A model generated the notes under the pieces. It was given only the letters and a program-made list of their open reading frames with translations, had not been told where the DNA came from and did no database searches. Shown here in pieces: positions 1-64,000 of a stretch of DNA of 64,000 bases. How positions within the stretch are numbered: the first letter of the stretch is position 1; every line of letters begins with the position of its first letter. This stretch comes from Deltaproteobacteria bacterium. GTDB taxonomy: Bacteria; Desulfobacterota; Deferrisomatia; Deferrisomatales; BM512. Location of the stretch: contig PKTT01000002.1 in the NCBI GenBank assembly GCA_002869015.1, positions 32,299 through 96,298 on the forward strand, written 5' to 3'. The translations under genes were made by a program, and so were the position numbers.

Positions 1-1
1 A

Positions 2-100
2 ATTCTGATTAACCGCGCCTCGCTCCACCTGGCCCTCGGCGGCGATTTCGGCCATGAGGTTAAGCGCGCAGGTGATGCACCGGAGAATAACAATGAATAA
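2..100 (+). CDS. 3' end of an upstream gene, possibly an outer-membrane efflux factor (TolC/NodT-like); partial
   Basis: Frame 2 is open from the window edge to TAA at 98-100 (ILINRASLHLALGGDFGHEVKRAGDAPENNNE*). The ...ASL.LALGG... ending resembles C-termini of outer membrane efflux proteins. The stop overlaps the ATG at 93 of the adaptor gene. Only 33 codons are visible. Confidence 0.3.
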   Translation: MLINRASLHLALGGDFGHEVKRAGDAPENNNE

Positions 101-1280
101 ATTTTTTAAAATTGCTCTTCAGATACTCCTACCGGTTATCGCTATTGGCATTGCGGTATATGGCGCGCAAAAGATAATTTCCTCTAAAAAAGCCCCGCCC
201 AAAGTTGAACGTTCCTTCAAGGGCCCATTGGTGAGGTACAAAACCGTTTCGCCAGAGGATCTACAGGTAACCATCGAGGCTTACGGCACCGTCGCGCCCA
301 CCGAAACCCTTGAGGTTACGATGCAAGTGCCGGGAAGGGTGACAGAACTCTCCAAAAATCTTGTGAGCGGCGGGTTCATCGAGGAGGGCGAGCTGCTCCT
401 AAGGGTGGATGCGCGAGATTACGAGCTCGCCGTGGAGAAAGCCCGCGCGGAGGTTGCAAAGACAACATATGAACTCTCCAAAGCTGAGGAAGAACGGGCG
501 TTAGCCATAAAAGAGTGGGAGCTAATGGCCTCCAGATCGAAGCTGAAGATGGAGCGGCCGGCTGATGATTCCCTTGTATTCCACGGCCCTCAGTTAAATC
601 TTGCAAAAGCCAACCTTGCTTCGGCGGAGGCCAAGCTAGCAGAGGCGGAGTTGAATCTCTCACGCACATGGGTGGTGGCGCCATTCAACGCAAGGGTGCT
701 ATCTGAATCGCTCTCCCTAGGGCAGTATGTAACAGTTGGCAAGACACTTGCGACACTCTACTCAACTGCGGCGGCGGAGGTTGTCTTGCCGGTGCTCGAT
801 TCTGAGATGAAGTGGCTTGGACGCTTCGGGTTAACCCACGAAGCCGGTGACGGGCCTCCAGTCCGCCTAACCTCCATATCCAACGACACCCTAAGCTGGG
901 GAGGGCGCATAGTCCGAACCGAAGGAATGATCGATGAAAAGGACAGGACCGTTAACCTCGTCGTTGAGGTGAAGAACCCCTACGAGCGAGGTAAGGCTCC
1001 CCTTGTAGCAGGGACTTTCGTAAAGGGCGAGATAAGTGGCATGAAGCTTAAGGATATTTATGAAGTACCACGAAGCGTTCTACACGAAAACAACTACCTA
1101 TGGGTAATCGAAGACACCAACCTCACCTTCAGAAAGGTTGATATCGTAAGGCTGACACCCGAAAGCGCCTGGATTTCAGGCGGCCTCAAAGATGGGTACA
1201 AAGTTATTACGACGCGCCTTGCCGCCGCAACAGACGGCATGGTGGTTCGCGCGGAAGCTGAAGAGGGGGTCGAAAAATAA
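93..1280 (+). CDS. Efflux RND transporter periplasmic adaptor subunit (membrane fusion protein, HlyD family)
   Basis: ORF 54-1280. The ATG at 93 gives an N-terminal anchor MNKFFKIALQILLPVIAIGIAVYG. Coiled-coil hairpin segments are present (ARDYELAVEKARAEVAKTTYELSKAEEE; NLAKANLASAEAKLAEAELNLSRT). TAATG overlap with the RND permease start at 1280. Confidence 0.85.
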   Translation: MNKFFKIALQILLPVIAIGIAVYGAQKIISSKKAPPKVERSFKGPLVRYKTVSPEDLQVTIEAYGTVAPTETLEVTMQVPGRVTELSKNLVSGGFIEEGELLLRVDARDYELAVEKARAEVAKTTYELSKAEEERALAIKEWELMASRSKLKMERPADDSLVFHGPQLNLAKANLASAEAKLAEAELNLSRTWVVAPFNARVLSESLSLGQYVTVGKTLATLYSTAAAEVVLPVLDSEMKWLGRFGLTHEAGDGPPVRLTSISNDTLSWGGRIVRTEGMIDEKDRTVNLVVEVKNPYERGKAPLVAGTFVKGEISGMKLKDIYEVPRSVLHENNYLWVIEDTNLTFRKVDIVRLTPESAWISGGLKDGYKVITTRLAAATDGMVVRAEAEEGVEK

Positions 1281-4200
1281 TGAAAGGCAACCTGTCAAAC
1301 GGCATCATCGCCTGGTTCGCCAAAAACCACGTAGCCGCCAACCTACTCATGTTGATGTTTTTGGTAATGGGGGCGATAAGCCTCATGAACATCAAACAGG
1401 AGGTATTTCCTGAGGTTGACCTCGACATGGTCACCATCACAGTGCCATACCCGGGGGCAACTCCAGACGAGGTGGAGGAAGCAATATGTACCAGAATTGA
1501 GGAGAGCATCGTCTCCGTTGACGGCATAAAGACCATCACCTCACGTGCCTCTGAGGGTGTGGGCACTGTCATCGTGGAGCTTGAGACCGGGACGGATGTT
1601 CAAAGGGCTGCTGACGATATCCAGGCGGAGGTCGACCTCATCGACACCTTCCCGGAAAACGCTGAAGACCCTCGCGTTTCCCAGCCAAACAACAGACGGC
1701 AGGTAATAAACCTCGTCATATACGGGGATGTGCCTGAGCGAACTTTGAAAGTGCTCGCTGAAAAAGCGCGGGACGAGCTTACGGAGACCCCAGGCATAAC
1801 GCAGGCTGACGTATCTGGCGTTAGGAATTATGAGATCGCCATAGAGGTCAGCGAGGAGACCTTAAGGCGTTTTGGAATAACCTTCGATCAGATAGTCGCG
1901 GCGGTTAAAAGATCATCGCTTGACCTCCCCGGCGGCTCTGTCAAAACCGATGGCGGTGAGATACTGATTAGGACGAAGGGGCAGCGTTATGAGGGCGCCG
2001 AATTCGAGGATATAAACCTTATCACCAGGCTTGACGGCACGACGGTAAAGCTGGGCGATGTTGCGTCCGTAATAGATGGCTTTGACGAGGATACAACCCT
2101 CATAACCCGCTACGACGGGAAACCCGCCACGCTGGTCCAAGTTTTCAGAGTCGGAGAGCAAGACGCCATTGACGTCGCTGATAAAGTAAAAAGCTACATA
2201 ACCTCAGCCGGAGCGTATCTTCCGGCGGGGGTGCAGATGGGGCTTTGGAATGATTCGACCGACATATTAAAGTCCAGGCGGGACCTCCTCCTTAGGAATG
2301 GCGCAAGCGGTCTGATACTGGTATTCGGCTCGCTGTTACTCTTCCTGAGCCTCCGCCTTGCATTCTGGGTGACGATGGGTATCCCGATCTCATTTTTGGG
2401 GGGTCTTTGGCTGATGCCCTACTTCGACACCTCCCTAAATATGGTCTCACTCTTTGCCTTCATTGTAGCCCTTGGCATAGTCGTCGACGACGCGATAGTT
2501 GTTGGAGAAAACATCTATGCCCATTGGGAGGAGGGTAAATCACCCTACAGAGCCGCTGTCGATGGCGCCATAGAGATGGCGGTGCCGGTGGTCTTTGCAG
2601 TGTTGACAACCGTGGTGGCTTTCATGCCACTCCTATATGTAGAGGGAACTATGGGTAAGTTCATGAAAAACATACCCATAGTTGTCATAGCGGTATTTGT
2701 GATCTCTCTAATCGAGTCACTCCTGATTCTGCCCGCCCATCTGGCAGCCGGCAGGATGAAGCACCATAAGCACAATGGTGAAAAGCGCGTCAACCTCCTA
2801 GAGCGCTTCCGCCGCCTCTTCGGCCGCTCCCTTGACTGGTTCATACGAGTCCCCTATGGGAGCACCCTCAGATTGGCGGTTAATTGGAGGTATTTTACCG
2901 TGGCGGTGTTCTTCGGCTTTATGGTCGTAACCCTATCCATCGTCGGGTCAGGTAAAGTGCGCTTCACCTTCTTCCCAAAGGTTGAGTCGGATGTCGTCAC
3001 CGCCACCCTCCAAATGCCCCTTGGCACATCCATCGAAGAGACGGGACGATACTCCAAAATACTGGAAGAGAGCGCCCAAAAGCTGCGTGGGGAGATGGTG
3101 GAGAATGGCAAATCCGTCATATCTCACATCTTCAGCCTCTCCGGCGGGCAGACCGCCAGCAGAGGTCCTTTCGGCGGTTCCTCAAGCGGGGACCACCTCG
3201 CCCAAACTATAATTCAATTGACGCCATCGGAAGAGCGCAACATCACGAGCGAGAACATTTCAAAGAGGTGGCGCGAGCTCGTAGGCGATATACCGGATGC
3301 CGAAAGTCTTACCTTTGCGGGCAGCCTCTTCTCCTCAGGCAACCCAATAGATATCCAGCTTAGAGGCAATGATATGGACACCCTCCTCGAGGGTGCCGAG
3401 AAGCTGAAGGTGGAACTGGCGAAATACCCCGGCGTCTTCGACATAGAGGACTCTTTTAGAGAGGGCAAGATGGAGCTCAAGATGAAGCTAAAAGAGTCCG
3501 CCGCCAACCTTGGCCTCACCCTCGCCGACCTTGCCCACCAGGTCAGGCAGGGATATTACGGTGAGGACGCGCTGACGATACAACGAGGCAAAGATGATAT
3601 CGACGTAGTAGTGCGCTACCCCAAGGAGGAGAGGCGATCGCTTGGCGATGTTGAAAAGATGCGTATCCGCACAGCCTCCGGCGCGGAGGTGCCCTTCTCA
3701 ACCGTGGCCGAGGTGACCCTTGGGCGCGGCTACGCAAATATAAACAGGCAGGAACGGAAGAGGGTTATAAGCGTTACCGCTGATATCGACGAAAAGAACG
3801 CCAACGCAGCTGAGGTGGTGGGCGACCTAAAAGCGGGCTTTCTGCCTCGCCTGGCAGATGATTACCCAGGTCTCTCATACGCCTTTGAGGGGCATGACAA
3901 GAGGCGCGCTGAATCAATGAATAGCTTAAAGAGAGGCTTCATAATAGCACTCTTCGGCATATATCTGCTACTCGCCATACCCTTCAAAACATACACACAG
4001 CCCTTAATAGTTATGACCGCTATCCCCTTTGGCATAGTCGGTGCTGTCTGGGGGCACATTTTCATGGGGATGGATTTAACAATCCTCTCGATGTTTGGAA
4101 TAGTCGCCCTCTCGGGTGTGGTTGTAAATGACTCCCTTATCCTCATAGATTACATAAACAGGGCAAGGGAGAAGGGGACAGCTCTACACACGGCGGTTAT

Positions 4201-4450
4201 GGAGTCGGGAATAAAGCGCTTCAGGCCGATACTATTGACTACCCTTACCACATTCTTCGGGCTATTACCCATGCTGCTTGAGAAATCAGTGCAGGCTAAG
4301 TTCCTAATCCCGATGGCCGTGAGCCTTGGCTTTGGCATAGTGACGGCAACAACCATAACGCTGATTCTTATTCCCTGCCTATACACGATCCTAGAGGACT
4401 TCATGAACCTCTACGGCATCAAAGGCCGCAGGTGGGAAGAGGTTGAGTAG
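1280..4450 (+). CDS. Efflux RND transporter permease subunit (AcrB/AcrD/AcrF family)
   Basis: 1056 aa with a 12-TM pattern and two large periplasmic loops. Typical N-terminus (IAWFAKNHVAANLLMLMFLVMGAISL) and conserved TM4 region (ALGIVVDDAIVVGENI). Translationally coupled to the adaptor. Confidence 0.92.
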   Translation: MKGNLSNGIIAWFAKNHVAANLLMLMFLVMGAISLMNIKQEVFPEVDLDMVTITVPYPGATPDEVEEAICTRIEESIVSVDGIKTITSRASEGVGTVIVELETGTDVQRAADDIQAEVDLIDTFPENAEDPRVSQPNNRRQVINLVIYGDVPERTLKVLAEKARDELTETPGITQADVSGVRNYEIAIEVSEETLRRFGITFDQIVAAVKRSSLDLPGGSVKTDGGEILIRTKGQRYEGAEFEDINLITRLDGTTVKLGDVASVIDGFDEDTTLITRYDGKPATLVQVFRVGEQDAIDVADKVKSYITSAGAYLPAGVQMGLWNDSTDILKSRRDLLLRNGASGLILVFGSLLLFLSLRLAFWVTMGIPISFLGGLWLMPYFDTSLNMVSLFAFIVALGIVVDDAIVVGENIYAHWEEGKSPYRAAVDGAIEMAVPVVFAVLTTVVAFMPLLYVEGTMGKFMKNIPIVVIAVFVISLIESLLILPAHLAAGRMKHHKHNGEKRVNLLERFRRLFGRSLDWFIRVPYGSTLRLAVNWRYFTVAVFFGFMVVTLSIVGSGKVRFTFFPKVESDVVTATLQMPLGTSIEETGRYSKILEESAQKLRGEMVENGKSVISHIFSLSGGQTASRGPFGGSSSGDHLAQTIIQLTPSEERNITSENISKRWRELVGDIPDAESLTFAGSLFSSGNPIDIQLRGNDMDTLLEGAEKLKVELAKYPGVFDIEDSFREGKMELKMKLKESAANLGLTLADLAHQVRQGYYGEDALTIQRGKDDIDVVVRYPKEERRSLGDVEKMRIRTASGAEVPFSTVAEVTLGRGYANINRQERKRVISVTADIDEKNANAAEVVGDLKAGFLPRLADDYPGLSYAFEGHDKRRAESMNSLKRGFIIALFGIYLLLAIPFKTYTQPLIVMTAIPFGIVGAVWGHIFMGMDLTILSMFGIVALSGVVVNDSLILIDYINRAREKGTALHTAVMESGIKRFRPILLTTLTTFFGLLPMLLEKSVQAKFLIPMAVSLGFGIVTATTITLILIPCLYTILEDFMNLYGIKGRRWEEVE

Positions 4451-4479
4451 TGTTTAGTAAGCCGGGTCAAATTTAAGAG

Positions 4480-4508
4480 GAGGCCGCCCTGATGGGCGGC
4501 CTCTTTTT
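4480..4508 (+). terminator. Rho-independent terminator after the RND operon
   Basis: Perfect stem gAGGCCGCCC / GGGCGGCCTc with a 4-nt loop (tgat), followed by TTTTT at 4504-4508. Lies 30 nt after the stop at 4450. Confidence 0.8.
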
Positions 4509-4539
4509 ATTTACAAGTTGATAAAATTTAGTGAAACCG

Positions 4540-4555
4540 CGGCAGGGTATTTGCA
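4540..4555 (+). promoter_or_regulatory. Candidate sigma-54 (-24/-12) promoter of the 4624-13509 operon
   Basis: cGGCAgGgtatTTGCa matches TGGCACG-N4-TTGCW at 10 of 12 defined positions, with exact GG-N10-GC spacing (GG 4541-42, GC 4553-54). Lies downstream of the terminator and about 70-80 nt upstream of the TTG 4624 / ATG 4633 start. Confidence 0.5.
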
Positions 4556-4557
4556 AT

Positions 4558-4571
4558 AATCATATATGATT
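4558..4571. promoter_or_regulatory. Perfect 14-bp palindrome next to the -12 element (possible operator)
   Basis: AATCATATATGATT is its own reverse complement. It begins 3 nt after the TTGCA -12 element and would cover the predicted transcription start. Confidence 0.35.
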
Positions 4572-4623
4572 CAAGTCACACGCCTTTTCCTTTTTAACTT
4601 AAATCAGAGCGGCGGATACTAGA

Positions 4624-7032
4624 TTGACCCCAATGAACCACGGAAGAGAGATTAAGGCACTCGCGATTTTAAGCTGCGGCGTGCTCCTCTATGAGCTTTT
4701 ACTGATGCGGATATTCTCCGTGCTCATGTGGTACCACTTTGCAAGTCTTGCAATTGGCCTCGCCATGCTCGGGCTAGGCGCGGGTGGCCTTGCAGTTGGG
4801 CTTAAAAGCTCTCTTGGAGAGGAAAAAAAACGCGGGTTGATGGCAGCAATCTTTGCTGCTGGTTCACTACTTGTGCTCATATTTCTTATGGGGGTACACG
4901 CTTATCCGGCACTTGCAAAGGCGACCCTCGCTCCATTTCACCAACCCTTTTACAAACCCTTTGCCAGGCCGGAGACAACCGAACTGGGATGGCCCCTCGC
5001 CTCTCGCCTGCTCCTTCTCGCCATTGGAACTGGGTGGCCATTCTTCTTTGCAGGCGTCGCCACGGCAGGTGCCTTACGTGAAAAGGCCCCGGCGATACAC
5101 GGAGCGTACGGCGCGACATTCCTCGGCTCGGCTTTTGGCTGTATAGCCTTCCCGCTGGTCTTGAATTTCATCTCCGCACCGGCGGCGATAGGCCTTTGCG
5201 CCGCCCTCTCTTCATTGGCGGCGTTCCTCTTTAGCCGCCGCTTAATTTGGCGAAAAATATCAGCAGCCCTTCTCCTCCTCTCTATGATTTTTGGCTGTAT
5301 AGCTCAATTTACGGGACTTGCAGAGATACCCTTCGCCAGAGGGCGCTATGAGCCGGGCATCCTTGCCGTTGAGTGGAATGCAATGAGCCGCGTCGCGGCT
5401 TTTCCGCTCCCACCGGGCGACACACTAAAACCATACGGCCTCTCCAACACCTACAGGGGGGAGTTGCCCAGGCAGATTGGGCTCGTTGTGGATGACTCCG
5501 GCTATACCAACCTTTACGATGGGCTGGCAGCAGCGGAGAATCCGGAATACTTCCGCGCCAACCTTGTCGCCCTCCCCTATCACCTAAGAGAGAACGCAAA
5601 AGCCCTCCTCTTCGGACCCGGCGGCGGCAAAGATATCTGGATAGCACTCTCCTTCCCCAACACCAGGGTGCGCGCTGTGGAGATAAATCCGCAGGTCGTT
5701 GAGATGGTGGAGGATCGATTCGCCCCCTTCACGGGTAAGCCATACAGCGACTCCAGGGTTTCTTTGACAATAAACGACGGACGGCGCTTTGCACTTTTGA
5801 CCGATGAAAAGTATGACGTCATAAGCGCCTCGGCAGTTTTCGGCAGGATGCCTCCGGCGGCGGGGGCCTTCACGCTCTCGGAGGACCTCCTCCACACTCT
5901 TGAAGGCTTTGAGGATTATTGGGAAAAACTCTCGGAGCGTGGCATTATCTCAATTACACGCTTCGCCTATGAGCAACGAGCGCTTAGGTTGACCGCTCTT
6001 TCTCGTGAGCTTTTGGACTCAGTGGGCGTCAAAGACCCCGGCGCGCACATCCGAGTTATAAGCGACCGTGGCCTCTCAAACGTCATGATATCCAAGCGTC
6101 CCTTTTCAGAGGAAGATGACGAGAAGCTGTCCACGTTGGTGGATGATTACAACTTTTCGTTCCTCTACCCGCCTCCCGACGAGGCTGGCGTCAACTCCCT
6201 CACCCGACTGGTGGATGAAGCCGAGATGGATGGGGTGCTCTCTTCTCTTGCCTTTGATGTTTCGCCCCCGACTGACGATAGGCCCTTCTTCTACTACACT
6301 GTAAGGCCGGGCGATTTCCTAAGAGGGCACCTCCCTGGAAAAGCGGGGTTCGATGACAGGGGCGCGGAAATTCTCCGCACGGCATTTCTGCTCCTTGCGC
6401 TGCTCTCAGTTGCAGCGTTGATCCTACCGGCGGCCCTGATAAAGGGGGTACCGCGAGGAGCCGCCAGTTTAGGGCCGCTTGCATACTTTGGGATAATAGC
6501 GCTTGGATATATGGCGCTTGAGATTGGAACGATGAAGCGCCTTCTCCTGCTGCTTGGGCACCCGGTATACGCTGTAAGCGCAACCTTGTTTGCCTTTCTT
6601 CTCGGCTCCGGCCTTGGCGCGCTCCTCTCGGCCAGGCTCGCCCCAACAAGGAGAGCATTGGCGGGATGGTTGGCTATAGCGGTGCTTTTAGGCGCGGCGC
6701 AGGCTTACCTTACCCCCGCTATTACCGAGAGGGCGATGCTCTACAGCGCGCAAATGCGTTTCTTTGTCGCGGCGCTAGTGACCCTACCGCTTGCTTTCAC
6801 ACTGGGTATCCCTTTCCCAACCGGGGTGGCTTTATTAAGAGAGGATGCAGGGAACCTCCTGCCCTGGGCGTGGGCGGTCAACGGCACAGCCTCGGTATTG
6901 GCTTCGCTGGGAGCTGTCCTTCTGGCAATGAACTTTGGGTACGCAGTGACTATAAGCACCGGCGCGCTTCTCTACCTGCTGGCCCTTCTCCTGTCATTCA
7001 CTCTGGAAAAGAGCCGTAGGATAGTTCCATGA
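4624..7032 (+). CDS. Polytopic membrane protein with a central spermidine synthase-like (class I SAM-dependent transferase fold) domain
   Basis: 802 aa. About 7 hydrophobic helices at the N-terminus and about 6 at the C-terminus flank a soluble region with LLFGPGGGKDIWIALSF...VRAVEINPQVVE...INDGRRFALLTDEKYDVISAS, the spermidine-synthase/aminopropyltransferase-type nucleotide-binding pattern. TTG at 4624 or ATG at 4633. ATGA overlap with the next gene. Confidence 0.7.
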   Translation: MTPMNHGREIKALAILSCGVLLYELLLMRIFSVLMWYHFASLAIGLAMLGLGAGGLAVGLKSSLGEEKKRGLMAAIFAAGSLLVLIFLMGVHAYPALAKATLAPFHQPFYKPFARPETTELGWPLASRLLLLAIGTGWPFFFAGVATAGALREKAPAIHGAYGATFLGSAFGCIAFPLVLNFISAPAAIGLCAALSSLAAFLFSRRLIWRKISAALLLLSMIFGCIAQFTGLAEIPFARGRYEPGILAVEWNAMSRVAAFPLPPGDTLKPYGLSNTYRGELPRQIGLVVDDSGYTNLYDGLAAAENPEYFRANLVALPYHLRENAKALLFGPGGGKDIWIALSFPNTRVRAVEINPQVVEMVEDRFAPFTGKPYSDSRVSLTINDGRRFALLTDEKYDVISASAVFGRMPPAAGAFTLSEDLLHTLEGFEDYWEKLSERGIISITRFAYEQRALRLTALSRELLDSVGVKDPGAHIRVISDRGLSNVMISKRPFSEEDDEKLSTLVDDYNFSFLYPPPDEAGVNSLTRLVDEAEMDGVLSSLAFDVSPPTDDRPFFYYTVRPGDFLRGHLPGKAGFDDRGAEILRTAFLLLALLSVAALILPAALIKGVPRGAASLGPLAYFGIIALGYMALEIGTMKRLLLLLGHPVYAVSATLFAFLLGSGLGALLSARLAPTRRALAGWLAIAVLLGAAQAYLTPAITERAMLYSAQMRFFVAALVTLPLAFTLGIPFPTGVALLREDAGNLLPWAWAVNGTASVLASLGAVLLAMNFGYAVTISTGALLYLLALLLSFTLEKSRRIVP

Positions 7033-8114
7033 AAAACTTTTCAGCTACAAATAAACTTTTTATTGCGTTGGTCTTGCTGCTCACATCGGCTGCGTTACCA
7101 AGCTGCACCCGGCAGGACAATCCAGACAAACCATCCACCGTAGAGGGCCGAGTACTTTGGCGGGGGGCAGGCGTACCGATGGCGCTTGTCCAGCTCTACG
7201 AAAAAGCTGAACAGGATCGCTCAACCCCGCCCGTCGCAGAAGGCCCAAGCGGAGAAGATGGTTCTTTTTCCATTACCGCACCTGCCGGGCTTTATTACGT
7301 CTGGGCCAAGGCTACTATGTTGTCGGAGGGGCGCGAGTACAGGCTGGTGGGTGAGGCTGTTCCAAACCCTGTGGCCCCCGCCGCAGGAGGCAGCGCCACT
7401 GTGGAGATTGAGCTAACCGACCCAAGCGGTTTCTCCGCGTCCACGGCCCCAGAGGGTAGCGGGGTTATGGGCAATGTGACGGCAACGGGCAAAGGTAAAG
7501 AGCGACTGACCCTCTACATTTACAGAGGCGCGCACGAAAGGCCTATTGGTCCCGACTTTATAACCGCAACAGACCCTGAAGAGGGAGCCTTTAAGGTTAA
7601 CCTTTTGCCGGGTGAATACACTTTGGCGATTCGCTCAAGAAAATCAGGTAATGATTTCGGTCCGCCCGCCCCCGAAGATAGAGTTTTCTCACGTATCTTC
7701 ACAGTGAAAAGCGGCGAGTATATGGACCTTGGCCCCATAAGTTTAAATGAGATCGATAGTGACCTCTGGCGCTCCGTCACCGCATCTCTTGGAGATGGAA
7801 GCACAAAAGTCAAAGGCGTAATAGTAAACGACCGTGAGCAACCTGAAGCGGGAGTGCGGGTTCTGGCATTTGAAGATGGACGAATGGCGGGCAAGCCCGT
7901 CGCGGTAAGCCCGGCCACCGGTATCGACGGGAGCTTCACTCTGCTCCTGCCGCGCGGAGGCTCATTCTTTCTCGGCGCACGTTCTAGAATAGGCGGCCCG
8001 GCAGCGCCCGGAGAGAGGGTCGGGCAGGAGCGCGGAGAGGATGGCGGCGGCCTCAAAGTCAAGGAGGGCGAGACGGTCAAAGGTGTAAAGATTGTGGTTG
8101 AGGAGGTCTGGTGA
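7029..8114 (+). CDS. Lipoprotein with three carboxypeptidase-regulatory-like (CarboxypepD_reg / transthyretin-like beta-sandwich) domains; paralogue 1
   Basis: Signal peptide plus a Cys (LLLTSAALPSC). Three units of about 100 aa begin EGRVLWRGAGVP..., VMGNVTATGKG... and VKGVIVNDREQP.... The G-x-V-...-G-x-P-V-...-DG-x-F-...-PG-x-Y pattern is typical of CarboxypepD_reg. Coupled to both flanking genes. Confidence 0.65.
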   Translation: MKNFSATNKLFIALVLLLTSAALPSCTRQDNPDKPSTVEGRVLWRGAGVPMALVQLYEKAEQDRSTPPVAEGPSGEDGSFSITAPAGLYYVWAKATMLSEGREYRLVGEAVPNPVAPAAGGSATVEIELTDPSGFSASTAPEGSGVMGNVTATGKGKERLTLYIYRGAHERPIGPDFITATDPEEGAFKVNLLPGEYTLAIRSRKSGNDFGPPAPEDRVFSRIFTVKSGEYMDLGPISLNEIDSDLWRSVTASLGDGSTKVKGVIVNDREQPEAGVRVLAFEDGRMAGKPVAVSPATGIDGSFTLLLPRGGSFFLGARSRIGGPAAPGERVGQERGEDGGGLKVKEGETVKGVKIVVEEVW

Positions 8115-9130
8115 TGTACCCGCGAATTATAATATCCCTTGCGCTCGCCCTTTCCCTCTCCACTTTAGCCTTAGCTGGTGGAGGTATTAAAGGGCGCGCT
8201 TCCCTCGGCGGAGTGCTTGTGGAAGATATATCCGTACGCGCCTACGAATACACGCCGCTAACCTTTGGCCCACTCACTGGGGGTGCGCCTGTTGCAGAGA
8301 CGGTTACGGAAACGGACGGCAGCTATTCCCTTGAGCTGAAACCGGGGCGTTATGTCGTAGAGGCAATTAAAAAGGGTAATGGAAACAACAGTGTCAAAGT
8401 AGAGGGCGGAGACCTCTACTGTCTTTATTCTGGCTCCCCGGTTACCGTCGCTGCGGAGCGCTGGACCGCCGTTGGACTCTACTTGGTAGAAGCCAAAACC
8501 GAGGAGGAGACCCCCTCACCGAGCGCAAAGCTCTCAGGTGAGCTGACATTCAAAGGCGACCCCGTGGAGAGGGCTTACCTATACGCATACAATTCAGCTG
8601 AGGGGGGGTTTCGCGGCCCCGCCTACATGCTTCAGCCCGTGGGCAAGGGCTCCTTCTCTTTGAGATTACCCCCCGGAGAATATTTTCTCGTAGCTAGAAA
8701 GCGTGCACGGGGAGGAGCTTATGGGCCTATGGATACGGGGGATCTATTCAACTTTTATCCTCTAAATCCGGTTGAGATAAAGGCAGGTGCGGAGCTTAAG
8801 GTTAAGATTCTTCTGGTGGAACGTCTAAGCCAGCTAGAAGTGGAGGAAAACTCCTACAGAGGTCTTAAGGTAAAGGTGCTTAGCAGCGGAGGCAAACCCC
8901 TTAGCGACCACTATGTTCTGGCGTACACATCCTCGGCGCGCTCCGGCCCCCCGGCGGCGACGGGAGGCCCTACCGATGAGCGTGGAGAGGCGTTCATAAA
9001 CGTCCCACCCAACGCCATTTATTTGAGGGCGAGAGGAACATTAGGCGGCCCTCTGGCTGAGGAGGAGCCGTTTGCGGATGCCATACGAGGCGAAAGTGAA
9101 GATATGGTGACCTTCAAGGTGTATAAGTGA
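8111..9130 (+). CDS. Secreted protein with three carboxypeptidase-regulatory-like domains; paralogue 2
   Basis: Signal peptide MMYPRIIISLALALSLSTLALAGG. Same three-domain layout and the same Y-F-L-V-A-R-K-R...GP...GDLF motif as its neighbours. GTG at 8111 or, more likely, ATG at 8114 (AGGAGG at 8101-8106). Confidence 0.65.
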   Translation: MMYPRIIISLALALSLSTLALAGGGIKGRASLGGVLVEDISVRAYEYTPLTFGPLTGGAPVAETVTETDGSYSLELKPGRYVVEAIKKGNGNNSVKVEGGDLYCLYSGSPVTVAAERWTAVGLYLVEAKTEEETPSPSAKLSGELTFKGDPVERAYLYAYNSAEGGFRGPAYMLQPVGKGSFSLRLPPGEYFLVARKRARGGAYGPMDTGDLFNFYPLNPVEIKAGAELKVKILLVERLSQLEVEENSYRGLKVKVLSSGGKPLSDHYVLAYTSSARSGPPAATGGPTDERGEAFINVPPNAIYLRARGTLGGPLAEEEPFADAIRGESEDMVTFKVYK

Positions 9131-10164
9131 AACGTTTACTTTTCATAGCCATCTCGATAGCGCTGCTCTTAGGTTGCGCCGCCCGGCAGGGGGCCATCAA
9201 AGGGCGGGTACTCTTCGGTGAAAAGCCGGTTCAAGGTGCCATCGTCACTGCCCAGGCGGAGGGCGCGGAAACCTTTACAGCAACTACTGATGCTAATGGC
9301 GAATATTCCTTCACCGCCCTGCCTCCAGGCGATTTTTCAGTGTCCGCGAAGATAGCTGAAAGAGAGCAAATGGTTACCGTTTGGGGCGAGACACATCTAT
9401 TTCTCCCCCCAGGCGCCGAGGAGTGGGTTGGCCTTAAACTTGCCCCCCGCGAGGGAGTCATATACAGCCCATACGAACCCTCCACGCCCAGCTTTGGCGC
9501 GATATCTGGTGTGGCGCTATTTGATAAGAAGCCGGTAACCGGGGCGGTTGCAAGCATCTATCTGGATGAGGGAGAGGAGCTAAAGGGACGCGGCTTTCGC
9601 CATTCCTTCCCTACCGGTGAAGATGGACGCTTTTACATTGATGATATTCCTGACGGGGTCTACTTCCTGGCGGTTAGAAAACGCGTGGGAAGAGATATCG
9701 GCCCCATAGCCGAGGGCGACCTTTTTGGCGTCGCTTCAGCCAACCCAATCACGGTAAAGCCGGATACAGAGACCTCCACCACCCTCCATTTGGCAAAAAA
9801 AGAGAAGACCCGCGCGCCACACGCGCTTGATCTAAGCCGCACCGGCACCGCCATCCGGGGCCGAGTCTTAGATGCTGATGGCGCGCCGCTGGCGGGGCTC
9901 TATGTCTTCGCTTACAGGTCGAGGATAATCGGACACCAGATGCCCGACTTCATAACCGAGCCAACGGGAGATGACGGAGAATTTATCCTGCCCCTGGGAG
10001 AGGGTGGAATCTTCTATCTCGGAGCGCGTCAGAAGCTTGGATACTCGCCGACCCCAGGCGAGCTCTTCGGCCTCTATGACGGCACCGCCGACCATGGCAT
10101 TAAAGTAGGCAGGGGAGAGGTTATTAAAGGCATAGAGATAAGAGCGGTTGAGGTGCTCCCCTGA
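9127..10164 (+). CDS. Lipoprotein with three carboxypeptidase-regulatory-like domains; paralogue 3
   Basis: Lipobox LLLGC. Units begin IKGRVLFGEKPVQGA, ISGVALFDKKPVTGA and IRGRVLDADGAPLAG. Motifs YFLAVRKRVGRDIGPIAEGDLFG and FYLGARQKLGYSPTPGELFG. GTGA overlap upstream and TGATG overlap downstream. Confidence 0.65.
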   Translation: MKRLLFIAISIALLLGCAARQGAIKGRVLFGEKPVQGAIVTAQAEGAETFTATTDANGEYSFTALPPGDFSVSAKIAEREQMVTVWGETHLFLPPGAEEWVGLKLAPREGVIYSPYEPSTPSFGAISGVALFDKKPVTGAVASIYLDEGEELKGRGFRHSFPTGEDGRFYIDDIPDGVYFLAVRKRVGRDIGPIAEGDLFGVASANPITVKPDTETSTTLHLAKKEKTRAPHALDLSRTGTAIRGRVLDADGAPLAGLYVFAYRSRIIGHQMPDFITEPTGDDGEFILPLGEGGIFYLGARQKLGYSPTPGELFGLYDGTADHGIKVGRGEVIKGIEIRAVEVLP

Positions 10165-11066
10165 TGTTCCGCTTACTATCTGGCCTCCTCTTCCTATCGC
10201 TTGCGGCATGTTCGGCGCCTGAGACAACGGGCGACCTTCACTATATGCCCTCTGAGCTAATCTCAAGCGAGGTTACATGGGAGGGGCGCGTCGTTGTGGA
10301 TAGAATTGTAATCGTTGGGAGGAGCGGGACCCTCAGGATCGCTCCGGGCACAAAAATCCTCTTTGAGAAGGTCGACTGGGACGGAGATGGAATAGGTGAT
10401 GCCGAGATCACCGTTGAAGGTAAACTAATCGCAGATGGCACCCCGCAGGAGCCGATACTAATGGCCTCCGCCGAGGTTGACCCCTCGCCTGGTGATTGGA
10501 AATACCTCCACATCAACTTTGCCAGGGGGGCGCGCCTCTCAAATGTCCGCATAAGCGATGCGTTCAGCGGTATTCAGGTACATTACTCAAAGGTTGAGAT
10601 CGACCGCTGCGACTTTCGCCACAACATAGACGGCATAAGATTTTCAACTGCGGATTTGACGGTTAAGGGTAGCCTGAGCATGCAGAACAGGCATGGCATA
10701 AGGTTCGAGGAGAGGGGGCACCCTGCTCTTATATCGGGAAACCGGGTAACCGATAACGAGGTCGGCATCTTTGCCGTTACAGAGTGTAAGGGCACCTCAA
10801 CTTTTAAAGATAATGACTTTTCAGCCAATGAGACCCCTGTGAAGATGGGCTGGGAGCAGCACAGCGACATCGACCTGACCGGCAACTGGTGGGGCGCGCC
10901 CGCTGACAAGGTCAAAGAGAGTATACTTGATGGTAAAAGGGATAGCACCCTGGGCGTGGCGGTAATAGCGCCGGTTATGGGGCTTGCGCCCGATATATCG
11001 GAGCCATTCTATCTTCCCTACAAAGACCCTGACTGGGAGCGGGCAACAAAAAGAGATCTAAGATGA
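10164..11066 (+). CDS. Lipoprotein with right-handed parallel beta-helix repeats (NosD-like periplasmic protein)
   Basis: Lipobox LSLAAC. Repeated short beta-helix rungs (ISDAFSGIQVHYS / RHNIDGIRFST / MQNRHGIRFEE / TDNEVGIFAVT). C-terminal TGNWWG motif seen in NosD-type beta-helix proteins. ATGA overlap with the next gene. Confidence 0.6.
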   Translation: MFRLLSGLLFLSLAACSAPETTGDLHYMPSELISSEVTWEGRVVVDRIVIVGRSGTLRIAPGTKILFEKVDWDGDGIGDAEITVEGKLIADGTPQEPILMASAEVDPSPGDWKYLHINFARGARLSNVRISDAFSGIQVHYSKVEIDRCDFRHNIDGIRFSTADLTVKGSLSMQNRHGIRFEERGHPALISGNRVTDNEVGIFAVTECKGTSTFKDNDFSANETPVKMGWEQHSDIDLTGNWWGAPADKVKESILDGKRDSTLGVAVIAPVMGLAPDISEPFYLPYKDPDWERATKRDLR

Positions 11067-11971
11067 AGCGACGCGATTTTTTGAAGAAACTTGCCAGGAC
11101 GGGCTTTGTGGTATCAACCGCAGGCGCGTTGCCCCTTTTCGACCTCTCAAAAGCCTCGGCCGCGCCTAAGCCATATCCACTGGCGGTGGCAGCCGATGGC
11201 AGCCCCGCGGAGCTTGCCCGTGAGGCGGTTGGGAAGTTGGGGGGGATTACAAACTTCGTCAAGAGCGGGGATGTGGTTGTGGTAAAGCCCAATATAGGTT
11301 GGGACCGTACTCCCGAGGAGGGCGCTAACACCCACCCCGATGTGGTTCGCGAGCTTGTGTTGATGGCACTGGAGGCTGGCGCAAAGGAGGTTCGCGTCTT
11401 TGACCGCACCTGCAACGATCCGAGGCGCTGCTATAAGCGGAGCGGAATAGAGGACGCCGTTAACTCCATTGAGGATTCGAGGGCAAAGATTACGCACGTA
11501 GATGAGCTACGCTATGAAGTCGTAGAGATTAAGGATGGCGTCTCACTTACCAAGTGGCCCCTCTACCGCCCCGCGCTTGAGGCTGATGTGCTTATAAACG
11601 CCCCCGTCGTCAAACACCACGGCATGAGCGAGGTAACCATCGGCATGAAAAACCTCATGGGAATAATGGGGGGTAACCGTGGGCGACTGCACCGGGATTT
11701 GACCAACGGGCTGGTTGACCTCAGCCTTGCTGTAAAGTCTCATCTGACTGTGGTTGACGCTACGCGGGTTCTCCTCGCGGGCGGCCCCCAGGGAGGTGGA
11801 ACAAATAACGTAAAAGCCATCGGCAAGGTGGCAGCATCCCGAGACGTTGTAACCGCTGATGCTTGGGGGGCTACAATTTTTGGTGTCGATCCATTTTCCA
11901 TACCCCACATAAAGCGAGCACATGAGCGAGGTCTGGGTATCGCAGACCTCTCAAAGGTAGAGTTGCTTTGA
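11063..11971 (+). CDS. Tat-exported DUF362 domain protein
   Basis: N-terminal twin-arginine signal MKRRDFLKKLARTGFVVSTAGALPLFDLSKASA|AP. The core GDVVVVKPNIGWDRTPEEGANTHPDVVRELV...VKHHGMSEVTIGMKNLMG matches my recollection of the DUF362 family. Confidence 0.6.
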   Translation: MKRRDFLKKLARTGFVVSTAGALPLFDLSKASAAPKPYPLAVAADGSPAELAREAVGKLGGITNFVKSGDVVVVKPNIGWDRTPEEGANTHPDVVRELVLMALEAGAKEVRVFDRTCNDPRRCYKRSGIEDAVNSIEDSRAKITHVDELRYEVVEIKDGVSLTKWPLYRPALEADVLINAPVVKHHGMSEVTIGMKNLMGIMGGNRGRLHRDLTNGLVDLSLAVKSHLTVVDATRVLLAGGPQGGGTNNVKAIGKVAASRDVVTADAWGATIFGVDPFSIPHIKRAHERGLGIADLSKVELL

Positions 11972-13509
11972 GGATGCATATAAGTAGCAGAAGAGCGGTC
12001 CAGTTTCTTACGTTGGCGGGGTTTTTAGCCCTCTACGCGAGGACCGCCTATTATGGGCAGGATGAGATCACTTGGCCCGTCCACCTTGCTTTCAAGCTGG
12101 ACCCGCTTGCGCTTTTAAATACCCTGATTGCAGGGGGCTCACCCTCAGCAGCTCTTCTCTTGGGGGGGCTTTCGATGGTCGTCGCTACGGTCATCCTGGG
12201 GCGTTTTTTTTGCGGATGGCTCTGCCCAATGGGTACCACATTAGATATATTCGGAACCCTCCTGAGGAGGGGGGCAAAAAAGCGGCGGGGCTACCAAAAT
12301 GTAAAGCCGCCAAAATATAGTCAGACGGCTCTATTCATCACCCTCCTCTTTGCCACGGCGGCGGGATTGCCCCTTTTGGCATTTCTCGACCCGCTCTCAA
12401 TTTTACTGCGGTCATTGACTGTTTCGGTCTTCCCAGCCTTCGACTATTTGAGCAAAACAATTCTTTCGGCGGGGATGGATGCTTCGGTACCTCTTTCTGA
12501 GCCTATTTTCGAGTTGATGAGCGAGCATATCCTCTTGCTTAAAACCCCAGTCTTTCTTCTGGCCGAGGTGACCGCCGCCATTTTCATAGCAATCATTCTG
12601 CTTGAACTTATCTCACCCAGATTCTGGTGCACATATCTCTGTCCGCTAGGCGGCCTTTTGGGAGTAATTTCCAAGTTCTCACCCTTAACCAGGGCGCGAC
12701 TGGAGGAGTGTAAAGGGTGCAAGGGGTGCGCCGCCCGCTGCCCAAATGGGGCAGCTGATACAAACCCCGCCGACAAGGCGCTCTGCATCCAGTGCATGGA
12801 GTGCGGCGAGCTTTGCAATAAGAATATCTTCGGCATGAGGGCAAGATTCTCGGCACCCTCCCCTTCATTACCAGACCGGAGGATGAGGCGCGGGGTCGTC
12901 GCTTCCATAATAATCGGCGGAGGAGCAGCCCTTTTCACTGGAACCAGCGCAATTGCTAAGAGGCGCGGCACACGCTTTTTGAGGCCTCCGGGAGCTGTAG
13001 ATGAGGAGCGCTTCAATAAGCTCTGCATAAGGTGCGGCGCGTGTATGCGCGTTTGCCCTAGAAACGGTATACACCCGTCTCTCGGCGAAGCCGGGCTGGA
13101 CGGGCTCTGGTCGCCGAGGCTCGTTCCGCGGCTCGGCTATTGTGAATACCATTGCCGGCTCTGCGGACAGGTCTGCCCTACTGGTGCAATCAGGTATCTG
13201 GCTGAGGGGAAGAAGGAATCGTGGGTTATCGGCATCGCGGTGTTGGATAAAAACAGATGCCTCCCGTTGCGTGATGGAACCCCCTGCATTGTATGCGAGG
13301 AGCACTGCCCGACCTCGCCCAAAGCTATAGAGTTTGAGGTAAGGGAGGTCACCCGAAAAGAAGGCGACGTGGTGATGGTAAAACAGCCGAGGATAGTCGC
13401 TGAAAGGTGTAACGGCTGCGGGATATGCGAAAATAAGTGCCCCCTTGAGGGCGAGTCCGCGATCAGGGTCGAGCGTGTACAGCAGGAGATTTCCTCCCCC
13501 TACGGCTAG
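11968..13509 (+). CDS. Membrane polyferredoxin, apparent NapH/NosH-like plus NapG/NosG-like fusion
   Basis: The N-terminal half has 4-5 TM helices and two CX3CP motifs (CGWLCPMG, CTYLCPLG) plus CKGCKGCAARCP and CIQCMECGELC, the NapH/MauN/NosH pattern. It is followed by RRMRRGVVASIIIGGGAALF (Tat-like motif plus helix). The C-terminal half has LRPPGAVDEERFNKLCIRCGACMRVCP and three more Cys clusters, the NapG/MauM pattern. TTG at 11968 or ATG at 11974. Confidence 0.7.
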   Translation: MRMHISSRRAVQFLTLAGFLALYARTAYYGQDEITWPVHLAFKLDPLALLNTLIAGGSPSAALLLGGLSMVVATVILGRFFCGWLCPMGTTLDIFGTLLRRGAKKRRGYQNVKPPKYSQTALFITLLFATAAGLPLLAFLDPLSILLRSLTVSVFPAFDYLSKTILSAGMDASVPLSEPIFELMSEHILLLKTPVFLLAEVTAAIFIAIILLELISPRFWCTYLCPLGGLLGVISKFSPLTRARLEECKGCKGCAARCPNGAADTNPADKALCIQCMECGELCNKNIFGMRARFSAPSPSLPDRRMRRGVVASIIIGGGAALFTGTSAIAKRRGTRFLRPPGAVDEERFNKLCIRCGACMRVCPRNGIHPSLGEAGLDGLWSPRLVPRLGYCEYHCRLCGQVCPTGAIRYLAEGKKESWVIGIAVLDKNRCLPLRDGTPCIVCEEHCPTSPKAIEFEVREVTRKEGDVVMVKQPRIVAERCNGCGICENKCPLEGESAIRVERVQQEISSPYG

Positions 13510-13511
13510 CG

Positions 13512-15014
13512 CTAAGCCCCTGCCTCAATTATCTCCTTAATTGCTGCCATATCGAGAACCTGGCGCAGGTATGCCGCGAGCTTTTGATAACCCTCCTCCT
13601 TTTTTGCTTTGAAGGAGACAGCGCTGACTGCCTCTCCCCGGTGAAGTGCCAGGAGCGAGGAACGAAAGTCATCGTTGTCGAAGATCCCATGTAAGTATGT
13701 CCCGAGGACTCTGCCATCGGCGGATACGGCGCCATCCTTGTGCCACTCGCCGCTTCCCTTTCTGCGAAGCTCCAAAAGGGGCGCTACCCCTTCGCCAAGG
13801 GTTGTGCGGCCCATGTGAATCTCGTACCCATCGAGTATTCCCCTGTCGCCATACCACCCGAGGGCGCCCTCACGTACTACCGCCTCTGATTGTGAGGTCA
13901 CCTTCTCTCTCTCCATCACGGTGACGGCGTCTATGAGGCCTAGGCCTTCAGCTTCGGGAACGGTACCCTCGACACCGTCGGGGTCCAGAAGTTTGCTACC
14001 CAGCATCTGATAACCGCCGCAAATCCCAACAATAGTCGCCCCAGCGCGGTAGTTTTCGAGAACCTCTGCAGCAAGGCCGGCATCCCGTAGGGTCAGCATA
14101 TCGTCTATGGTGTTTTTTGAACCGGGGATAATTACTATATCGGCTTTGCCAAGGCTCTCCCCCGGCCTGACAAAGTCCAGCCTCACACCCGGCTCCGATA
14201 AAAAGGGGTCAAAATCAGTAAAGTTGGACATCCTCTTTGCAACAACTACCGCGACGCGCACGCTGGAAGCGCCGCCTACGCTCCTCATAGCATCGAGGTG
14301 CAGACCATCCTCCTCCTGGATAAAGATGTCATTTAGCCACCCCACCGTTCCGAGGAAGGGCTTGCCGGTGCGGGACGTTATCTCCCGGTAGGCTGGCTCC
14401 AGAAGAGTCGCGTCGCCACGGAACTTGTTTATGATAAAGCCTTTGATTAGCTCGGCCTCTTCACGCGCTATCAACTCCATGGTGCCTACCAGTGAAGCAA
14501 ATACCCCACCCTTGTTTATATCCCCAACGAGAATAACCGGCACCTCGGCTTCGAGAGCGAATCCCATGTTAGCGACATCGCCCTCCCTTAAATTTATCTC
14601 TGCAGGGCTACCTGCTCCCTCCACCAAGATTACATCAAAGCGCTCATTCAACTTCTTCCAGCTATCGAATACCGTTTCGCGCGCGATCTTCTTGAAGGCG
14701 TGATATTCGGCCGCCTTCATATTTGAATGCACTTTGCCTTGCAATATTACCTGGGCGCCTATGTCGGTTGTGGGTTTTAGGAGCACCGGGTTCATATCCA
14801 CATGAGGTGGTATTCCTGCCGCCTCCGCTTGGACAACCTGCGCCCTACCCATCTCACAGCCCTCGGCAGTTATGAAGGAGTTAAGGGCCATGTTTTGCGG
14901 CTTGAAGGGGGCGACCCTGACACCATCCTGGCTCAATATCCTGCAAAGCCCGGCTACTATGATAGATTTACCCACATCAGAGCCGGTACCCTGTATCATT
15001 ACGCTTTTAGCCAT
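13512..15014 (-). CDS. cobQ: Cobyric acid synthase
   Basis: 500 aa. N-terminal P-loop MIQGTGSDVGKSIIVAGLCR. C-terminal glutamine amidotransferase domain (GICGGYQMLG...YLHGIF). Confidence 0.9.
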   Translation of the reverse strand: MAKSVMIQGTGSDVGKSIIVAGLCRILSQDGVRVAPFKPQNMALNSFITAEGCEMGRAQVVQAEAAGIPPHVDMNPVLLKPTTDIGAQVILQGKVHSNMKAAEYHAFKKIARETVFDSWKKLNERFDVILVEGAGSPAEINLREGDVANMGFALEAEVPVILVGDINKGGVFASLVGTMELIAREEAELIKGFIINKFRGDATLLEPAYREITSRTGKPFLGTVGWLNDIFIQEEDGLHLDAMRSVGGASSVRVAVVVAKRMSNFTDFDPFLSEPGVRLDFVRPGESLGKADIVIIPGSKNTIDDMLTLRDAGLAAEVLENYRAGATIVGICGGYQMLGSKLLDPDGVEGTVPEAEGLGLIDAVTVMEREKVTSQSEAVVREGALGWYGDRGILDGYEIHMGRTTLGEGVAPLLELRRKGSGEWHKDGAVSADGRVLGTYLHGIFDNDDFRSSLLALHRGEAVSAVSFKAKKEEGYQKLAAYLRQVLDMAAIKEIIEAGA

Positions 15015-15054
15015 CTATTAATAACCCTAGGAAATGTTTCAGCATCTAAATGCC

Positions 15055-16422
15055 TCAGGAAACCCCCAGCTTTTCAAGGCGGTACCTGAAGGAGCGGAAG
15101 GAGAGGCCAAGCAACTTTGCCGCCTCTGTTTTATTACCCCCTGTCTTTTTTAGCGCCTGCCTGATAAATGATAACTCTTTTCCGGTTAGGTATGCCTCTA
15201 TGTCCAACCCTTCATCTGGCAGTGACTCATCCTTTAGCCCGACCCCGTCTCGCTTCTCTGAGAGATACTCGGGAAAGCTATTCGGAGAGAGGTACTCCCC
15301 TGTTTCTAGGGCAACGGCCCTCTCGACGAGATTTTCCAGCTCCCTAACGTTTCCGGGGAAGTAGTATCCCTCAAGGAGTGTAAATACCTCAGGCTCTATC
15401 CCAGCCAGGTTTCTTCCAAAAGCCTTCTTGTACTTCTCGAAAAAGTGTTGTGTGAGTAGGGGAATGTCGTTTTTTCGTTCACGTAGCGAAGGGAGCTTAA
15501 TGGTTACAACGTTGAGGCGGTAGTATAGGTCCTCCCGGAAGCTGCCAGCCATTACCTCTTCCGCCAAGTCTCTATTTGTAGCGGAGACAATCCTTACATC
15601 GACATCGATCTCTTTATTTCCGCCTACACGTTTGATCTTCCCTGATTGGAGCACCCTAAGTAGCTTTGGCTGCAAAAGCAGGGGCAACTCTCCAATTTCG
15701 TCAAGAAACAATGTACCTCCGGCAGCCTCCTCAAATAGCCCCGGCTTGTCGGAAGTCGCACCGGTAAAGCTACCTTTTATGTGGCCGAAAAGCTCACTTT
15801 CAAGGAGGCCCTCTGGGATTGCTGAGCAGTTGAGGACGACAAAATTACCCTCTCTACCCGAGAGATCATGTATCCGCTTTGCTACAAGCTCCTTGCCGGT
15901 GCCGCTGTCGCCAAGGATGAGAACAGTTACACCTGTCGGCGCGATCCTCTCCGCTAGCTGCAACATCTCAATGGCGCTTTGGGAACGAGCTATAAAATCG
16001 CCCTTTCCTACGACCTCGGCAATCTTCCTCCTGAGCTCACGGTTCTCACGGGTAAGGGCTCCGCGCTCCAGCGCCTTTCTTATCGTTATCCTTATCTGAT
16101 CTACCTGAAAGGGTTTTGTTATGTAATCGTAAGCGCCAAGTTTCATCGCTTCGACGGCTGTCTCCGGTGTAGCAAAAGCGGTAATTACGATGACCTGGGT
16201 ATCGGGCTGTTTGGCCTTTACCCTTTCGACAATCTCCATCCCATTGCCGTCAGGCAGATTTAGATCGGTTATAAGGACGTCGTATATCTCCGAATCAATT
16301 TTCTCAAAGGCTGAGGCTACATTGCCGCAAGTGGTTGCCTCGTATCCCTCACCCTCCAGAAGAATTTCGAGAAATTCGCACATCGACGTTTCGTCATCTA
16401 CGACAAGTATTCGTTCAATCAT
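15055..16422 (-). CDS. pilR: Sigma-54-dependent response regulator (NtrC family), PilR by synteny
   Basis: REC domain (ILVVDDE...ITDLNLPDGNG). AAA+ domain with GDSGTGKE, ESELFGH and GSFTGA (GAFTGA variant). C-terminal Fis-type HTH (GGNKTEAAKLLGLSFRSFRYRL). ATG at 16422 overlaps the pilS stop (ATGATTGA); the 16476 extension is unlikely. Confidence 0.8.
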   Translation of the reverse strand: MIERILVVDDETSMCEFLEILLEGEGYEATTCGNVASAFEKIDSEIYDVLITDLNLPDGNGMEIVERVKAKQPDTQVIVITAFATPETAVEAMKLGAYDYITKPFQVDQIRITIRKALERGALTRENRELRRKIAEVVGKGDFIARSQSAIEMLQLAERIAPTGVTVLILGDSGTGKELVAKRIHDLSGREGNFVVLNCSAIPEGLLESELFGHIKGSFTGATSDKPGLFEEAAGGTLFLDEIGELPLLLQPKLLRVLQSGKIKRVGGNKEIDVDVRIVSATNRDLAEEVMAGSFREDLYYRLNVVTIKLPSLRERKNDIPLLTQHFFEKYKKAFGRNLAGIEPEVFTLLEGYYFPGNVRELENLVERAVALETGEYLSPNSFPEYLSEKRDGVGLKDESLPDEGLDIEAYLTGKELSFIRQALKKTGGNKTEAAKLLGLSFRSFRYRLEKLGVS

Positions 16423-18019
16423 CCCCGCACTCCAGGGTAATACGAAAGAGCGCCCCGCCTCCGGGGGCATCTTCAAGCGCTACGCTACCTCCGTGATTTT
16501 GAGCTATCCTATGGACAAGCGCAAGGCCCAACCCAGAGCCTGAAGAGGAGCCGCTTACAAATGGCTCGAAGATATTATTTTTAAGGCCTACTTCAACGCC
16601 AGGTCCATTGTCGGCAAAGGTGAACTCAAAATTAGAGCCGTCAAAGCCCCCATTGATTACTACCTCGACCCCTCCAGGTGATGCCGTTAGTGAATTTTTG
16701 AAGAGATTTATTAGCACTTGCTCCATCTTCTCACGGTCACACTTTATAACAGTCCCCTTGGGGAGATTGTTTACCATGGTAAGCACTCCACGCCCCTCAC
16801 CCTGTTCTAGAAAAAGGGCAACCTCATCTACCAAAAGCGAGAAGTCAAAGGAGGATTTATTGACACTTCCGGGTCTTGCATATAGCAAAAATCCGCTAAC
16901 CAGGTTGTTGAGCCTTTCGGTCTCACGCTTGACAATGTTTAAGAGCCGCAGCTCTTTTTCGCTGTCTGGGCTCATGGTGCCGCATATGAGCTCAACGGAG
17001 CCTGATAAACTTGCCAGTGGATTCCGAACTTCATGGGCGAGTCCCGCAGCGAGCCTACCAATAGCCGCTAGCCGATCCGCCTGTTTCAGCCTTTCCGAAA
17101 GCTTTCTAAGCTCCGTTAAATCCTGAAAGTTTATGATCTTGCCTGCGGCAGCGCCCTCATCATTGAGCAGCGGGACTACATTATACCCGAAAGTGACATC
17201 ACCCCTCTCTGTCTCCGCCTCCCCTCTGCCCTCCAGATTCAAGTCGAAAATGCCAGTTATAGCAACAGCATCTTCCGCTTTAACAGATGCGGTCTCAAGG
17301 AGCCTCTTACCGTTGTCATTGATAAACATTATATTGCCGGAGAGGTCAAAGGTTATAAGTCCACTGGCTAATGATTTTAAAATTCCTGTCTGGAGCCTTT
17401 CCAGATCGACAATTTCGCCCCTTGCCTCTTTTAGCGCAGAGGTCGTACGCCTTAGCTCCTCCGCCAGATATCCAGCCAACATCGCGGTGCTGTAGAATGC
17501 GGCAATATTCAAAGCAATTTTAAATGGCAGTGAAATTCCCGAGACAGTTCCGACCTCAAAGGGGGCAATGGGATTCACATAGCCATTAAATTGTAAGAGG
17601 ACGACTAACAGATAAGCAAAAGTGGCCCATGTAGCAGTTACGAAAGCGCCCTTCCTGAAGAAGAGCATTGCAGCGCCGATTATTGTGAAGAGGTAGATGA
17701 GTATCAGGGGGGAAGAGTAGCCACCAGTCAAAAAAATCAACACTGTGGCACAGAACACGTCCCAGACGGGCTGTGCTTTTAATAACCAATCACCGGCTCT
17801 TTTTCTTAGAACAAGTGTCGACGTAACCAAAGTTACGCCAAAGGAGAGGATCGCCATTACCACAAAACCGAAAATGGAGGGGTGAAGAGCGCCCCCTCCA
17901 AAATCACTACCAAGTGACGCGGCTACCGGGATGAGAGCTATAAGAACCGCTGCCCGCCCGAGGAGATATCCCCCTATCCTCTCAGCATTGCTCCCGCCAC
18001 TTTTTCGGCCTAGGGTCAT
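16415..18019 (-). CDS. pilS: Membrane sensor histidine kinase, PilS by synteny
   Basis: About six N-terminal TM helices and a PAS-like region. H-box AHEVRNPLASLSG. ATPase boxes NLFKNSLTA, DNGPGV and GSGLGLALV. Located between pilC and pilR. Confidence 0.75.
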   Translation of the reverse strand: MTLGRKSGGSNAERIGGYLLGRAAVLIALIPVAASLGSDFGGGALHPSIFGFVVMAILSFGVTLVTSTLVLRKRAGDWLLKAQPVWDVFCATVLIFLTGGYSSPLILIYLFTIIGAAMLFFRKGAFVTATWATFAYLLVVLLQFNGYVNPIAPFEVGTVSGISLPFKIALNIAAFYSTAMLAGYLAEELRRTTSALKEARGEIVDLERLQTGILKSLASGLITFDLSGNIMFINDNGKRLLETASVKAEDAVAITGIFDLNLEGRGEAETERGDVTFGYNVVPLLNDEGAAAGKIINFQDLTELRKLSERLKQADRLAAIGRLAAGLAHEVRNPLASLSGSVELICGTMSPDSEKELRLLNIVKRETERLNNLVSGFLLYARPGSVNKSSFDFSLLVDEVALFLEQGEGRGVLTMVNNLPKGTVIKCDREKMEQVLINLFKNSLTASPGGVEVVINGGFDGSNFEFTFADNGPGVEVGLKNNIFEPFVSGSSSGSGLGLALVHRIAQNHGGSVALEDAPGGGALFRITLECGDD

Positions 18020-18022
18020 GAA

Positions 18023-19234
18023 TTAGCCGGCTACTGCACCCGCCATCGTGAAGACAGGTAGATACATTGCGATTATAAGTCCGCCGATTGTTCCACCTAG
18101 AAAAACCATCAAAAGCGGCTCGATAGCTGACGTAAGCGCAGCTACCGCCTCATCAACCTCGGTATCATAAAAATCTGCGATCTTTGCCAACATCTGGTCG
18201 AGTGCGCCGGTTGCCTCACCGACAGATATCATCTGTACAACCATAGGCGGGAAAACCTTTGTCTCCTCAAGCGGCTCGGCGATGGTGCGCCCCTCGGAGA
18301 TAGATTCTCTGGTCATCATAATAGCCCGCTCGACAACTACGTTCCCAGCTGTTTTGGCAACGACATCCAAGCCCTCGAGAATGGGAACACCTGATGATAA
18401 AAGTGTGCCAAGGGTTCTCGTGAATTTTGCAACGGCAACTTTGCGAATAAGTGGTCCAACAATGGGCATCTTTATGAAGGCCTTGTCAAAGGCAGCCCGT
18501 CCCTTCTCTGTTTTATATACCTTTTTGACGACAATGATGAAGATGACCAAAACACCCAATATCATCAAGAAGTAACTCTGCACAAATTCGCTCAAATTTA
18601 TTACGAATTGAGTGGGGGCGGGCAGCGCCTTGCCACCTGCAGAAAACAACTGCTGGAACACCGGTATAACCCATATCAGGATAACGGCAACTACTATAAC
18701 TGCTACGCCAAGGACAGATGCCGGGTAGACCATGGCCCCCTTGACTTTCTTCCTCAGGTTCATCGCTTTTTCTATGTAAGCTGCAAGCCTGTTCATAATT
18801 GTGTCGAGGATGCCGCCCACCTCTCCTGCGGCCACCAGGTTCACAAAGAGCCTGTCAAATACATTTGGGTGTTTGCCCAAGGCTTCGGCAAACGTGGAGC
18901 CAGACTCGACATCCTCCTTTACCTTCACAAGAACCTTTTTGAAGGTCAGGTTGGGTTGCTGTGACGAGAGGATATCAAGGCACTGAACCAGCGGGAGGCC
19001 TGCATCGATCATCGTAGCAAATTGCTTTGTGAATATGACCAGGTCAGCGGTTTTTATCTTCTGCTTAAGACCCGGGATATTTATCTCAATGTCGCCTATG
19101 GATTTTGAGATTTTATTAACCTTTATCCCCTGCGCGCTCAGGCTGGCCCTCGCTACACTCTCATTTTTGGCCTCTAAAACACCGGATTGAGCAGTGCCTT
19201 GCTTGTTTCTACCTTCCCATTTAAATTTAGGCAT
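18023..19234 (-). CDS. pilC: Type IV pilus assembly platform protein PilC (GspF family)
   Basis: 403 aa with the duplicated GspF domain (FTKQFATMIDAGLPL / FTRTLGTLLSSGVPI) and three TM segments. Confidence 0.9.
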   Translation of the reverse strand: MPKFKWEGRNKQGTAQSGVLEAKNESVARASLSAQGIKVNKISKSIGDIEINIPGLKQKIKTADLVIFTKQFATMIDAGLPLVQCLDILSSQQPNLTFKKVLVKVKEDVESGSTFAEALGKHPNVFDRLFVNLVAAGEVGGILDTIMNRLAAYIEKAMNLRKKVKGAMVYPASVLGVAVIVVAVILIWVIPVFQQLFSAGGKALPAPTQFVINLSEFVQSYFLMILGVLVIFIIVVKKVYKTEKGRAAFDKAFIKMPIVGPLIRKVAVAKFTRTLGTLLSSGVPILEGLDVVAKTAGNVVVERAIMMTRESISEGRTIAEPLEETKVFPPMVVQMISVGEATGALDQMLAKIADFYDTEVDEAVAALTSAIEPLLMVFLGGTIGGLIIAMYLPVFTMAGAVAG

Positions 19235-19272
19235 CTGATTCTCCTGCGTCTGCCTTGTGGCTCAAGTTCATA

Positions 19273-20394
19273 TCAATTTCTATTACCAGTACCGACGATG
19301 CGCTGCTGAATAACATCAGGGGTGCCTGCATTGAACATCTGGCGGAGCTCCTCGGGGTCTTGACTCCTAAGCATCGCCAATTCAAGGTCAATCTCTTTTC
19401 TATTCACCAGATGATAGAGGTGCTGGTTCATCGTCTGCATCTTGAACTTATCTTGCCCCATCTGCATCTGAGAATAAATCTGGTGAACCTTATCCTCGCG
19501 TATGAGGTTTCTTACAGCGGAGTTTGGCACCATGACCTCGCAGGCCAATACTCGGCCTTTACCGCTGGCTCGAGGCAATAGTATCTGGCTTAAGATACCC
19601 TCTAGGACGAAGGATAACTGAGCCCTTATCTGTGCCTGCTGGTGCGCGGGAAAGACATCGACTATACGGTTTATAGTCTGGACAGCTCCGTTGGTGTGGA
19701 GGGTGGCTAGGCAGAGATGGCCCGTCTCCGCAACAGTTAGCGCGGCCTCGATAGTCTCAAGGTCACGCATCTCGCCTATGAGCACGATATCTGGGTCCTG
19801 CCTTAGAATATAGCGTAAAGCTGTATGAAAGCTCTCCGTATCGGCGCGCACCTCCCGCTGATTTATCAAGCACTTCTTGTGGGGGTGCAGATACTCTATC
19901 GGGTCCTCTATGGTAATTATGTGCTCATGCCTCGTGGAGTTTATCTTATCTATCATTGAGGCGAGGGTCGTTGATTTACCCGATCCGGTAGGGCCTGTTA
20001 CAAGGATGAGTCCTCTTGGACGCTTTGAGATGTCATCTACGACAGATGGTAGGCCAAGCTCGTCGAAGGTTAAGATTTTAAAGGGAATTGTTCTGAAGGC
20101 ACCGGCTACCGCGCCTCGCTGAACAAAAATGTTAGCACGAAAACGGGAGAGGTTCTTGACTCCGAAGCTGAGGTCGAGCTCACTCTCCTCCTCAAAACGG
20201 TGCTTTTGGGCATCGGTTAGAACCGAATAGCAGAGAACCTTAGTCTCCGGGGGCGTAAGCGGAGCCATCCCCTCAAGTGGCACCAAAACGCCGTCGATTC
20301 TAACCTGGGGCGGTGTCCCGGCGGTGATGTGGAGGTCGGAAGCTCCCTTATCGACCATCGTCTTCAGTAGCTGGTGCAGGTTCGCCACTTTCAC
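19273..20394 (-). CDS. pilT: Type IV pilus retraction ATPase PilT
   Basis: N-terminus LLKTMVDKGASDLHITAG. Walker A GPTGSGKST. Asp/His boxes (GEMRDLETI, TGHLCLATLHTN). AIRNLIRE-like motif AVRNLIRE. Confidence 0.9.
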   Translation of the reverse strand: MKVANLHQLLKTMVDKGASDLHITAGTPPQVRIDGVLVPLEGMAPLTPPETKVLCYSVLTDAQKHRFEEESELDLSFGVKNLSRFRANIFVQRGAVAGAFRTIPFKILTFDELGLPSVVDDISKRPRGLILVTGPTGSGKSTTLASMIDKINSTRHEHIITIEDPIEYLHPHKKCLINQREVRADTESFHTALRYILRQDPDIVLIGEMRDLETIEAALTVAETGHLCLATLHTNGAVQTINRIVDVFPAHQQAQIRAQLSFVLEGILSQILLPRASGKGRVLACEVMVPNSAVRNLIREDKVHQIYSQMQMGQDKFKMQTMNQHLYHLVNRKEIDLELAMLRSQDPEELRQMFNAGTPDVIQQRIVGTGNRN

Positions 20395-20419
20395 ACTCCT
20401 TTATGCGCTTGGCCGCTTA

Positions 20420-22114
20420 TCAATCAGGCGCGGTGGTGCGCACAATCTCTTCGATCGTCGTAACGCCCTCTTCGATCTTGTTTATGCCGCTCATTCTAAG
20501 TGAGTTCATGCCGCCGCGGATAGCTGCTTCCTTGATCTCCATAGCGGAGCCGCCATTTAAGATAAGCTCTCGCACCTCATCATTTATCGGCATTACCTCG
20601 TAAAGCGCGACACGGCCTTTGTAGCCAGTGCCGTTGCAGGTACCGCAGCCATCCCCCTTGTAACACTTCATCTCTGCGGCGCGCTCAGGGTCTACGCCGA
20701 TATCCACCAAGGCTTGCAGAGGCACCTCAACCTGCACCCTGCACTCGCTACAGATACGGCGCGCAAGGCGCTGCGCAAGAACAAGGTTGGTCGCCGACGC
20801 TACAAGAAATGGCTCCACGCCCATATTCAAGAGTCGGTTTATAGTTGAGGGGGCATCGTTCGTGTGTAGAGTCGAGAGTACAAGGTGACCAGTAAGCGCT
20901 GCCTTGATGCCAATCTCCGCTGTCTCGAAGTCTCGAATTTCGCCAACCATTATGATGTCGGGGTCCTGTCTGAGAAAGCTCCTCAGCGCAGCGGCGAAGT
21001 TCAGCCCGATTTCATCATGCATCTGCACCTGATTTATACCCATCAGGTTGAACTCAACAGGGTCCTCCGCCGTAGATATATTGGTCTCCAGGGTATTTAG
21101 CTCGGAGAGGGCAGAGTAAAGAGTTGTCGTTTTACCGGACCCCGTCGGGCCTGTTACGAGCACCATGCCGTAAGGTTTATAGATGGCATCCTTGAAATTT
21201 TTTAGCGCGTCCTCTTCAAAGCCCAGCTTGGTCATATCCAGCTGGAGGTTTGACTTGTCAAGGAGGCGCAGAACAATCTTTTCTCCAAAGAGGGTAGGCA
21301 GAACAGAGACGCGGTAGTCCATGTCCTGATCGCGGCCCAACTTGAGCTTTATTCGGCCATCCTGTGGCAGCCTACGTTCGGCGATATCGAGCTGGCTCAT
21401 AATTTTAATGCGGCTTGTAATTGCGTTTTTGAGCCGCATGGGGGGGCGCATCTCCTCATAGAGGACACCGTCAACCCTGTACCTTACCCGGAAGTTTTTC
21501 TCGTAGGGCTCGATATGTATATCACTCGCGCCCTTTTTAATAGCGCTGGTGAGAATCAAATTGACCAGCTTTACGACGGGAGCGTCATCGACGGCTTTTT
21601 CAAGGTCCCTGACATCGAAATCTTCCACATCCTCGACGACCTCGAAGTCTTCGACCTCAAAATCGCTCATTACATCCATCAAGGTTGCGGACTGGTCGTA
21701 ATACTTGTCTATAGCGCCCTTTATGGCGGGGGGGGAAGCGAGGACAACTTCAACGTTGTAGCCGGTGAGAAATTTTATATCGTCAATTGCAAACATATCG
21801 GAGGGGTCTTCAACCGCTACTATGAGGGTGGACCCGACCCTGTTAATCGGTATCAGATGATATTTCTGTACAAGCTCCTCCGATACCAGGCGGATTACAT
21901 CGGGGTCTATGTCATAGCTTTGCAGGTCAACAGGGGGGATACCATACTGTTTGCTCAGGAGCTTGACGAAATCATCCTCTTTGACGAAGTTTAATTTGAT
22001 AAGCGCCTCGCCGAAGCGACTTCCGCCCCTATCAACCTCTTCGCGGACCTTTTTGAGCTGGTCCTGCGTGATTATATTGTCTCTAACGAGAAATTCGCCA
22101 AGTTTTTTTGACAT
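20420..22114 (-). CDS. pilB: Type IV pilus assembly ATPase PilB (GspE family)
   Basis: 564 aa. N-terminal MshEN/GspE-N type domain. Walker A GPTGSGKTTT. GEIRDFETA and TGHLVLSTLHTN boxes. Tetracysteine Zn motif (CSEC...CGTCNGTG). Confidence 0.9.
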   Translation of the reverse strand: MSKKLGEFLVRDNIITQDQLKKVREEVDRGGSRFGEALIKLNFVKEDDFVKLLSKQYGIPPVDLQSYDIDPDVIRLVSEELVQKYHLIPINRVGSTLIVAVEDPSDMFAIDDIKFLTGYNVEVVLASPPAIKGAIDKYYDQSATLMDVMSDFEVEDFEVVEDVEDFDVRDLEKAVDDAPVVKLVNLILTSAIKKGASDIHIEPYEKNFRVRYRVDGVLYEEMRPPMRLKNAITSRIKIMSQLDIAERRLPQDGRIKLKLGRDQDMDYRVSVLPTLFGEKIVLRLLDKSNLQLDMTKLGFEEDALKNFKDAIYKPYGMVLVTGPTGSGKTTTLYSALSELNTLETNISTAEDPVEFNLMGINQVQMHDEIGLNFAAALRSFLRQDPDIIMVGEIRDFETAEIGIKAALTGHLVLSTLHTNDAPSTINRLLNMGVEPFLVASATNLVLAQRLARRICSECRVQVEVPLQALVDIGVDPERAAEMKCYKGDGCGTCNGTGYKGRVALYEVMPINDEVRELILNGGSAMEIKEAAIRGGMNSLRMSGINKIEEGVTTIEEIVRTTAPD

Positions 22115-22154
22115 ATCGCACCCTTCGAAACTGCCCCTATAAGGAACAGATTAC

Positions 22155-23021
22155 TTACTGAGCCCCCTCGTAAAGCGCTTGCTCCATAACTTTTACCGGT
22201 GGCTCTAGCCCCGTCCAAAGCCACAGCGCCGCAGCTCCCTGCAATAATAACATGGAGAGCCCTGAAGTGACCTTTAAACCGGCAAGCTTAGCTTCTTTTT
22301 CCAGTGAACTCCCGCCTGGCATATACGCCATATCATAGAGGAGCACACCTTTATCAAGCTTTTCAAGCTCCCAGGGCCATCTTCCATCGGGTGAGAGCCC
22401 CAATGGGGTAGCGCTGGCAACAAGGTCCCCCGGCTTTGCCTTGGCGGGCAGCTCCGCGAGGGGCAAAAAAGAGAGGCTGCTCTTACCCGCTGCGCCGGAA
22501 AGCTCCGAAACCACCTCCTCAATACGAGAAGGGTTTCTTCCGGTGATATATATCTCTTCAACGCCTAACGAAGCATAGCCAAGAACAGCTGCGCGGGCAG
22601 CGCCTCCGCCACCCACTACAAAACCTTTCGAGGAGGGCTTAAAACCCAGCTCACGCACTATAGCACCGGAGAAGCCCTCTACGTCAGTATTATGCGCCCG
22701 CCAGCCACCGGCGCATCTTACCAGTGTGTTGGCAGCGCCAGTTGCAGAGGCGGTTATGTCGGCTTCGGTGGATAAAGCCAATGCCGATACCTTATGGGGC
22801 ACTGTTATATTGAGCCCCCTAACACCTAAAGCATATGCGCCTTTTAGCGCATCCGCCAGCGCTTCGCCTCCCACATCAAACGCCAGATAGCAGGCGTCAA
22901 TACCAAGAGCCTTGAGCGCGCTAGTTTGCATGACCGGTGAGAGGCTATGGCTGACTGGTGAGCCTATAACCCCGTATAGCCCGGTGGCGGCTGTAATCTT
23001 TAAATCACCGCCCATCATCAC
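22155..23021 (-). CDS. aroE: Shikimate dehydrogenase
   Basis: GVIGSPVSHSLSPVMQ substrate-binding motif and GGGGAARA NADP-binding loop. ATGA overlap with the ribF stop. Confidence 0.85.
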   Translation of the reverse strand: MMMGGDLKITAATGLYGVIGSPVSHSLSPVMQTSALKALGIDACYLAFDVGGEALADALKGAYALGVRGLNITVPHKVSALALSTEADITASATGAANTLVRCAGGWRAHNTDVEGFSGAIVRELGFKPSSKGFVVGGGGAARAAVLGYASLGVEEIYITGRNPSRIEEVVSELSGAAGKSSLSFLPLAELPAKAKPGDLVASATPLGLSPDGRWPWELEKLDKGVLLYDMAYMPGGSSLEKEAKLAGLKVTSGLSMLLLQGAAALWLWTGLEPPVKVMEQALYEGAQ

Positions 23022-23953
23022 ATCTCCGCGCTCGAAGAGAGGTCGCCCCTGACCCGCTCCACGTCCCTCGCTATCTGCTTAACAAGGGCCTCTGGAGAAC
23101 TGAATGCCACCTCTCCCCTAACGGGCGAGTTGAAAGCTAACTTTAGTTCATCGCCATAAATATCGGCATCAAAATCCAACAAAAACGCCTCCACCGAAAG
23201 AGAAACTCCATCGAAGGTGGGGTTGGGGCCAATATTCACCGCCGCCATGTAACGGCAATTGCCTATGTGCGCCCAAGCTGAATATACACCGTTGGGCGGC
23301 AGGCACTCCTGGCGCGGCAAAATATTTGCTGTGGGGAAGCCCAAACCTTTACCAACAGCTCGTCCGTGAACCACCGGGCCGCTAATTTCATAGGGCCTGC
23401 CAAGCAATTCTCCCGCACGCCTGAAATCACACCTCTCAACAGCGGCCCTTACCGCGGTCGAACTTACGCGCTCACCATCAAGGATAAATGGCTCAAGGGA
23501 ATGAACCGTGTACCCTTTTAGCTTGCCTACTTCAGCCAGAAGCTTTGTATTACCCGAGCGCCCCCTGCCGAAAGCGAAGTCCGGTCCAATCCACACCTCG
23601 CTGGCGCCAAGCTCGCCACCGATGATGTTGTCGGCGAACTTCTCGGGCTCCATCTCCGCATACTGGCGGTCAAAGCGCACTCTTATGAGATAGTCGATGC
23701 CCTCTTCGGCTATGAGGTGCACCTTGCCCTCGAAATCAAGCAGCATCTTAGGGCAAAAAGAGGGGTTAAGGACTCTCAGAGGGTGAGGGTCAAAAGTGTA
23801 TACGACCGATGGTCCCCCTAGCTTTTTGGCCCTTTCGCTTATGTGTCGGAGCAGCGCTTTGTGTCCCAGGTGGACACCGTCAAAATTCCCCATCGTGACG
23901 ACAGAGCGTGAAAAGAGGCCCCGGCGCAGATCCGTGTCATTCAATACCTGCAT
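23018..23953 (-). CDS. ribF: Bifunctional riboflavin kinase / FMN adenylyltransferase
   Basis: GNFDGVHLGHKAL adenylyltransferase motif and C-terminal riboflavin kinase domain (GFPTANI...). ATG at 23953 is preferred over the ORF start at 24004 because a promoter-like element lies at 24010-24036. Confidence 0.88.
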   Translation of the reverse strand: MQVLNDTDLRRGLFSRSVVTMGNFDGVHLGHKALLRHISERAKKLGGPSVVYTFDPHPLRVLNPSFCPKMLLDFEGKVHLIAEEGIDYLIRVRFDRQYAEMEPEKFADNIIGGELGASEVWIGPDFAFGRGRSGNTKLLAEVGKLKGYTVHSLEPFILDGERVSSTAVRAAVERCDFRRAGELLGRPYEISGPVVHGRAVGKGLGFPTANILPRQECLPPNGVYSAWAHIGNCRYMAAVNIGPNPTFDGVSLSVEAFLLDFDADIYGDELKLAFNSPVRGEVAFSSPEALVKQIARDVERVRGDLSSSAEM

Positions 23954-24009
23954 AATCGTATAATCGCCCTCCCCGGGCGACGTGTAATTGGCACAACACA
24001 ACAACTTTA

Positions 24010-24036
24010 AAGTATAGGAAAATCAACAGCTTGTCA
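24010..24036 (-). promoter_or_regulatory. Sigma-70-like promoter for ribF-aroE
   Basis: On the minus strand, TTGACA (24036-24031), a 15-16 nt spacer, then TATACT (24015-24010), about 55 nt upstream of ATG 23953. Confidence 0.4.
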
Positions 24037-24122
24037 ATATTCGCGGCCTTTACCGGGTTGCTATCGGAACCACAAGTGACTTAAAGTTCCAGAGAGTTCT
24101 TCCTGGCGCGTAGAAAGGTTTT

Positions 24123-25592
24123 TCAGGGCGCCCCAGGGGCACCTTTCCTCGTAAAACCTCTCTCTTCAAGCCTTCCGATAACGCGCTTCTCCCACTTTGT
24201 CGTTCCCTTTTCAAGAGGCCCCAGCCCCGCTGGAGGTTCTTTTAACCAGGGTGCGTATATGACCTTATCCAGCTTGAACTCACCATCCCAGCCGGGATAG
24301 CTTTTTACTGGCGTATCATAGCCATCCTCAATAAGGGGATTCTGGGCTGAAGCGCCAAGGTCATTAAGAATTGCCGTAGCAGCCTCTCCCCACCAGTTGC
24401 CGCCTGCCGCTACGGATGACTGCTCAGGGGTGTCGTCATCGAACTCCTGCGGAATCTCCCGCCCCTTACTTACAAGGCCCTGGTTTCGCGCCTGTCTTGA
24501 GCGTCGCGGCTTCGAGGAGGCTCTCTTTTCCCAATCTGAGCTCATCATATCGCCCAGCTTAATTACCAGGGAGTTCTCGCTGAGGTCATTACCGCTGATA
24601 CGCGCATAGGATGACGCTTCAAGGAAGATAGCCAATTTATTTTTATTAAACCTGTTATTTACAACTTCCGGTTCACAAAGTTGATTACATTGAAGCGCGG
24701 TTTGGTTATTTTCCAAGCGATTATGGGATATTAAGGGGCTGGAGGACTGATAACATTCTATCCCCACCTTATTTTCTTTTATAATGTTTGACTCAATGAG
24801 GGGCGAGGAGAATTGGGTGCAGAGGATTGCCTTGCCTGCACCTTTTATTACGTTGTGGGCGACGACCATATCGCCAGTCGCCTGGGAAATGCCGATGCCT
24901 ATATCTCCCCCGCTTATTATGTTGTCAAAAACGGGCGCTGTGTCACCCACGAGGAATATCCCCCTTTTTGTACCAGTTATCAGGTTGCCCTGTATAAGGG
25001 GGAAGGCATTCTGGCCCTTGTAAATAGCTGCTTCGCCACAATTTTTGAAAGTATTAGATTGAATAAGAGGTGACGCGCCCAGGGAGACTTCAACCCCCGA
25101 CCGCTCCATATTCTCAACAATATTTCCTGAGAACAGTGAGAGCCCCTTCATCATGAAGCGAACCCCAATTACACCCCCTTCAAATCTTGAATCAACAATC
25201 TCGCCATTAATGCCTGTGATTGTAAAATCTTCATAGCCAGAAGCAGTCACTCCTTTAAAGCTCAAGAACGCCTTTTCTCCAGAGACTTTTATACCCTTCC
25301 AGCGAACGCCCTCCTCAGCTGGGAAAAGCAAGATGGGTGAATCATCCTCGCCCTTAGCCGATAGACCGCCGATTATCTCCAGCCTACCATCTCCGCCAAA
25401 GGAGATCTTGCTTCCCGGCGCGATAGTGAGCGTTGCACCCTCCTCTACAGTTAACGGGCCATCAACGGCAACCTCTCCACTCCACACAGTATCCTCGGAT
25501 ATTTTTCCCGGGGCTATCGAAGTAGCCGCATAGGAGGAGAGCGGGAGGGCCTGCGCGATGAGGATAAATAAGAGTAGCGCGGTTCTTTTCAA
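24123..25592 (-). CDS. Secreted right-handed parallel beta-helix repeat protein (NosD-like), paralogue of 10164-11066
   Basis: Signal peptide MKRTALLLFILIAQALPLSSYA. N-terminal DTVWSGEVAVDG...ATLTIAPGSKISF parallels EVTWEGRVVVDR...GTLRIAPGTKILF of the 10164 gene. Many beta-helix rungs (NIVENMERSGVEV / NLITGTKRGIFLV / NIIKENKVGIECY). GGNWWG motif. Confidence 0.65.
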   Translation of the reverse strand: MKRTALLLFILIAQALPLSSYAATSIAPGKISEDTVWSGEVAVDGPLTVEEGATLTIAPGSKISFGGDGRLEIIGGLSAKGEDDSPILLFPAEEGVRWKGIKVSGEKAFLSFKGVTASGYEDFTITGINGEIVDSRFEGGVIGVRFMMKGLSLFSGNIVENMERSGVEVSLGASPLIQSNTFKNCGEAAIYKGQNAFPLIQGNLITGTKRGIFLVGDTAPVFDNIISGGDIGIGISQATGDMVVAHNVIKGAGKAILCTQFSSPLIESNIIKENKVGIECYQSSSPLISHNRLENNQTALQCNQLCEPEVVNNRFNKNKLAIFLEASSYARISGNDLSENSLVIKLGDMMSSDWEKRASSKPRRSRQARNQGLVSKGREIPQEFDDDTPEQSSVAAGGNWWGEAATAILNDLGASAQNPLIEDGYDTPVKSYPGWDGEFKLDKVIYAPWLKEPPAGLGPLEKGTTKWEKRVIGRLEERGFTRKGAPGAP

Positions 25593-25601
25593 CTTAAATC
25601 C

Positions 25602-26435
25602 CTAAATTTTTTCCAAAACATCAACAACCTCCTGAATCAACCATAGAGGAGTTGAGGCTCCGGCAGTAACACCAACTGAGGACAGGCTGCCAATTTCATC
25701 CAGTGGGAGCTCTTCAGGTTTTTCCACATACCAAGCCTTAATACCCCCTTCAACGGCAATTTCGTATAGCCTTCTGGTGTTGGCCGAATTTTTTCCTCCG
25801 ATTACTACAATACCCTCCAGCTCACCCGCCAAGCGCCGCACTTCCTCCTGGCGACGGTGAGTCGCCTTGCAGATGGTGGAAAGCGCCTCTCCTTTTGGGA
25901 AACGTTTAAGAAAGCGCTTTCGGATAGCTTCATAGTTCTCCTCATCCTGTGTCGTCTGTGCGACCAGAATAACCTTCTCCATAGGAGGCAGTTTATCAAT
26001 ATCTTCAGGGGCACTTATTAAATATGCGTTACCGCTAGCGTAGCCGAGAAGACCCACAACCTCAGGATGCCCCTCATCACCGGCAATGACTACCGCATAC
26101 CCGGCCGAGCTGAATTCTTTAATGCGGTTTTGGATTTTCTGTACTTTGGGGCATGTTGCATCCAAAACCACCGTGGCCTCGCGCTTAAGGCGCTCGTGGG
26201 TTCCCGGGGTTACGCCATGCGCGCGGATCACCACTGGGCCGGAGGGTATCTTCTCGCTCTCCCCAAGGGAGATGACCCCCTCGCTCTCAAGCCGTTCGAG
26301 CTCCTGGGGGTTATGTATAAGAGGTCCGCAGGTGTAAACCGGGCGCCCCTCGTCAGCGACTGTTTTAAGCGCCATATCAACAGCCATCCTTACACCCATG
26401 CAAAAACCCGCTGCATTAGCGAGGACAATCTTCAT
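25602..26435 (-). CDS. ispH: 4-hydroxy-3-methylbut-2-enyl diphosphate reductase
   Basis: MKIVLANAAGFCMGVRMAV N-terminus and conserved Cys in ...LDATCPKV.... 277 aa, typical IspH/LytB length. Confidence 0.9.
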   Translation of the reverse strand: MKIVLANAAGFCMGVRMAVDMALKTVADEGRPVYTCGPLIHNPQELERLESEGVISLGESEKIPSGPVVIRAHGVTPGTHERLKREATVVLDATCPKVQKIQNRIKEFSSAGYAVVIAGDEGHPEVVGLLGYASGNAYLISAPEDIDKLPPMEKVILVAQTTQDEENYEAIRKRFLKRFPKGEALSTICKATHRRQEEVRRLAGELEGIVVIGGKNSANTRRLYEIAVEGGIKAWYVEKPEELPLDEIGSLSSVGVTAGASTPLWLIQEVVDVLEKI

Positions 26436-26478
26436 ATATACTCCTCATTGAATATCTTATAGCCCATTTTACCATGAC

Positions 26479-26511
26479 AAAACCGCCAGCGGCGTAAAAA
26501 CCACTGGCGGT
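26479..26511 (-). terminator. Possible terminator after the Rrf2 gene
   Basis: 8-bp stem ACCGCCAG / CTGGCGGT (26482-26489 / 26504-26511) with a 14-nt loop. On the minus strand it is followed by TTTG only. The weak U-tract and large loop lower confidence. Confidence 0.3.
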
Positions 26512-26553
26512 TCGGTGTTGCAAAAAGTTTCCTGCTACTCGTCTAAATGATAA

Positions 26554-26988
26554 TCAAGAGCTCTTTACGAAAGCCAACTTGGCATTCTTCTCTTCGACCA
26601 GCTCTGCAAGCGATTTTTCAGAGAAAGCCTCCTCCATGGATATCTTTACCTGGTTCCAAATCACATGAATGGGACAAAAGGAGCTCCGCTCGCACTCATC
26701 TTCCTGAGCCATGCAAACATTCAGGACCAATGACTCATCAACGGCACGCATAACATCTAGGATGGTAATCCTGGATGGTTCGCGCGCCAACGCAAAACCG
26801 CCGGATACGCCCCGCTTTGAAAGCACCAGACCGCTTTTTATCAGCGGCTGTAGTATTTTCGTAAGAAAAGCGGGGGTAATTTTTTCAGCTTCGCATATCT
26901 CCCGCTTTGATATAACAGGCGTGGGATACTTCTCCGCAAGGTGAAGCATCGCCCTAATCGAATACTCCGTGGCTCTTGTTATAATCAC
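26554..26988 (-). CDS. Rrf2 family transcriptional regulator
   Basis: MIITRATEYSIRAMLHLA N-terminus with a winged-helix region. Cys residues (C-x6-C-x5-C: CMAQEDECERSSFC) are compatible with Fe-S ligation. Confidence 0.85.
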   Translation of the reverse strand: MIITRATEYSIRAMLHLAEKYPTPVISKREICEAEKITPAFLTKILQPLIKSGLVLSKRGVSGGFALAREPSRITILDVMRAVDESLVLNVCMAQEDECERSSFCPIHVIWNQVKISMEEAFSEKSLAELVEEKNAKLAFVKSS

Positions 26989-27009
26989 TTATTAAATCTC
27001 CGCATTTAT

Positions 27010-27483
27010 TCAGCCGTTCCCCTCAAGAACCTTAAGCTCTGGAGCGGTCGGCCTGACTATAAGTACCGAACATGAAGCAGTTCTCACAACTTTCTCGGCA
27101 ACGCTCCCCAGTAAAAACCTTGAAAACCCCCTGCGGCCATGTGTGGTCATAACAATCAGGTCTACACCTTCGCTCTCAACGGTAGCGTCGATCTCCTCAA
27201 TGGGGAGGCCCTCTTTAACTATAACCGCAACGCTAAGCCCTTTTGCCCTCAACTTATCCGCTTCCTCATTCAGAGAGCGCGAGAGCTTTTTCTTTAGCTC
27301 CTCATTTGCTTCGATATTAACCGCGAACTCTGTATACCCTTCAAATGCAGCGGGTGGTATCTCCACAACGCCCAGAAGAATGATGCTGGCATGGTCGGTT
27401 TTCGCAACTTTTATCGCCCCATCTACCGCTCTTTTCGAGAATGAGGAGCCATCCAGCGGAACCAATATCTTTTTGTAGGCCAT
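27010..27483 (-). CDS. Universal stress protein (UspA family)
   Basis: MAYKKILVPLDGS...LIVMTTHGRRGFSRFLLGSVAEKVVRTASCSVLIV, the canonical USP ATP-binding pattern. Confidence 0.85.
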   Translation of the reverse strand: MAYKKILVPLDGSSFSKRAVDGAIKVAKTDHASIILLGVVEIPPAAFEGYTEFAVNIEANEELKKKLSRSLNEEADKLRAKGLSVAVIVKEGLPIEEIDATVESEGVDLIVMTTHGRRGFSRFLLGSVAEKVVRTASCSVLIVRPTAPELKVLEGNG

Positions 27484-27492
27484 AGCACTCTC

Positions 27493-28512
27493 CTAGAATA
27501 TACCTGCAATTTTAGCATCACAGTTGGCGCAGGTCGAATTATTACCTATTTTGTTAGAAAATACAAAAAAACCTTTCCTGCCGATGAGAACCTCCCCACA
27601 CTCGGGGCACACAGTAGACTCTCCACCCCGCCCGTGGCGATTGCCCGCGTAGACATATTTCAGCCCTGCCTTATACCCCAAATTCATTGCCATCTCCAAT
27701 GTTTCAAATGGTGTAGGGCTTGCATCCAAAAGCTTGTAGGTTGGGAAAAAGGCGCTCAGATGCCAGGGAATGTCAGGGCTGACGGAGGATATAAATTCAG
27801 CGGCCCTCAAAAGCTCACTCTCAGAGTCGTTATACCCAGGAATCACTAGAGTGGTGACCTCGACCCAAACACCTAGCCTATGAAGCTCGCGTATATTGGA
27901 GAGAACAGGCTCCAGCCTACCCCCGCAAACCCCCTTGTAAAATTCATCGCTGAAACCTTTAAGGTCGACATTTACCGCGTCGAGGTTGGGTGCGGCCAGT
28001 TCGAGCGCCGCCTCACTCATAAAGCCATTGGTTACAAATACGTTTTTTATCCCCGCCCCTCTCGCAAGCGCCATCACGTCCAGCGCATACTCCATAAAAA
28101 CCGTGGGCTCAGTGTAGGTGTAGCTTATGGATTGAGATTGGGAGGCTAAAGCATTTTTTACAGCGCCCTCAGGTGAAAGGTACTCCCCTGGGGGGATACT
28201 CCTCCTGCCGAGTTGGCTTATTGAGTAATTTTGACAGTGGTCACAACGAAGATTACATCCGGCGGTAGCTATTGAATATGTCTTGGAGGCTGGAAGAAAA
28301 TGGAAGAGGGGCTTTTTCTCTATAGGATCGACTGCGCTTGCAATAACCTTCCCATACACTAGGGTTTTAAGGGTTCCCTCATCATTTTCACGTACACCGC
28401 ATAAGCCGCGCCCACCATTTGCTATTTTGCAATTTTGAGCGCATAGGCCGCATCGGACAAAGCCCTCTCCTGCCGCCTCCCATAAGATAGCGTCCCTTAC
28501 ACTCACAGCCAT
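27493..28512 (-). CDS. AmmeMemoRadiSam system radical SAM enzyme (PFL-activase-like)
   Basis: N-terminal Cys cluster VRCGLCAQNCKI..GLCGVR. DPIEKKPLFHF motif. Radical SAM CNLRCDHCQN. C-terminal zinc ribbon CPECG...CANC. Confidence 0.75.
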   Translation of the reverse strand: MAVSVRDAILWEAAGEGFVRCGLCAQNCKIANGGRGLCGVRENDEGTLKTLVYGKVIASAVDPIEKKPLFHFLPASKTYSIATAGCNLRCDHCQNYSISQLGRRSIPPGEYLSPEGAVKNALASQSQSISYTYTEPTVFMEYALDVMALARGAGIKNVFVTNGFMSEAALELAAPNLDAVNVDLKGFSDEFYKGVCGGRLEPVLSNIRELHRLGVWVEVTTLVIPGYNDSESELLRAAEFISSVSPDIPWHLSAFFPTYKLLDASPTPFETLEMAMNLGYKAGLKYVYAGNRHGRGGESTVCPECGEVLIGRKGFFVFSNKIGNNSTCANCDAKIAGIF

Positions 28513-28582
28513 TCAGCGTCACCTCTCATAGTAGAAAAGATAGCGCCGGGAGAACTCGAGTCAAGGGTTTGCTGTTACCTCC

Positions 28583-29194
28583 TCAATCGAAGAGGTTTTT
28601 ATGCATAACCGGTTTTACCTTCTTGCGTATTTTGATTAAGACCTCATCAAGGGGTCTTTTGGGAACGTGGTGGACATCATTTTCATCACGCCAATATCTG
28701 ATTGAGCCATCTGCGGACTCAAGCTTGACTACCTCTGCGGGCTTACCCAATGCGAGGACAAGTCGTATCTCGTATTTTTCAGGGAAGTTCAGCAGCGAGT
28801 GGAGCTCCTTGTGCTTAATCGCCCCTATCATGCAGCCCCCAAAGCCCTTTTCGGCAGCGCCAAGGAGCATCGTCTGCGCAACTATGCCATCATCACACCA
28901 CCAGTTTTTGGTAATTGACGTGTCCGCGCAGATGACTATATAGCCCGTGGGGCGTTCGCCCTCTGCCGGGCCGGGCCAATCCCTCAGATAGCTTGCCCAC
29001 GCCAGCGTCTCAAAAATCTTTGCGTTAAGCTCTGCATCATCAGAGATGAAATATTTCATCGGCTGCTGGTTCGCGGCGCTGGGACAGATCCTCGCCAGCT
29101 TAACCAAATCAACCATATCCATCTTGGTTATCGGCACGTTCTCATCAAAGCGTCTATAGCTTCTTGAGGTTTCAACCAATTTAAAAAAGTCCAT
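28583..29194 (-). CDS. Nitroreductase family protein
   Basis: RRSYRRFDE and ...PSAANQQP... motifs of the FMN nitroreductase fold. ATG at 29194 is preceded by AAAGGAGGA; the 29227 start would overlap xth. Confidence 0.75.
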   Translation of the reverse strand: MDFFKLVETSRSYRRFDENVPITKMDMVDLVKLARICPSAANQQPMKYFISDDAELNAKIFETLAWASYLRDWPGPAEGERPTGYIVICADTSITKNWWCDDGIVAQTMLLGAAEKGFGGCMIGAIKHKELHSLLNFPEKYEIRLVLALGKPAEVVKLESADGSIRYWRDENDVHHVPKRPLDEVLIKIRKKVKPVMHKNLFD

Positions 29195-29205
29195 AACGTC
29201 CTCCT

Positions 29206-29988
29206 TTAAATATCGAATTCGGCCCATACAACCGTATGGTCGGAGGGCCGCTTCCAGCGTCGCGGGCTCTCGTCAATATCGCTGGCTGCGCAGAGCTTCG
29301 CCAGCGGGCGTGTGGCGAAGAGATAATCTATGCGCATCCCCTTACCCTTCCAGTACATGCCTCCCCTGTAATCCCACCAGGAGTAGCGCCCCTGCTCCTT
29401 ATTGTGAAGGCGGAAGGCGTCGGTTAAGCCAAAGTCCAATACCTCTTCCAGAGCTCTTCGCTCCTTCGATGATACGAGAATCGATTCACCCCGCTCCTCG
29501 GGGTTATAAAGGTCAATCGCTTCCCGGGCGACATTGAAGTCCCCACAGATGCATAGTCCCTCATCTGGCTCGTGATTCTTATCCAGATAGTTTCTAAACT
29601 CCCTGAAGAACTCCATCTTGAAAGGGAACTTCTCAGACTCCAGGGATTCCCCATTTGGCATATATGCGCTTAGGATTCTAACCCCGCCAATGGTCGCCGC
29701 TACTATTCGGCGCTGCTCGTTAAGGGGGTGATCTGAGGGGAGATGGGAGAGCCCCCGGGATATATCCTTAGGCTCCTCTTTGGAGAGGATTGCGACGCCA
29801 TTGTAAGTGCGCTGCCCCGCTACGGCGGCGAAATAGCCCGCCTCCCCGAAGAGGTCGTAGGGGAACTCTTCATCAGGGGTCTTAAGCTCTTGAAGGCATA
29901 GCACATCGGCATCCGAGCGCTCTAGCCATTTCAGAACTTGCTCAGCGCGGACCCTTATTGAGTTTACATTCCAAGTTGCGATCTTCAT
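29206..29988 (-). CDS. xth: Exodeoxyribonuclease III
   Basis: MKIATWNVNSIRVR start at 29988. LCLQELK, GDFNVA and SDHTVV catalytic motifs of the EEP/ExoIII family. Confidence 0.9.
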   Translation of the reverse strand: MKIATWNVNSIRVRAEQVLKWLERSDADVLCLQELKTPDEEFPYDLFGEAGYFAAVAGQRTYNGVAILSKEEPKDISRGLSHLPSDHPLNEQRRIVAATIGGVRILSAYMPNGESLESEKFPFKMEFFREFRNYLDKNHEPDEGLCICGDFNVAREAIDLYNPEERGESILVSSKERRALEEVLDFGLTDAFRLHNKEQGRYSWWDYRGGMYWKGKGMRIDYLFATRPLAKLCAASDIDESPRRWKRPSDHTVVWAEFDI

Positions 29989-30050
29989 CACTCCCCCCAA
30001 GGAGGATAATGCTGGCAATAAACAGTGAATTTCTGGATATAATATCACCC

Positions 30051-30881
30051 ATGAAAGCAAGATGCTCATACAAAGCCGTGGAGCTGCCGGTAAATAGGGA
30101 TGAGGCCCACGCTGCGCTTATAAAGTGGATGGCTAAGGGGGCGCTAGGCGGTGTCACCACCTGGGGTTCCGGCATAGCCCACAGAGAGGGGCTGCGGCTA
30201 TACTGGTTGGGGGATGAGGTACCAGATGAGCTTGCGGGTATAGCTGAGACCCTCGTGGAGGAGGACTGGACCCACCACTGGCAAGGGGCGCTAAATCGGG
30301 TGCGTATTTCCGAGCGAATTACCCTTACCCCATCCTGGCTGGCGGAGCCAGCTAAGCCGGACGGGATTGACATTCTTTTGGACCCCGGCATGGCTTTCGG
30401 CGCAGGAGACCACCCTACTACAAGGATGTGCTCCAGATTTTTGGATAAAATGGCATCCGGAGGGTTCCCGGAGGGCAGGGTGCTTGACGTGGGGGCCGGC
30501 ACTGGGGTCCTATCCATACTTGCCGCAAAAGTCGGGGCAAATATGGTTGACGCGCTGGACATTGACCCGTTTTGCCATGCGAGCTGCGAAAGGAACATTA
30601 TCCTTAATGGTGTGGAGGGTAAAGTTACCCCGCTGTTACTCTCCCTGGACCTCCTTAGCGGCGAATACGACCTCATAATTGCAAACATTGTCGCGGGCCA
30701 GCTTGCGCACCTCGCCGCCGATATCCTTAACCTCATAAAGCCCGGCGGCAAAGTCCTGCTCTCCGGCTTCAAAGAGGAAAAAGCAGCGGAGATTGGAGCC
30801 TGCTTTAAGCCGCTCGTAGAGGGCGAGCGCCTAACCGAGGAGGGTTGGTGCGCGCTTATGATGGTGAGCGCGACACCTTAG
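30051..30881 (+). CDS. prmA: Ribosomal protein L11 methyltransferase
   Basis: GMAFGAGDHPTTRMC and VLDVGAGTGVLSI motifs. ATG at 30051 is chosen because the longer ORF start at 29958 would overlap the divergent xth gene. Confidence 0.85.
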   Translation: MKARCSYKAVELPVNRDEAHAALIKWMAKGALGGVTTWGSGIAHREGLRLYWLGDEVPDELAGIAETLVEEDWTHHWQGALNRVRISERITLTPSWLAEPAKPDGIDILLDPGMAFGAGDHPTTRMCSRFLDKMASGGFPEGRVLDVGAGTGVLSILAAKVGANMVDALDIDPFCHASCERNIILNGVEGKVTPLLLSLDLLSGEYDLIIANIVAGQLAHLAADILNLIKPGGKVLLSGFKEEKAAEIGACFKPLVEGERLTEEGWCALMMVSATP

Positions 30882-30895
30882 AAAATGGAAAATAT

Positions 30896-31345
30896 ATGAC
30901 CAACTTAAAAATACGCGCTGATTTTTTCGAGGTTGTCTCAATCAAGTGGGAGCTTGCGCTTTGCAAGTACATTGAGGATGCCGTTGAGAGGGGAGAGCGT
31001 ATTTATATATGGGCGGAGTCAAGCCAGCTTGCCGAATACCTCGACGACCTTCTCTGGACCTACAATGAAAGCTCCTTTATACCCCATGCCCGTTGGAATG
31101 ATTGTGATATTTCAGAGCCCGTTGCAATTGGCACCACTCCTGGGAACCCAAATGATGCGATGCGCCTTGTAGTGGCCGGCAGAGTCGACCCCGAGCAGCT
31201 CTGCACGGGGATTGAAGATTACTCATACTTGGTGGATTTCGTCCAGAAACGTGACGAGAGTCTTACTATGCATGCGCGTGCCAGGTGGAGCGCTTTGTCT
31301 AAAGCGGGGGTCTCAGTTGAGTTTAACGCAGAGGCTGATGGTTAA
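30896..31345 (+). CDS. holC: DNA polymerase III chi subunit-like protein
   Basis: About 150 aa with FFEV...LCKYIEDAVERGERIYIW...YLDDLLWTYNESSFIPH, the chi-subunit signature (LW...F.PH). ATG at 30896. Confidence 0.6.
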   Translation: MTNLKIRADFFEVVSIKWELALCKYIEDAVERGERIYIWAESSQLAEYLDDLLWTYNESSFIPHARWNDCDISEPVAIGTTPGNPNDAMRLVVAGRVDPEQLCTGIEDYSYLVDFVQKRDESLTMHARARWSALSKAGVSVEFNAEADG

Positions 31346-31349
31346 GGCA

Positions 31350-31604
31350 TTAACCCTTCATGGTAAAGGGGTTGGGCATCATAACCCCCTTTAACTCGGC
31401 GGCAGCTATAACATACTCATAATGGGCATTACGCAGAGTATCCTCCTCGTCGCCCATATCTTCCCACTCATCCTCACTTGGCTCCATATAGATTGGAACA
31501 AGTATCGCGCCGGCTACGGTGATAACCAGAATGAGGAAGGCAAGCGCCCACAGGTATCCCAACTTGTCGGAAAGCTCCATCTTGGACCAGCGGCCTTTAA
31601 ACAA
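31350..31604 (-). CDS. Hypothetical small membrane protein with an acidic tail
   Basis: One TM helix (LGYLWALAFLILVITVAGAILVPIY) followed by EPSEDEWEDMGDEEDT. Last gene of the minus-strand operon. No family recognised. Confidence 0.4.
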   Translation of the reverse strand: MFKGRWSKMELSDKLGYLWALAFLILVITVAGAILVPIYMEPSEDEWEDMGDEEDTLRNAHYEYVIAAAELKGVMMPNPFTMKG

Positions 31605-31621
31605 CTTAAAATCACTCCCCG

Positions 31622-32218
31622 CTACCAGGTTTCGTAGCGCTCTGCGGACTTTCTGTACTCCTTGTGGTCACCCCCCAAGGTGCGAACAAGGTACAATATA
31701 CGAGATGAAAATTCCAGTGAAGAGGTCACCATAAAAGCCTCTTCAAGCAACTCTCCCACGGCGAAGGACCCATGTCCGCGGAGCATCGCCACCTTATGGT
31801 CTCTAAGCGCGGGAGGTATCACCTCCGCAACCTCCGAGGAGCCAATTGTCTTAGCCGCCTCCACAACAGGCACCTTGTGGAGGAGGTAGGATCCCTCGGA
31901 GTCCACAGGGACAATGGCATCCTGCGACAGTGATAATGCTGTCGCGTGCGGGGGGTGTGTGTGCACTATAGCAAGGGCGCTTGTCGCTTTGTAGATGGCC
32001 CGGTGCACAATAAGCTCAGAGGAGGCAAGCGTCACCATCGCGTCGTCAGCGTCAAGCCCGGTCTCAATGAGATCGTCAGGTTTAAGGCGGCCAACCATCG
32101 AGCCCCGGCGGGTTATCAAGATACGATCGCCCATGCGTACGCTCATGTTTCCCGCGTGGGAGCTTACGAGCCCGCCCAGGTAGAGGTCGCGGCCTATATC
32201 CCGAAACTGCTCATACAT
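31622..32218 (-). CDS. Class II aldolase/adducin family protein
   Basis: SHAGNMSVR and the metal-binding pattern IVHTHPPHATALS. 198 aa. Confidence 0.8.
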   Translation of the reverse strand: MYEQFRDIGRDLYLGGLVSSHAGNMSVRMGDRILITRRGSMVGRLKPDDLIETGLDADDAMVTLASSELIVHRAIYKATSALAIVHTHPPHATALSLSQDAIVPVDSEGSYLLHKVPVVEAAKTIGSSEVAEVIPPALRDHKVAMLRGHGSFAVGELLEEAFMVTSSLEFSSRILYLVRTLGGDHKEYRKSAERYETW

Positions 32219-32224
32219 ATATCC

Positions 32225-34000
32225 TTACCCCTTTCCCAAACCTAGCGACTCCAGCTTTACCCCTGTCGGAGTTCCCTCTGAGTCCCACCCTCTAAAGCGG
32301 TAATATTCATCCAGCATCTCTTCAAGGGAAACGACACGCCCCTTTAAAGCGCCTACCTGATGTGGCTCTTCTAGGAGCCTTTTGGGCAGGGTATCATCTT
32401 TTCGTGTGAAGCCTCTCTCAATATTGGCGAGCCGCTCTACATTGTATATGCGCTCGCCAACGGACATAAGCCCCTGCCCATCTATCTCCTGGCCTGTAGC
32501 CGCCCTCAAGAGCCTGGCATAATAGTCATCCTTTAAGGCAAAGGAGGTGAAGCGGCACATCCCAAGGCTATCAACGGCGGCATTAAGGTTCTGCGACACA
32601 ATGACCAGCCCCGCTTTTCCAGAGGATGAGAAGCGGTCCACTAATTTTGGGGCGGCCAAAATCTCTGGGGCGATCATATACGCCCTCAGATGGCAACCGC
32701 CGCGAGTCGAAGTTGCGTAGGCAAGCCCCTGCCCCTGGCAGCCGCGGGGGTCGTAAGCGGGTAATTCCATTCCCTTGACTGTCATGGATACCCCCCCATA
32801 CCCTTTCTTCTTGGAGAAAACACTGCTCCCGTCACCAAGCTCAGCGCCGCGTCCCTTCCCTAAGGCCATCTCCTCGACAAGAGTTAGGAGGCCATCAAGG
32901 CCGCCATCCAGCGGATTCCAGTCGAGCTTGCCCAAATCGAAAAGCTCACGAGCGGCCGCAATGGTCGAGCCGGCGGAGATAGTGTCAATCCCCAAATCGT
33001 TGGCCTTTGCATTCAGTCTGACAACTCCGGTAAGGTCGCTCAACCCAAGCGCCGCGCCAAAGGCCCAGAGGGTCTCGAACTCAGGGCCCTCCATCTCCAC
33101 CCCATCAACTTTGACCGTACGCCCGCAGGCAATGGAGCAGCCGAAGCAGCTATGGCGGCCGGAGAGGATATTGTCCCTCACCGCCTCGCCGCTTATCCTT
33201 GAGGCACCCTCGAAGGAGGAATCCCTGAAGTTCCTCACCGGCAGGGCTTCTTTACAATTCATAACATTCATTAGGACTGCGGTGCCAAATTGAGGAAGCC
33301 CTTTGGAGGTAATCGGATGCGCCGAGATAAGCTTCTTCGCCTCTCCCACCACAAAGTCGAAGGCATCTTTATTTGCGAGAGGAACCACACCCTCTCCGTG
33401 AAATGCAATTGCTTTTAGATTCTTGGCGCCGAAGAGCGCTCCAACCCCGCCGCGCCCAAAGAAACGTCCATCATGACAGACATTGGCTATGAGGGAAGAG
33501 CGCTCCCCAGCCGGACCGATAGAGAGAACAGAGTGCTTGGGGCCGACCTCGGACAACAACCTGCTCCGGGTCTCCTTATTGCCCAGCCCGGACAAAGGAG
33601 CTGCATCAAAGAAACGAACTCCACCTTCATCGATGACGAGAGAGAGCGGCTCTTCGCTCAGCCCCTCAATCCATAGGGCAGCGAAGCCGGCGCGCCTGAG
33701 CATTATGCCTGCGCGGCCCCCTGAATTAGACTCGAAGATTGTTCCTGTTAAGGGAGATATAGAGGTCAGCGAGGTCCGTGACGAGCTGGGTGCGCCGGTC
33801 CCGGCAAGGGCGCCGGGGGTTATTATCACTGGGGTATCAGGAGAGAGAGGCTCTCCAAGGTGTCTTCCGGCGGCGTAGAGGAGATGAGCGCCAAGGCCCC
33901 GTCCGCCGATATAATCTCTTATGCTTTCTAAGGCCAGCGGGGAAATTTCAATGGAGCGTTTCCCAAGGTCTACCTTGAGGAGTTTTAAATCAGCGCACAA
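32225..34000 (-). CDS. Aldehyde:ferredoxin oxidoreductase (tungsten/pterin AOR family)
   Basis: 591 aa. N-terminal LLKVDLGKRSIE. [4Fe-4S] ligands in HSCFGCSIACGR plus SLGMCRF. Conserved GLDTIS-like GIDTISAG. TTG start at 34000. Confidence 0.88.
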   Translation of the reverse strand: MCADLKLLKVDLGKRSIEISPLALESIRDYIGGRGLGAHLLYAAGRHLGEPLSPDTPVIITPGALAGTGAPSSSRTSLTSISPLTGTIFESNSGGRAGIMLRRAGFAALWIEGLSEEPLSLVIDEGGVRFFDAAPLSGLGNKETRSRLLSEVGPKHSVLSIGPAGERSSLIANVCHDGRFFGRGGVGALFGAKNLKAIAFHGEGVVPLANKDAFDFVVGEAKKLISAHPITSKGLPQFGTAVLMNVMNCKEALPVRNFRDSSFEGASRISGEAVRDNILSGRHSCFGCSIACGRTVKVDGVEMEGPEFETLWAFGAALGLSDLTGVVRLNAKANDLGIDTISAGSTIAAARELFDLGKLDWNPLDGGLDGLLTLVEEMALGKGRGAELGDGSSVFSKKKGYGGVSMTVKGMELPAYDPRGCQGQGLAYATSTRGGCHLRAYMIAPEILAAPKLVDRFSSSGKAGLVIVSQNLNAAVDSLGMCRFTSFALKDDYYARLLRAATGQEIDGQGLMSVGERIYNVERLANIERGFTRKDDTLPKRLLEEPHQVGALKGRVVSLEEMLDEYYRFRGWDSEGTPTGVKLESLGLGKG

Positions 34001-34003
34001 AGG

Positions 34004-34249
34004 CTACCCCTTGCGGCCCTTGGACTTGTACTCTTCAATGCACTCCTTGGAACAGAAATACTTCCCGTCAGGGCCCTTTATTGCAGATGAAATGGGAACA
34101 TAGGTTTCGCAGTTGGGGTCTTTTACCAGCTCCTCACTCCCATCTTTTTTAGAGACCCTCGCTTTGGGCTCTTTGGAGGATGACCCCATAACTGATTTTA
34201 CGAGCTTATATACCAGGTAGATGAGGAGGATATTAATAATCCACTTCAT
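34004..34249 (-). CDS. Small membrane-anchored protein with a C-terminal Cys-rich (TRASH/YHS-like) motif
   Basis: N-terminal TM helix (MKWIINILLIYLVYKLV), then DPNCETYVPISSAIKGPDGKYFCSKECIEEY. TAATG overlap with the folK stop. Confidence 0.55.
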   Translation of the reverse strand: MKWIINILLIYLVYKLVKSVMGSSSKEPKARVSKKDGSEELVKDPNCETYVPISSAIKGPDGKYFCSKECIEEYKSKGRKG

Positions 34250-34779
34250 TAAGCCTTGCCTTTCTCAGCTGCTGGGATTGGGGTGAAACTGCCCTCGTGC
34301 CGCTCGACCCCTCCGGGATCGCCCAGCTCCAAGAGGAGTGTTGAGACGCTCTTTTTAAGGATCGGATGGACCACATCCCCGGCCAACTCCTCCAGCGGGA
34401 CAAGCACAAAGCCTCGCTGGTGCATCCTGGGATGCGGGATCTTCAAATCAGGCTCGTCCACAACCTCAGCATCCCAGAGGATTATATCCAGGTCCACCGT
34501 TCTCGGCCCATCCACCACCTCGCGTACACGCCCCAATGAGCTCTCTATCTCGTGTAGCGCGGTAATAAGCTCGCGGGGAGTCAGCGCTGTCTCAACTTCA
34601 ATCGCGCCGTTAAAAAAAACAGGCTGCCCGGCAGGGCCCCCGACAGGCGCGGTTTCATAGAGATTGCTGACCCGCGTAACCCTAGTTGCGTAAAGGCTGT
34701 CCACCGTAACTACGGCGCGGGCCAGGTTCTTCTTGACGTCGCCGACGTTGCCGCCTATTGCGACGTAGACCTTAGGCAT
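34249..34779 (-). CDS. folK: 2-amino-4-hydroxy-6-hydroxymethyldihydropteridine diphosphokinase
   Basis: VYVAIGGNVGD start, GPRTVDLDIILWD and IPHPRMHQRGFVLVPL motifs. Confidence 0.88.
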   Translation of the reverse strand: MPKVYVAIGGNVGDVKKNLARAVVTVDSLYATRVTRVSNLYETAPVGGPAGQPVFFNGAIEVETALTPRELITALHEIESSLGRVREVVDGPRTVDLDIILWDAEVVDEPDLKIPHPRMHQRGFVLVPLEELAGDVVHPILKKSVSTLLLELGDPGGVERHEGSFTPIPAAEKGKA

Positions 34780-34786
34780 TTAACCG

Positions 34787-35956
34787 CTAGACCAGCTTTG
34801 CGTTCTTAATGCGGGCCACCGCTTCTTGCAAACGCTCCTCTGGGAGGCAGAGGGTCATCCTGACGTAGCCTTCACCGGTTGGGCCAAAGCCATTGCCGGG
34901 GGTGGCTACAATACCCACAGTCTCCAGCAGCTCCTTTGCGAAGCCCGCCGAAGTGCGCCCCTCGGGTACGGGGAACCAAACATAGAGGGCCGCTTTAGGC
35001 GCCGTGGCTTTTAGCCCTGCCTCTTTTAGGCCTTTAACAAGTATGTCCCTGCGGCGCTGGTAGACCTTCCTTAGCTCCTCCTGCGGAGCCTGGTCGCCCT
35101 CAAGGGCCTCAATACCCGCTATCTGAATAGCTTCAAACAAGCCGGAGTCGACATTTGTCTTAATCTTGCCGAGGCCCGCTATAACCTCTTTGTTGCCCAC
35201 CGCGAAGCCGACGCGCCAACCAGTCATATTGTAGGTCTTGGAGAGGCTGTGAAACTCAATGCCTACATCTTTGGCCCCTTCGACCTCAAGGAAGGAGATC
35301 GGCTTCTCATCTCCGTAGTAGATCTCTGTATAAGCCGCGTCATGGCAGACGATGATGTTGTGCTTTTTCGCAAAAGCAACAACCCTCTCGAAGAAAGGTA
35401 CGTCGGCAAGGGCACTCGTCGGATTGTTGGGGTAGTTGAGAAAGAGGAGCTTGGCTTTCTCGCAGACATCCTCGGGAATTGCGTCGAGGTCCGGCAGGTA
35501 ACCGTTCTCTTCAAGGAGCGGCATGTAGTAGGAGCGCCCTCCGGCGAAGAGGGTGCCAATGTTGTATACGGGGTAGGCCGGATCGGGGACCAGGCTAATA
35601 TCCTCCGGATCTATGAAGGCAAGGCTGATGTGCGCGATGCCCTCTTTAGAGCCGATGAGGGATACAACTTCCGTGTTGGAGTCAAGGGTGACGTTGAAGC
35701 GGCGCTTGTACCAATCCGCGACCGATTTGCGGAACACCTTTAGCCCCTGGTAGGAGGGGTAGCGGTGGTAGGCGGGGTTTTCAACTGTCTCCTGAAGTTT
35801 TTTTACGATGTTGTCAAAGGTAGGCATATCGGGATCGCCGATACCCAAATCTATGATATCAACGCCGCGCTCTTTCGCTTCATTTTTCGCGCGGTCAATC
35901 TCTGCGAACAGGTATGGGGGCAGCTCCGCCACCCTCTTTGCTAGGCTGATCTTCAT
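34787..35956 (-). CDS. dapL: Class I/II aminotransferase, probable LL-diaminopimelate aminotransferase
   Basis: LPPYLFAEID...IIDLGIGDPDMPT N-terminus. PLP lysine context SLSKTYNMTGWRVG. Directly downstream of dapA-dapB. Confidence 0.7.
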   Translation of the reverse strand: MKISLAKRVAELPPYLFAEIDRAKNEAKERGVDIIDLGIGDPDMPTFDNIVKKLQETVENPAYHRYPSYQGLKVFRKSVADWYKRRFNVTLDSNTEVVSLIGSKEGIAHISLAFIDPEDISLVPDPAYPVYNIGTLFAGGRSYYMPLLEENGYLPDLDAIPEDVCEKAKLLFLNYPNNPTSALADVPFFERVVAFAKKHNIIVCHDAAYTEIYYGDEKPISFLEVEGAKDVGIEFHSLSKTYNMTGWRVGFAVGNKEVIAGLGKIKTNVDSGLFEAIQIAGIEALEGDQAPQEELRKVYQRRRDILVKGLKEAGLKATAPKAALYVWFPVPEGRTSAGFAKELLETVGIVATPGNGFGPTGEGYVRMTLCLPEERLQEAVARIKNAKLV

Positions 35957-35975
35957 CTTGATGACCTCTTAATAT

Positions 35976-36779
35976 TTATTTTAAATTCAACAAATCCATC
36001 ATTTCATATACACCCGTAGGCTGGGCAACGATCCACTCAGCGGCCTTCACGGCGCCCCTGGCAAAAGTTTCGCGAGAGCTAGCCTTGTGGGTCAACTCCA
36101 ACCTTTCGCCTAGTGTACCGAAAATTACGGTGTGGTCGCCGACCACATCTCCAGCCCTTACCGCATGCATTCCAATCTCTTTAGTAGTTCTTTCGCCCAC
36201 AATTCCCCCGCGACCATCTATGCAGTCGGTAGCGGCATTACGGCCTAGGGCGCTCGCCACCTCCTCGGCAAGGCGTTTTGCCGAGCCTGAGGGTGCGTCC
36301 TTTTTAAAGCGGTGGTGTGTCTCTACTATCTCCACATCGTAATCATCGCCAAGGAGCGTTGCCGCTTCACGGACCAACTTGAAAAGGATATTCATCCCCA
36401 CGCTCATGTTGGGGGTGAAAAATATACGACAGTCTTTTCGCGCCCTTATGGAGTCCTTCTCCTCGGGGGTAAAACCAGTGGAGCCTATGACTATTGCTTT
36501 GCCTGCTTTAGCGACAATCTCGATGTTGCTTATGGACACCTCTGCATTGGTGAAATCCACGAGTACGTCGCAATGCTCCATAGCCGCCGCCACATCATCC
36601 GTAAGGGGGATATCGGCTTTCCCGTAACCGGCAATCAGCCCTACATCCTCACCTAGGGAGGGGTGTCCGGGGCGCTCCAAACCAGCAGCGACAACCATCC
36701 CCTCAGCTTCATTGACAAGGCGTGCGATGAGCCCGCCCATCCTGCCGGCAGCGCCGGTAATAGCAACTTTTACCATCAT
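35976..36779 (-). CDS. dapB: 4-hydroxy-tetrahydrodipicolinate reductase
   Basis: VKVAITGAAGRMG NAD(P)-binding loop and EIVETHHRFKKDAPSGSA motif. Confidence 0.9.
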   Translation of the reverse strand: MMVKVAITGAAGRMGGLIARLVNEAEGMVVAAGLERPGHPSLGEDVGLIAGYGKADIPLTDDVAAAMEHCDVLVDFTNAEVSISNIEIVAKAGKAIVIGSTGFTPEEKDSIRARKDCRIFFTPNMSVGMNILFKLVREAATLLGDDYDVEIVETHHRFKKDAPSGSAKRLAEEVASALGRNAATDCIDGRGGIVGERTTKEIGMHAVRAGDVVGDHTVIFGTLGERLELTHKASSRETFARGAVKAAEWIVAQPTGVYEMMDLLNLK

Positions 36780-36786
36780 AGCTCCG

Positions 36787-37659
36787 CTAGATCAGACCAT
36801 AACGGTTAAGCTCAGCCCTAAGCTCAGCCTCGCTCGCTTCGGTAAGCGGGCAAAGAGGCATTCGAACTGAGAAATCCAAGCGGCCCATCATCCCGAGCGC
36901 CATCTTGACCGGCACAGGGTTGACCTCAAGGAACATGGCGCGGGCCAGCGGCGCGAGCTTGAAGTGAAGCGCCTTGGCCTTCAACATGTCACCGGCATTC
37001 GCAGAAGCGCAGAGCGCGGACATATCGGCTGGGGCGACATTTGAGACCACTGAGATAACCCCTTTTCCACCAACGGAGATAAGGGGGAGCACGGTGGCGT
37101 CATCACCGGAGATTACATCAAAATCCTCGCCGCAAAGCTCCACTATCTGCGAAACCTGGCAAAGGTCGCCGCTGGCCTCTTTGATACCCACTACCTCCGG
37201 TATCTTTGAGAGCTCCTTGACAACTGAAGGCACAAGGTTAACCGCCGTGCGGCTCGGAACGTTGTAGACGACGATCGGCATCGAAGCCTCAGCCGCGATT
37301 CGCTTATAATGTGCGTAAAGGCCTTCTAGGGTAGGTTTGTTGTAGTATGGGGTTATGATCAGCGCCCCATCCGCTCCGGCATCCTTCGCGTATTGTGTCA
37401 AATCCACCGCTTCGGCGGTATTATTGGAGCCGGTGCCCGCTATAACAGGGACCCTGCCCTTCGCCTCATCAATCGCGATGTCGATTACCCTGCGATGCTC
37501 TTCGTGGCTCAGGGTTGCGGATTCGCCTGTAGTGCCGCAAGGGACGATCCCGTCTATACCCTCCTCGATTTGCCAATTTATGTGTCTACGAAAGGACTCC
37601 TCATCTATGGTCCCCCCTGAAAAGGGGGTCACAAGGGCAGTCATTGCTCCGCTGAACAT
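36787..37659 (-). CDS. dapA: 4-hydroxy-tetrahydrodipicolinate synthase
   Basis: TALVTPF, GTTGES and active-site Lys context VGIKEASGD. Confidence 0.92.
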   Translation of the reverse strand: MFSGAMTALVTPFSGGTIDEESFRRHINWQIEEGIDGIVPCGTTGESATLSHEEHRRVIDIAIDEAKGRVPVIAGTGSNNTAEAVDLTQYAKDAGADGALIITPYYNKPTLEGLYAHYKRIAAEASMPIVVYNVPSRTAVNLVPSVVKELSKIPEVVGIKEASGDLCQVSQIVELCGEDFDVISGDDATVLPLISVGGKGVISVVSNVAPADMSALCASANAGDMLKAKALHFKLAPLARAMFLEVNPVPVKMALGMMGRLDFSVRMPLCPLTEASEAELRAELNRYGLI

Positions 37660-37769
37660 CGGATTCTCCCAGGTATATTTTCTGGACTGTAGGGGCCTTT
37701 AGGGCCTAATCTATCGGTTGTATTTTAGTTGAGTGGCAGGATGCCGCGCTCTTTAGCCGAAGTCTATAT

Positions 37770-38021
37770 CTATTCTGCGGAGGGGCAACCCGAACAAGCT
37801 GGTTTTGAGCCGCTTGCTGCACAACTTGCGCCGCTATCCTTTTTGCCGTAATCAGTCTGGTACCAGCCTGAACCTTTGAGGGCGAAAGAGGACCTTGAAA
37901 TCAACTTTTCAACTGGGCCTGAGGCGCACTTGGGGCACTCCTCAACAGGGCCTTCGGAAAACTTTCTCTGTAACTCAAACTCGGCGCCGCAACTTTGGCA
38001 CCGGTATTCATAGACAGGCAT
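37770..38021 (-). CDS. FmdB family zinc-ribbon protein
   Basis: MPVYEYRCQSCGAEFE...CPKC signature, with ATG at 38021. Cys-rich tail CAASGSKPACSGC. Confidence 0.8.
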   Translation of the reverse strand: MPVYEYRCQSCGAEFELQRKFSEGPVEECPKCASGPVEKLISRSSFALKGSGWYQTDYGKKDSGASCAASGSKPACSGCPSAE

Positions 38022-38094
38022 AAAAAAACCTCCTCGAAACAGTATCTTTTCTTCTTCGTTCAAAGGAACGTGGAACTATAACACCGGTCTTGGC

Positions 38095-39246
38095 ATGAAG
38101 CAACTCAATGAAAGCTCAAACAATTGGTGGGCAACGGGCGAGGGGGTAACCCTCGGAGGCGGCGTAATCAACGTTGTCATCGGTTTCATAAAATTTTTTG
38201 CCGGGTCTGTCGGAGGCAGCCCCGCGCTTCTCGCCGACGCGCTCCATTCATTCTCCGATTTGGCTACCGATATCGTAGTCCTTCTTGGTTATCGTATTGG
38301 CAGAGCGCCGGAAGACGATAAGCACCCATGGGGTCACGGCAAAATTGAGACCCTCGCCACCCTAATAATGGGGGTGGTCATATCGGTGCTGGGCGTGGGC
38401 ATGGCGATTGACGCAGTGATCAACCTCACAGGTGAACCCTCACCAACACCTCCCGGGATAATCGCTTTGGGAGCTGCGCTGCTTTCAATAGTCGGCAAAG
38501 AGGGGCTTTTTCGCTGGACCGCCTGGGTCGCCAGGGGCACCGACAGCCGCCTTATCCTATCAAACGCATGGCACCACAGGACGGACTCACTCTCCTCAAT
38601 CGCCGCGTTGCTTGGCGTCTGGGCTGCCAGGAATGGTTTTTGGTGGGGAGACCCTCTTGCAGTGATAGTTGTATCTCTCTTCATCGTCAAGGTTGGCGCA
38701 GACCTTCTCCTGCCCGCCTACCAAGACCTTACCGACGCCTCTGTTGAGGATGAAACGCTCATCATCATTGAGGAAACCCTTGGCAATATACAAGGAGTGA
38801 AAGGCTACCACAACGTACGCGCCCGCAGAGCTGGGGCCGAACTCTTCATCGATATTGATATAGAGGTCGACGGCGGCTTAAACGTCATACAGGGTCATGA
38901 CGTAGCGCGTGCGGTAAAGACGGCGCTTCTCACCGGTGTCAAGGGAACCCGCGACGTTATGGTCCATATTGAACCGATAGAGGCGAGAGTTGAGGTCGAA
39001 CGTAGGGAATTACTGCAAAAACGTGCCGCCGAAATAGCGTTGGAGACTCAGGGGGTGCTTGGCGTTCATGGAGTCAGGCTAATCCCGGATGCAAGCGGGT
39101 GCCTGATAAACATAGATATCGAGGTTTCACCGGATTTAATAATTAAAGAGGCACACGAGATCGCCCACAACCTAAAGTACAAGTTAAAGGAACTTGAGGG
39201 CGTCGGCGATGCTGTCATCCACGTAGACCTCCACGGCGACGTCTAG
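38095..39246 (+). CDS. Cation diffusion facilitator family transporter with a tandemly duplicated C-terminal cytoplasmic domain
   Basis: Six TM helices with HSFSDLATD (TM2) and HHRTDSLSS (TM5) metal-site motifs. Two consecutive ZT_dimer-like units follow: GVKGYHNVRARRAGAELFIDIDIEV...VMVHIEP and GVLGVHGVRLIPDASGCLINIDIEV...AVIHVDLH. Confidence 0.85.
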   Translation: MKQLNESSNNWWATGEGVTLGGGVINVVIGFIKFFAGSVGGSPALLADALHSFSDLATDIVVLLGYRIGRAPEDDKHPWGHGKIETLATLIMGVVISVLGVGMAIDAVINLTGEPSPTPPGIIALGAALLSIVGKEGLFRWTAWVARGTDSRLILSNAWHHRTDSLSSIAALLGVWAARNGFWWGDPLAVIVVSLFIVKVGADLLLPAYQDLTDASVEDETLIIIEETLGNIQGVKGYHNVRARRAGAELFIDIDIEVDGGLNVIQGHDVARAVKTALLTGVKGTRDVMVHIEPIEARVEVERRELLQKRAAEIALETQGVLGVHGVRLIPDASGCLINIDIEVSPDLIIKEAHEIAHNLKYKLKELEGVGDAVIHVDLHGDV

Positions 39247-40064
39247 AGAGCACCCTCTACGTCCAAGGGCATCGGGGTAAAATCCTTCTCTATGAGGCCG
39301 AGCTTAGCCGCCTCCTTCGTAAAGCGGGAGAGCCCGGCCAGATGCCAGTTGGTCAAATCGTAGGATATGGTCTTCCAATATTCCGCAAGCCCTTCACTCC
39401 CAATCCACTTTGACTCAGGTGAGTCAAGCGCGTAGCGCTCATAGGAGCGGTAAGCCCGCTGACGCGCAGCGATTAGAAGGTGATAAAGCTCTTTGAAGCG
39501 GGCGGGCGCGGCCTCAAACCTGTCGCGGCGGGTTATCCAAAGTGCGAAGACGAAGGGCTGCCCAGTCTCCTCAAACCATAGCTCCCCAAGGTCATATACA
39601 TACTCCCATCCACCCTCCAGGCTGCCCTTGAGGGCTTGGTCTCCGATTAGAAGAAGCGCGTCCGGGTCGTCAACCAGCTCCTCTGTATACTCAGGCTTCA
39701 CACCCTTAAAACCCTCCAAGATTACTTTGAGGAGGCTGACCGAGGTGGCTGATGCGGGCGTAAGGGCTACCCTGCCGCCATCAAGTTCATTTAATGGGCG
39801 GTGGCTAAAGAGCAACACTGAGGCGACCTCGCCGATTGCCGATATGGAGAGGTCGGGCAGAAAACCGTACAGCTCCGGGTGGCGCAGGTATTCAACCGAG
39901 GAGGATGGTGATATGTCTATGGAGCCCGCACGCAGCAGGGCGTTGAGCTCTGTTGGCACGCCCCCTACGAAGGCAACATCGCCAAGTGAGCCCCCCTCTT
40001 CGAGCGCCCGAAAAATAGGTGTACAGTTGGCGAAGCCGATACGGCCAACCTTTAATCCGCTCAT
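39243..40064 (-). CDS. mqnA: Menaquinone biosynthesis protein of the MqnA/MqnD family (probable chorismate dehydratase, futalosine pathway)
   Basis: LKVGRIGFANCTPIF N-terminus and periplasmic-binding-protein-like fold length (273 aa). Neighbour of a UbiD-type decarboxylase. Confidence 0.7.
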   Translation of the reverse strand: MSGLKVGRIGFANCTPIFRALEEGGSLGDVAFVGGVPTELNALLRAGSIDISPSSSVEYLRHPELYGFLPDLSISAIGEVASVLLFSHRPLNELDGGRVALTPASATSVSLLKVILEGFKGVKPEYTEELVDDPDALLLIGDQALKGSLEGGWEYVYDLGELWFEETGQPFVFALWITRRDRFEAAPARFKELYHLLIAARQRAYRSYERYALDSPESKWIGSEGLAEYWKTISYDLTNWHLAGLSRFTKEAAKLGLIEKDFTPMPLDVEGAL

Positions 40065-40203
40065 GACGGAGCTACTCCTTAAAAAGTGTTTGACGCAGCG
40101 TATTTAACCCTGCTGGTTCTTTACACTTCACTCTGGTAAATTGTTGTCCTTTAAGCGTTAACGATACGACCCGTAAGACTGCGGGTCAAGCGAGGAAGAT
40201 ACA

Positions 40204-42030
40204 GTGCCCCCTTTCAGTTCCTTGAGGGAATTCATCACCGCACTTGATGCAGCGGGCGAACTGGTCAGGATCAAAAGTGAAGTCTCTCCTGACCTAGAGA
40301 TAGCCGCGATTGCAGATCAGGAGATGAAATCTCCCGGCGGCGGCAAAGCTCTTTTATTCGAGAAGGTCAGAGGCTCAAGCATGCCGGTGCTCGTAAATGC
40401 CTACGGCTCTAAAAAACGCCTCATAATGGCTCTTGGAGGCCATCCGGAGAATCACGGGAAGCGGATAGAGGAGTTGATGAAGCTCTCTCCCCCCGCCTCG
40501 CCCAGAGACTTTCTACGTCTTTTACCTACGCTGGGAGAGATACGCGCCCTATTCCCTAAGCGCAAGAAATCATCTTACCCCCCCTGTCAGGAGGTAATCC
40601 ACTCAGGCGAGGCGGTGGACCTCAGCAAGATACCAGTCCTAACCTGCTGGCCCGATGATGGCGGCCCCTTTGTAACCCTCCCCTGCGTTTTCACCAAAGA
40701 TCCCGAGACGGGAAGGCAAAACGTGGGCATGTACCGGCTGCAAATTTACGACAAGAAGACCACGGGCATGCACTGGCACATCCACAAGGACGGCTCCGTC
40801 AGCCACGCCGAACATAAAAGGCGCGGTGAGAGGATGGAGGTAGCGGTTGCTATAGGCACGGACCCATCGATTACATATGCGGCTACCGCACCCCTCCCCC
40901 ACGGCATCGACGAAGTTATGTTTGCCGGATTTCTAAGGGGGAAAGCCGTTGAGCTAAGTAAATGCGTGACGGTGGACCTTTGGGTACCATCAACCGCAGA
41001 GATAATAATTGAAGGATATGTCGAACCCGGCGAGAGCCGCATTGAGGGGCCCTTCGGTGACCACACCGGCTACTACTCACCCGCCGACCCCTACCCTGTA
41101 TTTCATGTAACGGCAATCACCCACCGCCGCGACCCAATCTACTTCTCCACGGTAGTTGGCATCCCCCCGATGGAGGATGAGTGGCTTGGGTGGGCTACTG
41201 AGCGAATATTCCTGCCGCTCCTTCGGACCAACTGGCCGGAGGTAACCCAGATGCATCTGCCCGTCGAGGGTGTCTTTCATAACCTCTGCCTTGCCGCTAT
41301 AAGAAAGATTTACCCCCTACAGGCGCGGCGTTTGATGTCGGGCTTTTGGGGCGCGGGCCAAATGAGCTTCACCAAGATCATCTCCGTATTTGACGAAGAG
41401 GATATGGTCACCGACCCGAGCGCAGCCGCCAAAACCGCACTAAACCGCATCCGCATCCCTGAAGATCTAATCTTTACCGAGGGGGTAATGGATGCCTTGG
41501 ACCACTCCTCACCTCACCCTCTCTGGGGGGGCAAATTAGGCATTGATGCAACTACCAAGTTGGAAGGTGAGCCGGGATATGGTGAACCGCTGCCCGAATG
41601 CGCCTCTGCTCCCGGCGAAGAGGAGGTATACTCTAAACTAGAGGCAGACGTTGGCGGGCTTTTGAAATGTATAATTCCATTTACCGATACGCGGTTAACT
41701 CTGCTAATCATGGTAATAGAAAAAGTCGGCGCCGGTGATAGGGTCAAAGCTGCCAGCAAAGCCATCGAGCTTGACGGCATAGATATCGCGGTTGCAGTAG
41801 AGGGGCAAAAGAACGAGTCCCTGCGACTGCTCATATGGCGGGCATTATCTTCAATTGACCCCAAACGGGATATAACCGTCAAAGGTGCCAAGGCAGCGGT
41901 ATACGCTACGAAAAAACATGGCGAAGAGGAGGGCCACTTCAGAGAATGGCCTGAAGAGGTCTCACACCCCGCAGAGGTTCTGAAAAAAGCTGTAGAGATA
42001 GCCCGCGAGGCGGGCCTTAGAAGAGGTTAA
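40204..42030 (+). CDS. UbiD family decarboxylase (menaquinone-biosynthesis decarboxylase type)
   Basis: 608 aa. LREFITALDAAGELVRI start, NVGMYRLQIYD and GPFGDHTGYY motifs of UbiD. GTG start at 40204. Confidence 0.8.
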   Translation: MPPFSSLREFITALDAAGELVRIKSEVSPDLEIAAIADQEMKSPGGGKALLFEKVRGSSMPVLVNAYGSKKRLIMALGGHPENHGKRIEELMKLSPPASPRDFLRLLPTLGEIRALFPKRKKSSYPPCQEVIHSGEAVDLSKIPVLTCWPDDGGPFVTLPCVFTKDPETGRQNVGMYRLQIYDKKTTGMHWHIHKDGSVSHAEHKRRGERMEVAVAIGTDPSITYAATAPLPHGIDEVMFAGFLRGKAVELSKCVTVDLWVPSTAEIIIEGYVEPGESRIEGPFGDHTGYYSPADPYPVFHVTAITHRRDPIYFSTVVGIPPMEDEWLGWATERIFLPLLRTNWPEVTQMHLPVEGVFHNLCLAAIRKIYPLQARRLMSGFWGAGQMSFTKIISVFDEEDMVTDPSAAAKTALNRIRIPEDLIFTEGVMDALDHSSPHPLWGGKLGIDATTKLEGEPGYGEPLPECASAPGEEEVYSKLEADVGGLLKCIIPFTDTRLTLLIMVIEKVGAGDRVKAASKAIELDGIDIAVAVEGQKNESLRLLIWRALSSIDPKRDITVKGAKAAVYATKKHGEEEGHFREWPEEVSHPAEVLKKAVEIAREAGLRRG

Positions 42031-42031
42031 T

Positions 42032-43021
42032 ATGTCGGCGTCAAAAACAATACCGGGCAATCTAATGTCATCAGGGGAGGCAAGCGCGTGCATCGAGTCA
42101 ATCGAGAACACCCAAAGCTGCCGGGAAAAACTCCCAGAGATAGTTGACTCCATCCTCGAATCCTGCAAACGCGAGGAGGAGACCCTGACACATGTGAACT
42201 CAGAGCTACTGCCCTCCAAGGAGGAGGTCACCGGCCTCGTCAGGTTAATGATGGAGCTGGTCTTCCCCGGCTACTTTGGGGACAAGCAGGTTGATGCCTC
42301 CACTCTCCCCTACTACATAGGGGATAAGGCTTCGGAGCTGCTCGACCGCCTATCTCTACAGTGCGAGCACGCTATTCGACATGAGTGCCGCCGCACCAAC
42401 CGCAGCTGCGTTCACTGCGTCGAAATGGGAAAGGAGCTCGCCATATCCTTTCTGAAGGAGATACCAGAGGTCAGACGCCTCGCGGCAAGCGATGTCCGCG
42501 CTGCATACAAGGGCGACCCCGCTGCTAAGTCCTTTGACGAGGTGGTTTTCTGTTACCCCGGCCTATTGGCTATTACAGTGTATCGCCTATCCCACGTTCT
42601 CTATACCTTAGGCGCGCCGCTGCTCCCCAGGATAATGACGGAGTACGCCCACAGCGAAACCGCCATAGACATCCACCCCGGCGCGAAGATCGATGAAGAG
42701 TTCTTCATTGACCACGGCTCAGGTGTCGTAATCGGCGAGACCTGCGAAATCGGAAAAGGAGTCACCCTATATCAGGGAGTGACCCTTGGCGCGCTTAGCT
42801 TCGCAAGGGAGGAGGACGGCTCCATAGTGCGCGGCACGAAGCGCCATCCGACCATCGAAGATGGGGTGGTGATCTACTCGGGCGCGACGATTCTCGGTGG
42901 CAACACAGTCATTGGCAAAAACTGCGTAATAGGCGGCAACGTCTGGATGACTAAGTCCCTGCCGGAGGGGACTACAGTTACAATTTCAAGCCCCGACCTC
43001 GTTTACAGACAGCGGAGATAA
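42032..43021 (+). CDS. cysE: Serine O-acetyltransferase-like hexapeptide acyltransferase (long form)
   Basis: DIHPGAKIDEEFFIDHGSGVVIGETCEIGKGVTLYQGVTLG left-handed beta-helix core with a 150-aa N-terminal extension. Start is 1 nt after the UbiD stop. Confidence 0.75.
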   Translation: MSASKTIPGNLMSSGEASACIESIENTQSCREKLPEIVDSILESCKREEETLTHVNSELLPSKEEVTGLVRLMMELVFPGYFGDKQVDASTLPYYIGDKASELLDRLSLQCEHAIRHECRRTNRSCVHCVEMGKELAISFLKEIPEVRRLAASDVRAAYKGDPAAKSFDEVVFCYPGLLAITVYRLSHVLYTLGAPLLPRIMTEYAHSETAIDIHPGAKIDEEFFIDHGSGVVIGETCEIGKGVTLYQGVTLGALSFAREEDGSIVRGTKRHPTIEDGVVIYSGATILGGNTVIGKNCVIGGNVWMTKSLPEGTTVTISSPDLVYRQRR

Positions 43022-43029
43022 ATTTCTTT

Positions 43030-43419
43030 ATGAAGAGGAGCGCAACGCTTATCGGCCTCATCTTTTTGGCGGCGACTGCCCACGCTGGGTGGAATCCGAG
43101 CGGGTGGGAGGTACCCACAAAGGGTGAGCCACACTACACAATTTCGCCGGGTGAGGTGATAACCGACTCGCTGCTCGGCATCTACCGCGCCACTCAGGGT
43201 AGCGTAGGAGGCTCAAGTTGCCCGAGTTACCCCAGTTGCTCCGCTTACTCACTCCATGCGATAGACCTCTACGGCCCCCTTGTGGGGACGGTTCTTACTG
43301 CGGCGCGCCTAGTCTCTGAGGGCGACGAAGGCAACTTCGCCCCCGTTATCAATAAGGGGCGCACACTTGTCTACTCCCCCCCTGAATGGGACATGGCCTA
43401 TCTTAAGGGTGAACGATGA
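43030..43419 (+). CDS. YidD-like (DUF37) protein with an N-terminal signal peptide
   Basis: Signal MKRSATLIGLIFLAATAHA. The core IYRATQG...SSCPSYPSCSAYSLHAIDLYGPLVGTVLTAARL resembles YidD C-R-F-x-P-[ST]-C-S-x-Y...G...G. ATGA overlap with the next gene. Confidence 0.5.
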   Translation: MKRSATLIGLIFLAATAHAGWNPSGWEVPTKGEPHYTISPGEVITDSLLGIYRATQGSVGGSSCPSYPSCSAYSLHAIDLYGPLVGTVLTAARLVSEGDEGNFAPVINKGRTLVYSPPEWDMAYLKGER

Positions 43420-44252
43420 GGCTACTCTTTGCGGCTTTATTGGCATTAGCTTTAGCAGCGCCAGCAAATTCCGCTCCGCTACCTCCGGATGATGCTGCGG
43501 GAATCAACTCCTTTGGCGAAGCGCTCCTCGGCCTCGGCGAAAGTTACCGGGCAGCGACAGAGTTCATGAGGGTATTGCACCACTTCCCGGAAGATAGGGA
43601 GAATTCACAGCGCGCGCTCACAGGGCTTGGGCGAGCGTACACCATGGCAGGAAGGTGGGAGGAGGCCGCAGGGGTATACTCCAATTTGCTTAAAAGCGAG
43701 CCCTCGGAGACAAACCGCCACCGCTTGGGGGCCACGCTCTACAGGGCTGGAAGATATAACCCCGCGATCTCGATACTCTCTTCAGATAAATCTGACGCAA
43801 TGCGTACCCTCGCCACCCTGGCATGGCTAAAAGAGGGCAATTTCTCTGAGCAGCCGCCAAATCTCGATACACGGCTAATTGATGAATTTAAGAACCTCCC
43901 GCAAAAATCAAAGACCACGGCCGGGGTCCTCTCGGCGGTGCTCCCCGGCGCGGGCCACTACTATGTCGACCGTCCGCTGGATGGAACAATTGCTCTCGTG
44001 GTTAACGGCCTTTTCATCTGGGGCACAGTCAACGCTGCACAAAACGGGAGAGAGGAATTGGCCGTCACCCTGGGGGCTATAGAACTTATATGGTACTCAG
44101 GCACTATAACAGGGGCGGTTGCTGGGGCGGCAAAGTGGAACCACCGCGAGAAAGAGCGTTTTTTCTCCCGCCACGAACAAGGCGCTTTCCCCTCCTGGTC
44201 CATCATCCCCATACGCGGAGGCGGCGCTCTCGCCTGGACCGGCCGGTGGTGA
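43416..44252 (+). CDS. Signal peptide / TPR-like repeat protein with a C-terminal double-TM segment
   Basis: Signal MRLLFAALLALALAAPANSA and TPR-like helices (ALTGLGRAYTMAGRWEEAAGVYSNLL). C-terminal LSAVLPGAGHYYV...LVVNGLFIWG membrane hairpin. Confidence 0.5.
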   Translation: MRLLFAALLALALAAPANSAPLPPDDAAGINSFGEALLGLGESYRAATEFMRVLHHFPEDRENSQRALTGLGRAYTMAGRWEEAAGVYSNLLKSEPSETNRHRLGATLYRAGRYNPAISILSSDKSDAMRTLATLAWLKEGNFSEQPPNLDTRLIDEFKNLPQKSKTTAGVLSAVLPGAGHYYVDRPLDGTIALVVNGLFIWGTVNAAQNGREELAVTLGAIELIWYSGTITGAVAGAAKWNHREKERFFSRHEQGAFPSWSIIPIRGGGALAWTGRW

Positions 44253-44263
44253 CCTTCGCGCAT

Positions 44264-44292
44264 TGACCTGACGTTGGGGGGCCGCTAGAATG
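44264..44292 (+). promoter_or_regulatory. Sigma-70 promoter of ssb
   Basis: TTGACC (44264-44269), a 17-nt spacer, then TAGAAT (44287-44292), 38 nt upstream of ATG 44331. GGAG Shine-Dalgarno at 44320-44323. Confidence 0.6.
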
Positions 44293-44330
44293 GTGACCCG
44301 CTTTAACAATGATAGAGATTGGAGTAATTC

Positions 44331-44798
44331 ATGGCGAGAGGCGTCAATAAAGTCATTTTAATTGGAAACCTGGGCAAGGACCCTGAAGTCAGGTACACCC
44401 AGTCCGGCACCGCCGTGGCGAACTTCTCCCTTGCGACTACCGAGCGCCAGAAGCGCGGTGACGAGTGGGGAGACCATACCGAATGGCATAACATAGTCGT
44501 ATTTGGAAAGACCGCTGAAAACTGTCAGCAATACCTCTCAAAAGGATCACAGATTTTCATTGAGGGGCGTATACAGACACGAAAATGGCAGGACCGCGAC
44601 GGTAATGACCGCTACACGACGGAGATAGTAGCTAACAATGTCCAGTTCCTCAGCGGCAGCCGTCAAGGTGGAGGCAGCGGCGGGAGCTACGGCGGCGGTG
44701 GTGGTGGCTACGGCGGCGGCAGCGACTCCTCTGGAGGAAGCTTTCCCGAGCCATCTGGCGGGGGCGGCTTCGACCCCAACGACGACATACCCTTCTAG
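44331..44798 (+). CDS. ssb: Single-stranded DNA-binding protein
   Basis: [25 protein letters not shown]-fold N-terminus, Gly-rich linker and acidic tip DDIPF. Confidence 0.95.
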
Positions 44799-44806
44799 CG
44801 CAAAAG

Positions 44807-44834
44807 AAAGGGCCTCATCCGAGGCCCTTTTTTA
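44807..44834. terminator. Bidirectional rho-independent terminator between ssb and the convergent peptidase gene
   Basis: Perfect 10-bp stem AAAGGGCCTC / GAGGCCCTTT with loop ATCC, followed by a T-run on the plus strand. The A-rich left flank gives a T-run on the minus strand. Confidence 0.8.
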
Positions 44835-44848
44835 ATGCCGTTTTTTTA

Positions 44849-46219
44849 TTAACCCCTTATCTTCGCAACTTCTTTTAAGAAACGCGCTGAGAACTCCATG
44901 CCGTGCCTGAAATCCTCAAGATGAAAATGCTCATCAGGGCCGTGAATTCTGTCAGAAATCCTACCGAAGGCCATCAGCAATACCGGCTTTTCAAGGGTTG
45001 CCGCAAGAGTGTGGACAACAGGTATCGAGGCTCCCTCCCTTATAAGGTAGGGCTCCACGCCATATGCGCCCCTCACCGCCTCGGCGGCTGCATCCATCGC
45101 CCACCCTTTTGAGGGGAGGAGGACGGGGTAGGCGCTTGGCATCCGCGTAACTGAGAGCGTAACGCCCTCCGGCATAACTGCGCGGAGTTTAGCTTCGACT
45201 GCCTCGGCAATCTTGTCGGGGTCCTGATCCGGGACCAGTCTGCATGATATCTTCGCGGATGCCTTTGAGGGAATTATCGTTTTGGAGCCCTCCCCAGTAT
45301 AGCCTGACCAGATTCCATTGATATCCAAAGAGGGCCTGCCCCACAGGCGCTCCAGCGGTGTAAAGCCCTCTTCGCCGGCGAGGGTTGAAACGCCTATCCC
45401 CTTGGCTACGGCGGCCTCATCGTAGGGGAGCTTTGCCCATTCCTCACGCTCCCACCTGTCAAGGGGGCGCACATCATCATAAAAACGGGGCACCGCAATT
45501 GAGCCGCGATCGTCGAATAAATCACCCAGCATTGAGGAGAGCGCCTGGGCAGGGTTCATGACTATCCCCCCCATTACGCCTGAATGAAGGTCCCTGTCGG
45601 GTCCGGTAACGGTAACCTCCATATACATGAGCCCACGGAGGCTGTAGATAAGCGCTGGGTGCCCCTCACCATACATAGGGCCATCGGAGACCACTATGCA
45701 ATCACAGGCGAGAAGCTCGCCGCTCTCACGGACGAATTTATCGAAGTGTCCGCTAGCTGCCTCCTCCTCACCCTCTATTAGGAAAGTCACGTTGACCGGA
45801 AGAGTGCCGGTAGCCCTCAGGTGGGCGCGAACCCCAGCGACATGGCAATAAAGCTGCCCCTTATCATCACTTGACCCTCGCCCATATATCTTTTCATCCT
45901 TAACGTATGGGGCAAAGGGGTCGGCAGACCACCCATCGGCGCGCTCTGCGGGCTGGACATCGTAGTGCCCGTATATGAGAACCGTGGGGAGATCCTCTGA
46001 GACTCTGTATTTTGCCACCACGGCAGGATGCCCACCCGTCTCGTATATCCGGGCGTCAAAGCCATCACCTTCTAGGGTATCCGCTATCCATTTAGCGCAC
46101 CGCGCAGTTTCGCCGTTGAAGGCGGGGTCTGCGCTTACCGAGGGTATGCGCAGAAAGTCCAAGAGCTCGGCAAGAGCTTTTTCTTCGCCGCCTTTAACCT
46201 CTTCAACCACTTTGTCCAT
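44849..46219 (-). CDS. M20 family metallopeptidase (dipeptidase-like)
   Basis: YGHYDVQP, GRGSSDDKG and LIEGEEE metal-binding motifs. 456 aa. Confidence 0.85.
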   Translation of the reverse strand: MDKVVEEVKGGEEKALAELLDFLRIPSVSADPAFNGETARCAKWIADTLEGDGFDARIYETGGHPAVVAKYRVSEDLPTVLIYGHYDVQPAERADGWSADPFAPYVKDEKIYGRGSSDDKGQLYCHVAGVRAHLRATGTLPVNVTFLIEGEEEAASGHFDKFVRESGELLACDCIVVSDGPMYGEGHPALIYSLRGLMYMEVTVTGPDRDLHSGVMGGIVMNPAQALSSMLGDLFDDRGSIAVPRFYDDVRPLDRWEREEWAKLPYDEAAVAKGIGVSTLAGEEGFTPLERLWGRPSLDINGIWSGYTGEGSKTIIPSKASAKISCRLVPDQDPDKIAEAVEAKLRAVMPEGVTLSVTRMPSAYPVLLPSKGWAMDAAAEAVRGAYGVEPYLIREGASIPVVHTLAATLEKPVLLMAFGRISDRIHGPDEHFHLEDFRHGMEFSARFLKEVAKIRG

Positions 46220-46228
46220 GACTTATTC

Positions 46229-46693
46229 CTACGCTGCAATGTCTGCGACGGTAGCGTTTAAAACCATCTTCACATCACTTGGGGAGATCAGAAACATCAA
46301 CCCCCTCCTACCGCCATTAATTCCTATAGTCTCAAAGTCCATTATAGTCTCGTGGAGATATACCTCCATCCTCTTTTTGGTGCCGAAGGGGCTTATGCCA
46401 CCAACCAGATAGCCGCTCTGCTTCTGTGCCTCCTCCGGTGTGGACATCCTGGCCGATTTGGCCCCCGTGATACGGGCCAGCTTTTTTAGGGACAACTCCC
46501 TATCCCCCGGCATAACGCAGACAACAAAGCTCTTATCTGGAAGAGCTACTATGAGGGTTTTGAAGGTCGCTTCAAGGGGTCTACCCAGCGCCTCAGCGGC
46601 GTACTCGGCTCCTTTGACGCGGCAGTCATACTCCAGAGCCTTGAATGGCACTTTATGTTTTTTAAGTTGGCGCTCTCCCTGCGTGACGCTCAT
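46229..46693 (-). CDS. ybaK: Cys-tRNA(Pro)/Cys-tRNA(Cys) deacylase YbaK
   Basis: 154 aa. FKTLIV...SGYLVGGISPFG motif of YbaK/EbsC. Confidence 0.8.
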   Translation of the reverse strand: MSVTQGERQLKKHKVPFKALEYDCRVKGAEYAAEALGRPLEATFKTLIVALPDKSFVVCVMPGDRELSLKKLARITGAKSARMSTPEEAQKQSGYLVGGISPFGTKKRMEVYLHETIMDFETIGINGGRRGLMFLISPSDVKMVLNATVADIAA

Positions 46694-46702
46694 CGGCCTT
46701 TC

Positions 46703-48070
46703 CTAATTCCTCAACCCCTGTAGCGGCGCCGGTATACGCCCGCCGCGCCCAATAAAGCCCTTTGCGCTCACCCTGTTCACAGGCATCACCGGAGCTTCAC
46801 CCAAAAGACCGCCGAAGCTGACCCTGTCACCCTCCTTCTTTCCTGGCGCGGGTATTATCCTAACCGCCGTGGTCTTGTTGTTGGCAACGCCGATAGCCAT
46901 CTCGTCAGCTATTATCGCTGCTATTGTCTCCTCCGGCACATCGCCTGGAACCGCGACCATATCAAGCCCCACAGAGCAGACAGCAGTCATCGCCTCCAAC
47001 TTCTCAATAGTTATCGCGCCCTCCTCAGCTGCCCGGATCATGGCAGCGTCCTCGGAGACCGGTATAAAAGCGCCGGAGAGGCCGCCCACTGAGGAGGAAG
47101 CGAAGGCGCCGCCCTTTTTCACAGCATCATTTAACATCATCAGCGCTGCGGTTGAGCCTGGCGCGCCAGCCCTGGCTAGGCCAAGCTCCTCAAGTATCTG
47201 CGCCACCGAATCGCCCTCCGCAGGGGTCGGGGCGAGGGATAAGTCCAGGATGCCGAACTCCACCCCAAGGCGCTTTGCCATCTCCTTACCCACAAGCTCA
47301 CCCGCGCGGGTTATCTTAAATGCGGTCTTCTTAATAGTCTCCGCGACCTCGCCCATGCAACCGCCCGGACCCAACTTCTCAAGCGCCCTGAGCACTGTCC
47401 CTGGGCCGGATACGCCAACCAGGACCGCCCGCTCAGGCTCGCCGGGGCCGTAGAAGGCCCCCGCCATGAAGGGGTTATCCTCAACCGCGTTGGCGAAGAC
47501 GACCAGCTTGGCGCAACCTATACCGTCGGCGTCGGCGGTTCGCCTGGCTGTCTCAAGGATTATGCGGCCCATCTTGCTGCACCCGTCTATATTGATCCCT
47601 GTACGCGTTGAGGCGAGGGAGACGGAGGAGCATAGACGCTCGGTGGTCGAAAGGACCTCCGGGATAGAAGAGATGAGCGCCTCATCGACTTTGGTCTGCC
47701 CTTTGTGAATGAGAGAGGAAAACCCACCCACAAAGTTAACCCCGACCTCACCGGCAGCCTCGTCTACAACCTTGGCGACCTCGACAAACGCCTCCTGCTC
47801 AGTTGAAGGGAGCACAAGCGATAGGGGTGTGATTGAGAGACGTGTATTTACTATCGGCAGCCCGTAAATACCCTCAATCTCCTTCGCCACCGGCCCTAGC
47901 CTCTTGGCGGAAAGAAGTAGCTTCTCTCTTATTTTGGCTGCGCATCTAATGGGGTCAGGGTCTGAACAATCCCAGAGGGATACGCCCAGGGTTACCGTTC
48001 GTATATCCAGCTTCTGGCTGGCAATCATCCCGACGGTTTCAATGATCTCATCGCTTGTAAAGTTTGCCAT
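46703..48070 (-). CDS. UPF0210 / DUF711 (PFL-like) family protein
   Basis: [32 protein letters not shown] start at 48070. About 455 aa and paired with an ACT protein, as is typical of this family. Confidence 0.75.
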
Positions 48071-48074
48071 CGGC

Positions 48075-48365
48075 TCAGACCCTGTGCATGTACTGGAAGA
48101 GTTCCGCGTCGTGCAGTGCGACCTTGAGGCCCATGCCATCGAGTGCGGAATCGAGCCTCTGGGTCAGCGTGGGCAGGTCAAGCGTGGAGGCGCCGATATC
48201 AGCCATTAGAGTCATTGCGAAGATGTCGCCGCTGAAGACCTTTTGGCTTATATCCTCTATATTGACTTGATTTTCAGCTAAAGCTGTCGCTACCTTGGCG
48301 ACAATTCCCACCTGGTCACGGCCTATAACGGCGATTACTATCTTTTTCGATTTGTCAGTTTCCAT
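48075..48365 (-). CDS. ACT domain protein (UPF0237 family)
   Basis: [33 protein letters not shown], an ACT fold. 96 aa. Its stop is 4 nt before the DUF711 start. Confidence 0.75.
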
Positions 48366-48376
48366 TTTGTTTCCTA

Positions 48377-49111
48377 TCAGCCCACCGGGTAGCCGCGCGG
48401 GGTAACCATATGGGCACCTAAAAAACGGGTAGCGCTGTTGCCCACGATGACTATGCTCATCATATCGACCTCCTCGGCGGCGGCCTTTCCAAGGGTCGTC
48501 AAAGTTATTGACTGCCCCTCTCGAAGGGCGTTACGCACTATGCCGACGGGGGTCTTCTCATCTCTATACTTCAAAAGGATATCGCAAGCACGGTTTAGGT
48601 GCTTGACCCTCTTCTTTGAGCGGGGGTTATAAATTGCGACTACAAAGTCTCCCGCGCCCGCACCTTCAAGCCGGCGTTCTATTACCTCCCAAGGTGTCAG
48701 GAGATCGGAGAGGGAGACAACGGCATAGTCTGTCATTAATGGCGCGCCTAAAAGTGACGCAGCCCCATTTGCGGCTGATACGCCCGGCACTACCTCAACT
48801 TCAACGCTGCCCTCCGGGTCCATCTCCCCGAGCAGCTCAAGTATAAGACCTGCCATCCCATAAACGCCTGGGTCCCCTGTGGAGACTACCGCGACATTTT
48901 TTCCTGCAAAGGCGTGCTCGACAGCAGCTCTGCAACGATCAATCTCCCGGGTCATCCCCGTCGAAACGACCTCTTTGCCCTCGACCAGATCGCCCAACAG
49001 CTCAATATAAAAGGTATAGCCTACCACCGTATCGGCTTCACTAATTGCAGTGATCGCACGCCCGGTCATCTGTTCTCGCCCGCCGGGCCCGATGCCAATG
49101 ACAAATATCAT
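48377..49111 (-). CDS. cbiH: Cobalt-factor III / precorrin-3B C17-methyltransferase
   Basis: MIFVIGIGPGGREQMT...ADTVVGYTFY and the tetrapyrrole methylase fold. Confidence 0.85.
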   Translation of the reverse strand: MIFVIGIGPGGREQMTGRAITAISEADTVVGYTFYIELLGDLVEGKEVVSTGMTREIDRCRAAVEHAFAGKNVAVVSTGDPGVYGMAGLILELLGEMDPEGSVEVEVVPGVSAANGAASLLGAPLMTDYAVVSLSDLLTPWEVIERRLEGAGAGDFVVAIYNPRSKKRVKHLNRACDILLKYRDEKTPVGIVRNALREGQSITLTTLGKAAAEEVDMMSIVIVGNSATRFLGAHMVTPRGYPVG

Positions 49112-49114
49112 CCC

Positions 49115-50179
49115 TTAACTCTCCGAAATATCAATTAGAGCGGCGGCCGCTGTCCAGACACCTCCGCTTCGCTTTTCCATAATCAATTCCCCCCCCGAAG
49201 CTGCCGCGAGCGCCGCAGCCTCGCATACGGAGGGAGTACCCACCGCCTCCTTAACCCTCTCTGAGGGGTTGGGGGTTTTGTATCTGGCGAGCTCATCCGC
49301 CGTAAAGGTCGCATACTCGACATCCAGCTTCTCAGCTAATTTTATTATCGCCGCTTCATTACGCTTAGCGTCAACGCTAGCCACCATACCAACAGCAAGG
49401 GACGAAAGGCCTCCCTCTTTAAGGGCTAAGAGAACCCCCTCCTCAACCTTTTTTGGGTCCGCGTCCTTACGGCAGCCGACACCTAGCGCCAGCATCGGAG
49501 GCCTTATGATGAGGTCAGGTCCTCCTTTAATCTCCCTGTGGGAGAGGGCGACGACCACGTCGCCTGAAGAGAGCGCCTTATCCAAATCCGAGGTAACAAA
49601 GCAAAGGTGCGAATTAATGTCTCTGAAGAGGTCTTTTGGCAAAGCCGGGTCTATGTAGCCTGCCACACGCTCATCATTGGCCCAAGCGGAGTTGACCTTC
49701 ACAACCCCGGACCTATCCTCCAGCTTGAAGCCGCGAGAGAGCGCCCAGCTCTCGATCGCCGGTTTATTAAGCGCGTCAGTTGCCGTGGTTATGACGGGAA
49801 TAGCGCCCATGGCTTCATGAAGCTCGCGGGCAAGGTCGTTTGCGCCACCAACATGTCCGGAGAGAATCGGCACCGCGTAGAACCCTTCAGGGTCCATGAC
49901 AACCACCGCCGGGTCAGAGTATTTATCTTTGATTAGAGGGGCAATTGAACGAACGGCAATTCCAGCCGCCATCACCAATATTAACCCCCCCGCGAGGGGC
50001 CAAAGTTTTCGTATAAGGTCGGCTACCGGACCATCGAATGGCTCTACATCAAGCCCGGCGGCAAATTTCTTTGGCGCTAGCGCAACGGCACCCAGACTTT
50101 TTGAGGTAACCTCAGCCGACCTGGCGCCGTTTCGGGTGAGGGCGATAACATAAATCCCTCTTGGCCCCTGAGCAGCCAT
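49115..50179 (-). CDS. cbiG: Cobalt-precorrin-5A hydrolase
   Basis: CbiG N, middle and C regions (GIYVIALTRNGA...; VPILSGHVGGAN; LALGVGCRK). ATG at 50179 lies 5 nt after the cbiF stop; the longer ORF overlaps cbiF. Confidence 0.8.
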   Translation of the reverse strand: MAAQGPRGIYVIALTRNGARSAEVTSKSLGAVALAPKKFAAGLDVEPFDGPVADLIRKLWPLAGGLILVMAAGIAVRSIAPLIKDKYSDPAVVVMDPEGFYAVPILSGHVGGANDLARELHEAMGAIPVITTATDALNKPAIESWALSRGFKLEDRSGVVKVNSAWANDERVAGYIDPALPKDLFRDINSHLCFVTSDLDKALSSGDVVVALSHREIKGGPDLIIRPPMLALGVGCRKDADPKKVEEGVLLALKEGGLSSLAVGMVASVDAKRNEAAIIKLAEKLDVEYATFTADELARYKTPNPSERVKEAVGTPSVCEAAALAAASGGELIMEKRSGGVWTAAAALIDISES

Positions 50180-50183
50180 CCGG

Positions 50184-50963
50184 CTATCCGCTCCCCTTGC
50201 GATACCCATGGGTAAATGTTGCGGCATAGAGTTTGGAGGGCTCGAAGTCACTGCCGAGAATTCTGGGCCCAAGGGGGTCGCCGACAATGATCATTGACTG
50301 CTTTACGAAACCTGCCTCCTTCACCTTTGCGGCGATATCCTCAAGGGTCCCGGAAACCGAGGACTCGTCAGGCCACCCGGCACGGGATACCACCGCAGCA
50401 GGGGTCTTTGGTGAACGTCCACCCTCAAGGCAGCGCTCAACGACTTCTCCTATTCGGTCCACCGAAAGAAATACGCAGAGAGTCGCGCCTGAGGCGGCAA
50501 GTTTCTCCAGCGACTCACCCTCAGGAACAGGTGTCCTACCGGAGAGCCGGGTGAAGATAACTGTCTGGCTCACCCCCGGCAGCGTCAGCTGAGTTTTAAG
50601 AGCTGCCGCCGATGCAAAAGCGCTTGAAACCCCAGGAATGACCCTATAGGGTATTTGCGCTTCATCGAGTGGGACCATCTGCTCCTGTATAGCTCCGTAT
50701 AGGGAGGGGTCTCCTGTGTGGAGTCTTACCACCCGCTCTCCTCGGGATGCGTGCTCGATGCAGACCTTAGTCGTCTCCTCAAGGTTCATAGAAGCAGTAT
50801 TGTGTATTGGGATACCAGCCGGGGCATACTCAAGCAGCGCCGGGTTGACAAGGCTTCCCGCATAGAGGACAACATCTGCGGACTCGATGGCACGGAGCCC
50901 GGCTACTGTTATCAGGTCAGGCGCGCCTGGTCCCGCACCTACGAAAATGACTTCTCCCTTCAA
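50184..50963 (-). CDS. cbiF: Cobalt-precorrin-4 C11-methyltransferase
   Basis: VIFVGAGPGAPDLITVAGLRAIESADVVLYAGSLV and VVRLHTGDPSLYG motifs. Confidence 0.88.
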   Translation of the reverse strand: MKGEVIFVGAGPGAPDLITVAGLRAIESADVVLYAGSLVNPALLEYAPAGIPIHNTASMNLEETTKVCIEHASRGERVVRLHTGDPSLYGAIQEQMVPLDEAQIPYRVIPGVSSAFASAAALKTQLTLPGVSQTVIFTRLSGRTPVPEGESLEKLAASGATLCVFLSVDRIGEVVERCLEGGRSPKTPAAVVSRAGWPDESSVSGTLEDIAAKVKEAGFVKQSMIIVGDPLGPRILGSDFEPSKLYAATFTHGYRKGSG

Positions 50964-50965
50964 CT

Positions 50966-52183
50966 CTATTTACCTTTCGGTCGCGTGATGCGAAAGAGGG
51001 TTACCGGGTTTTCGGCGGATCGCATTGATCCTTCGCCAACCTTTTTGGAGCGGCTGAAGGAGAGGTCGACCCACTCAACCTCCATCTCGTTTTCCCGACA
51101 CCATTTAAGCGCTGCGGAGAAGGTCTCGGCTAAAACCGTGGAGACGACCACCACCCCGCCTTCCCGTAGCCGGGCGAAGGCTTTGTCTAGCACCTCTGCG
51201 AGGAACCCGCCCGACCCTCCGATGAAGACTCTGTCCGGGGCGGGCAGTCCATCCAGCGCCGAGGGAGCCAGGCCATCGGCTATATATAGCCCTGCGGTGC
51301 GGAATCTATTTCTATTCTCACGGATGTGCTCGACCGCTTCATGGTCGCGCTCAACCGCCCAGACCTGTATGGCCGGGTTTAAAAGCGCTGCCTCTATACC
51401 AACCGACCCAGAGCCTGCCCCTACATCCCAAAGCACCGCTTTACCCCTAGGAAGTGTAAGAAGACCCATAGCAACCGCTCTGACCGAGGCTTTTGTTATT
51501 CTTCCCCGTGGGTATGTGAAAAGCTCTTCGGGTATTCCCGGGCCAAGGGGGCGCGGGTCATTTTTTGTGTGGACGAGGATGACTACGTTCAAATCCGAAC
51601 CATCCCATTTGACGAAGTCATGGGTGAGCCCTCGCTCAATCCGCTCCTCGGGCTGTCCTAGGTCAGAGCAGACGACCATCTCAAGGTCCTCCCACCCTGT
51701 CTCAATAAGAAAACGGGCGATGCGCGAAGGAGAGTTTATTGAGTCGGTGAAGAGCCCTATCTTAGGTGCGCCGAGCACCTCGACCAGCTCCTGAAGGTCT
51801 CTACCATGGAGGCTGGCAATCCTCGCATCGGACCAGCTCAGACCCGCTCTCGCAAAGGCAACCTGCATCGACGATACGGCTGGGCGGATTATAACCTCGC
51901 CCCTGTCGAATTTTGTAAGAAGCAGGGCGGCTATTCCAAAGAAGGTTGGGTCACCGGAGGCCAGAAAGACAACCTTCAGCTTGTCGTTGCTGCTTAAGCG
52001 TTCCGCAATTTCCGAAATTTTCCCCTCGACCAGCTCCACCTTCGAGGCAAAACTATCAACAAGGAAACGGTGCCTGTCGGCTGTAACTACCATATCGGCG
52101 CGCTCGACAATCTTTCTGCTCTCGGCATCAAGCTTGTCCAAGCCTGGTTGTACACCGATAACCCAGATTCTGTAGTTACTCAT
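50966..52183 (-). CDS. cbiET: Bifunctional cobalt-precorrin-7 (C5)-methyltransferase / cobalt-precorrin-6B (C15)-methyltransferase (decarboxylating)
   Basis: N-terminal tetrapyrrole methylase half (IWVIGVQPG...) fused to a class I SAM methyltransferase half (VLWDVGAGSGSVGIEAA). Confidence 0.85.
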   Translation of the reverse strand: MSNYRIWVIGVQPGLDKLDAESRKIVERADMVVTADRHRFLVDSFASKVELVEGKISEIAERLSSNDKLKVVFLASGDPTFFGIAALLLTKFDRGEVIIRPAVSSMQVAFARAGLSWSDARIASLHGRDLQELVEVLGAPKIGLFTDSINSPSRIARFLIETGWEDLEMVVCSDLGQPEERIERGLTHDFVKWDGSDLNVVILVHTKNDPRPLGPGIPEELFTYPRGRITKASVRAVAMGLLTLPRGKAVLWDVGAGSGSVGIEAALLNPAIQVWAVERDHEAVEHIRENRNRFRTAGLYIADGLAPSALDGLPAPDRVFIGGSGGFLAEVLDKAFARLREGGVVVVSTVLAETFSAALKWCRENEMEVEWVDLSFSRSKKVGEGSMRSAENPVTLFRITRPKGK

Positions 52184-53313
52184 ACCGAAGCACCTCTTTC
52201 AAAAGAGCAGCGGGCAAGCTCCTCACCCTTATACCCAAAGAGCACAGTTTCGATAGCTATAGCCCCTTCGACACGCTCCTGAGCGCGCCTCGCAACCCTA
52301 CAAGTCAATAGCTCAAAGAGTCCTCTATCGCCTGTTTCTCGAAGGTTTTCATATATCTGCCGCGCAGTATTCGCTTTAAGGGCCTCTTTTGCCTCGGCAG
52401 GGGGGAAGCCCGCCTCCTCCATCAACTCCTTCAGAACCGTCAGGTCGAGTGAGGAGTCCTTCACATGGGTTCTGTAGTGACCCCCTGCGACTTTGCAAAA
52501 CTTTGCGAACTGCCCCACTATTACCGCGTCGAGGTCACGCTTGACAGTCTGATCCAACGAATAGCCAACGTGGTCACCCATCAGCACAGCTGCATTCTCG
52601 GCAAGCTCCGGGTAGAGCTTATGCCCGGCCAGTTCGCTGGTCCGCCCGAAGGCAAGGAGCATACGCTTTGCGCCGGCGGCCTTTGCGACATCTAAACAGG
52701 AGTCTATTGTAGCCTCCCATGCCGCCGCGGACATGGGTATTACGATGCCAGTTGTCCCAAGGATGGAGAGACCGCCGACAATGCCAAGCCTGTGATTCAA
52801 GGTTTTTTTAGCCCTCTCAGCACCCTCCGGAGCGCTGATAACAACCCTCACACCACTTATTCCATCTACTTTTTGGAGGCTGACCGCCTCACGCACGGAC
52901 TCCTCAATCATCTCAAGTGGTACAGGGTTTATCGCGGGACTTCCGACCTCAGCCGCAAGGCCCTTTCGCGTCACCCTGCCAACCCCCTCGCCGCCCTCAA
53001 TCTCCACCGTAAAGCCGCCACTGGATGATGCTTTTACTCCTGAGATAAGGGATACCGCGGCGCGAATCTCCATGCCGTTGGTTACATCAGGATCATCGCC
53101 GCCATCCTTTATCACACCACAGGAGGATACCTCTGTATCTTTAGTAAGGCCAACCAACTTGAAGCTACGAAAGGTTGCTGTTTCACGCTTCCAGGGCAGC
53201 TTTAGCGAAACCTCATCAACAGGTGCGCCAAGGAGCGCCATGGTTGCGCCTTTGGCGGCAGCGGCGGCGCAGGCTCCAGTTGAGTATCCGTGACGGAGTC
53301 TCTTCTTAGCCAT
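52180..53313 (-). CDS. cbiD: Cobalt-precorrin-5B (C1)-methyltransferase
   Basis: LRHGYSTGACAAAAAKGA N-terminus characteristic of CbiD. 377 aa. Confidence 0.88.
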   Translation of the reverse strand: MAKKRLRHGYSTGACAAAAAKGATMALLGAPVDEVSLKLPWKRETATFRSFKLVGLTKDTEVSSCGVIKDGGDDPDVTNGMEIRAAVSLISGVKASSSGGFTVEIEGGEGVGRVTRKGLAAEVGSPAINPVPLEMIEESVREAVSLQKVDGISGVRVVISAPEGAERAKKTLNHRLGIVGGLSILGTTGIVIPMSAAAWEATIDSCLDVAKAAGAKRMLLAFGRTSELAGHKLYPELAENAAVLMGDHVGYSLDQTVKRDLDAVIVGQFAKFCKVAGGHYRTHVKDSSLDLTVLKELMEEAGFPPAEAKEALKANTARQIYENLRETGDRGLFELLTCRVARRAQERVEGAIAIETVLFGYKGEELARCSFERGASV

Positions 53314-53324
53314 CGCTTATGAGC

Positions 53325-53978
53325 CTATACCTCGCCCGCAGCGGCTTTCATCAGGGCATTTACGCACGCAGCAGCAACATTTGAGCCCCCCTTGTTGCCC
53401 TTGACGGATATCCACTCAAGGTCGCTGCGCTCCATGAGCGCATCCTTGGACTCAGCAGCCCCGACAAAGCCAACCACCGTGCCAACTATCACCGCCGGTT
53501 TGGCTTTACCCTCATCTACAAGCTCCAAAAGGCGAAAGAGGGCGGTCGGCGCGTTACCGAAGACATATATGGCCCCGGTATGCATACGCGCGGCTTTCTC
53601 GACGGCCGCTATGGAGCGGGTAACCCCGCGCTCTCTGGCATCTTCGACGACCCCTGAGTCGCTTATGTAGCAGAAGGTCTCCGAGCCGAACTTTGCCGCT
53701 CTGACCTTGGATACGCCAGAACGCGCCATCTCAACATCGGTAACAATCGGCGCGCCGCCACTTAAGGCGGAAACAGCAGCGTCAAAGGCCCCGCCGCTCC
53801 ACTTTACCAAGGGCAAAAACGAGGGATCTCCCGTGGCATGGATAACGCGGCCAACCAGCGCTTTCTCCCTGGGAGAAAGGTGCGAGAGGTCCACAAGTGT
53901 ATCTATTATCTCAAAGCTTCTCTTCTCTATCTCATCGGGGCGTATATCGTACCCCCATCTTCCTTTAAGCTCACTCAA
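53325..53978 (-). CDS. cbiC: Cobalt-precorrin-8 methylmutase
   Basis: IEKRSFEIID...VIHATGDP...IYVFGNAPTAL motifs of CbiC/CobH. Confidence 0.88.
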   Translation of the reverse strand: MSELKGRWGYDIRPDEIEKRSFEIIDTLVDLSHLSPREKALVGRVIHATGDPSFLPLVKWSGGAFDAAVSALSGGAPIVTDVEMARSGVSKVRAAKFGSETFCYISDSGVVEDARERGVTRSIAAVEKAARMHTGAIYVFGNAPTALFRLLELVDEGKAKPAVIVGTVVGFVGAAESKDALMERSDLEWISVKGNKGGSNVAAACVNALMKAAAGEV

Positions 53979-54352
53979 CTCAAGCTCTCCTTTATCCTCT
54001 CAAGCGCAATCTCTGCCAACTTTGGATGTGCGCCAATGTGCGAGCTCATTATAAGCTCGAAATCCGGATGTTTTTGTCGCGCCTTCTCAAGCTCCTCCGG
54101 TATATCCTCCAGTACGTGGGCCCCGGGGAAGAGGAAGAAGGGCATGATGGATACCTTGCGGGCACCACCTTCGTAAAGCTCCTCCAGCGCCGCGCCTAGG
54201 GAGGGCTCTGCCAACTGCAAGAACGCCGGCATTACCCTAACACCGCCCATGGCAGCAGAGAGCATCCCCGCCACCTCGCCAAGAGGTAAATTAGCCGCGC
54301 TAACGCGGCTGCCATGGCCCAATAGTAGGACCGCGTCCAGCTTGCCTTCCAT
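53975..54352 (-). CDS. cbiX: Sirohydrochlorin cobaltochelatase, short form (CbiX-S-like)
   Basis: About 125 aa from ATG 54352. VLLLGHGSR and FLFPGAHV motifs of a single CbiX half-domain. ATGA overlap with cbiC. Confidence 0.7.
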   Translation of the reverse strand: MEGKLDAVLLLGHGSRVSAANLPLGEVAGMLSAAMGGVRVMPAFLQLAEPSLGAALEELYEGGARKVSIMPFFLFPGAHVLEDIPEELEKARQKHPDFELIMSSHIGAHPKLAEIALERIKESLS

Positions 54353-54469
54353 AATAAACTCTCCTGGAGAAAATATCAGGTTTTTCCATTTGAAGTGACG
54401 AGCGGTGCGATGCTTGCACAAGGGGGCACTCATGTCAAGAAATGGGGGGTATGTATTTGCCCTCTTTTA

Positions 54470-55852
54470 TCAACCAGCCAAGGGTACGGTAAAGGTGAAT
54501 GTCGCGCCCTTACCCGGAGGCGATTCCACCCAGATATATCCGCCAAGCCGCTCAACTATATCACGGCAGATCGAGAGACCAAGACCCGTACCTAAAGACT
54601 GGTGTTTTTGAGGGTCCCTAAGCTGCTTGAAACGGTCGAATATCTCCCTTAACTTCGATTGATCTATACCGGGTCCCTCATCCGTTACGGAGATTACGGC
54701 AAACCCACCGCGCCGCCTCGCCCTTATAAGTACTTTTGAGCCGAAGGGCGAAAACTTGGAGGCGTTCCCAAGGAGGTTCGTCATCACCTGCATCAACCGG
54801 TCGAAGTCCGCAAGGGCCGGCGGGAGGCTGCGCTCCACATTCACGACAAGTTTCACGCTGTTTTTATCAAAAAGTGCCCGTGTGGCCTGGGTCGCCTTCT
54901 CTACAACTTCCTCAAGGGGTACAGGCACCAACTCTACATCAAGTTTACCAGCTTCTATCTTGGAGTAGTCGAGAAGGTCATTGATCATTCTCGTTAGGCG
55001 GTCCGCCTCGTCATGGATGATCTCCGCAAACTTCCGCCGCTTATCCCTGTCATCGACATCGTAGCGGAGAAAAATCTCCGAAAAAGATTTTATCGAAGTG
55101 AGGGGGGTTCTAAGCTCGTGGCTCACATTTGAGAGGAATTCACTCTTTACCCTATCCAGCTCAAGAAGCCTTTTATTGGCTGCCTCAAGCTCCGCGGTGC
55201 GCTGCCTTACACGTTCTTCCATAACTACGCTGGCGTTATGCACCTGACTATAAAGCCTCGCGTTGACCACTGAGAGGGCCATCTGATTTGCGAGCGCCTG
55301 GAGGAGGGAGACGAATTGCTCACCGAACTTCTCAGGGCCGCGCGTTGAATAAAACATCAAAACCCCAATCGGCTTGCCCTCATGGATCATCGGCACATGC
55401 ACCATGGCTTTTACCGGGAGGGCCATGGAGAGCATTTCAAAGTATGGGGAATGGGGCATTTTGGTAGTGTCGCGCACGACCACCGGCTTGGCATCGAGAA
55501 AAGCCCTGCCGAACATCGTATAACGGGTCGGCACCAGCTTGGTGGCTTCAGCATAGTCGGTATCGAGCCCTATGGCTGCCCTCACCTCAAGCTGGCCCCT
55601 TTCATTTAAAAGCCGGACTCCCATGTGCTGGAAGCCGAAGTTCCTGCGCATGATATCGAGTATTGAGTCAAGCACCTCCGTTAAATCGAAGGATGCGGAG
55701 AGCGTGGATGAGGCTTCATGGAGTACAGAGAGGTCCCTAAGACGCCTTTCAAGCTCTGTGCGCCCCGCCGCAAGCCTTCCAAGGAGCACCCCCGTGAAGA
55801 GAGCGCCCATCGCAAGGCCTATAAAGAGAGCGGCGAGATATATTGAGGCCAT
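54470..55852 (-). CDS. Membrane-anchored GAF-domain sensor histidine kinase
   Basis: One N-terminal TM helix and a GAF region. H-box SHELRTPLTSIKS, N box NLLGNASKF, G1 DEGPGI and G2 GTGLGLSI. Confidence 0.85.
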   Translation of the reverse strand: MASIYLAALFIGLAMGALFTGVLLGRLAAGRTELERRLRDLSVLHEASSTLSASFDLTEVLDSILDIMRRNFGFQHMGVRLLNERGQLEVRAAIGLDTDYAEATKLVPTRYTMFGRAFLDAKPVVVRDTTKMPHSPYFEMLSMALPVKAMVHVPMIHEGKPIGVLMFYSTRGPEKFGEQFVSLLQALANQMALSVVNARLYSQVHNASVVMEERVRQRTAELEAANKRLLELDRVKSEFLSNVSHELRTPLTSIKSFSEIFLRYDVDDRDKRRKFAEIIHDEADRLTRMINDLLDYSKIEAGKLDVELVPVPLEEVVEKATQATRALFDKNSVKLVVNVERSLPPALADFDRLMQVMTNLLGNASKFSPFGSKVLIRARRRGGFAVISVTDEGPGIDQSKLREIFDRFKQLRDPQKHQSLGTGLGLSICRDIVERLGGYIWVESPPGKGATFTFTVPLAG

Positions 55853-55878
55853 AGACTCTCCTCAGCGAACTTTACGCA

Positions 55879-58011
55879 TTAATAACGGGAGTTCTGCCAG
55901 CGCAAGATCAACATCCTGTCGCAGAACGCCTTTGCCTGTGCAAGGGTCCTCACCCCCCTCGCGGCTAGGAGCGGGATGAGTTTTACTAATATCTCAGCGG
56001 TTGCGCGCGCATCCCCCAGGGAGGTATGGCGGCCCTCAATGGTCACCCCCAGCCTGTCGGAGATTGCGTCAAGGCTGTGCCCCTGCAAGTCTCCATGAAC
56101 CCCAAAGGAGAGGAAGAGGGTATCAATAACCGGGTTATCCATAGACACCAGATTATTTTCACGCGCCGCCAATTCGAGAAACTTCATATCGAAGGCGGCA
56201 TTGTGGGCTACAAGCACCGCTTCGCCAACGTACTCTTTGAAGTCCTCAAAAGCTTCACCCATCTTGGGTGCCCCGGCTACCATCTCATCTGTTACGCCGT
56301 GAAATTTTATAGACTCGGGGGGGATTACCATGCCTGGGTCGACGAGGGTATGAAAAACCCCTGAGGAAAGCACTTTGCCCCGCCTGACCCTTACACCGCT
56401 AAGCGAGACGACTCTGTCGCCCTTGGCTGGGCTGAGCCCCGTGGTCTCCGTATCGAAGACGACAAACTCAAGCTCTGAGAGGTCGCGGGAGAGCAGGTCA
56501 CCCGTCTCAAATCCAGGGCGTGCCTGAAATAGGTCGAAATCATAGAACTCGGGCTGGTCGTCCACGATCCTCGCGCCGCCATCCTCCTCTGGCAACAGTG
56601 AGGCCTTCACCATGCCCAAGCGTACCTCGAAGTCATCCCCATGGGAGCGGGTCCAAATCTCGCCCCTGTTACGCCTGACTGCTTCAGTTAAGGAAATCGG
56701 CTCCTCTCCCTCCACCTCTACTGAAAGGTTTTTAAGTTCATCTGGAGAGATATCCTTCGTTCCATTCAGGCTAAAGGTCGTAACAACCATATCTCCCTCC
56801 GCTTCAATAGATGCAAGCAGCGGGCTCCAGCCGTTGGAGTGTGAATCCAGCCAACCTATAACGGTGGACATTGCCGCTACCCAACCAAAGGGTTCAGCAG
56901 CTACCGGCGGCAGGTGTTCGGGCGGATTTGAAAGCTCTGCAAAGACCCCTTTTCTCGCGGCCAGGGCTTCGACAAGTATGGATTGGGCGTCAGCTGGTTG
57001 TCCGGGCCAATAGGCGCTGGGCATTGAGTTAGCTACCTCTTCGCCCTCACCAAGCATTTTCAGGCAGGCGGTAGCCTCTCCATGGAGGGCGGCAGCAAAA
57101 GCAGTGCGTTTCTCTTCGGGAATGTCTTTACGGGTTGCCAGAATCTCCGCGAGAGAGTGCATAGACGATAAAGGCGAACGCAGCATGGAGGGTAGTTTTC
57201 GCAGATGCAGATCAACCCGTTTATCCCGTTCAGCCTCTTCGGTCAAGTCCCTAAAGGCAAGCAGGAACCCGGCTAGCCCATAATTATGCTCGGGCATTAC
57301 CGCCATAACGCCTTTTAGAAGGCGCCCACCTGCGAGGGGAAAGATCACCGGCTCGACCATATCGCGCCTACCCTCATCCCATCCTAGGCGCAGCTGCTTA
57401 AGATGGTACTCAACCCGCTGCGCTGGAAGCACCTGAGTTAATTTTCGTCCAAGCGCAGGGTTGCTCCCGGTGCATAGAGCAGCCCGAGCGCGCGGGTTCA
57501 TCAAGAGGACTTCACCATGCTCATTCAGGACTACTAGCCCCTCTACCATTGTTCTCAAAACCGAGGCAAGGCGGCTCTTCTCCCCCTGTAATGAGACGGT
57601 GACCTCTCTGACCCTATCCTCAAGTTCGCTGTATGCTCCTTCAAGCGCTTCAGCCATAGCGTTGAAATCCGCCGCAAGCGATTCAAGCTCATCCCCGGTG
57701 GAGACGTCTATACGGTGAGAGAGATTGATCCTTGATACTATCTCGGCGCCATGTCTTATTTTGAGGAGCGGCGAGAGCAGCTTGTCAGCAAATCTCCAAG
57801 CAAGGGCTATGCAGACAACGGTAAGTATGCTGCCGAGGACGTAGACTCTTAGCATGAAGTGGGGAGTGGACCCCACAGATTCGGGCAAGGAGGTGAGGAG
57901 CGCCATAACGGCCAGCGCGAAGGGGCAAACCGCCAATAACACTATCGCCGAGACGAGGCGAACGCGAATTCGTTGGGTAAAGGGTATCTGGCGGTCCTGG
58001 GCAGGTGTCAT
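55879..58011 (-). CDS. TM-HAMP-PAS-degenerate histidine-kinase-like protein fused to a C-terminal DEDDh 3'-5' exonuclease (DnaQ/epsilon-like) domain
   Basis: Two TM helices. HAMP (GDELESLAADFNAMAEAL). PAS-like region (LASVLRTMVEGLVVLNEHGEVLLMNPRA). DHp-like SMLRSPLSSMHSLAEIL lacks the H-E dipeptide. CA-like region lacks G1/G2 boxes. Intact exonuclease motifs: FVVFDTETTG (ExoI), VAHNAAFDMKFL (ExoII) and HTSLGDA (ExoIII, H-x4-D). Confidence 0.75.
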   Translation of the reverse strand: MTPAQDRQIPFTQRIRVRLVSAIVLLAVCPFALAVMALLTSLPESVGSTPHFMLRVYVLGSILTVVCIALAWRFADKLLSPLLKIRHGAEIVSRINLSHRIDVSTGDELESLAADFNAMAEALEGAYSELEDRVREVTVSLQGEKSRLASVLRTMVEGLVVLNEHGEVLLMNPRARAALCTGSNPALGRKLTQVLPAQRVEYHLKQLRLGWDEGRRDMVEPVIFPLAGGRLLKGVMAVMPEHNYGLAGFLLAFRDLTEEAERDKRVDLHLRKLPSMLRSPLSSMHSLAEILATRKDIPEEKRTAFAAALHGEATACLKMLGEGEEVANSMPSAYWPGQPADAQSILVEALAARKGVFAELSNPPEHLPPVAAEPFGWVAAMSTVIGWLDSHSNGWSPLLASIEAEGDMVVTTFSLNGTKDISPDELKNLSVEVEGEEPISLTEAVRRNRGEIWTRSHGDDFEVRLGMVKASLLPEEDGGARIVDDQPEFYDFDLFQARPGFETGDLLSRDLSELEFVVFDTETTGLSPAKGDRVVSLSGVRVRRGKVLSSGVFHTLVDPGMVIPPESIKFHGVTDEMVAGAPKMGEAFEDFKEYVGEAVLVAHNAAFDMKFLELAARENNLVSMDNPVIDTLFLSFGVHGDLQGHSLDAISDRLGVTIEGRHTSLGDARATAEILVKLIPLLAARGVRTLAQAKAFCDRMLILRWQNSRY

Positions 58012-58373
58012 TTTTCCAACAAGGCGTTAATCTCCGCCACCAACTCACCGGCATGAAAGGGTTTAGTTATGTAGGCGTCCGCTCCAACCTCAAGACCTTT
58101 TTTGCGCTCAAGGGGCTGGCCCTTAGCCGTAAGCATAATCACTTTGGGGGGTGCATCCTGGGATTTTAGTAAACGGCAGACCTCATAGCCGTCGCGGCGG
58201 GGCATCGCAACGTCGAGCAGCACTATGCCCGGCTCAAAGCTTTTTGCTGCCTCCAAAGCCTCTTCACCATCTCCTGCGGTCTTTACCTCGAACCCCTCCT
58301 CCTCAAGGATGAACTCTAAAGACAAGAGAATATTTGGTTCATCGTCAACGACGAGGACCTTCTTCATGGACAT
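58008..58373 (-). CDS. Stand-alone receiver-domain response regulator (CheY-like)
   Basis: KKVLVVDDE...VLLDVAMPRRDG...MLTAKG...KPF motifs. ATG at 58373 is preceded by GGGAGG. The stop overlaps the start of the exonuclease-sensor gene (ATGA). Confidence 0.85.
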   Translation of the reverse strand: MSMKKVLVVDDEPNILLSLEFILEEEGFEVKTAGDGEEALEAAKSFEPGIVLLDVAMPRRDGYEVCRLLKSQDAPPKVIMLTAKGQPLERKKGLEVGADAYITKPFHAGELVAEINALLEK

Positions 58374-58538
58374 CCGAGACCTCCCGAATCGCCTTGCGAG
58401 CACGGCTGAAATGAAAATATTTCAACTGTAAAACCTTATTTTATTTTGGCTTATCAGTCAATCCGCTTTATCCATTCTAACCTCTGCGGTGCGGCAATCG
58501 CGTTGACAGGCGCACTGGTTGCCCGCTAGGATCAGCCA

Positions 58539-59126
58539 ATGTCCAACAACCCTCATAGACGATTCAAAAGTTCGCCGAAAAGGCGATACCTCCCCCTAGC
58601 CATAGCCGTCTTACTCGGTCTGGGCATTGGTTTATGGACCTCGCACCTCCTGGAAGTTCGCGCCAAGGAGCAGGGTGAGGAGCTATCCCAAACCGTGATC
58701 TCCCTTGTCGGTCAGGCGGCGAAGTTAAAAGAGACAAGGGAGCTTGATGAAGCGCGAAACCTTCTCAAAGCAGCGCTAAAGATGATGGAGCCGGCACCGG
58801 AGCTCCACCAGTCAGAGCCCTATATTAATGTCCTGACAAGCCTCGCGGCCCTTGAGTTGTCAGAAAGTTCGCCGGAGGAAGAGGGGGTGGCGCAAGCTAT
58901 ACAGTACCTCGAAGATGCCTGGAAGTACTCTTCCGGCGCAAAAGATAAAATTCGCGCAACCATAGCCAAAGAGAGAGCTTTTGCCGAGCTGCTCAGCGCC
59001 AATATGGATGATGCGATTCTCTGGCTCAACCGAGCTGCTGACCTTGACCCCGATGAGGAGGAGGTGGTTAAGCAGGTTGAGGTTGTCGAGCGCTATAAAA
59101 GCTGGAGAGAGAGGATCAAGAGGTAG
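58539..59126 (+). CDS. Hypothetical membrane-anchored TPR-like protein
   Basis: Basic N-terminus, one TM helix (YLPLAIAVLLGLGIGLW), then helical repeats (EARNLLKAALKMM; AIQYLEDAWKY; DAILWLNRAADLDP). No family recognised. Confidence 0.45.
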   Translation: MSNNPHRRFKSSPKRRYLPLAIAVLLGLGIGLWTSHLLEVRAKEQGEELSQTVISLVGQAAKLKETRELDEARNLLKAALKMMEPAPELHQSEPYINVLTSLAALELSESSPEEEGVAQAIQYLEDAWKYSSGAKDKIRATIAKERAFAELLSANMDDAILWLNRAADLDPDEEEVVKQVEVVERYKSWRERIKR

Positions 59127-60393
59127 GGGGCGCTCCCCTTTTGGATGGCCGACGACGACGGCGTCCACTTCTTTTGCGAGGCTTTTTTTTCTGGTCTAGA
59201 GGAGTATTCCGCTCTTCTAAATATGACCCCCAATACCCAGCCGCACTGCTTTGACTATCGTCAAAAGCGGCCCAAAGAGAATAAAACTCCCAAGCCTCCG
59301 CAAAATCTTTACGTCTGGCGAACTTGCCCTTTGCCCTGTAGTGTTTGCCCTTAGCGAACCGGTAGCAGGAGAGAATTATCTCCTTTGCCTGATGGCGGAT
59401 ATGCGCTGATATCTGGTAACGGGCGCATAGAGGGGTTACGACTTCCGTAATAGCAGGGGCAGCTTCATCCAGTCTAGCCTCGCCGGTGAGGGGGTAATGG
59501 TTAACCACTGTTGGCAGGGCAAGCGCCGCTATATATCGGTACTCCTGTTGGGAGCGGCCTTTTTTGCTCTCATCGTCCAGGGGTTTTAGCAGGTGATATA
59601 TACCATCCGAAACCTCAACTTCGGGGTATAGATGTTCGAAAAGACCCAGGCGGGAGGCCTCGCGGAAAACCTCCCCGACTATACCCAGATGCTGCATCTG
59701 CCGCACCTCATCCCTCAGCCTGGCAGGAGATGACTCCGAGATAAGGTGCGCGTTTGCCTTTATACCCGATGCAGTTTTGCGCTCAATTGTGAACCCCAGC
59801 CTTGCAGCAAATTCAATAGCTCTTAACATTCTTACGGGGTCTTCAGAGAACCTCTCATCAGGCTCACCGATCAACCGTATTTTTTTGCTCTCAAGGTCGG
59901 AGAGTCCCCCGGCATAGTCGATAATGGAAAAATCATCGAAATTGTAAAGCAGCGCGTTGATTGTGAAGTCGCGTCGCATTGCGTCATCTTCAGGAGAGCC
60001 GAATACCGCCCCGGTTTTATCTCTGTCCTCTGAGGTAAGGTGGCTATCATCCTCCATCTTCTCCAGACCCCTGAAAGTTGTCACCTCAACAATCTTGTCA
60101 GGTGCACCTTTTCGGCGGAAGAACACGTGGGCAAGCCTGAAACGTCTGCCAATGAGCCTACAGTTTCTAAAGAGAGCTTTGACCTCGCTTGGGCGGGCAT
60201 TGGTGCCGATGTCAAAATCTTTAGGTTCTCGCCCAAGAAGTATGTCTCTAACCGCGCCTCCTACTATATAAGCGAGATAACCCGAGCGGCGTAGCCGCCT
60301 CAACACCCAGAGCGCATCGTCATCGACCAGCGAGCGGCTAAGAGTATGCTCAGGCCGGGCTAAAGTAATGGGAAGTTTCTTTTTTGGCGTCAT
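59116..60393 (-). CDS. pcnB: Poly(A) polymerase I / CCA-adding enzyme family nucleotidyltransferase
   Basis: AYIVGGAVRDILLGREPKDFDIGT catalytic motif, RRDFTINAL, and a basic C-terminal tail (KKKPRKRSGRRRRRPSKR). ATG at 60393 is supported by an extended -10 element (TGTTACAAT) at 60445-60453 on the minus strand. Confidence 0.8.
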   Translation of the reverse strand: MTPKKKLPITLARPEHTLSRSLVDDDALWVLRRLRRSGYLAYIVGGAVRDILLGREPKDFDIGTNARPSEVKALFRNCRLIGRRFRLAHVFFRRKGAPDKIVEVTTFRGLEKMEDDSHLTSEDRDKTGAVFGSPEDDAMRRDFTINALLYNFDDFSIIDYAGGLSDLESKKIRLIGEPDERFSEDPVRMLRAIEFAARLGFTIERKTASGIKANAHLISESSPARLRDEVRQMQHLGIVGEVFREASRLGLFEHLYPEVEVSDGIYHLLKPLDDESKKGRSQQEYRYIAALALPTVVNHYPLTGEARLDEAAPAITEVVTPLCARYQISAHIRHQAKEIILSCYRFAKGKHYRAKGKFARRKDFAEAWEFYSLWAAFDDSQSSAAGYWGSYLEERNTPLDQKKKPRKRSGRRRRRPSKRGAPPTS

Positions 60394-60444
60394 GGCTCTT
60401 TCTGTAATGCATTTAACAGCTGAAATGGTCTTTTGCTGGCGCGC

Positions 60445-60453
60445 ATTGTAACA
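60445..60453 (-). promoter_or_regulatory. Extended -10 promoter element for pcnB
   Basis: Minus strand TGtTACAAT, about 50 nt upstream of ATG 60393. No good -35 element. Confidence 0.35.
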
Positions 60454-60569
60454 AAATCGACACCTTGGAGCGAGGATTGTTGCCGATGCCACAAATTTAA
60501 ACCATTGGCTCAATGCATCCGTCAAAGATGTGGTTATGTTTAAGGGGGCAATTTCTTCGTCACTTAAGT

Positions 60570-60597
60570 TTGAAAACTTCCACACAAGTTGTAAAAT
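60570..60597 (+). promoter_or_regulatory. Sigma-70 promoter for the DsbC-like gene cluster
   Basis: TTGAAA (60570-60575), a 16-nt spacer ending in TG, then TAAAAT (60592-60597). GGAGGG at 60621-60626 lies 6 nt before the TTG start at 60633. Confidence 0.5.
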
Positions 60598-60632
60598 GCC
60601 GTTGTTACTAATTTTTTAGCGGAGGGTTTGGA

Positions 60633-61421
60633 TTGAATTACAAGGCTTTTAAAATACTTCTTTTCGTGAGCATGCTAACTCTTATTGCCTCAGCGGCTTT
60701 TGCCTTCGGCGGATGCAGCGAAGGTGAATGCAAGGACTGTCACAGTTTATCGATTGAGCAAGCGCAGGAGGCGATTGAGCCCCTTGGAGTAAAATCAGAG
60801 GTCACTGATGTAAGGTTTTCAAGCGTGCCGGGGCTTTGGGAGGTTGACGTCACCGACAAAAAAGGTGGCAAGATACCCGTTTACCTGGACTTTTCCCTAA
60901 ATTACCTGATACAGGGCGACATAATTGAGATAGCGACCCGCCAGTCTCTGACGAGGATGCGCCACGCCGAGCTTAACCGCATAAACCCCTCAGTAATTCC
61001 TCTCGAAGACGCTGTGGTACTTGGCGACCCCGAGGCAAAGCACAGGGTCATCGTATTCGATGACCCCGAATGCCCGTTCTGCAAAAAAATGCAGGCGGAG
61101 ATGCATAAGGTTGTGGAGGAGCGAAAGGATATAGCCTTCTTCATCAAGATGCTTCCCCTTAAGATCCATCCCAATGCGCGCGATAAGGCGAAGACGATAA
61201 TCTGCGAAAAATCAATTGAACTTCTGGATAAAAGCCTTGCCGGAGAGGAACTGCCGCCCCCGACATGCGAGACCGACGTCATAGAGAAGAATGAAGATTT
61301 GGCTGCCGGCCTTGGAATAAAATCTACACCCACGATAATACTCCCAGATGGGCGCATATTTCCGGGTGCCAAGAGAGCCGAGGATATAATCTCATTCGTA
61401 GACAACCCGATTGATGATTAA
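60633..61421 (+). CDS. DsbC/DsbG-like periplasmic thiol:disulfide interchange protein
   Basis: Signal peptide, N-terminal dimerisation-type domain, and thioredoxin fold with active site CPFC (DDPECPFCKK). An extra N-terminal CSEGECKDC motif. Confidence 0.75.
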   Translation: MNYKAFKILLFVSMLTLIASAAFAFGGCSEGECKDCHSLSIEQAQEAIEPLGVKSEVTDVRFSSVPGLWEVDVTDKKGGKIPVYLDFSLNYLIQGDIIEIATRQSLTRMRHAELNRINPSVIPLEDAVVLGDPEAKHRVIVFDDPECPFCKKMQAEMHKVVEERKDIAFFIKMLPLKIHPNARDKAKTIICEKSIELLDKSLAGEELPPPTCETDVIEKNEDLAAGLGIKSTPTIILPDGRIFPGAKRAEDIISFVDNPIDD

Positions 61422-61440
61422 AGCACATTGGTGTTGACCC

Positions 61441-62190
61441 ATGACCCGAAAAAAAGCCTTCGCGATCCACCTGGGGTTCAGCTTCCTAATTCTCTCTGCG
61501 GTGGTGACGGTTTTTTCACTTTGGTGGTTTCCACCGCCCTACTTTTTCACTGAGGGCGGCTGGAAACTTCTGCGGTTGATACTAATTGTGGATGTATCAA
61601 TCGGGCCGCTTCTCACACTTATCGTCTTCAATACCAGCAAACCAAAAAAGGAGCTTAAAAGGGACGTCTCGATTATCGTCCTTATTCAAATCGTAGCACT
61701 CGCAAGCGGTTTATTCACCGTCTATCTACAGCGCACATCTGCCGTGGTATATGCAGATGGATATCTCTACACAATGGATTATCAGAGCGCATCTGAGATT
61801 CCCGGGCTCCTTGATCTGCCCGCAGCGGATAGCGGCCCAATTTATGCTGTCATTGACCTCCCAAAAGACTTGGACGGTCGCCAACGGCTAAGGTACGAAT
61901 CACTCCGCAAGGGCGTTCCTTTATATAGCCATTCGGAACTTTTAATTCCGCTAGCTGAAAAGGGGCGTGAGGAAATTGAGTATTCGATGCTATCCCTTAA
62001 AGAAATTCTTGGGAAATATGAGAAAGGCCGCGACAATATATTGACAAAAATTTCAGAGACAGGTCTGAATGATGAGGAGCTCTTCATACTCCCCGCTTAT
62101 GGCCGCATAACGACCTTTATACTCCTTATGGAACGGAGCACCTTGAAGGTTGTGGGCTACGTACCCGATGTTAAAGGTGAAAATACCTGA
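61441..62190 (+). CDS. Hypothetical membrane protein (three TM helices plus a soluble C-terminal domain)
   Basis: Hydrophobic segments FAIHLGFSFLILSAVVTVFSLWWF, LLRLILIVDVSIGPLLTLIVF and VSIIVLIQIVALASGLFTVYL. No confident family assignment. Confidence 0.45.
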   Translation: MTRKKAFAIHLGFSFLILSAVVTVFSLWWFPPPYFFTEGGWKLLRLILIVDVSIGPLLTLIVFNTSKPKKELKRDVSIIVLIQIVALASGLFTVYLQRTSAVVYADGYLYTMDYQSASEIPGLLDLPAADSGPIYAVIDLPKDLDGRQRLRYESLRKGVPLYSHSELLIPLAEKGREEIEYSMLSLKEILGKYEKGRDNILTKISETGLNDEELFILPAYGRITTFILLMERSTLKVVGYVPDVKGENT

Positions 62191-62237
62191 CACCCCTACC
62201 CTTTGCCGCCCTCCCTGTTATGCTTAGATGAGGAGGG

Positions 62238-63710
62238 ATGCCGATGGCACAATATCAATACGACATTGGAATATTAGGAGGAGGCTCCGCTGGCCTAACC
62301 GTCGCTGCTGGAGGGGCACGTTTTGGGGCAAAGACCATTCTCATTGAAAAGAGCGGTAAACTCGGCGGTGACTGTCTACATTACGGCTGCGTACCCTCAA
62401 AAACCCTTATCAGAAGTGCCGAGGTGTGGGCAGCGGCCAGGCGCTCAGTTGAATTCGGTTTGCCATCGCTAACGCTTCCCCCTGTTGACTTGAAAAATGT
62501 GATGGACCGTGTACGGGATGTTATATCCAAAATACAGCCCCATGACTCCCCGGAGAGGTTCTGTTCGCTTGGCGTTGAGACACACTTTGGCGATGCCTCA
62601 TTCAGTGGGCCTCACACACTCTTGCTTGATGGTGAAGAGATAAGCGCTAAGAACTGGGTGATAGCCACAGGCTCAAGGCCAGCCACACCACCGGTTAAGG
62701 GTCTGGATGACCTTGACTATCTAACCAACGAGACGATCTTCAACTTAAAGACACTTCCTAAAAAACTTTTGATACTTGGCGGGGGCCCAATAGGCATTGA
62801 GTTCGCACAGGCCTTTTCCAGCCTTGGCTCTGAAGTAACCATCATAGAGTTCATGGATACGCTTATGCCCAGGGAGGACGAATCAATATCCAAAGCGTTG
62901 ATAGGGCTATTGAAGGCAAGCGGCATCGAGCTTATGACATCAACTGCGGCAAAGGAGGTGCGCCGTGAGGGAGGTAAGGTCATCCTCTCGGTAGCGCCCA
63001 GCGATGGAGGAGCGGCAAGGGATATCTTCGGCGACGAGCTTTTAATAGCGACTGGAAGAAGACCAAATGTTGAGGGCCTTGGCCTTGAGAAAGCGGGAGT
63101 TGAGTATACCCGAAGGGGCATAACAATAGATGCCAGAACCCGTACCAGCGCCAAACATATATACGCCTGCGGCGACGTTACGGGGGAGATGAACTTTACA
63201 CACGTTGCTGGGTATCACGGTTCGACCGCTTTGACAAATATGGTTCTCCATTTACCCAAGAAGCTCGATTACTCGAAGGTCCCCTGGTGCATCTACACTT
63301 CACCGGAAATTGCCGGCGTGGGGATAAGCGAACGTGAAGCAATTGAGCAGGGGATAAAATACAGGGTGCTGGAGGAGCGGTTCTCGCAAAATGACCGCGC
63401 CATTGCAGAGGGCGCGGAAGGCGGTTTCCTGCGGATAATTGCTTCACCAAAAGGAAAGGTGCTGGGGGCAAGGGTCGTGGGAGCCAATGCCGGGGAGTTG
63501 ATTCACGAGTGGGTTGTCGCCATGAACGGGAAGCTGAAACTTTCGACGGTCGCAGGGGCGGTTCACGCATACCCAACCTTGTCGGAGATATCCAAGCGCG
63601 CTTCGGGTAGCTTCTATGAAGAAGCCCTCTTTGGGAAACGCACAACCTGGCTCCTTCGCCTCCTCTTCGGTCTCAAAGGAAGCGCATGCGTTAGCCCCGA
63701 GGAAGATTAA
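62238..63710 (+). CDS. Class I pyridine nucleotide-disulfide oxidoreductase (dihydrolipoyl dehydrogenase / mercuric reductase-like)
   Basis: FAD-binding GILGGGSAG, redox-active disulfide GGDCLHYGCVPSK, NAD-binding LILGGGPIGIEFA, and C-terminal interface HAYPTLSE. Confidence 0.85.
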   Translation: MPMAQYQYDIGILGGGSAGLTVAAGGARFGAKTILIEKSGKLGGDCLHYGCVPSKTLIRSAEVWAAARRSVEFGLPSLTLPPVDLKNVMDRVRDVISKIQPHDSPERFCSLGVETHFGDASFSGPHTLLLDGEEISAKNWVIATGSRPATPPVKGLDDLDYLTNETIFNLKTLPKKLLILGGGPIGIEFAQAFSSLGSEVTIIEFMDTLMPREDESISKALIGLLKASGIELMTSTAAKEVRREGGKVILSVAPSDGGAARDIFGDELLIATGRRPNVEGLGLEKAGVEYTRRGITIDARTRTSAKHIYACGDVTGEMNFTHVAGYHGSTALTNMVLHLPKKLDYSKVPWCIYTSPEIAGVGISEREAIEQGIKYRVLEERFSQNDRAIAEGAEGGFLRIIASPKGKVLGARVVGANAGELIHEWVVAMNGKLKLSTVAGAVHAYPTLSEISKRASGSFYEEALFGKRTTWLLRLLFGLKGSACVSPEED

Positions 63711-64000
63711 TCACGCTTAACCGCATGCCCTCCGAAAGCCCCGCGCATAGCGGAGAGGAGCTTGTCCGCATAGCTAGAATCGTCCTGGGATTTGAAGCGG
63801 TTAAAGAGCGCGGTTGAGATTACCGGAAGGGAAACGCCCTGCTCAACCCCCTCAAGCACTGTCCAGCGCCCCTCGCCAGAGTCGGGCACGAAGGGGGCAA
63901 GCCCCTCCAATCGAGGATTATCTACCAAAGTTCCCGCCACAAGGTCCAGCAGCCAGGAGCGTACTACGCTGCCATGCCTCCATATCTCTGATATCTGCGC
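63707..64000 (-). CDS. gnd: 6-phosphogluconate dehydrogenase (decarboxylating), C-terminal part; 5' end outside the window
   Basis: The reading frame is open to the window edge: AQISEIWRHGSVVRSWLLDLVAGTLVDNPRLEGLAPFVPDSGEGRWTV...FGGHAVKRD, the conserved Gnd C-terminal domain. Confidence 0.75.
   Translation of the reverse strand, partial: AQISEIWRHGSVVRSWLLDLVAGTLVDNPRLEGLAPFVPDSGEGRWTVLEGVEQGVSLPVISTALFNRFKSQDDSSYADKLLSAMRGAFGGHAVKRD

Follow-up and report, generated by a model that had tools for sequence, protein, structure and literature searches.

The locus contains seven plus-strand open reading frames (g1 to g7, Table 1), which span positions 4624–13509 of the window, i.e., the whole 64-kb stretch of DNA that was analyzed, and which lie downstream of a strong terminator and face a convergent CobQ-like gene. 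The reading frames are joined by six start/stop overlaps (ATGA at 7029, GTGATG at 8111, GTGA at 9127, TGATG at 10162, ATGA at 11063, and TTGA at 11968), and all seven products, as read from their sequences, are polytopic or carry a Sec, lipoprotein, or Tat signal. The deposited record labels the seven proteins as "hypothetical" or "cytoplasmic protein". The present analysis shows that the seven genes form one conserved, translationally coupled envelope operon, which is built from two modules. This agrees with the first-pass annotation of the locus in the seven reading frames, the six overlaps, the terminator, the convergent cobQ, the gene order with its domain assignments, the export or membrane status of every product, and the absence of NosZ, NapA, and cytochrome genes from the operon. 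The same annotation had stated that no characterized system of this composition was known to it. In line with this, all seven proteins stay below the curated NCBIfam cut-offs in the profile search, no function is assigned to the system in databases, and full-text literature searches returned no description of it.

Table 1. Positions in the window of the operon genes and of the features that flank them.
Feature	Position	Strand	Description
Intrinsic terminator hairpin	4474–4509	+	Closes the upstream RND efflux operon; 16-bp stem
Promoter/operator block	4524–4581	+	100% identical in L007 despite diverged flanks
g1	4624–7032	+	802-aa polytopic protein; 7 TM, spermidine-synthase-fold domain (~231–584), 7 TM
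g2	7029–8114	+	Lipoprotein (LPSC lipobox); three transthyretin-like (CarboxypepD_reg-type) repeats: 36–130, 144–213, 259–351
g3	8111–9130	+	Sec signal, secreted; three transthyretin-like repeats; CarboxypepD_reg 37.2 bits
g4	9127–10164	+	Lipoprotein (LLGC); three transthyretin-like repeats; CarboxypepD_reg 71.5 bits
g5	10164–11066	+	Right-handed beta-helix lipoprotein (LAAC); Beta_helix 40.1 bits, NosD 38.3 bits
g6	11063–11971	+	Tat-exported DUF362 protein (KRRDFLK); DUF362 165 bits
g7	11968–13509	+	NapH-like + NapG-like fusion polyferredoxin
CobQ-like flanking gene	13512–15014	convergent to operon	GATase_3 3e-59, CbiA

The terminator folds with a ΔG of −30.5 kcal/mol (z −7.17), and none of 200 shuffled sequences gives an equally good fold. 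Its stem is kept in L007, an 89%-identical relative, and it may act in both directions, because A/U runs flank the stem on both sides. The promoter/operator block contains a sigma-54-type −24/−12 element, CGGCAG-N5-TTGCA (CGGCAGGGTATTTGCA, 4540–4555), with two mismatches to TGGCAC-N5-TTGC. Such two-mismatch sites are not above chance in the window (56 observed vs 58.8 expected), and an extended −10 sigma-70 reading (TGcAATAAT, 4552–4560) fits the same promoter. A perfect 14-bp palindrome, AATCATATATGATT, occupies positions 4558–4571, centered on the predicted start site. Of 56 loci, 27 have the canonical TGGCAT-N5-TTGCT upstream of the orthologous cluster, where about 1.6 would be expected at a background of 0.029 sites per 360 nt. 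The earlier description of the operon as sigma-54-headed is thus upheld by this comparison and by the identity of the block in L007, and not by the window motif alone. The neighboring sigma-54 activator is PilR, part of a type IV pilus cluster, and no dedicated enhancer-binding protein for the operon was found. Transcription would begin near 4565 from a promoter of the sigma-54 type, such as the orthologous clusters would also have.

We have compared the gene order in 41 loci that were anchored on g1 and extend for 9 kb or more downstream of it. At least two transthyretin-like genes are present in 40 of these, the beta-helix gene in 39, and the DUF362 and polyferredoxin genes each in 30. Chance adjacency of the genes is excluded by this synteny, and the co-occurrence across genomes that had been proposed as a check is strongly positive. 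The operon is kept in dozens of sulfur- and iron-reducing bacteria, and none of its products has a characterized relative.

Module 1 consists of g6 and g7, a self-contained pair of a DUF362 protein and a fused NapH-NapG polyferredoxin, while module 2 comprises the 14-TM protein g1, the triple-transthyretin-like proteins g2 to g4, and g5, a beta-helix lipoprotein with a calcium-type loop. Module 1 recurs across anaerobic Thermodesulfobacteriota and Desulfuromonadota, with the DUF362 gene directly upstream of the polyferredoxin gene in 40 of 41 loci, and the pair also occurs by itself in unrelated lineages, at three unrelated loci. The modules are also found apart in Deferrisoma (L003 vs L083 and L084) and in Geothermobacter (L035 vs L086). 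Ten of the 41 g1 loci have no DUF362 and NapHG genes nearby, and module 2 can therefore function without module 1 in cis. In relatives, a larger version of 15–18 genes adds an AAA ATPase, FmdE, an ArsP-type permease, and an FG-GAP protein. Judged from these gene arrangements, the seven operon genes are a fusion of two separable modules and a reduced form of the larger cluster.

In module 1, the N-terminal half of g7 matches NapH (107.9 bits vs an equivalog cut-off of 234) and the C-terminal half NapG (95.8 bits vs 269). The polypeptide starts with TM helices bearing two CX3CP motifs, followed by two cytoplasmic 4Fe-4S motifs, CxxCxxCxxxC(P), by an internal twin-arginine signal-anchor (RRMRRG and a TM helix, ~303–325), and by four 4Fe-4S motifs that are predicted to be periplasmic. 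Among 24 orthologues, each of the 28 Cys residues is kept in 22–24, and the internal (S/T)RR motif in 20. The nearest comparison is with the NapGH/NosGH menaquinol dehydrogenase modules of the periplasmic nitrate and clade II N2O reductases, whose NapH- and NapG-type arrangement of motifs is conserved in the g7 orthologues. It is likely that g7 also shares their role, which is to deliver membrane electrons to a partner in the periplasm. Unlike these modules, g7 is a single polypeptide in which the Tat signal of NapG is kept as an internal signal-anchor, its constant partner is the DUF362 protein rather than NapAB, NapC, or NosZ, and its cluster is devoid of molybdo-, copper-, or haem enzymes.

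The AF2 model of g6 (pLDDT 89.4) has LarA and malate racemases as its best Foldseek matches (probability 1.0, E 1e-7, TMq 0.45–0.49). The closest fold is thus that of the LarA superfamily of nickel-pincer-nucleotide 2-hydroxyacid racemases/epimerases (DUF2088), and DUF362 and LarA belong to the same Pfam clan, CL0471 (PMC11770544). In contrast to LarA, g6 is about 120 residues shorter, matches no LarA structure at the sequence level, and is exported by Tat to the periplasm, where it is partnered with a polyferredoxin. The export and the pairing suggest net electron transfer, unlike the redox-neutral hydride shuttle of LarA. The RR-x-F Tat motif is nearly invariant, also in distant lineages, and the invariant polar residues include R82, D114, R115, C117, K184, H185, H186, K196, and H210. 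Only one Cys is invariant in this DUF362 subfamily, which has no recognized cofactor motif. Nested 4Fe-4S domains are present in other DUF362 proteins, implying an Fe-S-linked function (PMC7955657). On the basis of the LarA fold and the conserved Tat signal, g6 is likely the catalytic or terminal partner of g7, and the earlier view that the operon contains no recognizable catalytic core was too strong, since the Tat-exported LarA-fold protein paired with the polyferredoxin is the obvious candidate. Alternatively, g6 could be a chaperone or an assembly factor instead of an enzyme.

In module 2, the TTG start codon of g1 at 4624 is kept in L007, where the ATG at 4633 reads ATA, and the g1 family comprises 5,494 clusters at E ≤ 1e-30. 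The AF2 model (pLDDT 84.8, pTM 0.88) has SpeE as its best Foldseek matches in the PDB, and the Spermine_synth match is weak (23.9 bits). As in SpeE, including its membrane-anchored forms (PRK03612), the central domain has the SpeE fold with an N-terminal beta-hairpin domain, and it retains the glycine-rich loop, the acidic ribose-binding position, E353, and the nucleotide-binding positions D385-G386. In the alignment with 1INL, by contrast, the dcSAM-selecting Asp of GGGDGG is replaced by an invariant Gly (G334), and both catalytic Asp residues of the DSTDP loop (D170 and D173) by G407 and P410. In sequence terms, the domain is catalytically degenerate, lacking the aminopropyltransferase catalytic residues. 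It differs from SpeE also in its location between two 7-TM bundles and in the triple-transthyretin-like genes that trail it. The K+R count (17.2 inside vs 3.2 outside, 20 homologues) and the helix count of the AF2 model indicate, through the positive-inside rule, that the domain probably faces the periplasm.

The fold, the weak family match, the retained nucleotide-binding positions, and the name "predicted membrane-bound spermidine synthase" given to some database members would fit a genuine membrane-bound polyamine aminopropyltransferase, in an operon that makes or exports surface polyamines. We consider this very improbable, given the substituted Asp residues, the SpeE equivalog scores of 21–29 bits against cut-offs of 249–472, the predicted periplasmic location, a compartment without the nucleotide co-substrate, and the absence of speD or any other polyamine gene from the cluster.

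The g2, g3, and g4 proteins are paralogues, whose three repeats each were recovered by an iterative HMM search seeded with domain 1 of g4 (domain E-values of 1e-8 to 1e-24), and domains 2 and 3 of g4 carry conserved R..GGP...G(D/E) loops. The g5 protein is, like NosD of the NosDFY system for N2O reductase maturation, a periplasmic right-handed beta-helix that matches the NosD Pfam model, and a DxDxDGxxDxxE calcium-type loop (D71–E81) is conserved in 40 orthologues. It was rejected as a true NosD and resembles NosD/CASH proteins only, as its TIGR04247 score is 26.5 bits against a cut-off of 300; furthermore, it is a 300-aa lipoprotein without NosF or NosY partners and without conserved Cu or S ligands. 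The NosD-, NapH-, and NapG-type matches might suggest that the operon consists of relics or distant accessory genes of a nos (N2O reductase) or a nap (nitrate reductase) system located elsewhere. This is extremely unlikely, because the scores of all three lie far below their equivalog or subfamily cut-offs, nosZ, nosF, nosY, nosL, napA, napB, and napC adjoin the cluster in none of about 80 loci, and the constant neighbor of the polyferredoxin is DUF362.

Sulfur and metal reduction is typical of the host lineages, and we have also considered a role of the operon in the periplasmic handling of a thiophilic metal, metalloid, or metal-sulfide. The metal species would be exported or captured, retained by the transthyretin-like and beta-helix proteins, and reduced by the DUF362-polyferredoxin pair, in analogy to NosDFY/NosL with NosGH or to the cupric reductase CcoG. 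Such a function is unlikely, although g7 has a weak match to CcoG, the beta-helix proteins match the NosD model, and the transthyretin-like proteins weakly match DUF4198/NikL-type models. In relatives, the full-length clusters also carry an FmdE-like HGHxCP protein, an AAA ATPase, and an ArsP_1 permease with a vicinal-Cys PLCACG motif, the latter being related to the SO_0444 Cu/Zn efflux protein and to SaoE (bioRxiv 10.1101/2022.07.06.499078). However, the ArsP, FmdE, and AAA genes are absent from the full 64 kb of the window, and every family match that suggests a metal is far under the curated cut-offs. In addition, residue conservation in the orthologues reveals no conserved Cys, His, or Met in the transthyretin-like and beta-helix families, the sole conserved metal-type site being the calcium-like loop.

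Another alternative is that the operon modifies or remodels an envelope polymer, for example a polysaccharide, a surface layer, or material linked to peptidoglycan. The glycan would be bound by the CASH-type beta-helix and the transthyretin-like proteins, plus FG-GAP/beta-propeller proteins in relatives, with g1 as a membrane transferase or transporter. Beta_helix/NosD (CASH) and CarboxypepD_reg domains, as matched by g5 and by g3 and g4, are typical of carbohydrate-binding or -processing proteins, and an anionic ligand would suit the conserved Arg and Asp/Glu loops of the transthyretin-like proteins. The FG-GAP/ASPIC and PQQ-propeller proteins of relatives and the invariant charged residues in TM1 and TM9 of g1 (E24, R29, E633, and R639) would also be consistent with such a role. 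We nevertheless regard it as quite unlikely, since neither the operon of the window nor the conserved cluster includes a glycosyltransferase, flippase, polymerase, or outer-membrane export gene, and since the tightly linked six-cluster polyferredoxin and DUF362 protein would be left without a role.

The reading that we prefer, and to which we assign an even chance, is that a quinol-fed electron-transfer pair (g6 and g7) is coupled to a membrane-anchored periplasmic protein platform (g1 to g5). According to this proposal, electrons would enter g7 either from the menaquinol pool or, via its cytoplasmic clusters, from a donor in the cytoplasm, and would travel through six Fe-S clusters to the periplasmic face, where g6 would act as the terminal substrate-converting subunit. 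The g1 to g5 proteins would form the platform that binds, presents, or processes a substrate.

The seven plus-strand genes g1 to g7 are joined by six start/stop junctions, each lying exactly where the first-pass annotation had read it, and the domain calls made there are all upheld by Pfam and NCBIfam. In order, they encode a 14-TM protein with a spermidine synthase (SpeE)-fold domain (g1), three proteins built of transthyretin-like (TTR, CarboxypepD_reg-type) repeats (g2–g4), a beta-helix lipoprotein (g5), a Tat-signal DUF362 protein (g6) and a fused NapH-NapG polyferredoxin (g7). Reading the sequences confirms that every product is exported or membrane-bound, with lipoboxes in g2, g4 and g5, a Sec signal in g3, a Tat motif in g6 and transmembrane helices in g1 and g7. 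The coordinates are collected in the table. In the public NCBI MAG, labelled 'Deltaproteobacteria bacterium', the genes carry the locus tags C0608_00225 to C0608_00255 and are named 'hypothetical protein' or 'cytoplasmic protein'.

Coordinates of the operon genes and of two sequence elements within or ahead of them
Feature	Position	Strand	Remark
g1	4624-7032	+	ORF listing
g2	7029-8114	+	ORF listing
g3	8111-9130	+	ORF listing
g4	9127-10164	+	ORF listing
g5	10164-11066	+	ORF listing
g6	11063-11971	+	ORF listing
g7	11968-13509	+	ORF listing
Internal twin-arginine motif and hydrophobic helix	12874-12942	+	g7 residues about 303-325; (S/T)RR motif and hydrophobic segment ahead of the four-cluster domain kept in 20/24 orthologues
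Perfect 14-bp palindrome AATCATATATGATT	4558-4571		centred on predicted transcription start; within 58-nt block identical in L007

The flanks of the operon are also as previously described. RNA folding supports the strong upstream terminator (16 bp stem, -30.5 kcal/mol, z -7.2), which ends an RND efflux operon consisting of an HlyD-type gene and an AcrB gene, and a CobQ-like gene indeed runs toward g7. The stop codons of these two convergent genes are only two bases apart (13509-13512) without a terminator between them, and for cobQ the sole site resembling a terminator (13452-13439, minus strand) falls within g7, at its 3' end; transcription of g7 and cobQ toward each other may interfere here. 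Further downstream, the minus strand holds type IV pilus genes (15055-22114, in the order pilB-pilT-pilC-pilS-pilR), comprising a T2SSE protein with MshEN (inferred from the close relative L085), a second T2SSE, a T2SSF, a 6TM_PilS histidine kinase and a Sigma54_activat response regulator; in L085 the pilus arrangement is likewise downstream of the operon. No RNA families were found by Rfam in 4000-15200. The GC content of the operon, 0.54-0.575, compared with 0.485-0.549 in flanking windows of up to 24 kb and 0.538 in the whole window, gives no clear sign of a recent transfer.

The only recognisable element of the operon is an electron-input module of the NapGH type, and it is for this reason that we class the operon with the NapGH kind, from which it differs by the fusion and by a new partner, DUF362. 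The N-terminal half of g7 has the transmembrane helices of NapH together with its two CX3CP motifs (CGWLCP, 82-87, and CTYLCP, 221-226) and its two C-terminal 4Fe-4S motifs (C248-C258 and C273-C283), all of which are kept in 24/24 orthologues. As in NapG, a twin-arginine signal (RRMRRG and a hydrophobic stretch) then precedes four 4Fe-4S cysteine motifs (353-491), but the signal is internal rather than N-terminal, and the NapG-like part is fused to the NapH-like half instead of being a separate polypeptide. All 28 cysteines of g7 are conserved; besides the two CX3CP motifs, the protein has two cytoplasmic and four further 4Fe-4S motifs. The internal twin-arginine segment is the Tat signal of NapG, kept as an internal anchor. 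Because this anchor sits inside a polytopic Fe-S protein, its position suggests that the four-cluster C-terminal domain is inserted by Sec and Tat in combination. Such insertion has been reported for some multi-spanning Rieske proteins, to which g7 can be likened in this respect.

The possibility that these are remote nos or nap accessory genes is contradicted by both scores and gene context. The matches of g7 to NapH (NF007013, 107.9 against a cut-off of 234; TIGR02163, 104 against 213) and to NapG (NF007012, 95.8 against 269) lie well below the NCBIfam thresholds, and g5 reaches only 26.5 bits with the NosD model TIGR04247, for which the cut-off is 300. In addition, neither the window operon nor any of about 80 related loci contains napA/B/C or nosZ/F/Y/L partners, in agreement with the previous statement that no known terminal enzyme accompanies the genes.

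The partner that does accompany g7 is DUF362. The polyferredoxin has 2,350 homologues at E<1e-20, and across all loci examined a DUF362 gene is directly upstream of it in 40/41 cases. At three loci on unrelated Thermodesulfobacteriota-type contigs the two genes stand alone, a DUF362 protein of 300-304 aa directly preceding the polyferredoxin, and g1, TTR and beta-helix genes are absent from all three. Judged from gene order, the DUF362-polyferredoxin pair appears to be a conserved functional unit.

The assignment of g6 to DUF362 (PF04015) is secure, with 165.1 bits against a gathering score of 24 and full-length coverage of the model, and its RR-x-F motif is near-invariant even in distant lineages. 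The AF2 model (pLDDT 89) has a fold of the LarA superfamily of NPN-dependent racemases, the nearest Foldseek matches being LarA-type nickel-pincer racemases (8ezh, 5huq, 7s91 and others, E 1e-7 to 1e-5). This agrees with the Pfam clan that DUF362 shares with DUF2088 (PMC11770544). In LarA, the key residues are the cofactor-tethering Lys184, the Ni ligand His200, Arg75 and the catalytic His108/His174 (PMC11770544). The invariant residues of g6 include R82, H186, K196 and H210, in which H and K are 10 positions apart, as they are in LarA, the equivalence to the LarA residues being only putative. A sequence-profile match of g6 to LarA was not reached, and PDB sequence searches with g4, g5 and g6 returned nothing useful.

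Ferredoxin domains are nested within other members of DUF362 (PMC7955657), so that a connection to Fe-S clusters is habitual in this family; in the present operon these clusters reach g6 in trans. Because of this link, together with the conservation of the pair, the Tat motif and the LarA fold, we consider g6 to be the probable catalytic or terminal subunit. The first-pass annotation had described the operon as having no recognisable catalytic core, which holds insofar as the DUF362 family is uncharacterised but needs to be revised with respect to g6.

The AF2 model of g1 (pLDDT 84.8, pTM 0.88) consists of seven transmembrane helices, a soluble domain (about 231-584) and seven further helices, and all top 50 Foldseek PDB matches are SpeE (probability 1.0, TMt about 0.57), such that the domain has the fold of spermidine synthase. 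A profile alignment to Thermotoga SpeE (1INL) shows, however, that the catalytic aspartates are lost: D170 and D173 of the DSTDP loop correspond to G407 and P410, and the Asp of the GGGDGG motif, responsible for dcSAM selectivity, corresponds to the invariant G334 (the motif reading GPGGGKD), while the YHE motif has become F-R-x-N. The aminopropyltransferase equivalog scores, 21.7-29.2 bits, are likewise far from the cut-offs of 249-472. True polyamine synthesis, the function that the fold would imply, is thus contradicted by the missing catalytic residues, and on this residue pattern aminopropyl transfer of the known kind would not be possible. Because the glycine loop, E353 and the D385-G386 position are kept, the domain could possibly bind an adenosyl-type or other ligand.

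The short loops of g1 contain 17.2 K+R on the N-terminal side against 3.2 on the opposite side (20 homologues), and the positive ends of both helices flanking the soluble domain point away from it. From this charge bias the domain is predicted to be periplasmic, as are all other products of the operon. The 7TM-SpeE-7TM family comprises 5,494 clusters (50% identity) at E<=1e-30, for which 'predicted membrane-bound spermidine synthase' is the only database name; cluster look-ups gave no informative names or taxa for the distant relatives, and no Pfam family matches either transmembrane bundle at E<=10. A duplicated TM1/TM9 motif was considered and dropped, as the two bundles align with an hhalign probability of 1.2% and there is no internal repeat. 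In the public annotation, g1 (PLX43118.1, 799 aa) begins with the ATG at 4633. The TTG at 4624 seems more likely to be the start, because an 89%-identical relative keeps this TTG and has ATA in place of the ATG.

The proteins g2, g3 and g4 are mutually paralogous, and an iterative HMM resolves each of them into three copies of one TTR repeat of about 95 residues. Their family conserves R..GGP...G(D/E) loops in repeats 2 and 3, and the beta-helix family of g5 conserves a calcium-type DxDxDGxxDxxE loop; neither family has any conserved Cys, His or Met. We infer that g2–g5 form a periplasmic binding or scaffold set rather than carriers of metal centres. A second NosD/Beta_helix protein (489 aa, 24123-25592, minus strand) is encoded in the window next to ispH (LYTB), ribF and aroE-like genes; it is unlinked to the operon and weakly similar to g5 (E 7e-11).

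Full-length homologues of g1 number in the hundreds. A g1 profile run against a single genome of each species gave 76 loci, whose ORFs were searched with the window proteins, and the co-occurrence of the genes, which the first-pass annotation had proposed as a check, proved strongly positive. In 41 loci the sequence extends 9 kb or more on the downstream side of g1; of these, 40 have at least two triple-TTR genes, 39 the beta-helix gene, and 30 each DUF362 and the polyferredoxin. The carriers include Desulfuromonadales (Geopsychrobacter, Geothermobacter, Malonomonas, Trichloromonas and Desulfuromonas MAGs), Deferrisomatales, one Gemmatimonadota MAG and several unclassified bins.

In most Desulfuromonadales the cluster has 15-18 genes, in the order AAA ATPase, FmdE-like, ArsP_1 permease, FG-GAP/ASPIC, (TTR), beta-helix with PQQ-propeller, g1, alternating TTR/beta-helix, DUF3467, beta-helix, short OpuAC-like, DUF362 and polyferredoxin. 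Deferrisoma and Geothermobacter divide it between two loci, one with FG-GAP, g1, TTR genes and a beta-helix gene, and the other with AAA, FmdE, ArsP, TTR, beta-helix/propeller, (DUF3467), OpuAC, DUF362 and polyferredoxin, while a minimal form in some genomes contains only g1 and two TTR genes. The window operon corresponds to the g1-TTR-beta-helix core joined to the final two genes of the second of these loci, and no homologues of AAA, FmdE, ArsP, FG-GAP, OpuAC or DUF3467 exist across the 64 kb; its seven genes are a reduced, composite form of the larger cluster. On a metagenomic contig (L087, 9556-13127), DUF3467 and DUF362 are followed by mere fragments of the polyferredoxin and of DUF3047, which looks like a decayed remnant of the second, DUF362-containing module; its position is thiS/thiG-linked, as it is where Geopsychrobacter and Geothermobacter have the cluster intact. 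In the extended cluster, the ArsP_1 permease (L001, 5291-6247, and orthologues) bears a vicinal-cysteine PLCACG motif resembling the CSC motif described for the soft-metal exporters SO_0444 and SaoE (bioRxiv 10.1101/2022.07.06.499078).

Two further rival functions have to be considered for such a cluster. One is the handling of soft metals or metal sulfides, for which the ArsP, FmdE and AAA genes of the relatives speak, but these genes are missing from the window and the periplasmic proteins have no conserved soft ligands. The other is the modification of an envelope polymer.

Regarding regulation, the start codon is preceded at a distance of about 70 nt by the sequence cGGCAg-N5-TTGCa (4540-4555), which has the GG-N10-GC spacing of a sigma-54 promoter. 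By itself, a motif of this quality occurs at chance frequency, and an extended -10 sigma-70 promoter fits the same bases; the sigma-54 control originally proposed from the window motif therefore stands on the comparative sites. Sites that agree with the consensus at 9 or more of 11 positions precede the first cluster gene at 27/56 orthologous loci, against about 1.6 expected (background of 0.029 sites per 360 nt), and these include 22/26 AAA-first clusters, with TGGCAT-N5-TTGCT. In the 89%-identical relative L007, moreover, the 58 nt at 4524-4581, motif and palindrome included, are 100% identical, both flanks having diverged. Because of this identity and of the sites ahead of the orthologous clusters, enhancer-dependent transcription appears to be a conserved property of the cluster. 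The palindrome could be a putative operator for a dimeric regulator; chance alone would place about four 14-bp palindromes in 64 kb, and only its conservation is notable.

The nearest sigma-54 activator (15055-16476) is PilR, within the pilus cluster. No activator is conserved beside the orthologous clusters, PilR included, and the three stand-alone DUF362-polyferredoxin pairs have no sigma-54-like site ahead of them. At one stand-alone pair (L089, 2284-5377), a HAMP histidine kinase and a sigma-54 response regulator are directly upstream, and in the 700 nt between, no -24/-12 site reaches 8 of 11 consensus matches.

With the architecture, conservation and topology signals of the operon demonstrated, a mechanism can be proposed in which g7, expressed with the other genes under putative sigma-54 control, would carry electrons from the membrane or the cytoplasmic side to the periplasm through its six Fe-S clusters, and g6 would spend them on a substrate. 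The products of g1–g5 would provide a membrane-anchored periplasmic platform tied to this chemistry, probably as a scaffold. Curated families, solved structures and literature searches gave no function for any of the seven proteins. A broader reading, which we advance tentatively and regard as rather doubtful, is that DUF362 and the fused NapH-NapG constitute a previously unrecognised class of quinol-dependent periplasmic oxidoreductases with a Tat-exported LarA-fold catalytic subunit, possibly using a pincer-type or other unusual cofactor. In Desulfuromonadota/Deferrisomatales it would be coupled to a new periplasmic machine whose basis is a 14-TM protein, the spermidine-synthase fold of which faces outward and has been put to another use. 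The whole would be a new system of bacteria that reduce sulfur and iron, serving either respiration or the processing of minerals, metals or sulfur.

DUF362, the fused NapH-NapG (>2,300 homologues at E<1e-20) and 7TM-SpeE-7TM are large families without a characterised member or functional annotation, and the operon physically joins the three. It thereby offers two hypotheses, namely, that a quinol-fed Fe-S wire ends at DUF362 in the periplasm, and that the fold of spermidine synthase has found a new use outside the cytoplasm. The bacteria that carry these genes, among them the cultured Geopsychrobacter, Geothermobacter, Geoalkalibacter and Deferrisoma, live in marine and subsurface habitats and respire sulfur, iron and electrodes. 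If the proposal is true, g6 would be the first LarA-fold protein acting in the periplasm, and a new periplasmic redox activity in these organisms could be relevant to extracellular respiration or to the cycling of metals and sulfur.

Follow-up and report, generated by a model that had tools for sequence, protein, structure and literature searches.

The window analysed here, a 64,000-nt stretch of DNA, carries on its forward strand an operon that opens with a gene for an 802-aa membrane protein containing a SpeE-fold domain (4624..7032) and closes with a gene for a fused NapH-like/NapG-like membrane polyferredoxin of 513 aa (11968..13509). Between them lie three paralogous genes, here termed A (7029..8114, 361 aa), B (8111..9130, 339 aa), and C (9127..10164, 345 aa), followed by genes for a NosD-like right-handed beta-helix lipoprotein with a LAAC lipobox (10164..11066, 300 aa) and a DUF362 protein (11063..11971, 302 aa), all on the same strand. 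Stop and start codons overlap at every gene junction from 7029 to 11968, including ATGA between the membrane-protein gene and A, GTGA between A and B, TGATG between C and the beta-helix gene, ATGA between the beta-helix and DUF362 genes, and TTGA between the DUF362 and polyferredoxin genes. The product of C is identical to NCBI entry C0608_00240, annotated as a hypothetical protein, and a literature search for the cluster or its function returned nothing.

The first gene of the operon encodes seven transmembrane helices, a spermidine-synthase-fold domain, and seven more helices. Its AlphaFold2 model (pLDDT 88.8, pTM 0.92) retrieves spermidine synthases in Foldseek searches with target TM-scores of 0.47-0.60, and the Pfam Spermine_synth score is borderline at 23.9 bits. 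An identity as spermidine synthase was rejected, with NCBIfam equivalog models giving 21-29 bits against cut-offs of 249-472. The SpeE catalytic motif, which we take to be D-x-x-D-P after the strand 'YDVI', does not occur at that place; YDVI is followed instead by A-S-A-V-F-G-R, which is invariant, and at this point the HMM alignment with SpeE breaks off. Lysine and arginine counts in the loops of 40 homologues are consistent with a periplasmic soluble domain, which is the predicted topology.

Downstream of C, the 300-aa beta-helix protein scores 40.1 bits with Pfam Beta_helix and 38.3 bits with NosD (cut-off 23.6). It is not NosD itself, since TIGR04247 (NosD_copper_fam) reaches only 26.5 bits against a cut-off of 300; the Pfam score thus indicates similarity at the domain level only. 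A beta-helix gene also follows gene C in related loci, and this protein is a likely partner of the three-domain proteins. The DUF362 assignment is supported by 165 bits. The polyferredoxin matches Pfam Fer4_5 and Fer4_7, and its NapH (107.9 bits) and NapG (95.8 bits) scores both fall under the equivalog cut-offs. A linked NapH/NapG-like polyferredoxin recalls nosGH of clade II nos clusters, and the beta-helix neighbours invite comparison with NosD of N2O reductase maturation, a comparison that does not concern A, B, or C. However, nosZ, nosF, and nosY are all absent from the window operon, locus L069, and the conserved cluster, and here a single locus may hold as many as four beta-helix paralogues, each having a three-domain protein as its counterpart. 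A second NosD-like beta-helix gene of the window (24123..25592, reverse strand, 489 aa) is unlinked to the operon. Its product scores 85.9 bits with Beta_helix and 77.4 bits with NosD, and the gene is related to a Geopsychrobacter 'NosD3' gene (tblastn, E 4e-36), the type found between B and C in Desulfuromonadales loci.

An earlier note had described A, B, and C as three tandem paralogues with export signals, and both points hold, including the coordinates and lengths. Pairwise identity is 25-31% (BLASTP, E 1e-15 to 1e-21). Read from the sequence, the signal of A ends in ...LPSC, with the Cys conserved and canonical lipoboxes in A orthologues, and C carries the lipobox LLGC. By the same reading, B has a signal-peptidase-I type signal (ALA/GGG), with A-x-A type signals also in its orthologues, and the DUF362 protein bears a twin-arginine signal, RRDFLK. 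A and C are therefore predicted lipoproteins, and B is predicted to be secreted. A-type proteins additionally share an E-x-W at the C-terminus (43 of 44 sequences). The mature proteins are acidic (pI 5.0-5.4), contain 0-1 Cys each, and match no enzyme family in Pfam or NCBIfam profile searches. As far as such profiles can tell, they are devoid of a catalytic or cofactor signature.

Each protein comprises three domains, at nt 7134-7424, 7455-7763, and 7791-8111 in A, 8180-8494, 8522-8806, and 8831-9127 in B, and 9190-9456, 9496-9777, and 9832-10161 in C. This layout, proposed in the earlier note, is borne out by profile-profile comparison, in which all 36 pairs among the nine domain families reach HHalign probabilities of 97-100%, and by an AlphaFold2 model of C, the one paralogue whose structure was predicted. 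The model (pLDDT 87.6) shows three all-beta domains at residues ~22-115, 123-221, and 242-339, and Foldseek matches it to tandem prealbumin/CnaB-like sandwiches, as expected for a transthyretin-like, seven-stranded beta-sandwich. Sequence profiles thus place the domains of A, B, and C in one mutually homologous, transthyretin-like (CarboxypepD_reg-type) group. The proposed CarboxypepD_reg likeness stands directly for C (71.5 bits with PF13620, in three stretches) and B (37.2 bits), both above the gathering threshold of 32.3 bits. A alone gives no match, and its domains are tied to the B and C domain profiles through HHalign (97-100%).

Motif-bearing domains share the fold of PF13620 and align with it over their N-terminal two-thirds, whereas two features belong to the A/B/C family, an insertion of 10-12 residues that separates strand 5 from strand 6 and an enlarged loop after strand 2, of the form x-x-[KR]-G-P-x-[FY]. 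The Pfam model covers these domains only at HMM positions ~2-55 or 27-64 of 82; the C-terminal third drops out because the insertion interrupts the alignment, and none of the motif-bearing domains matches the model at full length. The motif therefore lies outside ordinary CarboxypepD_reg domains, as had been suggested, with the ~2-55 alignment ending upstream of it. Generic CarboxypepD_reg repeat proteins, which are without the motif, point the same way, their matches reaching no further than the first ~60 positions of a profile with 101.

Several known systems resemble these proteins in part. The best Foldseek matches to the whole C model are Gram-positive pilins, TIE proteins, and SdrD B repeats (E 1e-10 to 1e-5), with TM-scores of just 0.2-0.35 and identities of ~10-14%, and the signals of A, B, and C are instead of the lipoprotein or Sec type known from diderm bacteria. 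A CnaB-type pilin or adhesin was rejected by inspection of the protein sequences, in which no LPXTG sorting signal occurs and the conserved basic residue is Arg rather than an isopeptide-capable Lys. DUF4198 (PF10670) scores 50.5 bits with C against a cut-off of 34, and 20 and 24.6 bits, both under the cut-off, with A and B, respectively. Membership of C was rejected, as just positions 148-207 of 209 align, covering the generic beta-sandwich part. The NCBIfam match to NikL-type nickel/cobalt uptake accessory proteins (NF058648) is weak (E 1.7e-4), and ECF or Nik transporter genes are absent from the cluster. Finally, NOMO, a BOS complex subunit of ~12 domains, is likewise exported or luminal and built of transthyretin-like domains in tandem. 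For the C family, domain 1 matches NOMO2 (9c7v_B) with E 1e-11, over the generic part of that domain only, and Pfam NOMO matches are weak. NOMO is eukaryotic, without the motif insertion and without beta-helix or ferredoxin partners; it may nonetheless serve as a plausible parallel for proteins that act as spacers or struts.

The motif occupies the hairpin joining strands 5 and 6, which it lengthens by 10-12 residues. Strand 5 ends with a conserved Arg, usually within R-x-R, strand 6 starts with a conserved Gly-Asp/Glu, and a Gly-Pro-containing loop spans the two. Translation places its copies in A domain 2 (7617..7688, YTLAIRSRKSGNDFGPPAPEDRVF), A domain 3 (7965..8024, FFLGARSRIGGPAAPGERVG), B domain 2 (8681..8755, YFLVARKRARGGAYGPMDTGDLFNF), B domain 3 (9017..9073, IYLRARGTLGGPLAEEEPF), C domain 2 (9661..9732, YFLAVRKRVGRDIGPIAEGDLFGV), and C domain 3 (10012..10077, FYLGARQKLGYSPTPGELFGLY), all on the forward strand. 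In C domain 2, DSSP of the model locates the insertion between strands 177-185 and 199-202. The six segments, already quoted in the earlier note, prove positionally equivalent in HHalign and MAFFT alignments. Restricting the motif to domains 2 and 3 was too narrow, as domain 1 holds a shorter, degenerate form with the family-wide consensus A-[RK]-K...G-D-L-F-x-Y-Y-G-x-N-P-V; in B domain 1 it lies at 8348..8458 on the forward strand (YVVEAIKKGNGNNSVKVEGGDLYCLYSGSPVTV) and aligns with the domain-2 motif in the HHalign comparison of the two domains. The pattern first written for the motif, Y/F-x-L-x-A-R-x-[RK]-x(3-6)-G-P-x(3-5)-[DE]-x-[FV], fits B domain 2 only (one of the six segments), and a loosened version matches all six. 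The motif extends downstream as G-[YF]-[YF]-x-G-N-P-V, a tail whose G-N-P-V has been lost from A domain 2 in this lineage. The closing G-[DE]-x-[FY] probably represents the 'pGY/pGF' turn that is canonical for this fold, given the Pfam consensus and the alignment of protein P0067, whose domain 1 covers CarboxypepD_reg HMM positions 1-79. The insertion [RK]-x-[RK]-x(2-6)-G-P-x(3) constitutes the new part of the motif. A, B, and C can hence be assigned to one unnamed family, defined by three domains of ~100 aa, each with [YF]-[YF]-[LIV]-x-A-R ... G-P ... G-[DE]-x-[FY]-G, encoded after a gene for a 14-TM SpeE-fold membrane protein.

Conservation was assessed in 97 family representatives no more than 50% identical to one another. 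The motif regions hold about half of the 45 best-conserved columns, and the best-conserved charged residues fall within them: R301 (98%; 95 of 97), D198 (95%), R186 (87%), and R184 (85%). In C domain 2, R184, R186, G192, P193, and D198 show no variation across 16-19 C orthologues and are kept in 81-95 of the 97 representatives. A300, R301, G305, P308, and E312 of C domain 3 are likewise invariant among C orthologues. Across 44 A-type sequences, conservation of GARS..GGP..PGE in A domain 3 is 90% or higher, and across 56 B-type sequences that of ARKR..GG.FGP...GD in B domain 2 is 70-90%. The remaining loop residues are fixed within the A, B, or C orthogroup and diverge between orthogroups and domains, as illustrated by GGQFGPIEIGDYFNYY in B domain 2, G.RVGPV.EGDL in C domain 2, and GGPLEPGEWVG in A domain 3.

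This hairpin could be a structural staple, in which the Arg-Asp/Glu pair closes the enlarged loop, Gly-Pro sets the turn, and the motif stabilises the domain or stiffens the rod where one domain meets the next, binding nothing external. In the model of C the chain leaves strand 5 at the basic residue and enters strand 6 at the acidic one, so the two are likely cross-strand neighbours. How often the basic and acidic positions go together is confounded by phylogeny. By topology, the loop between strands 5 and 6 would also lie at its domain's C-terminal end, adjoining the next domain, and the invariant residues of the family are mostly Gly and Pro. We nevertheless regard a mere staple as rather unlikely: a spacer has no need for in-between positions conserved within orthogroups, and the best-conserved copy of the motif is that of domain 3, which no further domain follows.

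Comparison of related loci bears on the age of the repeats. A 14-helix membrane-protein gene followed by three three-domain genes occurs in 40 of 40 loci, which answers the earlier question of whether orthologous loci always carry three copies, and the best matches run in the order A-B-C in 37 of them. The copies are therefore non-redundant, and the triplication is ancient. The loci span Desulfuromonadales, Deferrisomatales, and others, mainly the first two, with the cluster present in dozens of species-level genomes as an operon of 7 to 13 genes. Cultured carriers include Geopsychrobacter electrodiphilus, Geothermobacter hydrogeniphilus, and Geoalkalibacter halelectricus. That the motif recurs merely through recent tandem duplication or chance, with no functional meaning, might be argued from the adjacency and homology of the three genes. 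The low identity of the copies, their fixed number and nearly constant order across these lineages, and motif columns far more conserved than the rest of the protein make this extremely improbable. Moreover, the loosened pattern is found nowhere among the 48 other window proteins (~18,300 aa), and we consider the explanation refuted by synteny, motif conservation, and pattern specificity. Profile comparisons and the 97 representatives instead support the earlier claim that the motif was kept through gene triplication, and extend it to an older, internal triplication of the domain.

The three-domain genes are also bound to a recurrent set of neighbours. NosD-like beta-helix genes are often interleaved with them, and in Desulfuromonadales a separate beta-helix gene comes after every three-domain gene, the stop of one overlapping the start of the next. 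Natural fusions of a three-domain unit with a NosD/Beta_helix domain occur in seven representative proteins, in both orders. The TAT-signal DUF362 protein and the NapH/NapG-like polyferredoxin accompany them in most loci long enough to show it. The motif is retained in lineages, including that of the window, where, of the three adjacent beta-helix genes, the operon lacks two; the loops are therefore not dedicated only to adjacent beta-helix partners.

The same neighbourhood allows the motif loops to be read as binding sites for a glycan or other polymer, with the three-domain proteins acting like carbohydrate-binding modules that offer NosD-like (CASH-type) beta-helix enzymes a polysaccharide of the periplasm or cell surface. 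The partners match Pfam NosD and Beta_helix, members of a beta-helix class to which sugar hydrolases and epimerases also belong. The extended motif contains R-x-R, G-D, F-G-Y-Y, and N-P, all typical of sugar sites, and loops rich in aromatic residues, Arg, Asp, and Asn fit this role as well as partner recognition. The fold is carbohydrate-binding-like, and Foldseek matches include the Bacteroides surface lipoproteins 4iyk, 4fxt, and 3hn5, one of which was deposited as a putative carbohydrate-binding protein. Yet the conserved cluster contains no glycosyltransferase, polymerase, or sugar-export genes, the polyferredoxin and DUF362 neighbours do not suggest glycan metabolism, the loops of the paralogues differ more than a shared ligand predicts, and the mature proteins are acidic. 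Glycan binding thus appears unlikely, if worth keeping in view.

Our preferred reading, to which we assign a probability of roughly 0.4, is that A, B, and C serve as adaptors or struts, without catalytic function, within a periplasmic complex and that the motif loops are paralogue-specific recognition loops. It draws on the best-conserved charged residues, the orthogroup-specific positions, the interleaving with beta-helix genes, and the fusions. Each protein would be exported to the cell envelope, A and C as lipoproteins and B in soluble form, as a short rod with three beta-sandwich domains of the transthyretin-like kind. Through the loops, as putative binding surfaces, they would assemble with NosD-like beta-helix proteins and the presumed periplasmic domain of the membrane protein into one complex, which appears genetically tied to the quinol-linked polyferredoxin and the TAT-signal DUF362 protein; we infer both the physical association and the redox link. 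A bolder and improbable extension envisages an unrecognised modular periplasmic machine, in which electrons from the quinol pool would reach a substrate held by the beta-helix/three-domain modules and the loops would serve as a pairing code. Its parts would be the 14-helix membrane protein, three to four three-domain/beta-helix pairs, the DUF362 protein, and the polyferredoxin, and candidate substrates include sulfur species, mineral-derived species, or an envelope polymer. The hosts are mainly Desulfuromonadales and Deferrisomatales, metal- and sulfur-respiring lineages.

Together, A, B, and C delineate a well-conserved subfamily, as yet without a name, within a beta-sandwich domain that is very common. 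The subfamily's diagnostic loop insertion escapes current domain models, and one member, A, goes wholly unrecognised. The three genes mark a tightly conserved, uncharacterised envelope operon. The A-B-C paralogy, the one-to-one pairing with beta-helix genes, and the fusions yield testable predictions on a multi-subunit envelope complex. Should the link to electron transfer hold, the operon would represent a new envelope respiratory or maturation module; should it fail, the analysis would still provide a cleaner family definition and a set of candidate specificity loops.

The recurring basic-Gly-Pro-acidic motif in the three exported paralogues A, B and C is real and broader than the earlier note stated. 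The genes occupy 7029-8114 (A, 361 aa), 8111-9130 (B, 339 aa) and 9127-10164 (C, 345 aa) on the + strand, in exact agreement with the tandem open reading frames first reported. Pairwise BLASTP places their mutual identity at 25-31% (E 1e-15 to 1e-21), which identifies them as paralogues. Read from the N-terminal sequences, the signal of A ends in ...LPSC, with the cysteine conserved and canonical lipoboxes present in A-type orthologues; B carries a signal of the A-x-A type, and C has the lipobox LLGC. C is 100% identical to a hypothetical protein from a Deltaproteobacteria MAG. The mature proteins are acidic, contain zero or one cysteine and few histidines, and yield no enzyme signature in Pfam and NCBIfam scans. 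A metal- or cofactor-binding role was judged unlikely because of this scarcity of cysteine and histidine. At the C-terminus, 43 of 44 A-type sequences end in E-x-W (EVW, EFW, EKW or EIW; 8103-8111 in the window). A two-domain relative and a fourth paralogue share this A-like end (KVW, EMW), which B and C lack.

Domain architecture was resolved with 43-66 orthologues per protein from related loci, from which three domain alignments per family were built and all nine profiles compared by HHalign. All nine are mutually homologous, with a probability of 97-100% for each pair. They group by position rather than by protein: domain 1 families at E 1e-20 to 1e-24, domain 2 families at E 1e-28 to 1e-34, and domain 3 families at E 1e-34 to 1e-50. 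This grouping indicates that internal triplication of the domain is older than triplication of the gene. Domain 3 is the outlier, as domains 1 and 2 lie nearer each other than either does to domain 3. Modelled by AlphaFold2 from a 19-sequence alignment (pLDDT 87.6, pTM 0.64), C shows three all-beta domains. Foldseek against the PDB retrieves only tandem prealbumin/CnaB-type sandwiches, with TM-scores of 0.2-0.35; examples are the TIE protein, pilins and DUF3823 lipoproteins.

The motif lies in the hairpin between strands 5 and 6 of domains 2 and 3, encoded on the + strand at 7617-7688 and 7965-8024 (A), 8681-8755 and 9017-9073 (B), and 9661-9732 and 10012-10077 (C). In the model of C, it comprises the end of strand 5 (VYFLAVRKR, 177-185), a 12-residue loop and strand 6 (LFGV, 199-202). 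All six strings quoted previously are present, and both profile-profile and MAFFT alignments place them in register at every position. The pattern as originally written matches domain 2 of B only; a loosened version matches all six segments and none of the other 48 proteins in the window. Family-wide alignment extends the motif to G-x-Y-[YF]-[LIV]-x-A-R-K-R-x5-G-P-L-x-x-G-D-[LYF]-[FY]-G-[YF]-[YF]-P-G-N-P-V in domain 2 and G-x-Y-Y-L-G-A-R-x3-G-G-P-P-x-P-G-E-x-[FY]-G-x-Y in domain 3. In domain 1 the motif is shortened and degenerate (A-[RK]-K...G-D-L-F-x-Y-Y-G-x-N-P-V), and it is weakest in the C protein of the window. In lineages whose A, B and C genes adjoin without interleaved beta-helix genes, among them the window (7617-7700) and the compact-type loci L001, L005-L009 and L058, a 3-residue deletion has removed the G-x-Y-x-G-N-P-V tail of the motif from A domain 2; the R-x-R...G...D core is retained.

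Conservation is concentrated in these loops. The motif regions account for about half of the 45 best-conserved columns among 97 representatives that share at most 50% identity, and the best-conserved charged residues all belong to the motif (C numbering: R301, 98%; D198, 95%; R186, 87%; R184, 85%). The motif could act as a structural staple and nothing else, perhaps with a suspected Arg-Asp bridge, which we regard as unlikely. Positions between the anchors are fixed within each orthologue group and differ between groups and between domains, as one would expect if a shared scaffold carried specificity loops.

Searches of Pfam, NCBIfam, the PDB and protein profiles agree in placing the motif outside named families. 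Pfam CarboxypepD_reg scores 71.5 bits for C (in three stretches) and 37.2 bits for B, both above cut-off, which A does not reach; in motif-bearing domains the model covers only HMM positions of about 2-55 of 82. NCBIfam lacks a model for A, B or C. Against PDB sequences the C-family profile matched the generic domain 1 only, and thus no solved structure contains the motif-bearing domains. When the six motif domains were combined into a profile and searched against 1.84 billion representative proteins, 24,410 matches were obtained at E <= 1e-3 and only 110 at E <= 1e-30. Most whole-domain matches are three-domain proteins of roughly 350 aa; some others have two domains or are fused. Large generic repeat proteins, whose repeats are devoid of the motif (e.g., P0095), match only at profile positions of about 4-62. 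The entire Pfam model aligns to domain 1 of the representative P0067, where the insertion is absent. The trailing G-[DE]-x-[FY] is therefore probably the canonical 'pG[YF]' turn of the Pfam consensus, leaving the basic-x-basic...G-P insertion as the novel part.

The surrounding operon begins with an 802-aa membrane protein (4624-7032, +), in which a spermidine-synthase-fold domain is flanked by seven transmembrane helices on each side. Its highly confident model (pLDDT 88.8, pTM 0.92) gives Foldseek target TM-scores of 0.47-0.60 to the spermidine synthase fold, and HHalign detects no internal repeat linking the N-terminal membrane half of the protein to the C-terminal one (probability 1%). The distribution of positive charges over the loops of 40 homologues predicts that the soluble domain (residues of about 235-570) is periplasmic. 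An invariant A-S-A-V-F-G-R stands in place of the catalytic aspartate segment of spermidine synthases, and DDRPFFY (residues 551-557) is also invariant. The protein has over 700 homologues, which carry the labels 'hypothetical' or 'spermidine synthase'. Downstream of C, by Pfam and NCBIfam, come a NosD-like lipoprotein, a DUF362 protein bearing a twin-arginine signal, and a polyferredoxin that fuses NapH-like and NapG-like parts. Stop and start codons overlap at every junction from the membrane protein gene through the last operon gene (ATGA, GTGA, GTGA, TGATG, ATGA, TTGA), indicating one translationally coupled operon. Promoter and terminator scans performed no better than chance, and Rfam matched nothing across the entire window. 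The window also has a type IV pilus or T2SS-like set (16415-22114, -), which comprises a PilS-like histidine kinase, a T2SSF-family protein and two T2SSE-family ATPases and is preceded by a 500-aa ORF (13512-15014, -) that looks cobQ-like from its sequence.

A scan of species-representative genomes, with a 16-sequence alignment as query, recovered 65 loci, mostly from Desulfuromonadales and Deferrisomatales and including Geothermobacter hydrogeniphilus HR-1 and strain IMCC39146; a single Gemmatimonadota MAG and a single Kiloniellaceae MAG fall outside these orders. All 40 loci with enough sequence hold a membrane protein of about 800 aa followed by three such genes, whose best matches run A, B, C in 37. 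The RND efflux pair directly upstream (54-4450, +; a 408-aa membrane fusion protein and a 1056-aa pump) was rejected as part of the cluster, as it is not conserved beside it in other loci. In Desulfuromonadales, the canonical order is (FG-GAP/UnbV_ASPIC), (fourth paralogue), NosD+PQQ-propeller, membrane protein, A, beta-helix, B, beta-helix, C, DUF3467, beta-helix, OpuAC-like, DUF362 and polyferredoxin. In Deferrisomatales and the clade of the window, the arrangement is a compact A-B-C-beta-helix. The two small Desulfuromonadales genes for the DUF3467 (99 aa) and OpuAC-like (198 aa) proteins, at 18072-18371 and 19226-19822 in Geopsychrobacter electrodiphilus (L069), are absent from the window. 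Synteny, conservation and the specificity of the pattern within the window rule out recent duplication or chance as the origin of the recurrence, and the proposal that the motif was kept through gene triplication is supported.

Beta-helix proteins are recurrent companions of the family. A NosD/Beta_helix domain is fused to the three-domain unit, in either order, in seven representative proteins. The window also has a stand-alone NosD/Beta_helix gene (24123-25592, -; 489 aa) between ribF (23018-24004) and ispH (25602-26435). Its best match is the Desulfuromonadales beta-helix gene between B and C (tblastn E 4e-36), so one partner-type gene seems to have been retained, unlinked, in this genome. 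Several loci encode, near the main cluster, a two-domain lipoprotein of about 245 aa with a domain 2-like and a domain 3-like unit and both motif loops (L001 15095-15823, -; L007 14878-15615, -; L020 803-1543, -; L055 2230-3042, +), adjoining EB_dh (heme-binding) and HEAT-repeat genes; no copy was detected in the window. Among nine long or atypical matches scanned against Pfam, only P0163 (627 aa) joins a three-domain motif protein to a C-terminal class I SAM-dependent methyltransferase domain (Methyltransf_31, 63.6 bits), a fusion that may be real or an assembly artefact.

The most economical reading, to which we assign a probability of roughly 40%, is that A, B and C would serve a periplasmic complex as non-catalytic subunits, either adaptors or struts, with the motif loops as putative recognition surfaces specific to each paralogue. 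It draws on three ancient, non-redundant paralogues, acidic proteins with almost no cysteine and no enzyme signature, tight operon coupling, beta-helix genes interleaved one to one with the three-domain genes, and fusions between the two that occur naturally. The loops are still conserved in loci without adjacent beta-helix genes and hence cannot serve those partners alone. Their arginine, aspartate, asparagine and aromatic composition, on a carbohydrate-binding-like fold, would also suit binding of a glycan or polymer, which we consider unlikely. A putative binding function, as first suggested for a ligand or partner, is plausible.

No description of the cluster was found in the literature. 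The A/B/C family is a known kind of domain in a new form, inside a conserved, uncharacterised envelope operon. Should the cluster turn out to be a new periplasmic redox or assembly module, the finding would gain interest.

Follow-up and report, generated by a model that had tools for sequence, protein, structure and literature searches.

A kinase, a bare receiver and a pseudokinase-exonuclease membrane sensor form a widely conserved bacterial signalling module

Two described systems are close to the locus analysed here. According to published accounts (PMC4211667; bioRxiv 10.1101/812529), DivL of Caulobacter combines PAS domains with a DHp+CA core that has no phospho-acceptor His, and it reads the phosphorylation state of DivK. 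In Pseudomonas, the strongest target of MxtR/ErdR (equivalent to CrbS/CrbR) is the stand-alone exonuclease/DUF294 pair PP_0353/PP_0354, and PP_0353 is required for normal growth on pyruvate (PMC9927547; bioRxiv 10.64898/2026.09.07.749794). PP_0353 is an RNase T-like exonuclease and PP_0354 a cNMP-CBS-DUF294 protein. No publication was found in the literature on a REC-linked pseudokinase-exonuclease fusion family, of which one member is encoded in a 64-kb stretch of DNA from a Deltaproteobacteria bacterium (the window; Table 1).

Table 1. Features of the cassette and its upstream region, in window coordinates
Feature	Position	Strand	Evidence
460-aa histidine kinase	54470..55852	-	Pfam GAF, HisKA, HATPase_c
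710-aa membrane sensor with pseudokinase core and DEDDh exonuclease, whole gene	55879..58011	-	Pfam, AlphaFold2, Foldseek
Conserved C-terminal helix/tail AKAFCDRxLxLRWQxSRF, residues ~690-710	55882..55941	-	Alignment A1; model helix 690-707
DEDDh 3'-5' exonuclease domain, residues ~510-690	55942..56484	-	Pfam RNase_T E 7.5e-33
Linker motif PEFYDFDLF, residues 487-495	56527..56553	-	Invariance in A1; pLDDT
Pseudo-CA (degenerate ATP-binding) domain, residues ~331-474	56590..57021	-	hhalign; model alpha/beta fold
Pseudo-DHp helical hairpin, residues ~262-330	57022..57228	-	hhalign; model helices 257-293, 299-328
PAS domain, residues ~147-260	57232..57573	-	Pfam PAS_4 and PAS, below gathering cut-off
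HAMP domain, residues 76-124	57640..57786	-	Pfam HAMP E 2.9e-9
Two transmembrane helices, residues ~15-75	57787..57969	-	Hydropathy; model helices 15-41, 50-94
REC-only response regulator, 121 aa from ATG 58373	58008..58373	-	Pfam Response_reg E 2e-31
Candidate sigma-70-type promoter of the cassette	58433..58461	-	Block conserved among clade loci
195-aa single-TM, TPR-like protein, divergently transcribed	58539..59126	+	Homologues in clade loci

The three genes and their products

A preliminary description had placed a three-gene cassette at 54470-58373, and an ORF check found all three reading frames there on the minus strand. The sequence also agrees with that description in the ATGA overlap of the REC stop with the exonuclease-protein start (58008-58011) and in the 26-nt gap between the exonuclease-protein stop (TAA 55879-55881) and the kinase ATG at 55852, a gap that contains a GAGGAG ribosome-binding site. 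The REC ATG is preceded by a GGGAGG site, and an in-frame GTG upstream at 58403 is an alternative start that would give 131 aa.

Upstream of REC, a candidate promoter with a -35 element TTGACT (58461-58456), a 17-nt spacer and a -10 element TAAGGT (58438-58433) lies in a block conserved between the window and loci L004, L081 and L001; its -10 part is also kept in L085 and reads TATCGT or TATGGT. A consensus scan does not call it because the -10 element of the window matches at just three of six positions, and it is proposed here as a candidate from sequence conservation. The divergent 195-aa protein, with weak Pfam TPR matches and its own promoter-like site at 58503-58532, has homologues in the same position upstream of REC in all four of these loci, including L085, where the other flanking genes differ. 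It is a clade-restricted companion of the cassette. At the other end, 36 nt separate the kinase stop (54470) from the longest cbiX ORF, and 117 nt separate it from an internal Met that is the likelier cbiX start, a proximity absent from the preliminary description. No terminator was detected between the kinase stop and cbiX, so the cassette transcript may run on into the cobalamin operon.

Pfam shows no domain besides Response_reg in the 121-aa regulator. It has the phospho-acceptor D54, together with D10, D11, T82, K104 and the switch residue Y101; 72 orthologues retain the catalytic residues, and C66 and K92-G93 are family signatures. The most conserved surface is the alpha4-beta5-alpha5 output face (K92, G93, G97, A98, Y101, K104, P105, F106). 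The kinase has one N-terminal TM helix, GAF (56-195), HisKA (236-302) and HATPase_c (349-459) domains and the phospho-acceptor His245, and 50 partner kinases keep the H, N, G1, F and G2 boxes. Kinase and receiver both retain every catalytic residue, and their domain content bears out that neither has a DNA-binding output.

The kinase that usually accompanies the cassette in relatives carries a transporter-like sensor at its N-terminus, in most cases with 10-12 TM segments homologous to SSS transporters (hhalign 98.7%). The GAF kinase of the window is a truncated form of this type, a point missed in the preliminary description; it shares 55% identity with residues 618-1050 of the L002 kinase, which has 1053 aa.

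In the 710-aa protein, Pfam finds HAMP, PAS and RNase_T domains. In an AlphaFold2 model (mean pLDDT 75), a PAS-like five-strand fold spans residues 158-255. Foldseek matches the N-terminal ~470 residues to WalK, VicK and YF1, and the C-terminus to the PolC, epsilon and DinG exonucleases (rmsd 1.5 A to the PolC exonuclease domain). The periplasmic loop between the TM helices has just ~10 residues, and in alignment A1 many relatives of ~910 aa carry a periplasmic domain of ~200 aa at this position. The protein keeps an intact HAMP/PAS input of its own, which had been overlooked.

The degenerate DHp that had been reported in this protein is real and is part of a larger dead unit, since residues ~264-470 align with the partner kinases over their entire DHp+CA core (hhalign probability 99.7%, E 4.7e-26, 204 columns). 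The H-box equivalent is PSMLRSPL, in which Ser275 replaces the phospho-acceptor His; among 85 family members this column holds E, Q, D or other residues, never H. The pseudo-CA domain is modelled as an alpha/beta fold with pLDDT 82-92 and has lost the N-box Asn, the G1 box and the G2 box. In contrast to this core, all five DEDDh catalytic residues (D520, E522, D608, H662, D667) are invariant in alignment A1. Among solved structures, the exonuclease domain is best matched by a PolC-type exonuclease from T. maritima (2p1j, E 3e-26). In the C-terminal tail, F696, C697, D698, W705, Q706 and R709 are likewise invariant.

The motif PEFYDFDLF sits in a predicted-disordered segment (residues 475-501, pLDDT <50) that separates the pseudokinase core from the exonuclease domain; outside the latter, no element is better conserved. 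Its residues F489, Y490, F492, D493, L494 and F495 are invariant in alignment A1, and its YDF core is at least 90% conserved in the 85-sequence family alignment, across which the pseudokinase core is poorly conserved.

Conservation and genomic context of the cassette

Among 92 related loci with at least 3 kb on both sides, 82 (89%) have REC directly upstream, 71 (77%) have an adjacent kinase gene and 70 (76%) have both. The exonuclease gene is immediately preceded by REC in 70 of 80 genome loci and in 63 of the 69 metagenome loci with enough upstream sequence, an arrangement far beyond chance, and the stop/start overlap is seen in the window and in many other loci. The adjacent REC orthologues reach 95-135 bits, compared with 21-62 bits for REC domains at the same loci that are unrelated to them. 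Gene order is HK-REC-Exo in 41 loci and REC-Exo-HK in 11; that the order varies while the set is kept argues for selection on the set. An adjacent REC is absent in ~10% of full-length loci, and alphaproteobacterial operons have REC-Exo with no kinase adjacent. Relatives span Desulfuromonadota, Alpha-, Beta- and Gammaproteobacteria, Desulfobacterales and Nitrospirota. Co-occurrence across genomes, on which the preliminary description had staked its proposal, thus holds across phyla, and the three genes are a real, widely conserved bacterial signalling module. This combination of a kinase, a bare receiver and a membrane sensor that joins a dead kinase core to an intact enzyme trimming DNA or RNA is so far unstudied in the publications found.

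The preliminary description had missed a wider context. A DUF294 nucleotidyltransferase gene is present in 68 of the 92 loci (74%), often accompanied by acetate-type symporters and acetyl-CoA synthetase (symporter in 43/92, Acs in 24/92), and annotated operons on Paracoccus and Marivivens plasmids read acs-DUF485-actP-DUF294-REC-Exo. The window and its clade carry a reduced form of the cassette, in which the transporter-like sensor of the kinase is lost and the exonuclease protein lacks a periplasmic domain. No DUF294 gene occurs anywhere in the 64 kb, and because the clade is without this partner, a pairing of nucleotidyltransferase and exonuclease cannot be assumed for it.

These neighbourhoods bear on two other explanations. 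The 710-aa protein could be a replication or repair exonuclease or part of phage defence, unrelated to its two-component neighbours. Its database name, "DNA polymerase III subunit epsilon", the closeness of its exonuclease domain to the PolC, epsilon and DinG proofreading enzymes and generic PADLOC DEDDh matches point that way. The PADLOC matches are domain-level only, however, the protein is built as a membrane sensor that includes HAMP, PAS and a pseudokinase core, and its neighbourhoods hold acs, actP and DUF294 instead of replication, repair or defence genes. This identity is disfavoured on architecture and neighbourhood, and we regard it as highly improbable.

Alternatively, REC could serve as a phosphate sink, or as a connector to some other target such as DUF294, the symporter or a distant effector. 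The genes would then share an operon simply for co-expression in a carboxylate-responsive regulon, and the pseudokinase core would do no more than dimerise the exonuclease, as an inert scaffold. Single-domain receivers often act as sinks or connectors, as general knowledge has it, and the weak conservation of the core and the lack of REC/pseudo-DHp covariation described below would fit. Against this stand the position of REC directly upstream of Exo, often overlapping, in phyla far removed from one another and whichever of the two gene orders is present, and its retention with Exo in the clade of the window, where DUF294 and the symporter are absent. This explanation appears improbable.

Proposed control of the nuclease by the receiver

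The preliminary description had proposed that the phosphorylated receiver could dock on the degenerate DHp. In favour of this, the pseudo-DHp, in its alpha1, is slightly closer to the DHp of the same-genome kinase than to the DHps of other genomes (z 4.4 at H+3..H+20; CA control z 1.6). This modest resemblance (about 7% in BLOSUM units) belongs in part to the clade as a whole and is equally compatible with contact between kinase and pseudokinase. On the other hand, the share of REC/pseudo-DHp pairs with Z>3 is 0.0057, the same as background, whereas the positive control of REC against the real kinase DHp gives 0.0100 (0.0043 against the kinase CA domain). At the sequence level, support for docking on the dead DHp is therefore weak and mixed.

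A further possibility places the exonuclease protein ahead of the kinase in the pathway, not after it. Its dead DHp could pair with or scaffold the real kinase in a heterodimer or higher-order membrane complex, where the HAMP/PAS input would tune kinase/phosphatase activity towards REC; the exonuclease would be under its own sensor domains only and REC would act on another target. The same-genome resemblance is between the two DHps, as a helix-bundle contact would also give, REC does not covary with the pseudo-DHp, and hydropathy indicates that kinase and exonuclease protein are both membrane-anchored. Yet REC-Exo adjacency is tighter than HK-Exo adjacency (89% against 77%), alphaproteobacterial operons retain REC-Exo without an adjacent kinase, and the stop/start overlap ties REC to Exo, not to the kinase. 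We consider such an arrangement possible but rather unlikely.

The poor conservation of the pseudokinase core beside the conserved linker motif suggests that the docking site may be elsewhere. Phosphorylated REC could regulate the nuclease through the PEFYDFDLF peptide or an exonuclease/PAS surface, much as CheY~P binds short peptides of FliM and CheZ, a comparison taken from general knowledge. The acidic-aromatic motif, in its predicted-disordered setting, and the conserved alpha4-beta5-alpha5 face of REC are consistent with this, as are the top REC covariation pairs, which couple alpha4 residues 90/91 to columns of the exonuclease and PAS domains and may be clade markers. However, an invariant motif yields no covariation signal, and the covariation matches are dominated by one REC column. 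This route is a doubtful one.

Control of the nuclease by the receiver after translation is the most economical reading, given the co-occurrence, the intact kinase and REC, the missing DNA-binding output and the dead core joined to an invariant DEDDh domain. The signal probably governs the nuclease and not transcription; architecture and co-occurrence favour this part of the original proposal, while the DHp docking evidence remains mixed. Post-translational control by the receiver is plausible from sequence, and we hold with moderate confidence that this is a two-component pathway with an enzyme, not a transcription factor, as its output.

From these features we infer phosphotransfer, receiver binding, nuclease regulation and a substrate as follows. 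The membrane-anchored GAF kinase would autophosphorylate at His245 and pass the phosphate to Asp54 of the receiver, which, having no output domain, would act by binding the co-translated exonuclease partner encoded directly behind it. This partner would be a dimeric TM-HAMP-PAS membrane sensor with a dead kinase core followed by an intact DEDDh 3'-5' exonuclease. Since the receiver would bind a sensor with a dead kinase core, the pseudokinase may integrate its own HAMP/PAS signal with the phosphorylation state of the receiver, and the result would turn the exonuclease on or off or alter substrate access. In most genomes the nuclease would work beside the DUF294 nucleotidyltransferase and genes for acetate/monocarboxylate uptake and activation. 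This context suggests that the nuclease probably acts on a 3' nucleotide end that the DUF294 transferase makes or extends, and would tie the purpose of the nuclease to short-chain carboxylate metabolism.

Comparison with known systems

In the published accounts, the DivL-DivK pair also couples a PAS-bearing, His-less DHp+CA protein to a REC-only regulator encoded or acting with it, and repurposes a kinase core to read the phosphorylation state of that regulator, which for the window protein would require the proposed REC binding. In those accounts DivL has Tyr at the His position, whereas the window protein has Ser and most relatives Glu, Gln or Asp; DivL controls another kinase (CckA), whereas the window protein has its own DEDDh exonuclease output and a CA domain that has lost its ATP-binding boxes.

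With MxtR/ErdR the shared elements are a sodium:solute-symporter-like kinase, an exonuclease, DUF294 and actP/acs, in the use of acetate, propionate and pyruvate, and most relatives of the cassette have exactly those neighbours; the window's kinase has no symporter-like domain and no DUF294 nearby. The exonuclease domain is likened to PP_0353 by context. The Pseudomonas link runs through transcription; its parts are a hybrid kinase, a regulator that binds DNA and an exonuclease that is small and soluble. Post-translational wiring is suggested here by a regulator consisting of REC only and by the fusion of the exonuclease to a membrane sensor and pseudokinase.

The kinases of most relatives resemble CbrA and RpuS in their SSS-like N-terminus, sensor domain and HisKA/HATPase core, and like CbrA they have no C-terminal receiver (PMC7918813). 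CbrA and RpuS (SSS/STAC) contain STAC and PAS domains and pair with DNA-binding regulators, whereas the Desulfuromonadota partner kinases have GAF, show no STAC-type domain by Pfam and pair with a REC-only protein.

The PolC/DnaQ-type exonucleases (2p1j, Pol III epsilon, the DinG N-terminal domain) share the fold and the same five catalytic residues. By sequence identity the window domain forms its own subgroup, with 44-56% to REC-linked plasmid copies, 34% to PolC and 28% to epsilon. Those enzymes are soluble replication and repair modules, whereas here the domain serves a membrane signalling protein as its C-terminal output.

Architecture of the exonuclease protein and its partners

Searches of Pfam and NCBIfam assigned Response_reg alone to the regulator (REC), HAMP, PAS and RNase_T to the 710-residue exonuclease protein (Exo), and GAF, HisKA and HATPase_c to the kinase. 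An AlphaFold2 model of Exo (mean pLDDT 75) was divided into the segments listed in the table. When compared by Foldseek, the N-terminal ~470 residues resembled full-length sensor kinases (WalK model 9a5d, E 5e-20; VicK, YF1 and ThkA-TrrA) and the C terminus the PolC, epsilon, DnaQ and DinG exonucleases, with an rmsd of 1.5-2.4 Å. In a profile-profile alignment (hhalign), residues 262-505 matched the DHp and CA core of the neighbouring kinases over 204 columns (99.7%, E 4.7e-26), and in this alignment the phospho-acceptor His, the N-box Asn, the G1 box and the G2 box are all missing from Exo. In having the homologous DHp and CA core without the phospho-acceptor, Exo resembles a pseudo-histidine kinase. 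None of 85 family members has a His in the equivalent column, where about three-quarters of the family carry Glu, Asp or Gln and Exo of the window has Ser275. As read from the alignment, the replacement is acidic or phosphomimetic-like rather than random.

The C-terminal domain is of the DEDDh class, with the Exo I DxE, Exo II D and Exo III Hx4D motifs on an RNase_T fold (Pfam E 7.5e-33), and the catalytic set D520, E522, D608, H662 and D667 is invariant in the Exo alignment. The two halves are joined by a linker of predicted disorder that contains the acidic-aromatic motif PEFYDFDLF (residues 487-495). Close relatives share this motif without change, and in the wide family conservation of its YDF core still reaches at least 90%, more than that of the pseudokinase core.

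Features of the window, of the Exo protein and of related loci
Feature	Sequence	Position	Strand	Remark
REC gene	window	58008-58373	minus	head to tail with the other two cassette genes
Exo gene	window	55879-58011	minus	head to tail with the other two cassette genes
GAF histidine kinase gene	window	54470-55852	minus	head to tail with the other two cassette genes
Ser275 codon	window	57187-57189	minus	lost-His column
PEFYDFDLF motif	window	56527-56553	minus
Cobalamin biosynthesis operon	window	49115-54433	minus	cbiX, cbiC, cbiD, cbiET-like, methylase, cbiG
Second kinase/receiver pair	window	15055-18019	minus	534-aa kinase, then 473-aa receiver-containing protein
TPR-like ORF	window	58539-59126	plus	195 aa, single TM, divergent from REC
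pcnB, poly(A) polymerase	window	59116-60585	minus
Two TM helices	Exo protein			joined by ~10-residue loop (AlphaFold2 model)
HAMP domain, then PAS fold	Exo protein	PAS 158-255		AlphaFold2 model
Helical hairpin	Exo protein	257-328		AlphaFold2 model
Alpha/beta domain	Exo protein	338-469		AlphaFold2 model
Disordered linker	Exo protein	475-501		AlphaFold2 model
DEDDh domain, then terminal helix	Exo protein	DEDDh 515-684		AlphaFold2 model
63-aa ORF	L083, Geobacter	10829-11020		between Exo gene and 1057-aa kinase
63-aa ORF	L084, Geobacter	10510-10701		between Exo gene and 1057-aa kinase
Hypothetical ORF, 165-193 aa	L086	6845-7426
Hypothetical ORF, 165-193 aa	L087	6802-7299
Hypothetical ORF, 165-193 aa	L089	6810-7316
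Hypothetical ORF, 165-193 aa	L090	6830-7360
Split Exo gene	L087, P. alcaliphilus plasmid p402633	7664-9567		REC-linked

Full-length relatives with 45-61% identity were found in Geobacter, Desulfuromonadales and Deferrisomatales, where the databases name them only exonuclease domain-containing protein or DNA polymerase III epsilon. The latter name implies a small soluble protein in which the exonuclease domain is followed by a polymerase-binding tail at the C terminus. It was rejected for Exo, whose 710 residues include two TM helices, a HAMP and a PAS domain and the pseudokinase core, and which scored 102-104 bits against the epsilon equivalog models with cut-offs of 196-223. A role in phage defence was likewise rejected, as only generic DEDDh matches were obtained and nothing spoke in its favour. 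Long antisense ORFs of 725-931 aa lie opposite the Exo gene in related loci (L019, L026, L027, L051, L059, L073, L077 and L079); most likely they are composition artefacts that cluster merely by mirroring a conserved gene.

The partners of Exo are a competent kinase and a competent receiver. The kinase has HisKA (E 8e-23) and HATPase_c (E 5e-31) domains and the H-box SHELRTPL with His245, and the H, N, G1, F and G2 boxes are conserved across 50 partner kinases. It has a single TM helix and lacks a sodium:solute-symporter-like domain, and is thus not an SSS-type sensor. REC contains the receiver residues D10, D11, D54, T82 and K104 as well as the switch residue Y101; across 72 orthologues the Asp and Lys residues are at least 94% conserved and T82 at least 70%. 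A DNA-binding output is absent from the adjacent regulator, which is REC-only in the window and in the relatives.

Conservation and neighbourhood of the cassette

The preliminary description had the REC stop overlapping the Exo start (ATGA, 58008-58011) and a 26-nt spacer between the Exo and kinase genes. Both were borne out, and the spacer contains a GAGGAG ribosome-binding site. A conserved promoter-like block, TTGACT, 17 nt and TA(A/T)(G/C)GT, lies ~70 nt 5' of REC, and a terminator scan found no convincing terminator-like site between the three genes or 3' of the kinase gene. Past the kinase stop follows the cobalamin biosynthesis operon, at a distance of 36 nt to the longest cbiX ORF or 117 nt to an internal Met, the likelier start; the cassette and cbiX may share one transcript. 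The same junction of kinase and cobalamin operon occurs in two related loci, L081 and L004. No Rfam family, the cobalamin riboswitch included, matched anywhere in the window, and the locus is therefore explained by no RNA element. The window holds one other kinase/receiver pair, whose genes are adjacent to each other and separate from the cassette.

The family yielded more than 500 confirmed matches in each of two collection scans and spans several phyla, with relatives of ~30% identity in Alpha-, Beta- and Gammaproteobacteria, Desulfobacterales and Nitrospirota. Among the matches listed, 80 genome loci had REC directly upstream of the Exo gene in 70 cases, an adjacent kinase in 58 and all three genes in 57; the order was HK-REC-Exo (HK, histidine kinase) in 41 and REC-Exo-HK in 11, and in 5 the kinase lay downstream on the opposite strand. 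In an independent metagenome set, REC was upstream at 63 of the 69 loci with enough flank among the matches listed. For full-flank loci, defined by 3 kb or more on each side of the Exo gene, the counts among the matches listed were 92 loci in all, 82 with REC, 71 with a kinase and 70 (76%) with both. The preliminary description named a lack of co-occurrence in other genomes as a refutation; the three genes do travel together elsewhere, and the cassette is therefore real.

Elsewhere the adjacent partner kinase usually carries a symporter-like N terminus (86/105, judged by a length of at least 850 aa and also supported by homology). The usual partner is ~920 aa long, and its first ~550 residues contain 10-12 TM segments with sodium:solute symporter homology (hhalign 98.7%). 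The partner in Desulfuromonadaceae and Geobacter has 1053-1057 aa with a GAF domain ahead of the kinase core, and the window kinase aligns to residues 618-1050 of a 1053-aa orthologue with 55% identity. In the two Geobacter loci of the table, the 63-aa ORF has no Pfam match, and an AP-endonuclease-family gene flanked by two DUF294 genes lies downstream.

The full-flank loci also contain a DUF294 nucleotidyltransferase, often with CBS/cNMP domains (68/92), a separate SSF transporter (43/92) and acetyl-CoA synthetase (24/92). Among the matches listed, DUF294 is immediately 3' of the Exo gene at 48 of all 165 family loci. On RefSeq plasmids of Paracoccus yeei and Marivivens the order is acs, DUF485/DUF4212, acetate/solute symporter, DUF294, in some cases a hypothetical gene, REC and a long exonuclease; the plasmid-form REC is 42% identical to that of the window and the exonuclease domain 44-56%. 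The hypothetical protein between DUF294 and REC/Exo, found on several alphaproteobacterial plasmids, has no Pfam match, and the one sequence inspected (L087) apparently has two TM helices.

By comparison with its relatives, the window's version of the cassette is a reduced form. Its Exo lacks a periplasmic domain of ~200 aa found in many relatives, and no homologues of DUF294, SSF or Acs were found within the 64-kb window or in L081. L004 (92% identity), L081 (61%) and L001 (58%) carry the short form too, with the genes arranged as in the window: a dsbC-like gene, pcnB and the divergent TPR-like ORF, then REC, Exo and a kinase of 460 aa. The cbi genes follow in L004 and L081, and the L001 contig stops just past the kinase. 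The TPR-like ORF has homologues at the corresponding place in L004, L001, L081 and L085, and keeps company with REC-Exo in L085 although the other flanks there differ; the module may include it as a fourth component, one restricted to certain clades. The next same-strand gene upstream is pcnB in the window, L004, L081 and L001, and a pcnB-like gene also lies ~4 kb upstream in two Sulfuritalea loci (L026 and L027).

Proposed docking of the receiver on the degenerate DHp

In the preliminary description, REC was proposed to dock on the degenerate DHp of Exo in a phosphorelay that controls the nuclease. A receiver that docks on both a real and a dead DHp should make the two change in concert within each genome. 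In a set of 92 non-redundant loci, the pseudo-DHp resembled the DHp of the cognate kinase more than that of shuffled partners, with z 4.4 for alpha1 (H+3..H+20) and z 4.4 for the whole DHp, compared with z 1.6 for the CA control. After de-duplication to 60% identity, the effect was z 2.1-2.7 against 0.85 for the control. It is small, partly clade-level and driven by positions H-1, H+11, H+16, H+18 and H+20, and contact between kinase and pseudokinase would fit it equally.

Receiver docking was also approached through covariation of REC with Exo. An earlier, underpowered comparison of 59 pairs showed no enrichment at the pseudo-DHp. With 139 REC/Exo pairs, the fraction of REC/pseudo-DHp position pairs with a mutual information Z>3 was 0.0057, equal to the background. 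For REC and the real kinase, which served as the positive control, the fraction was 0.0100 at the DHp and 0.0043 at the CA domain; because this control worked, the 139-pair run counts mildly against docking on the DHp. In the top covarying pairs, columns of the exonuclease and PAS domains are coupled to REC alpha4 residues 90 and 91, a pattern that may mark clades. The evidence on docking at the degenerate DHp is therefore mixed, with the small within-genome resemblance of the two DHps on one side and the absence of REC/pseudo-DHp covariation on the other.

A genuine pair of REC and a short exonuclease would exclude the pseudokinase as docking site. One candidate, on a Paracoccus alcaliphilus plasmid, was rejected as it is really a disrupted long form: the Exo gene is split by ISPpa3 (IS5-family) and appears frameshifted, RefSeq annotates it as two small exonuclease fragments, and intact relatives have 646-650 aa.

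Interpretation and known systems

Judged from sequence, the best-supported reading of the cassette is a two-component pathway with the pseudokinase-exonuclease protein as its output. The kinase would transfer phosphate to REC, which would bind Exo and control its activity; Exo has a HAMP/PAS input of its own. Indirectly in favour of the phosphotransfer are the adjacency at 76% of the full-flank loci and the covariation of REC with the kinase DHp, which exceeds the CA background. The nuclease probably works against a nucleotidyltransferase, with short-chain carboxylate metabolism as the setting. The analysis establishes which domains are present, which of them are catalytically competent or degenerate, the co-occurrence of the genes and their context, whereas phosphotransfer, binding of the receiver, control of the nuclease and its substrate are inferred. 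It is conceivable, if less likely than not, that the cassette represents a new class of two-component output. A transporter-like or GAF kinase would phosphorylate REC, and REC would act directly on a membrane-tethered 3'-5' exonuclease, switching it via the dead kinase core or the adjacent conserved peptide. The nuclease would oppose DUF294, so that carboxylate availability would decide whether a 3' nucleotide end, on a presumed RNA, DNA or nucleotidylated target, is trimmed or extended. In the window's clade, where DUF294 is absent and pcnB is a conserved upstream neighbour, the opposing activity might be polyadenylation; the pcnB neighbourhood could also be plain inherited synteny.

To our knowledge, the characterised two-component outputs are almost all transcription factors, second-messenger enzymes, or motor or protease adaptors. 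If a phosphorylated receiver does switch a nuclease here, an environmental signal would gain a direct route to the ends of nucleic acids. The module, which is not rare, occurs in several phyla and adjoins genes for uptake and activation of acetate, pyruvate and propionate.

Literature searches found no publication on the sensor-fused exonuclease family. Mentions of DUF294 in the Price et al. preprint were discarded as DUF2946, returned by prefix matching, and the same probably holds for most other literature mentions. Among the targets of MxtR/ErdR, a symporter-like kinase system of Pseudomonas, the strongest is a stand-alone exonuclease/DUF294 pair, PP_0353/PP_0354 (PA3232/PA3233); normal growth on pyruvate requires PP_0353, and the role and mechanism of the pair are stated to be unknown (PMC9927547; bioRxiv 10.64898/2026.09.07.749794). 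The fused, self-contained form offers a biochemically tractable way into this question, with three or four proteins and clear catalytic and phospho-site mutants.

The closest mechanistic precedent for the cassette is DivL-DivK, with Exo here as the presumptive binder of the receiver. The SSS-type kinases CbrA, MxtR and RpuS have a cognate regulator with a DNA-binding output, whereas the regulator of the window is REC-only. The closest biological relatives are the exonuclease/DUF294 genes controlled by MxtR/ErdR: in pairs of the PP_0353/PP_0354 kind DUF294 adjoins the exonuclease gene, and although the window is without DUF294, 68 of the 92 full-flank loci have it.
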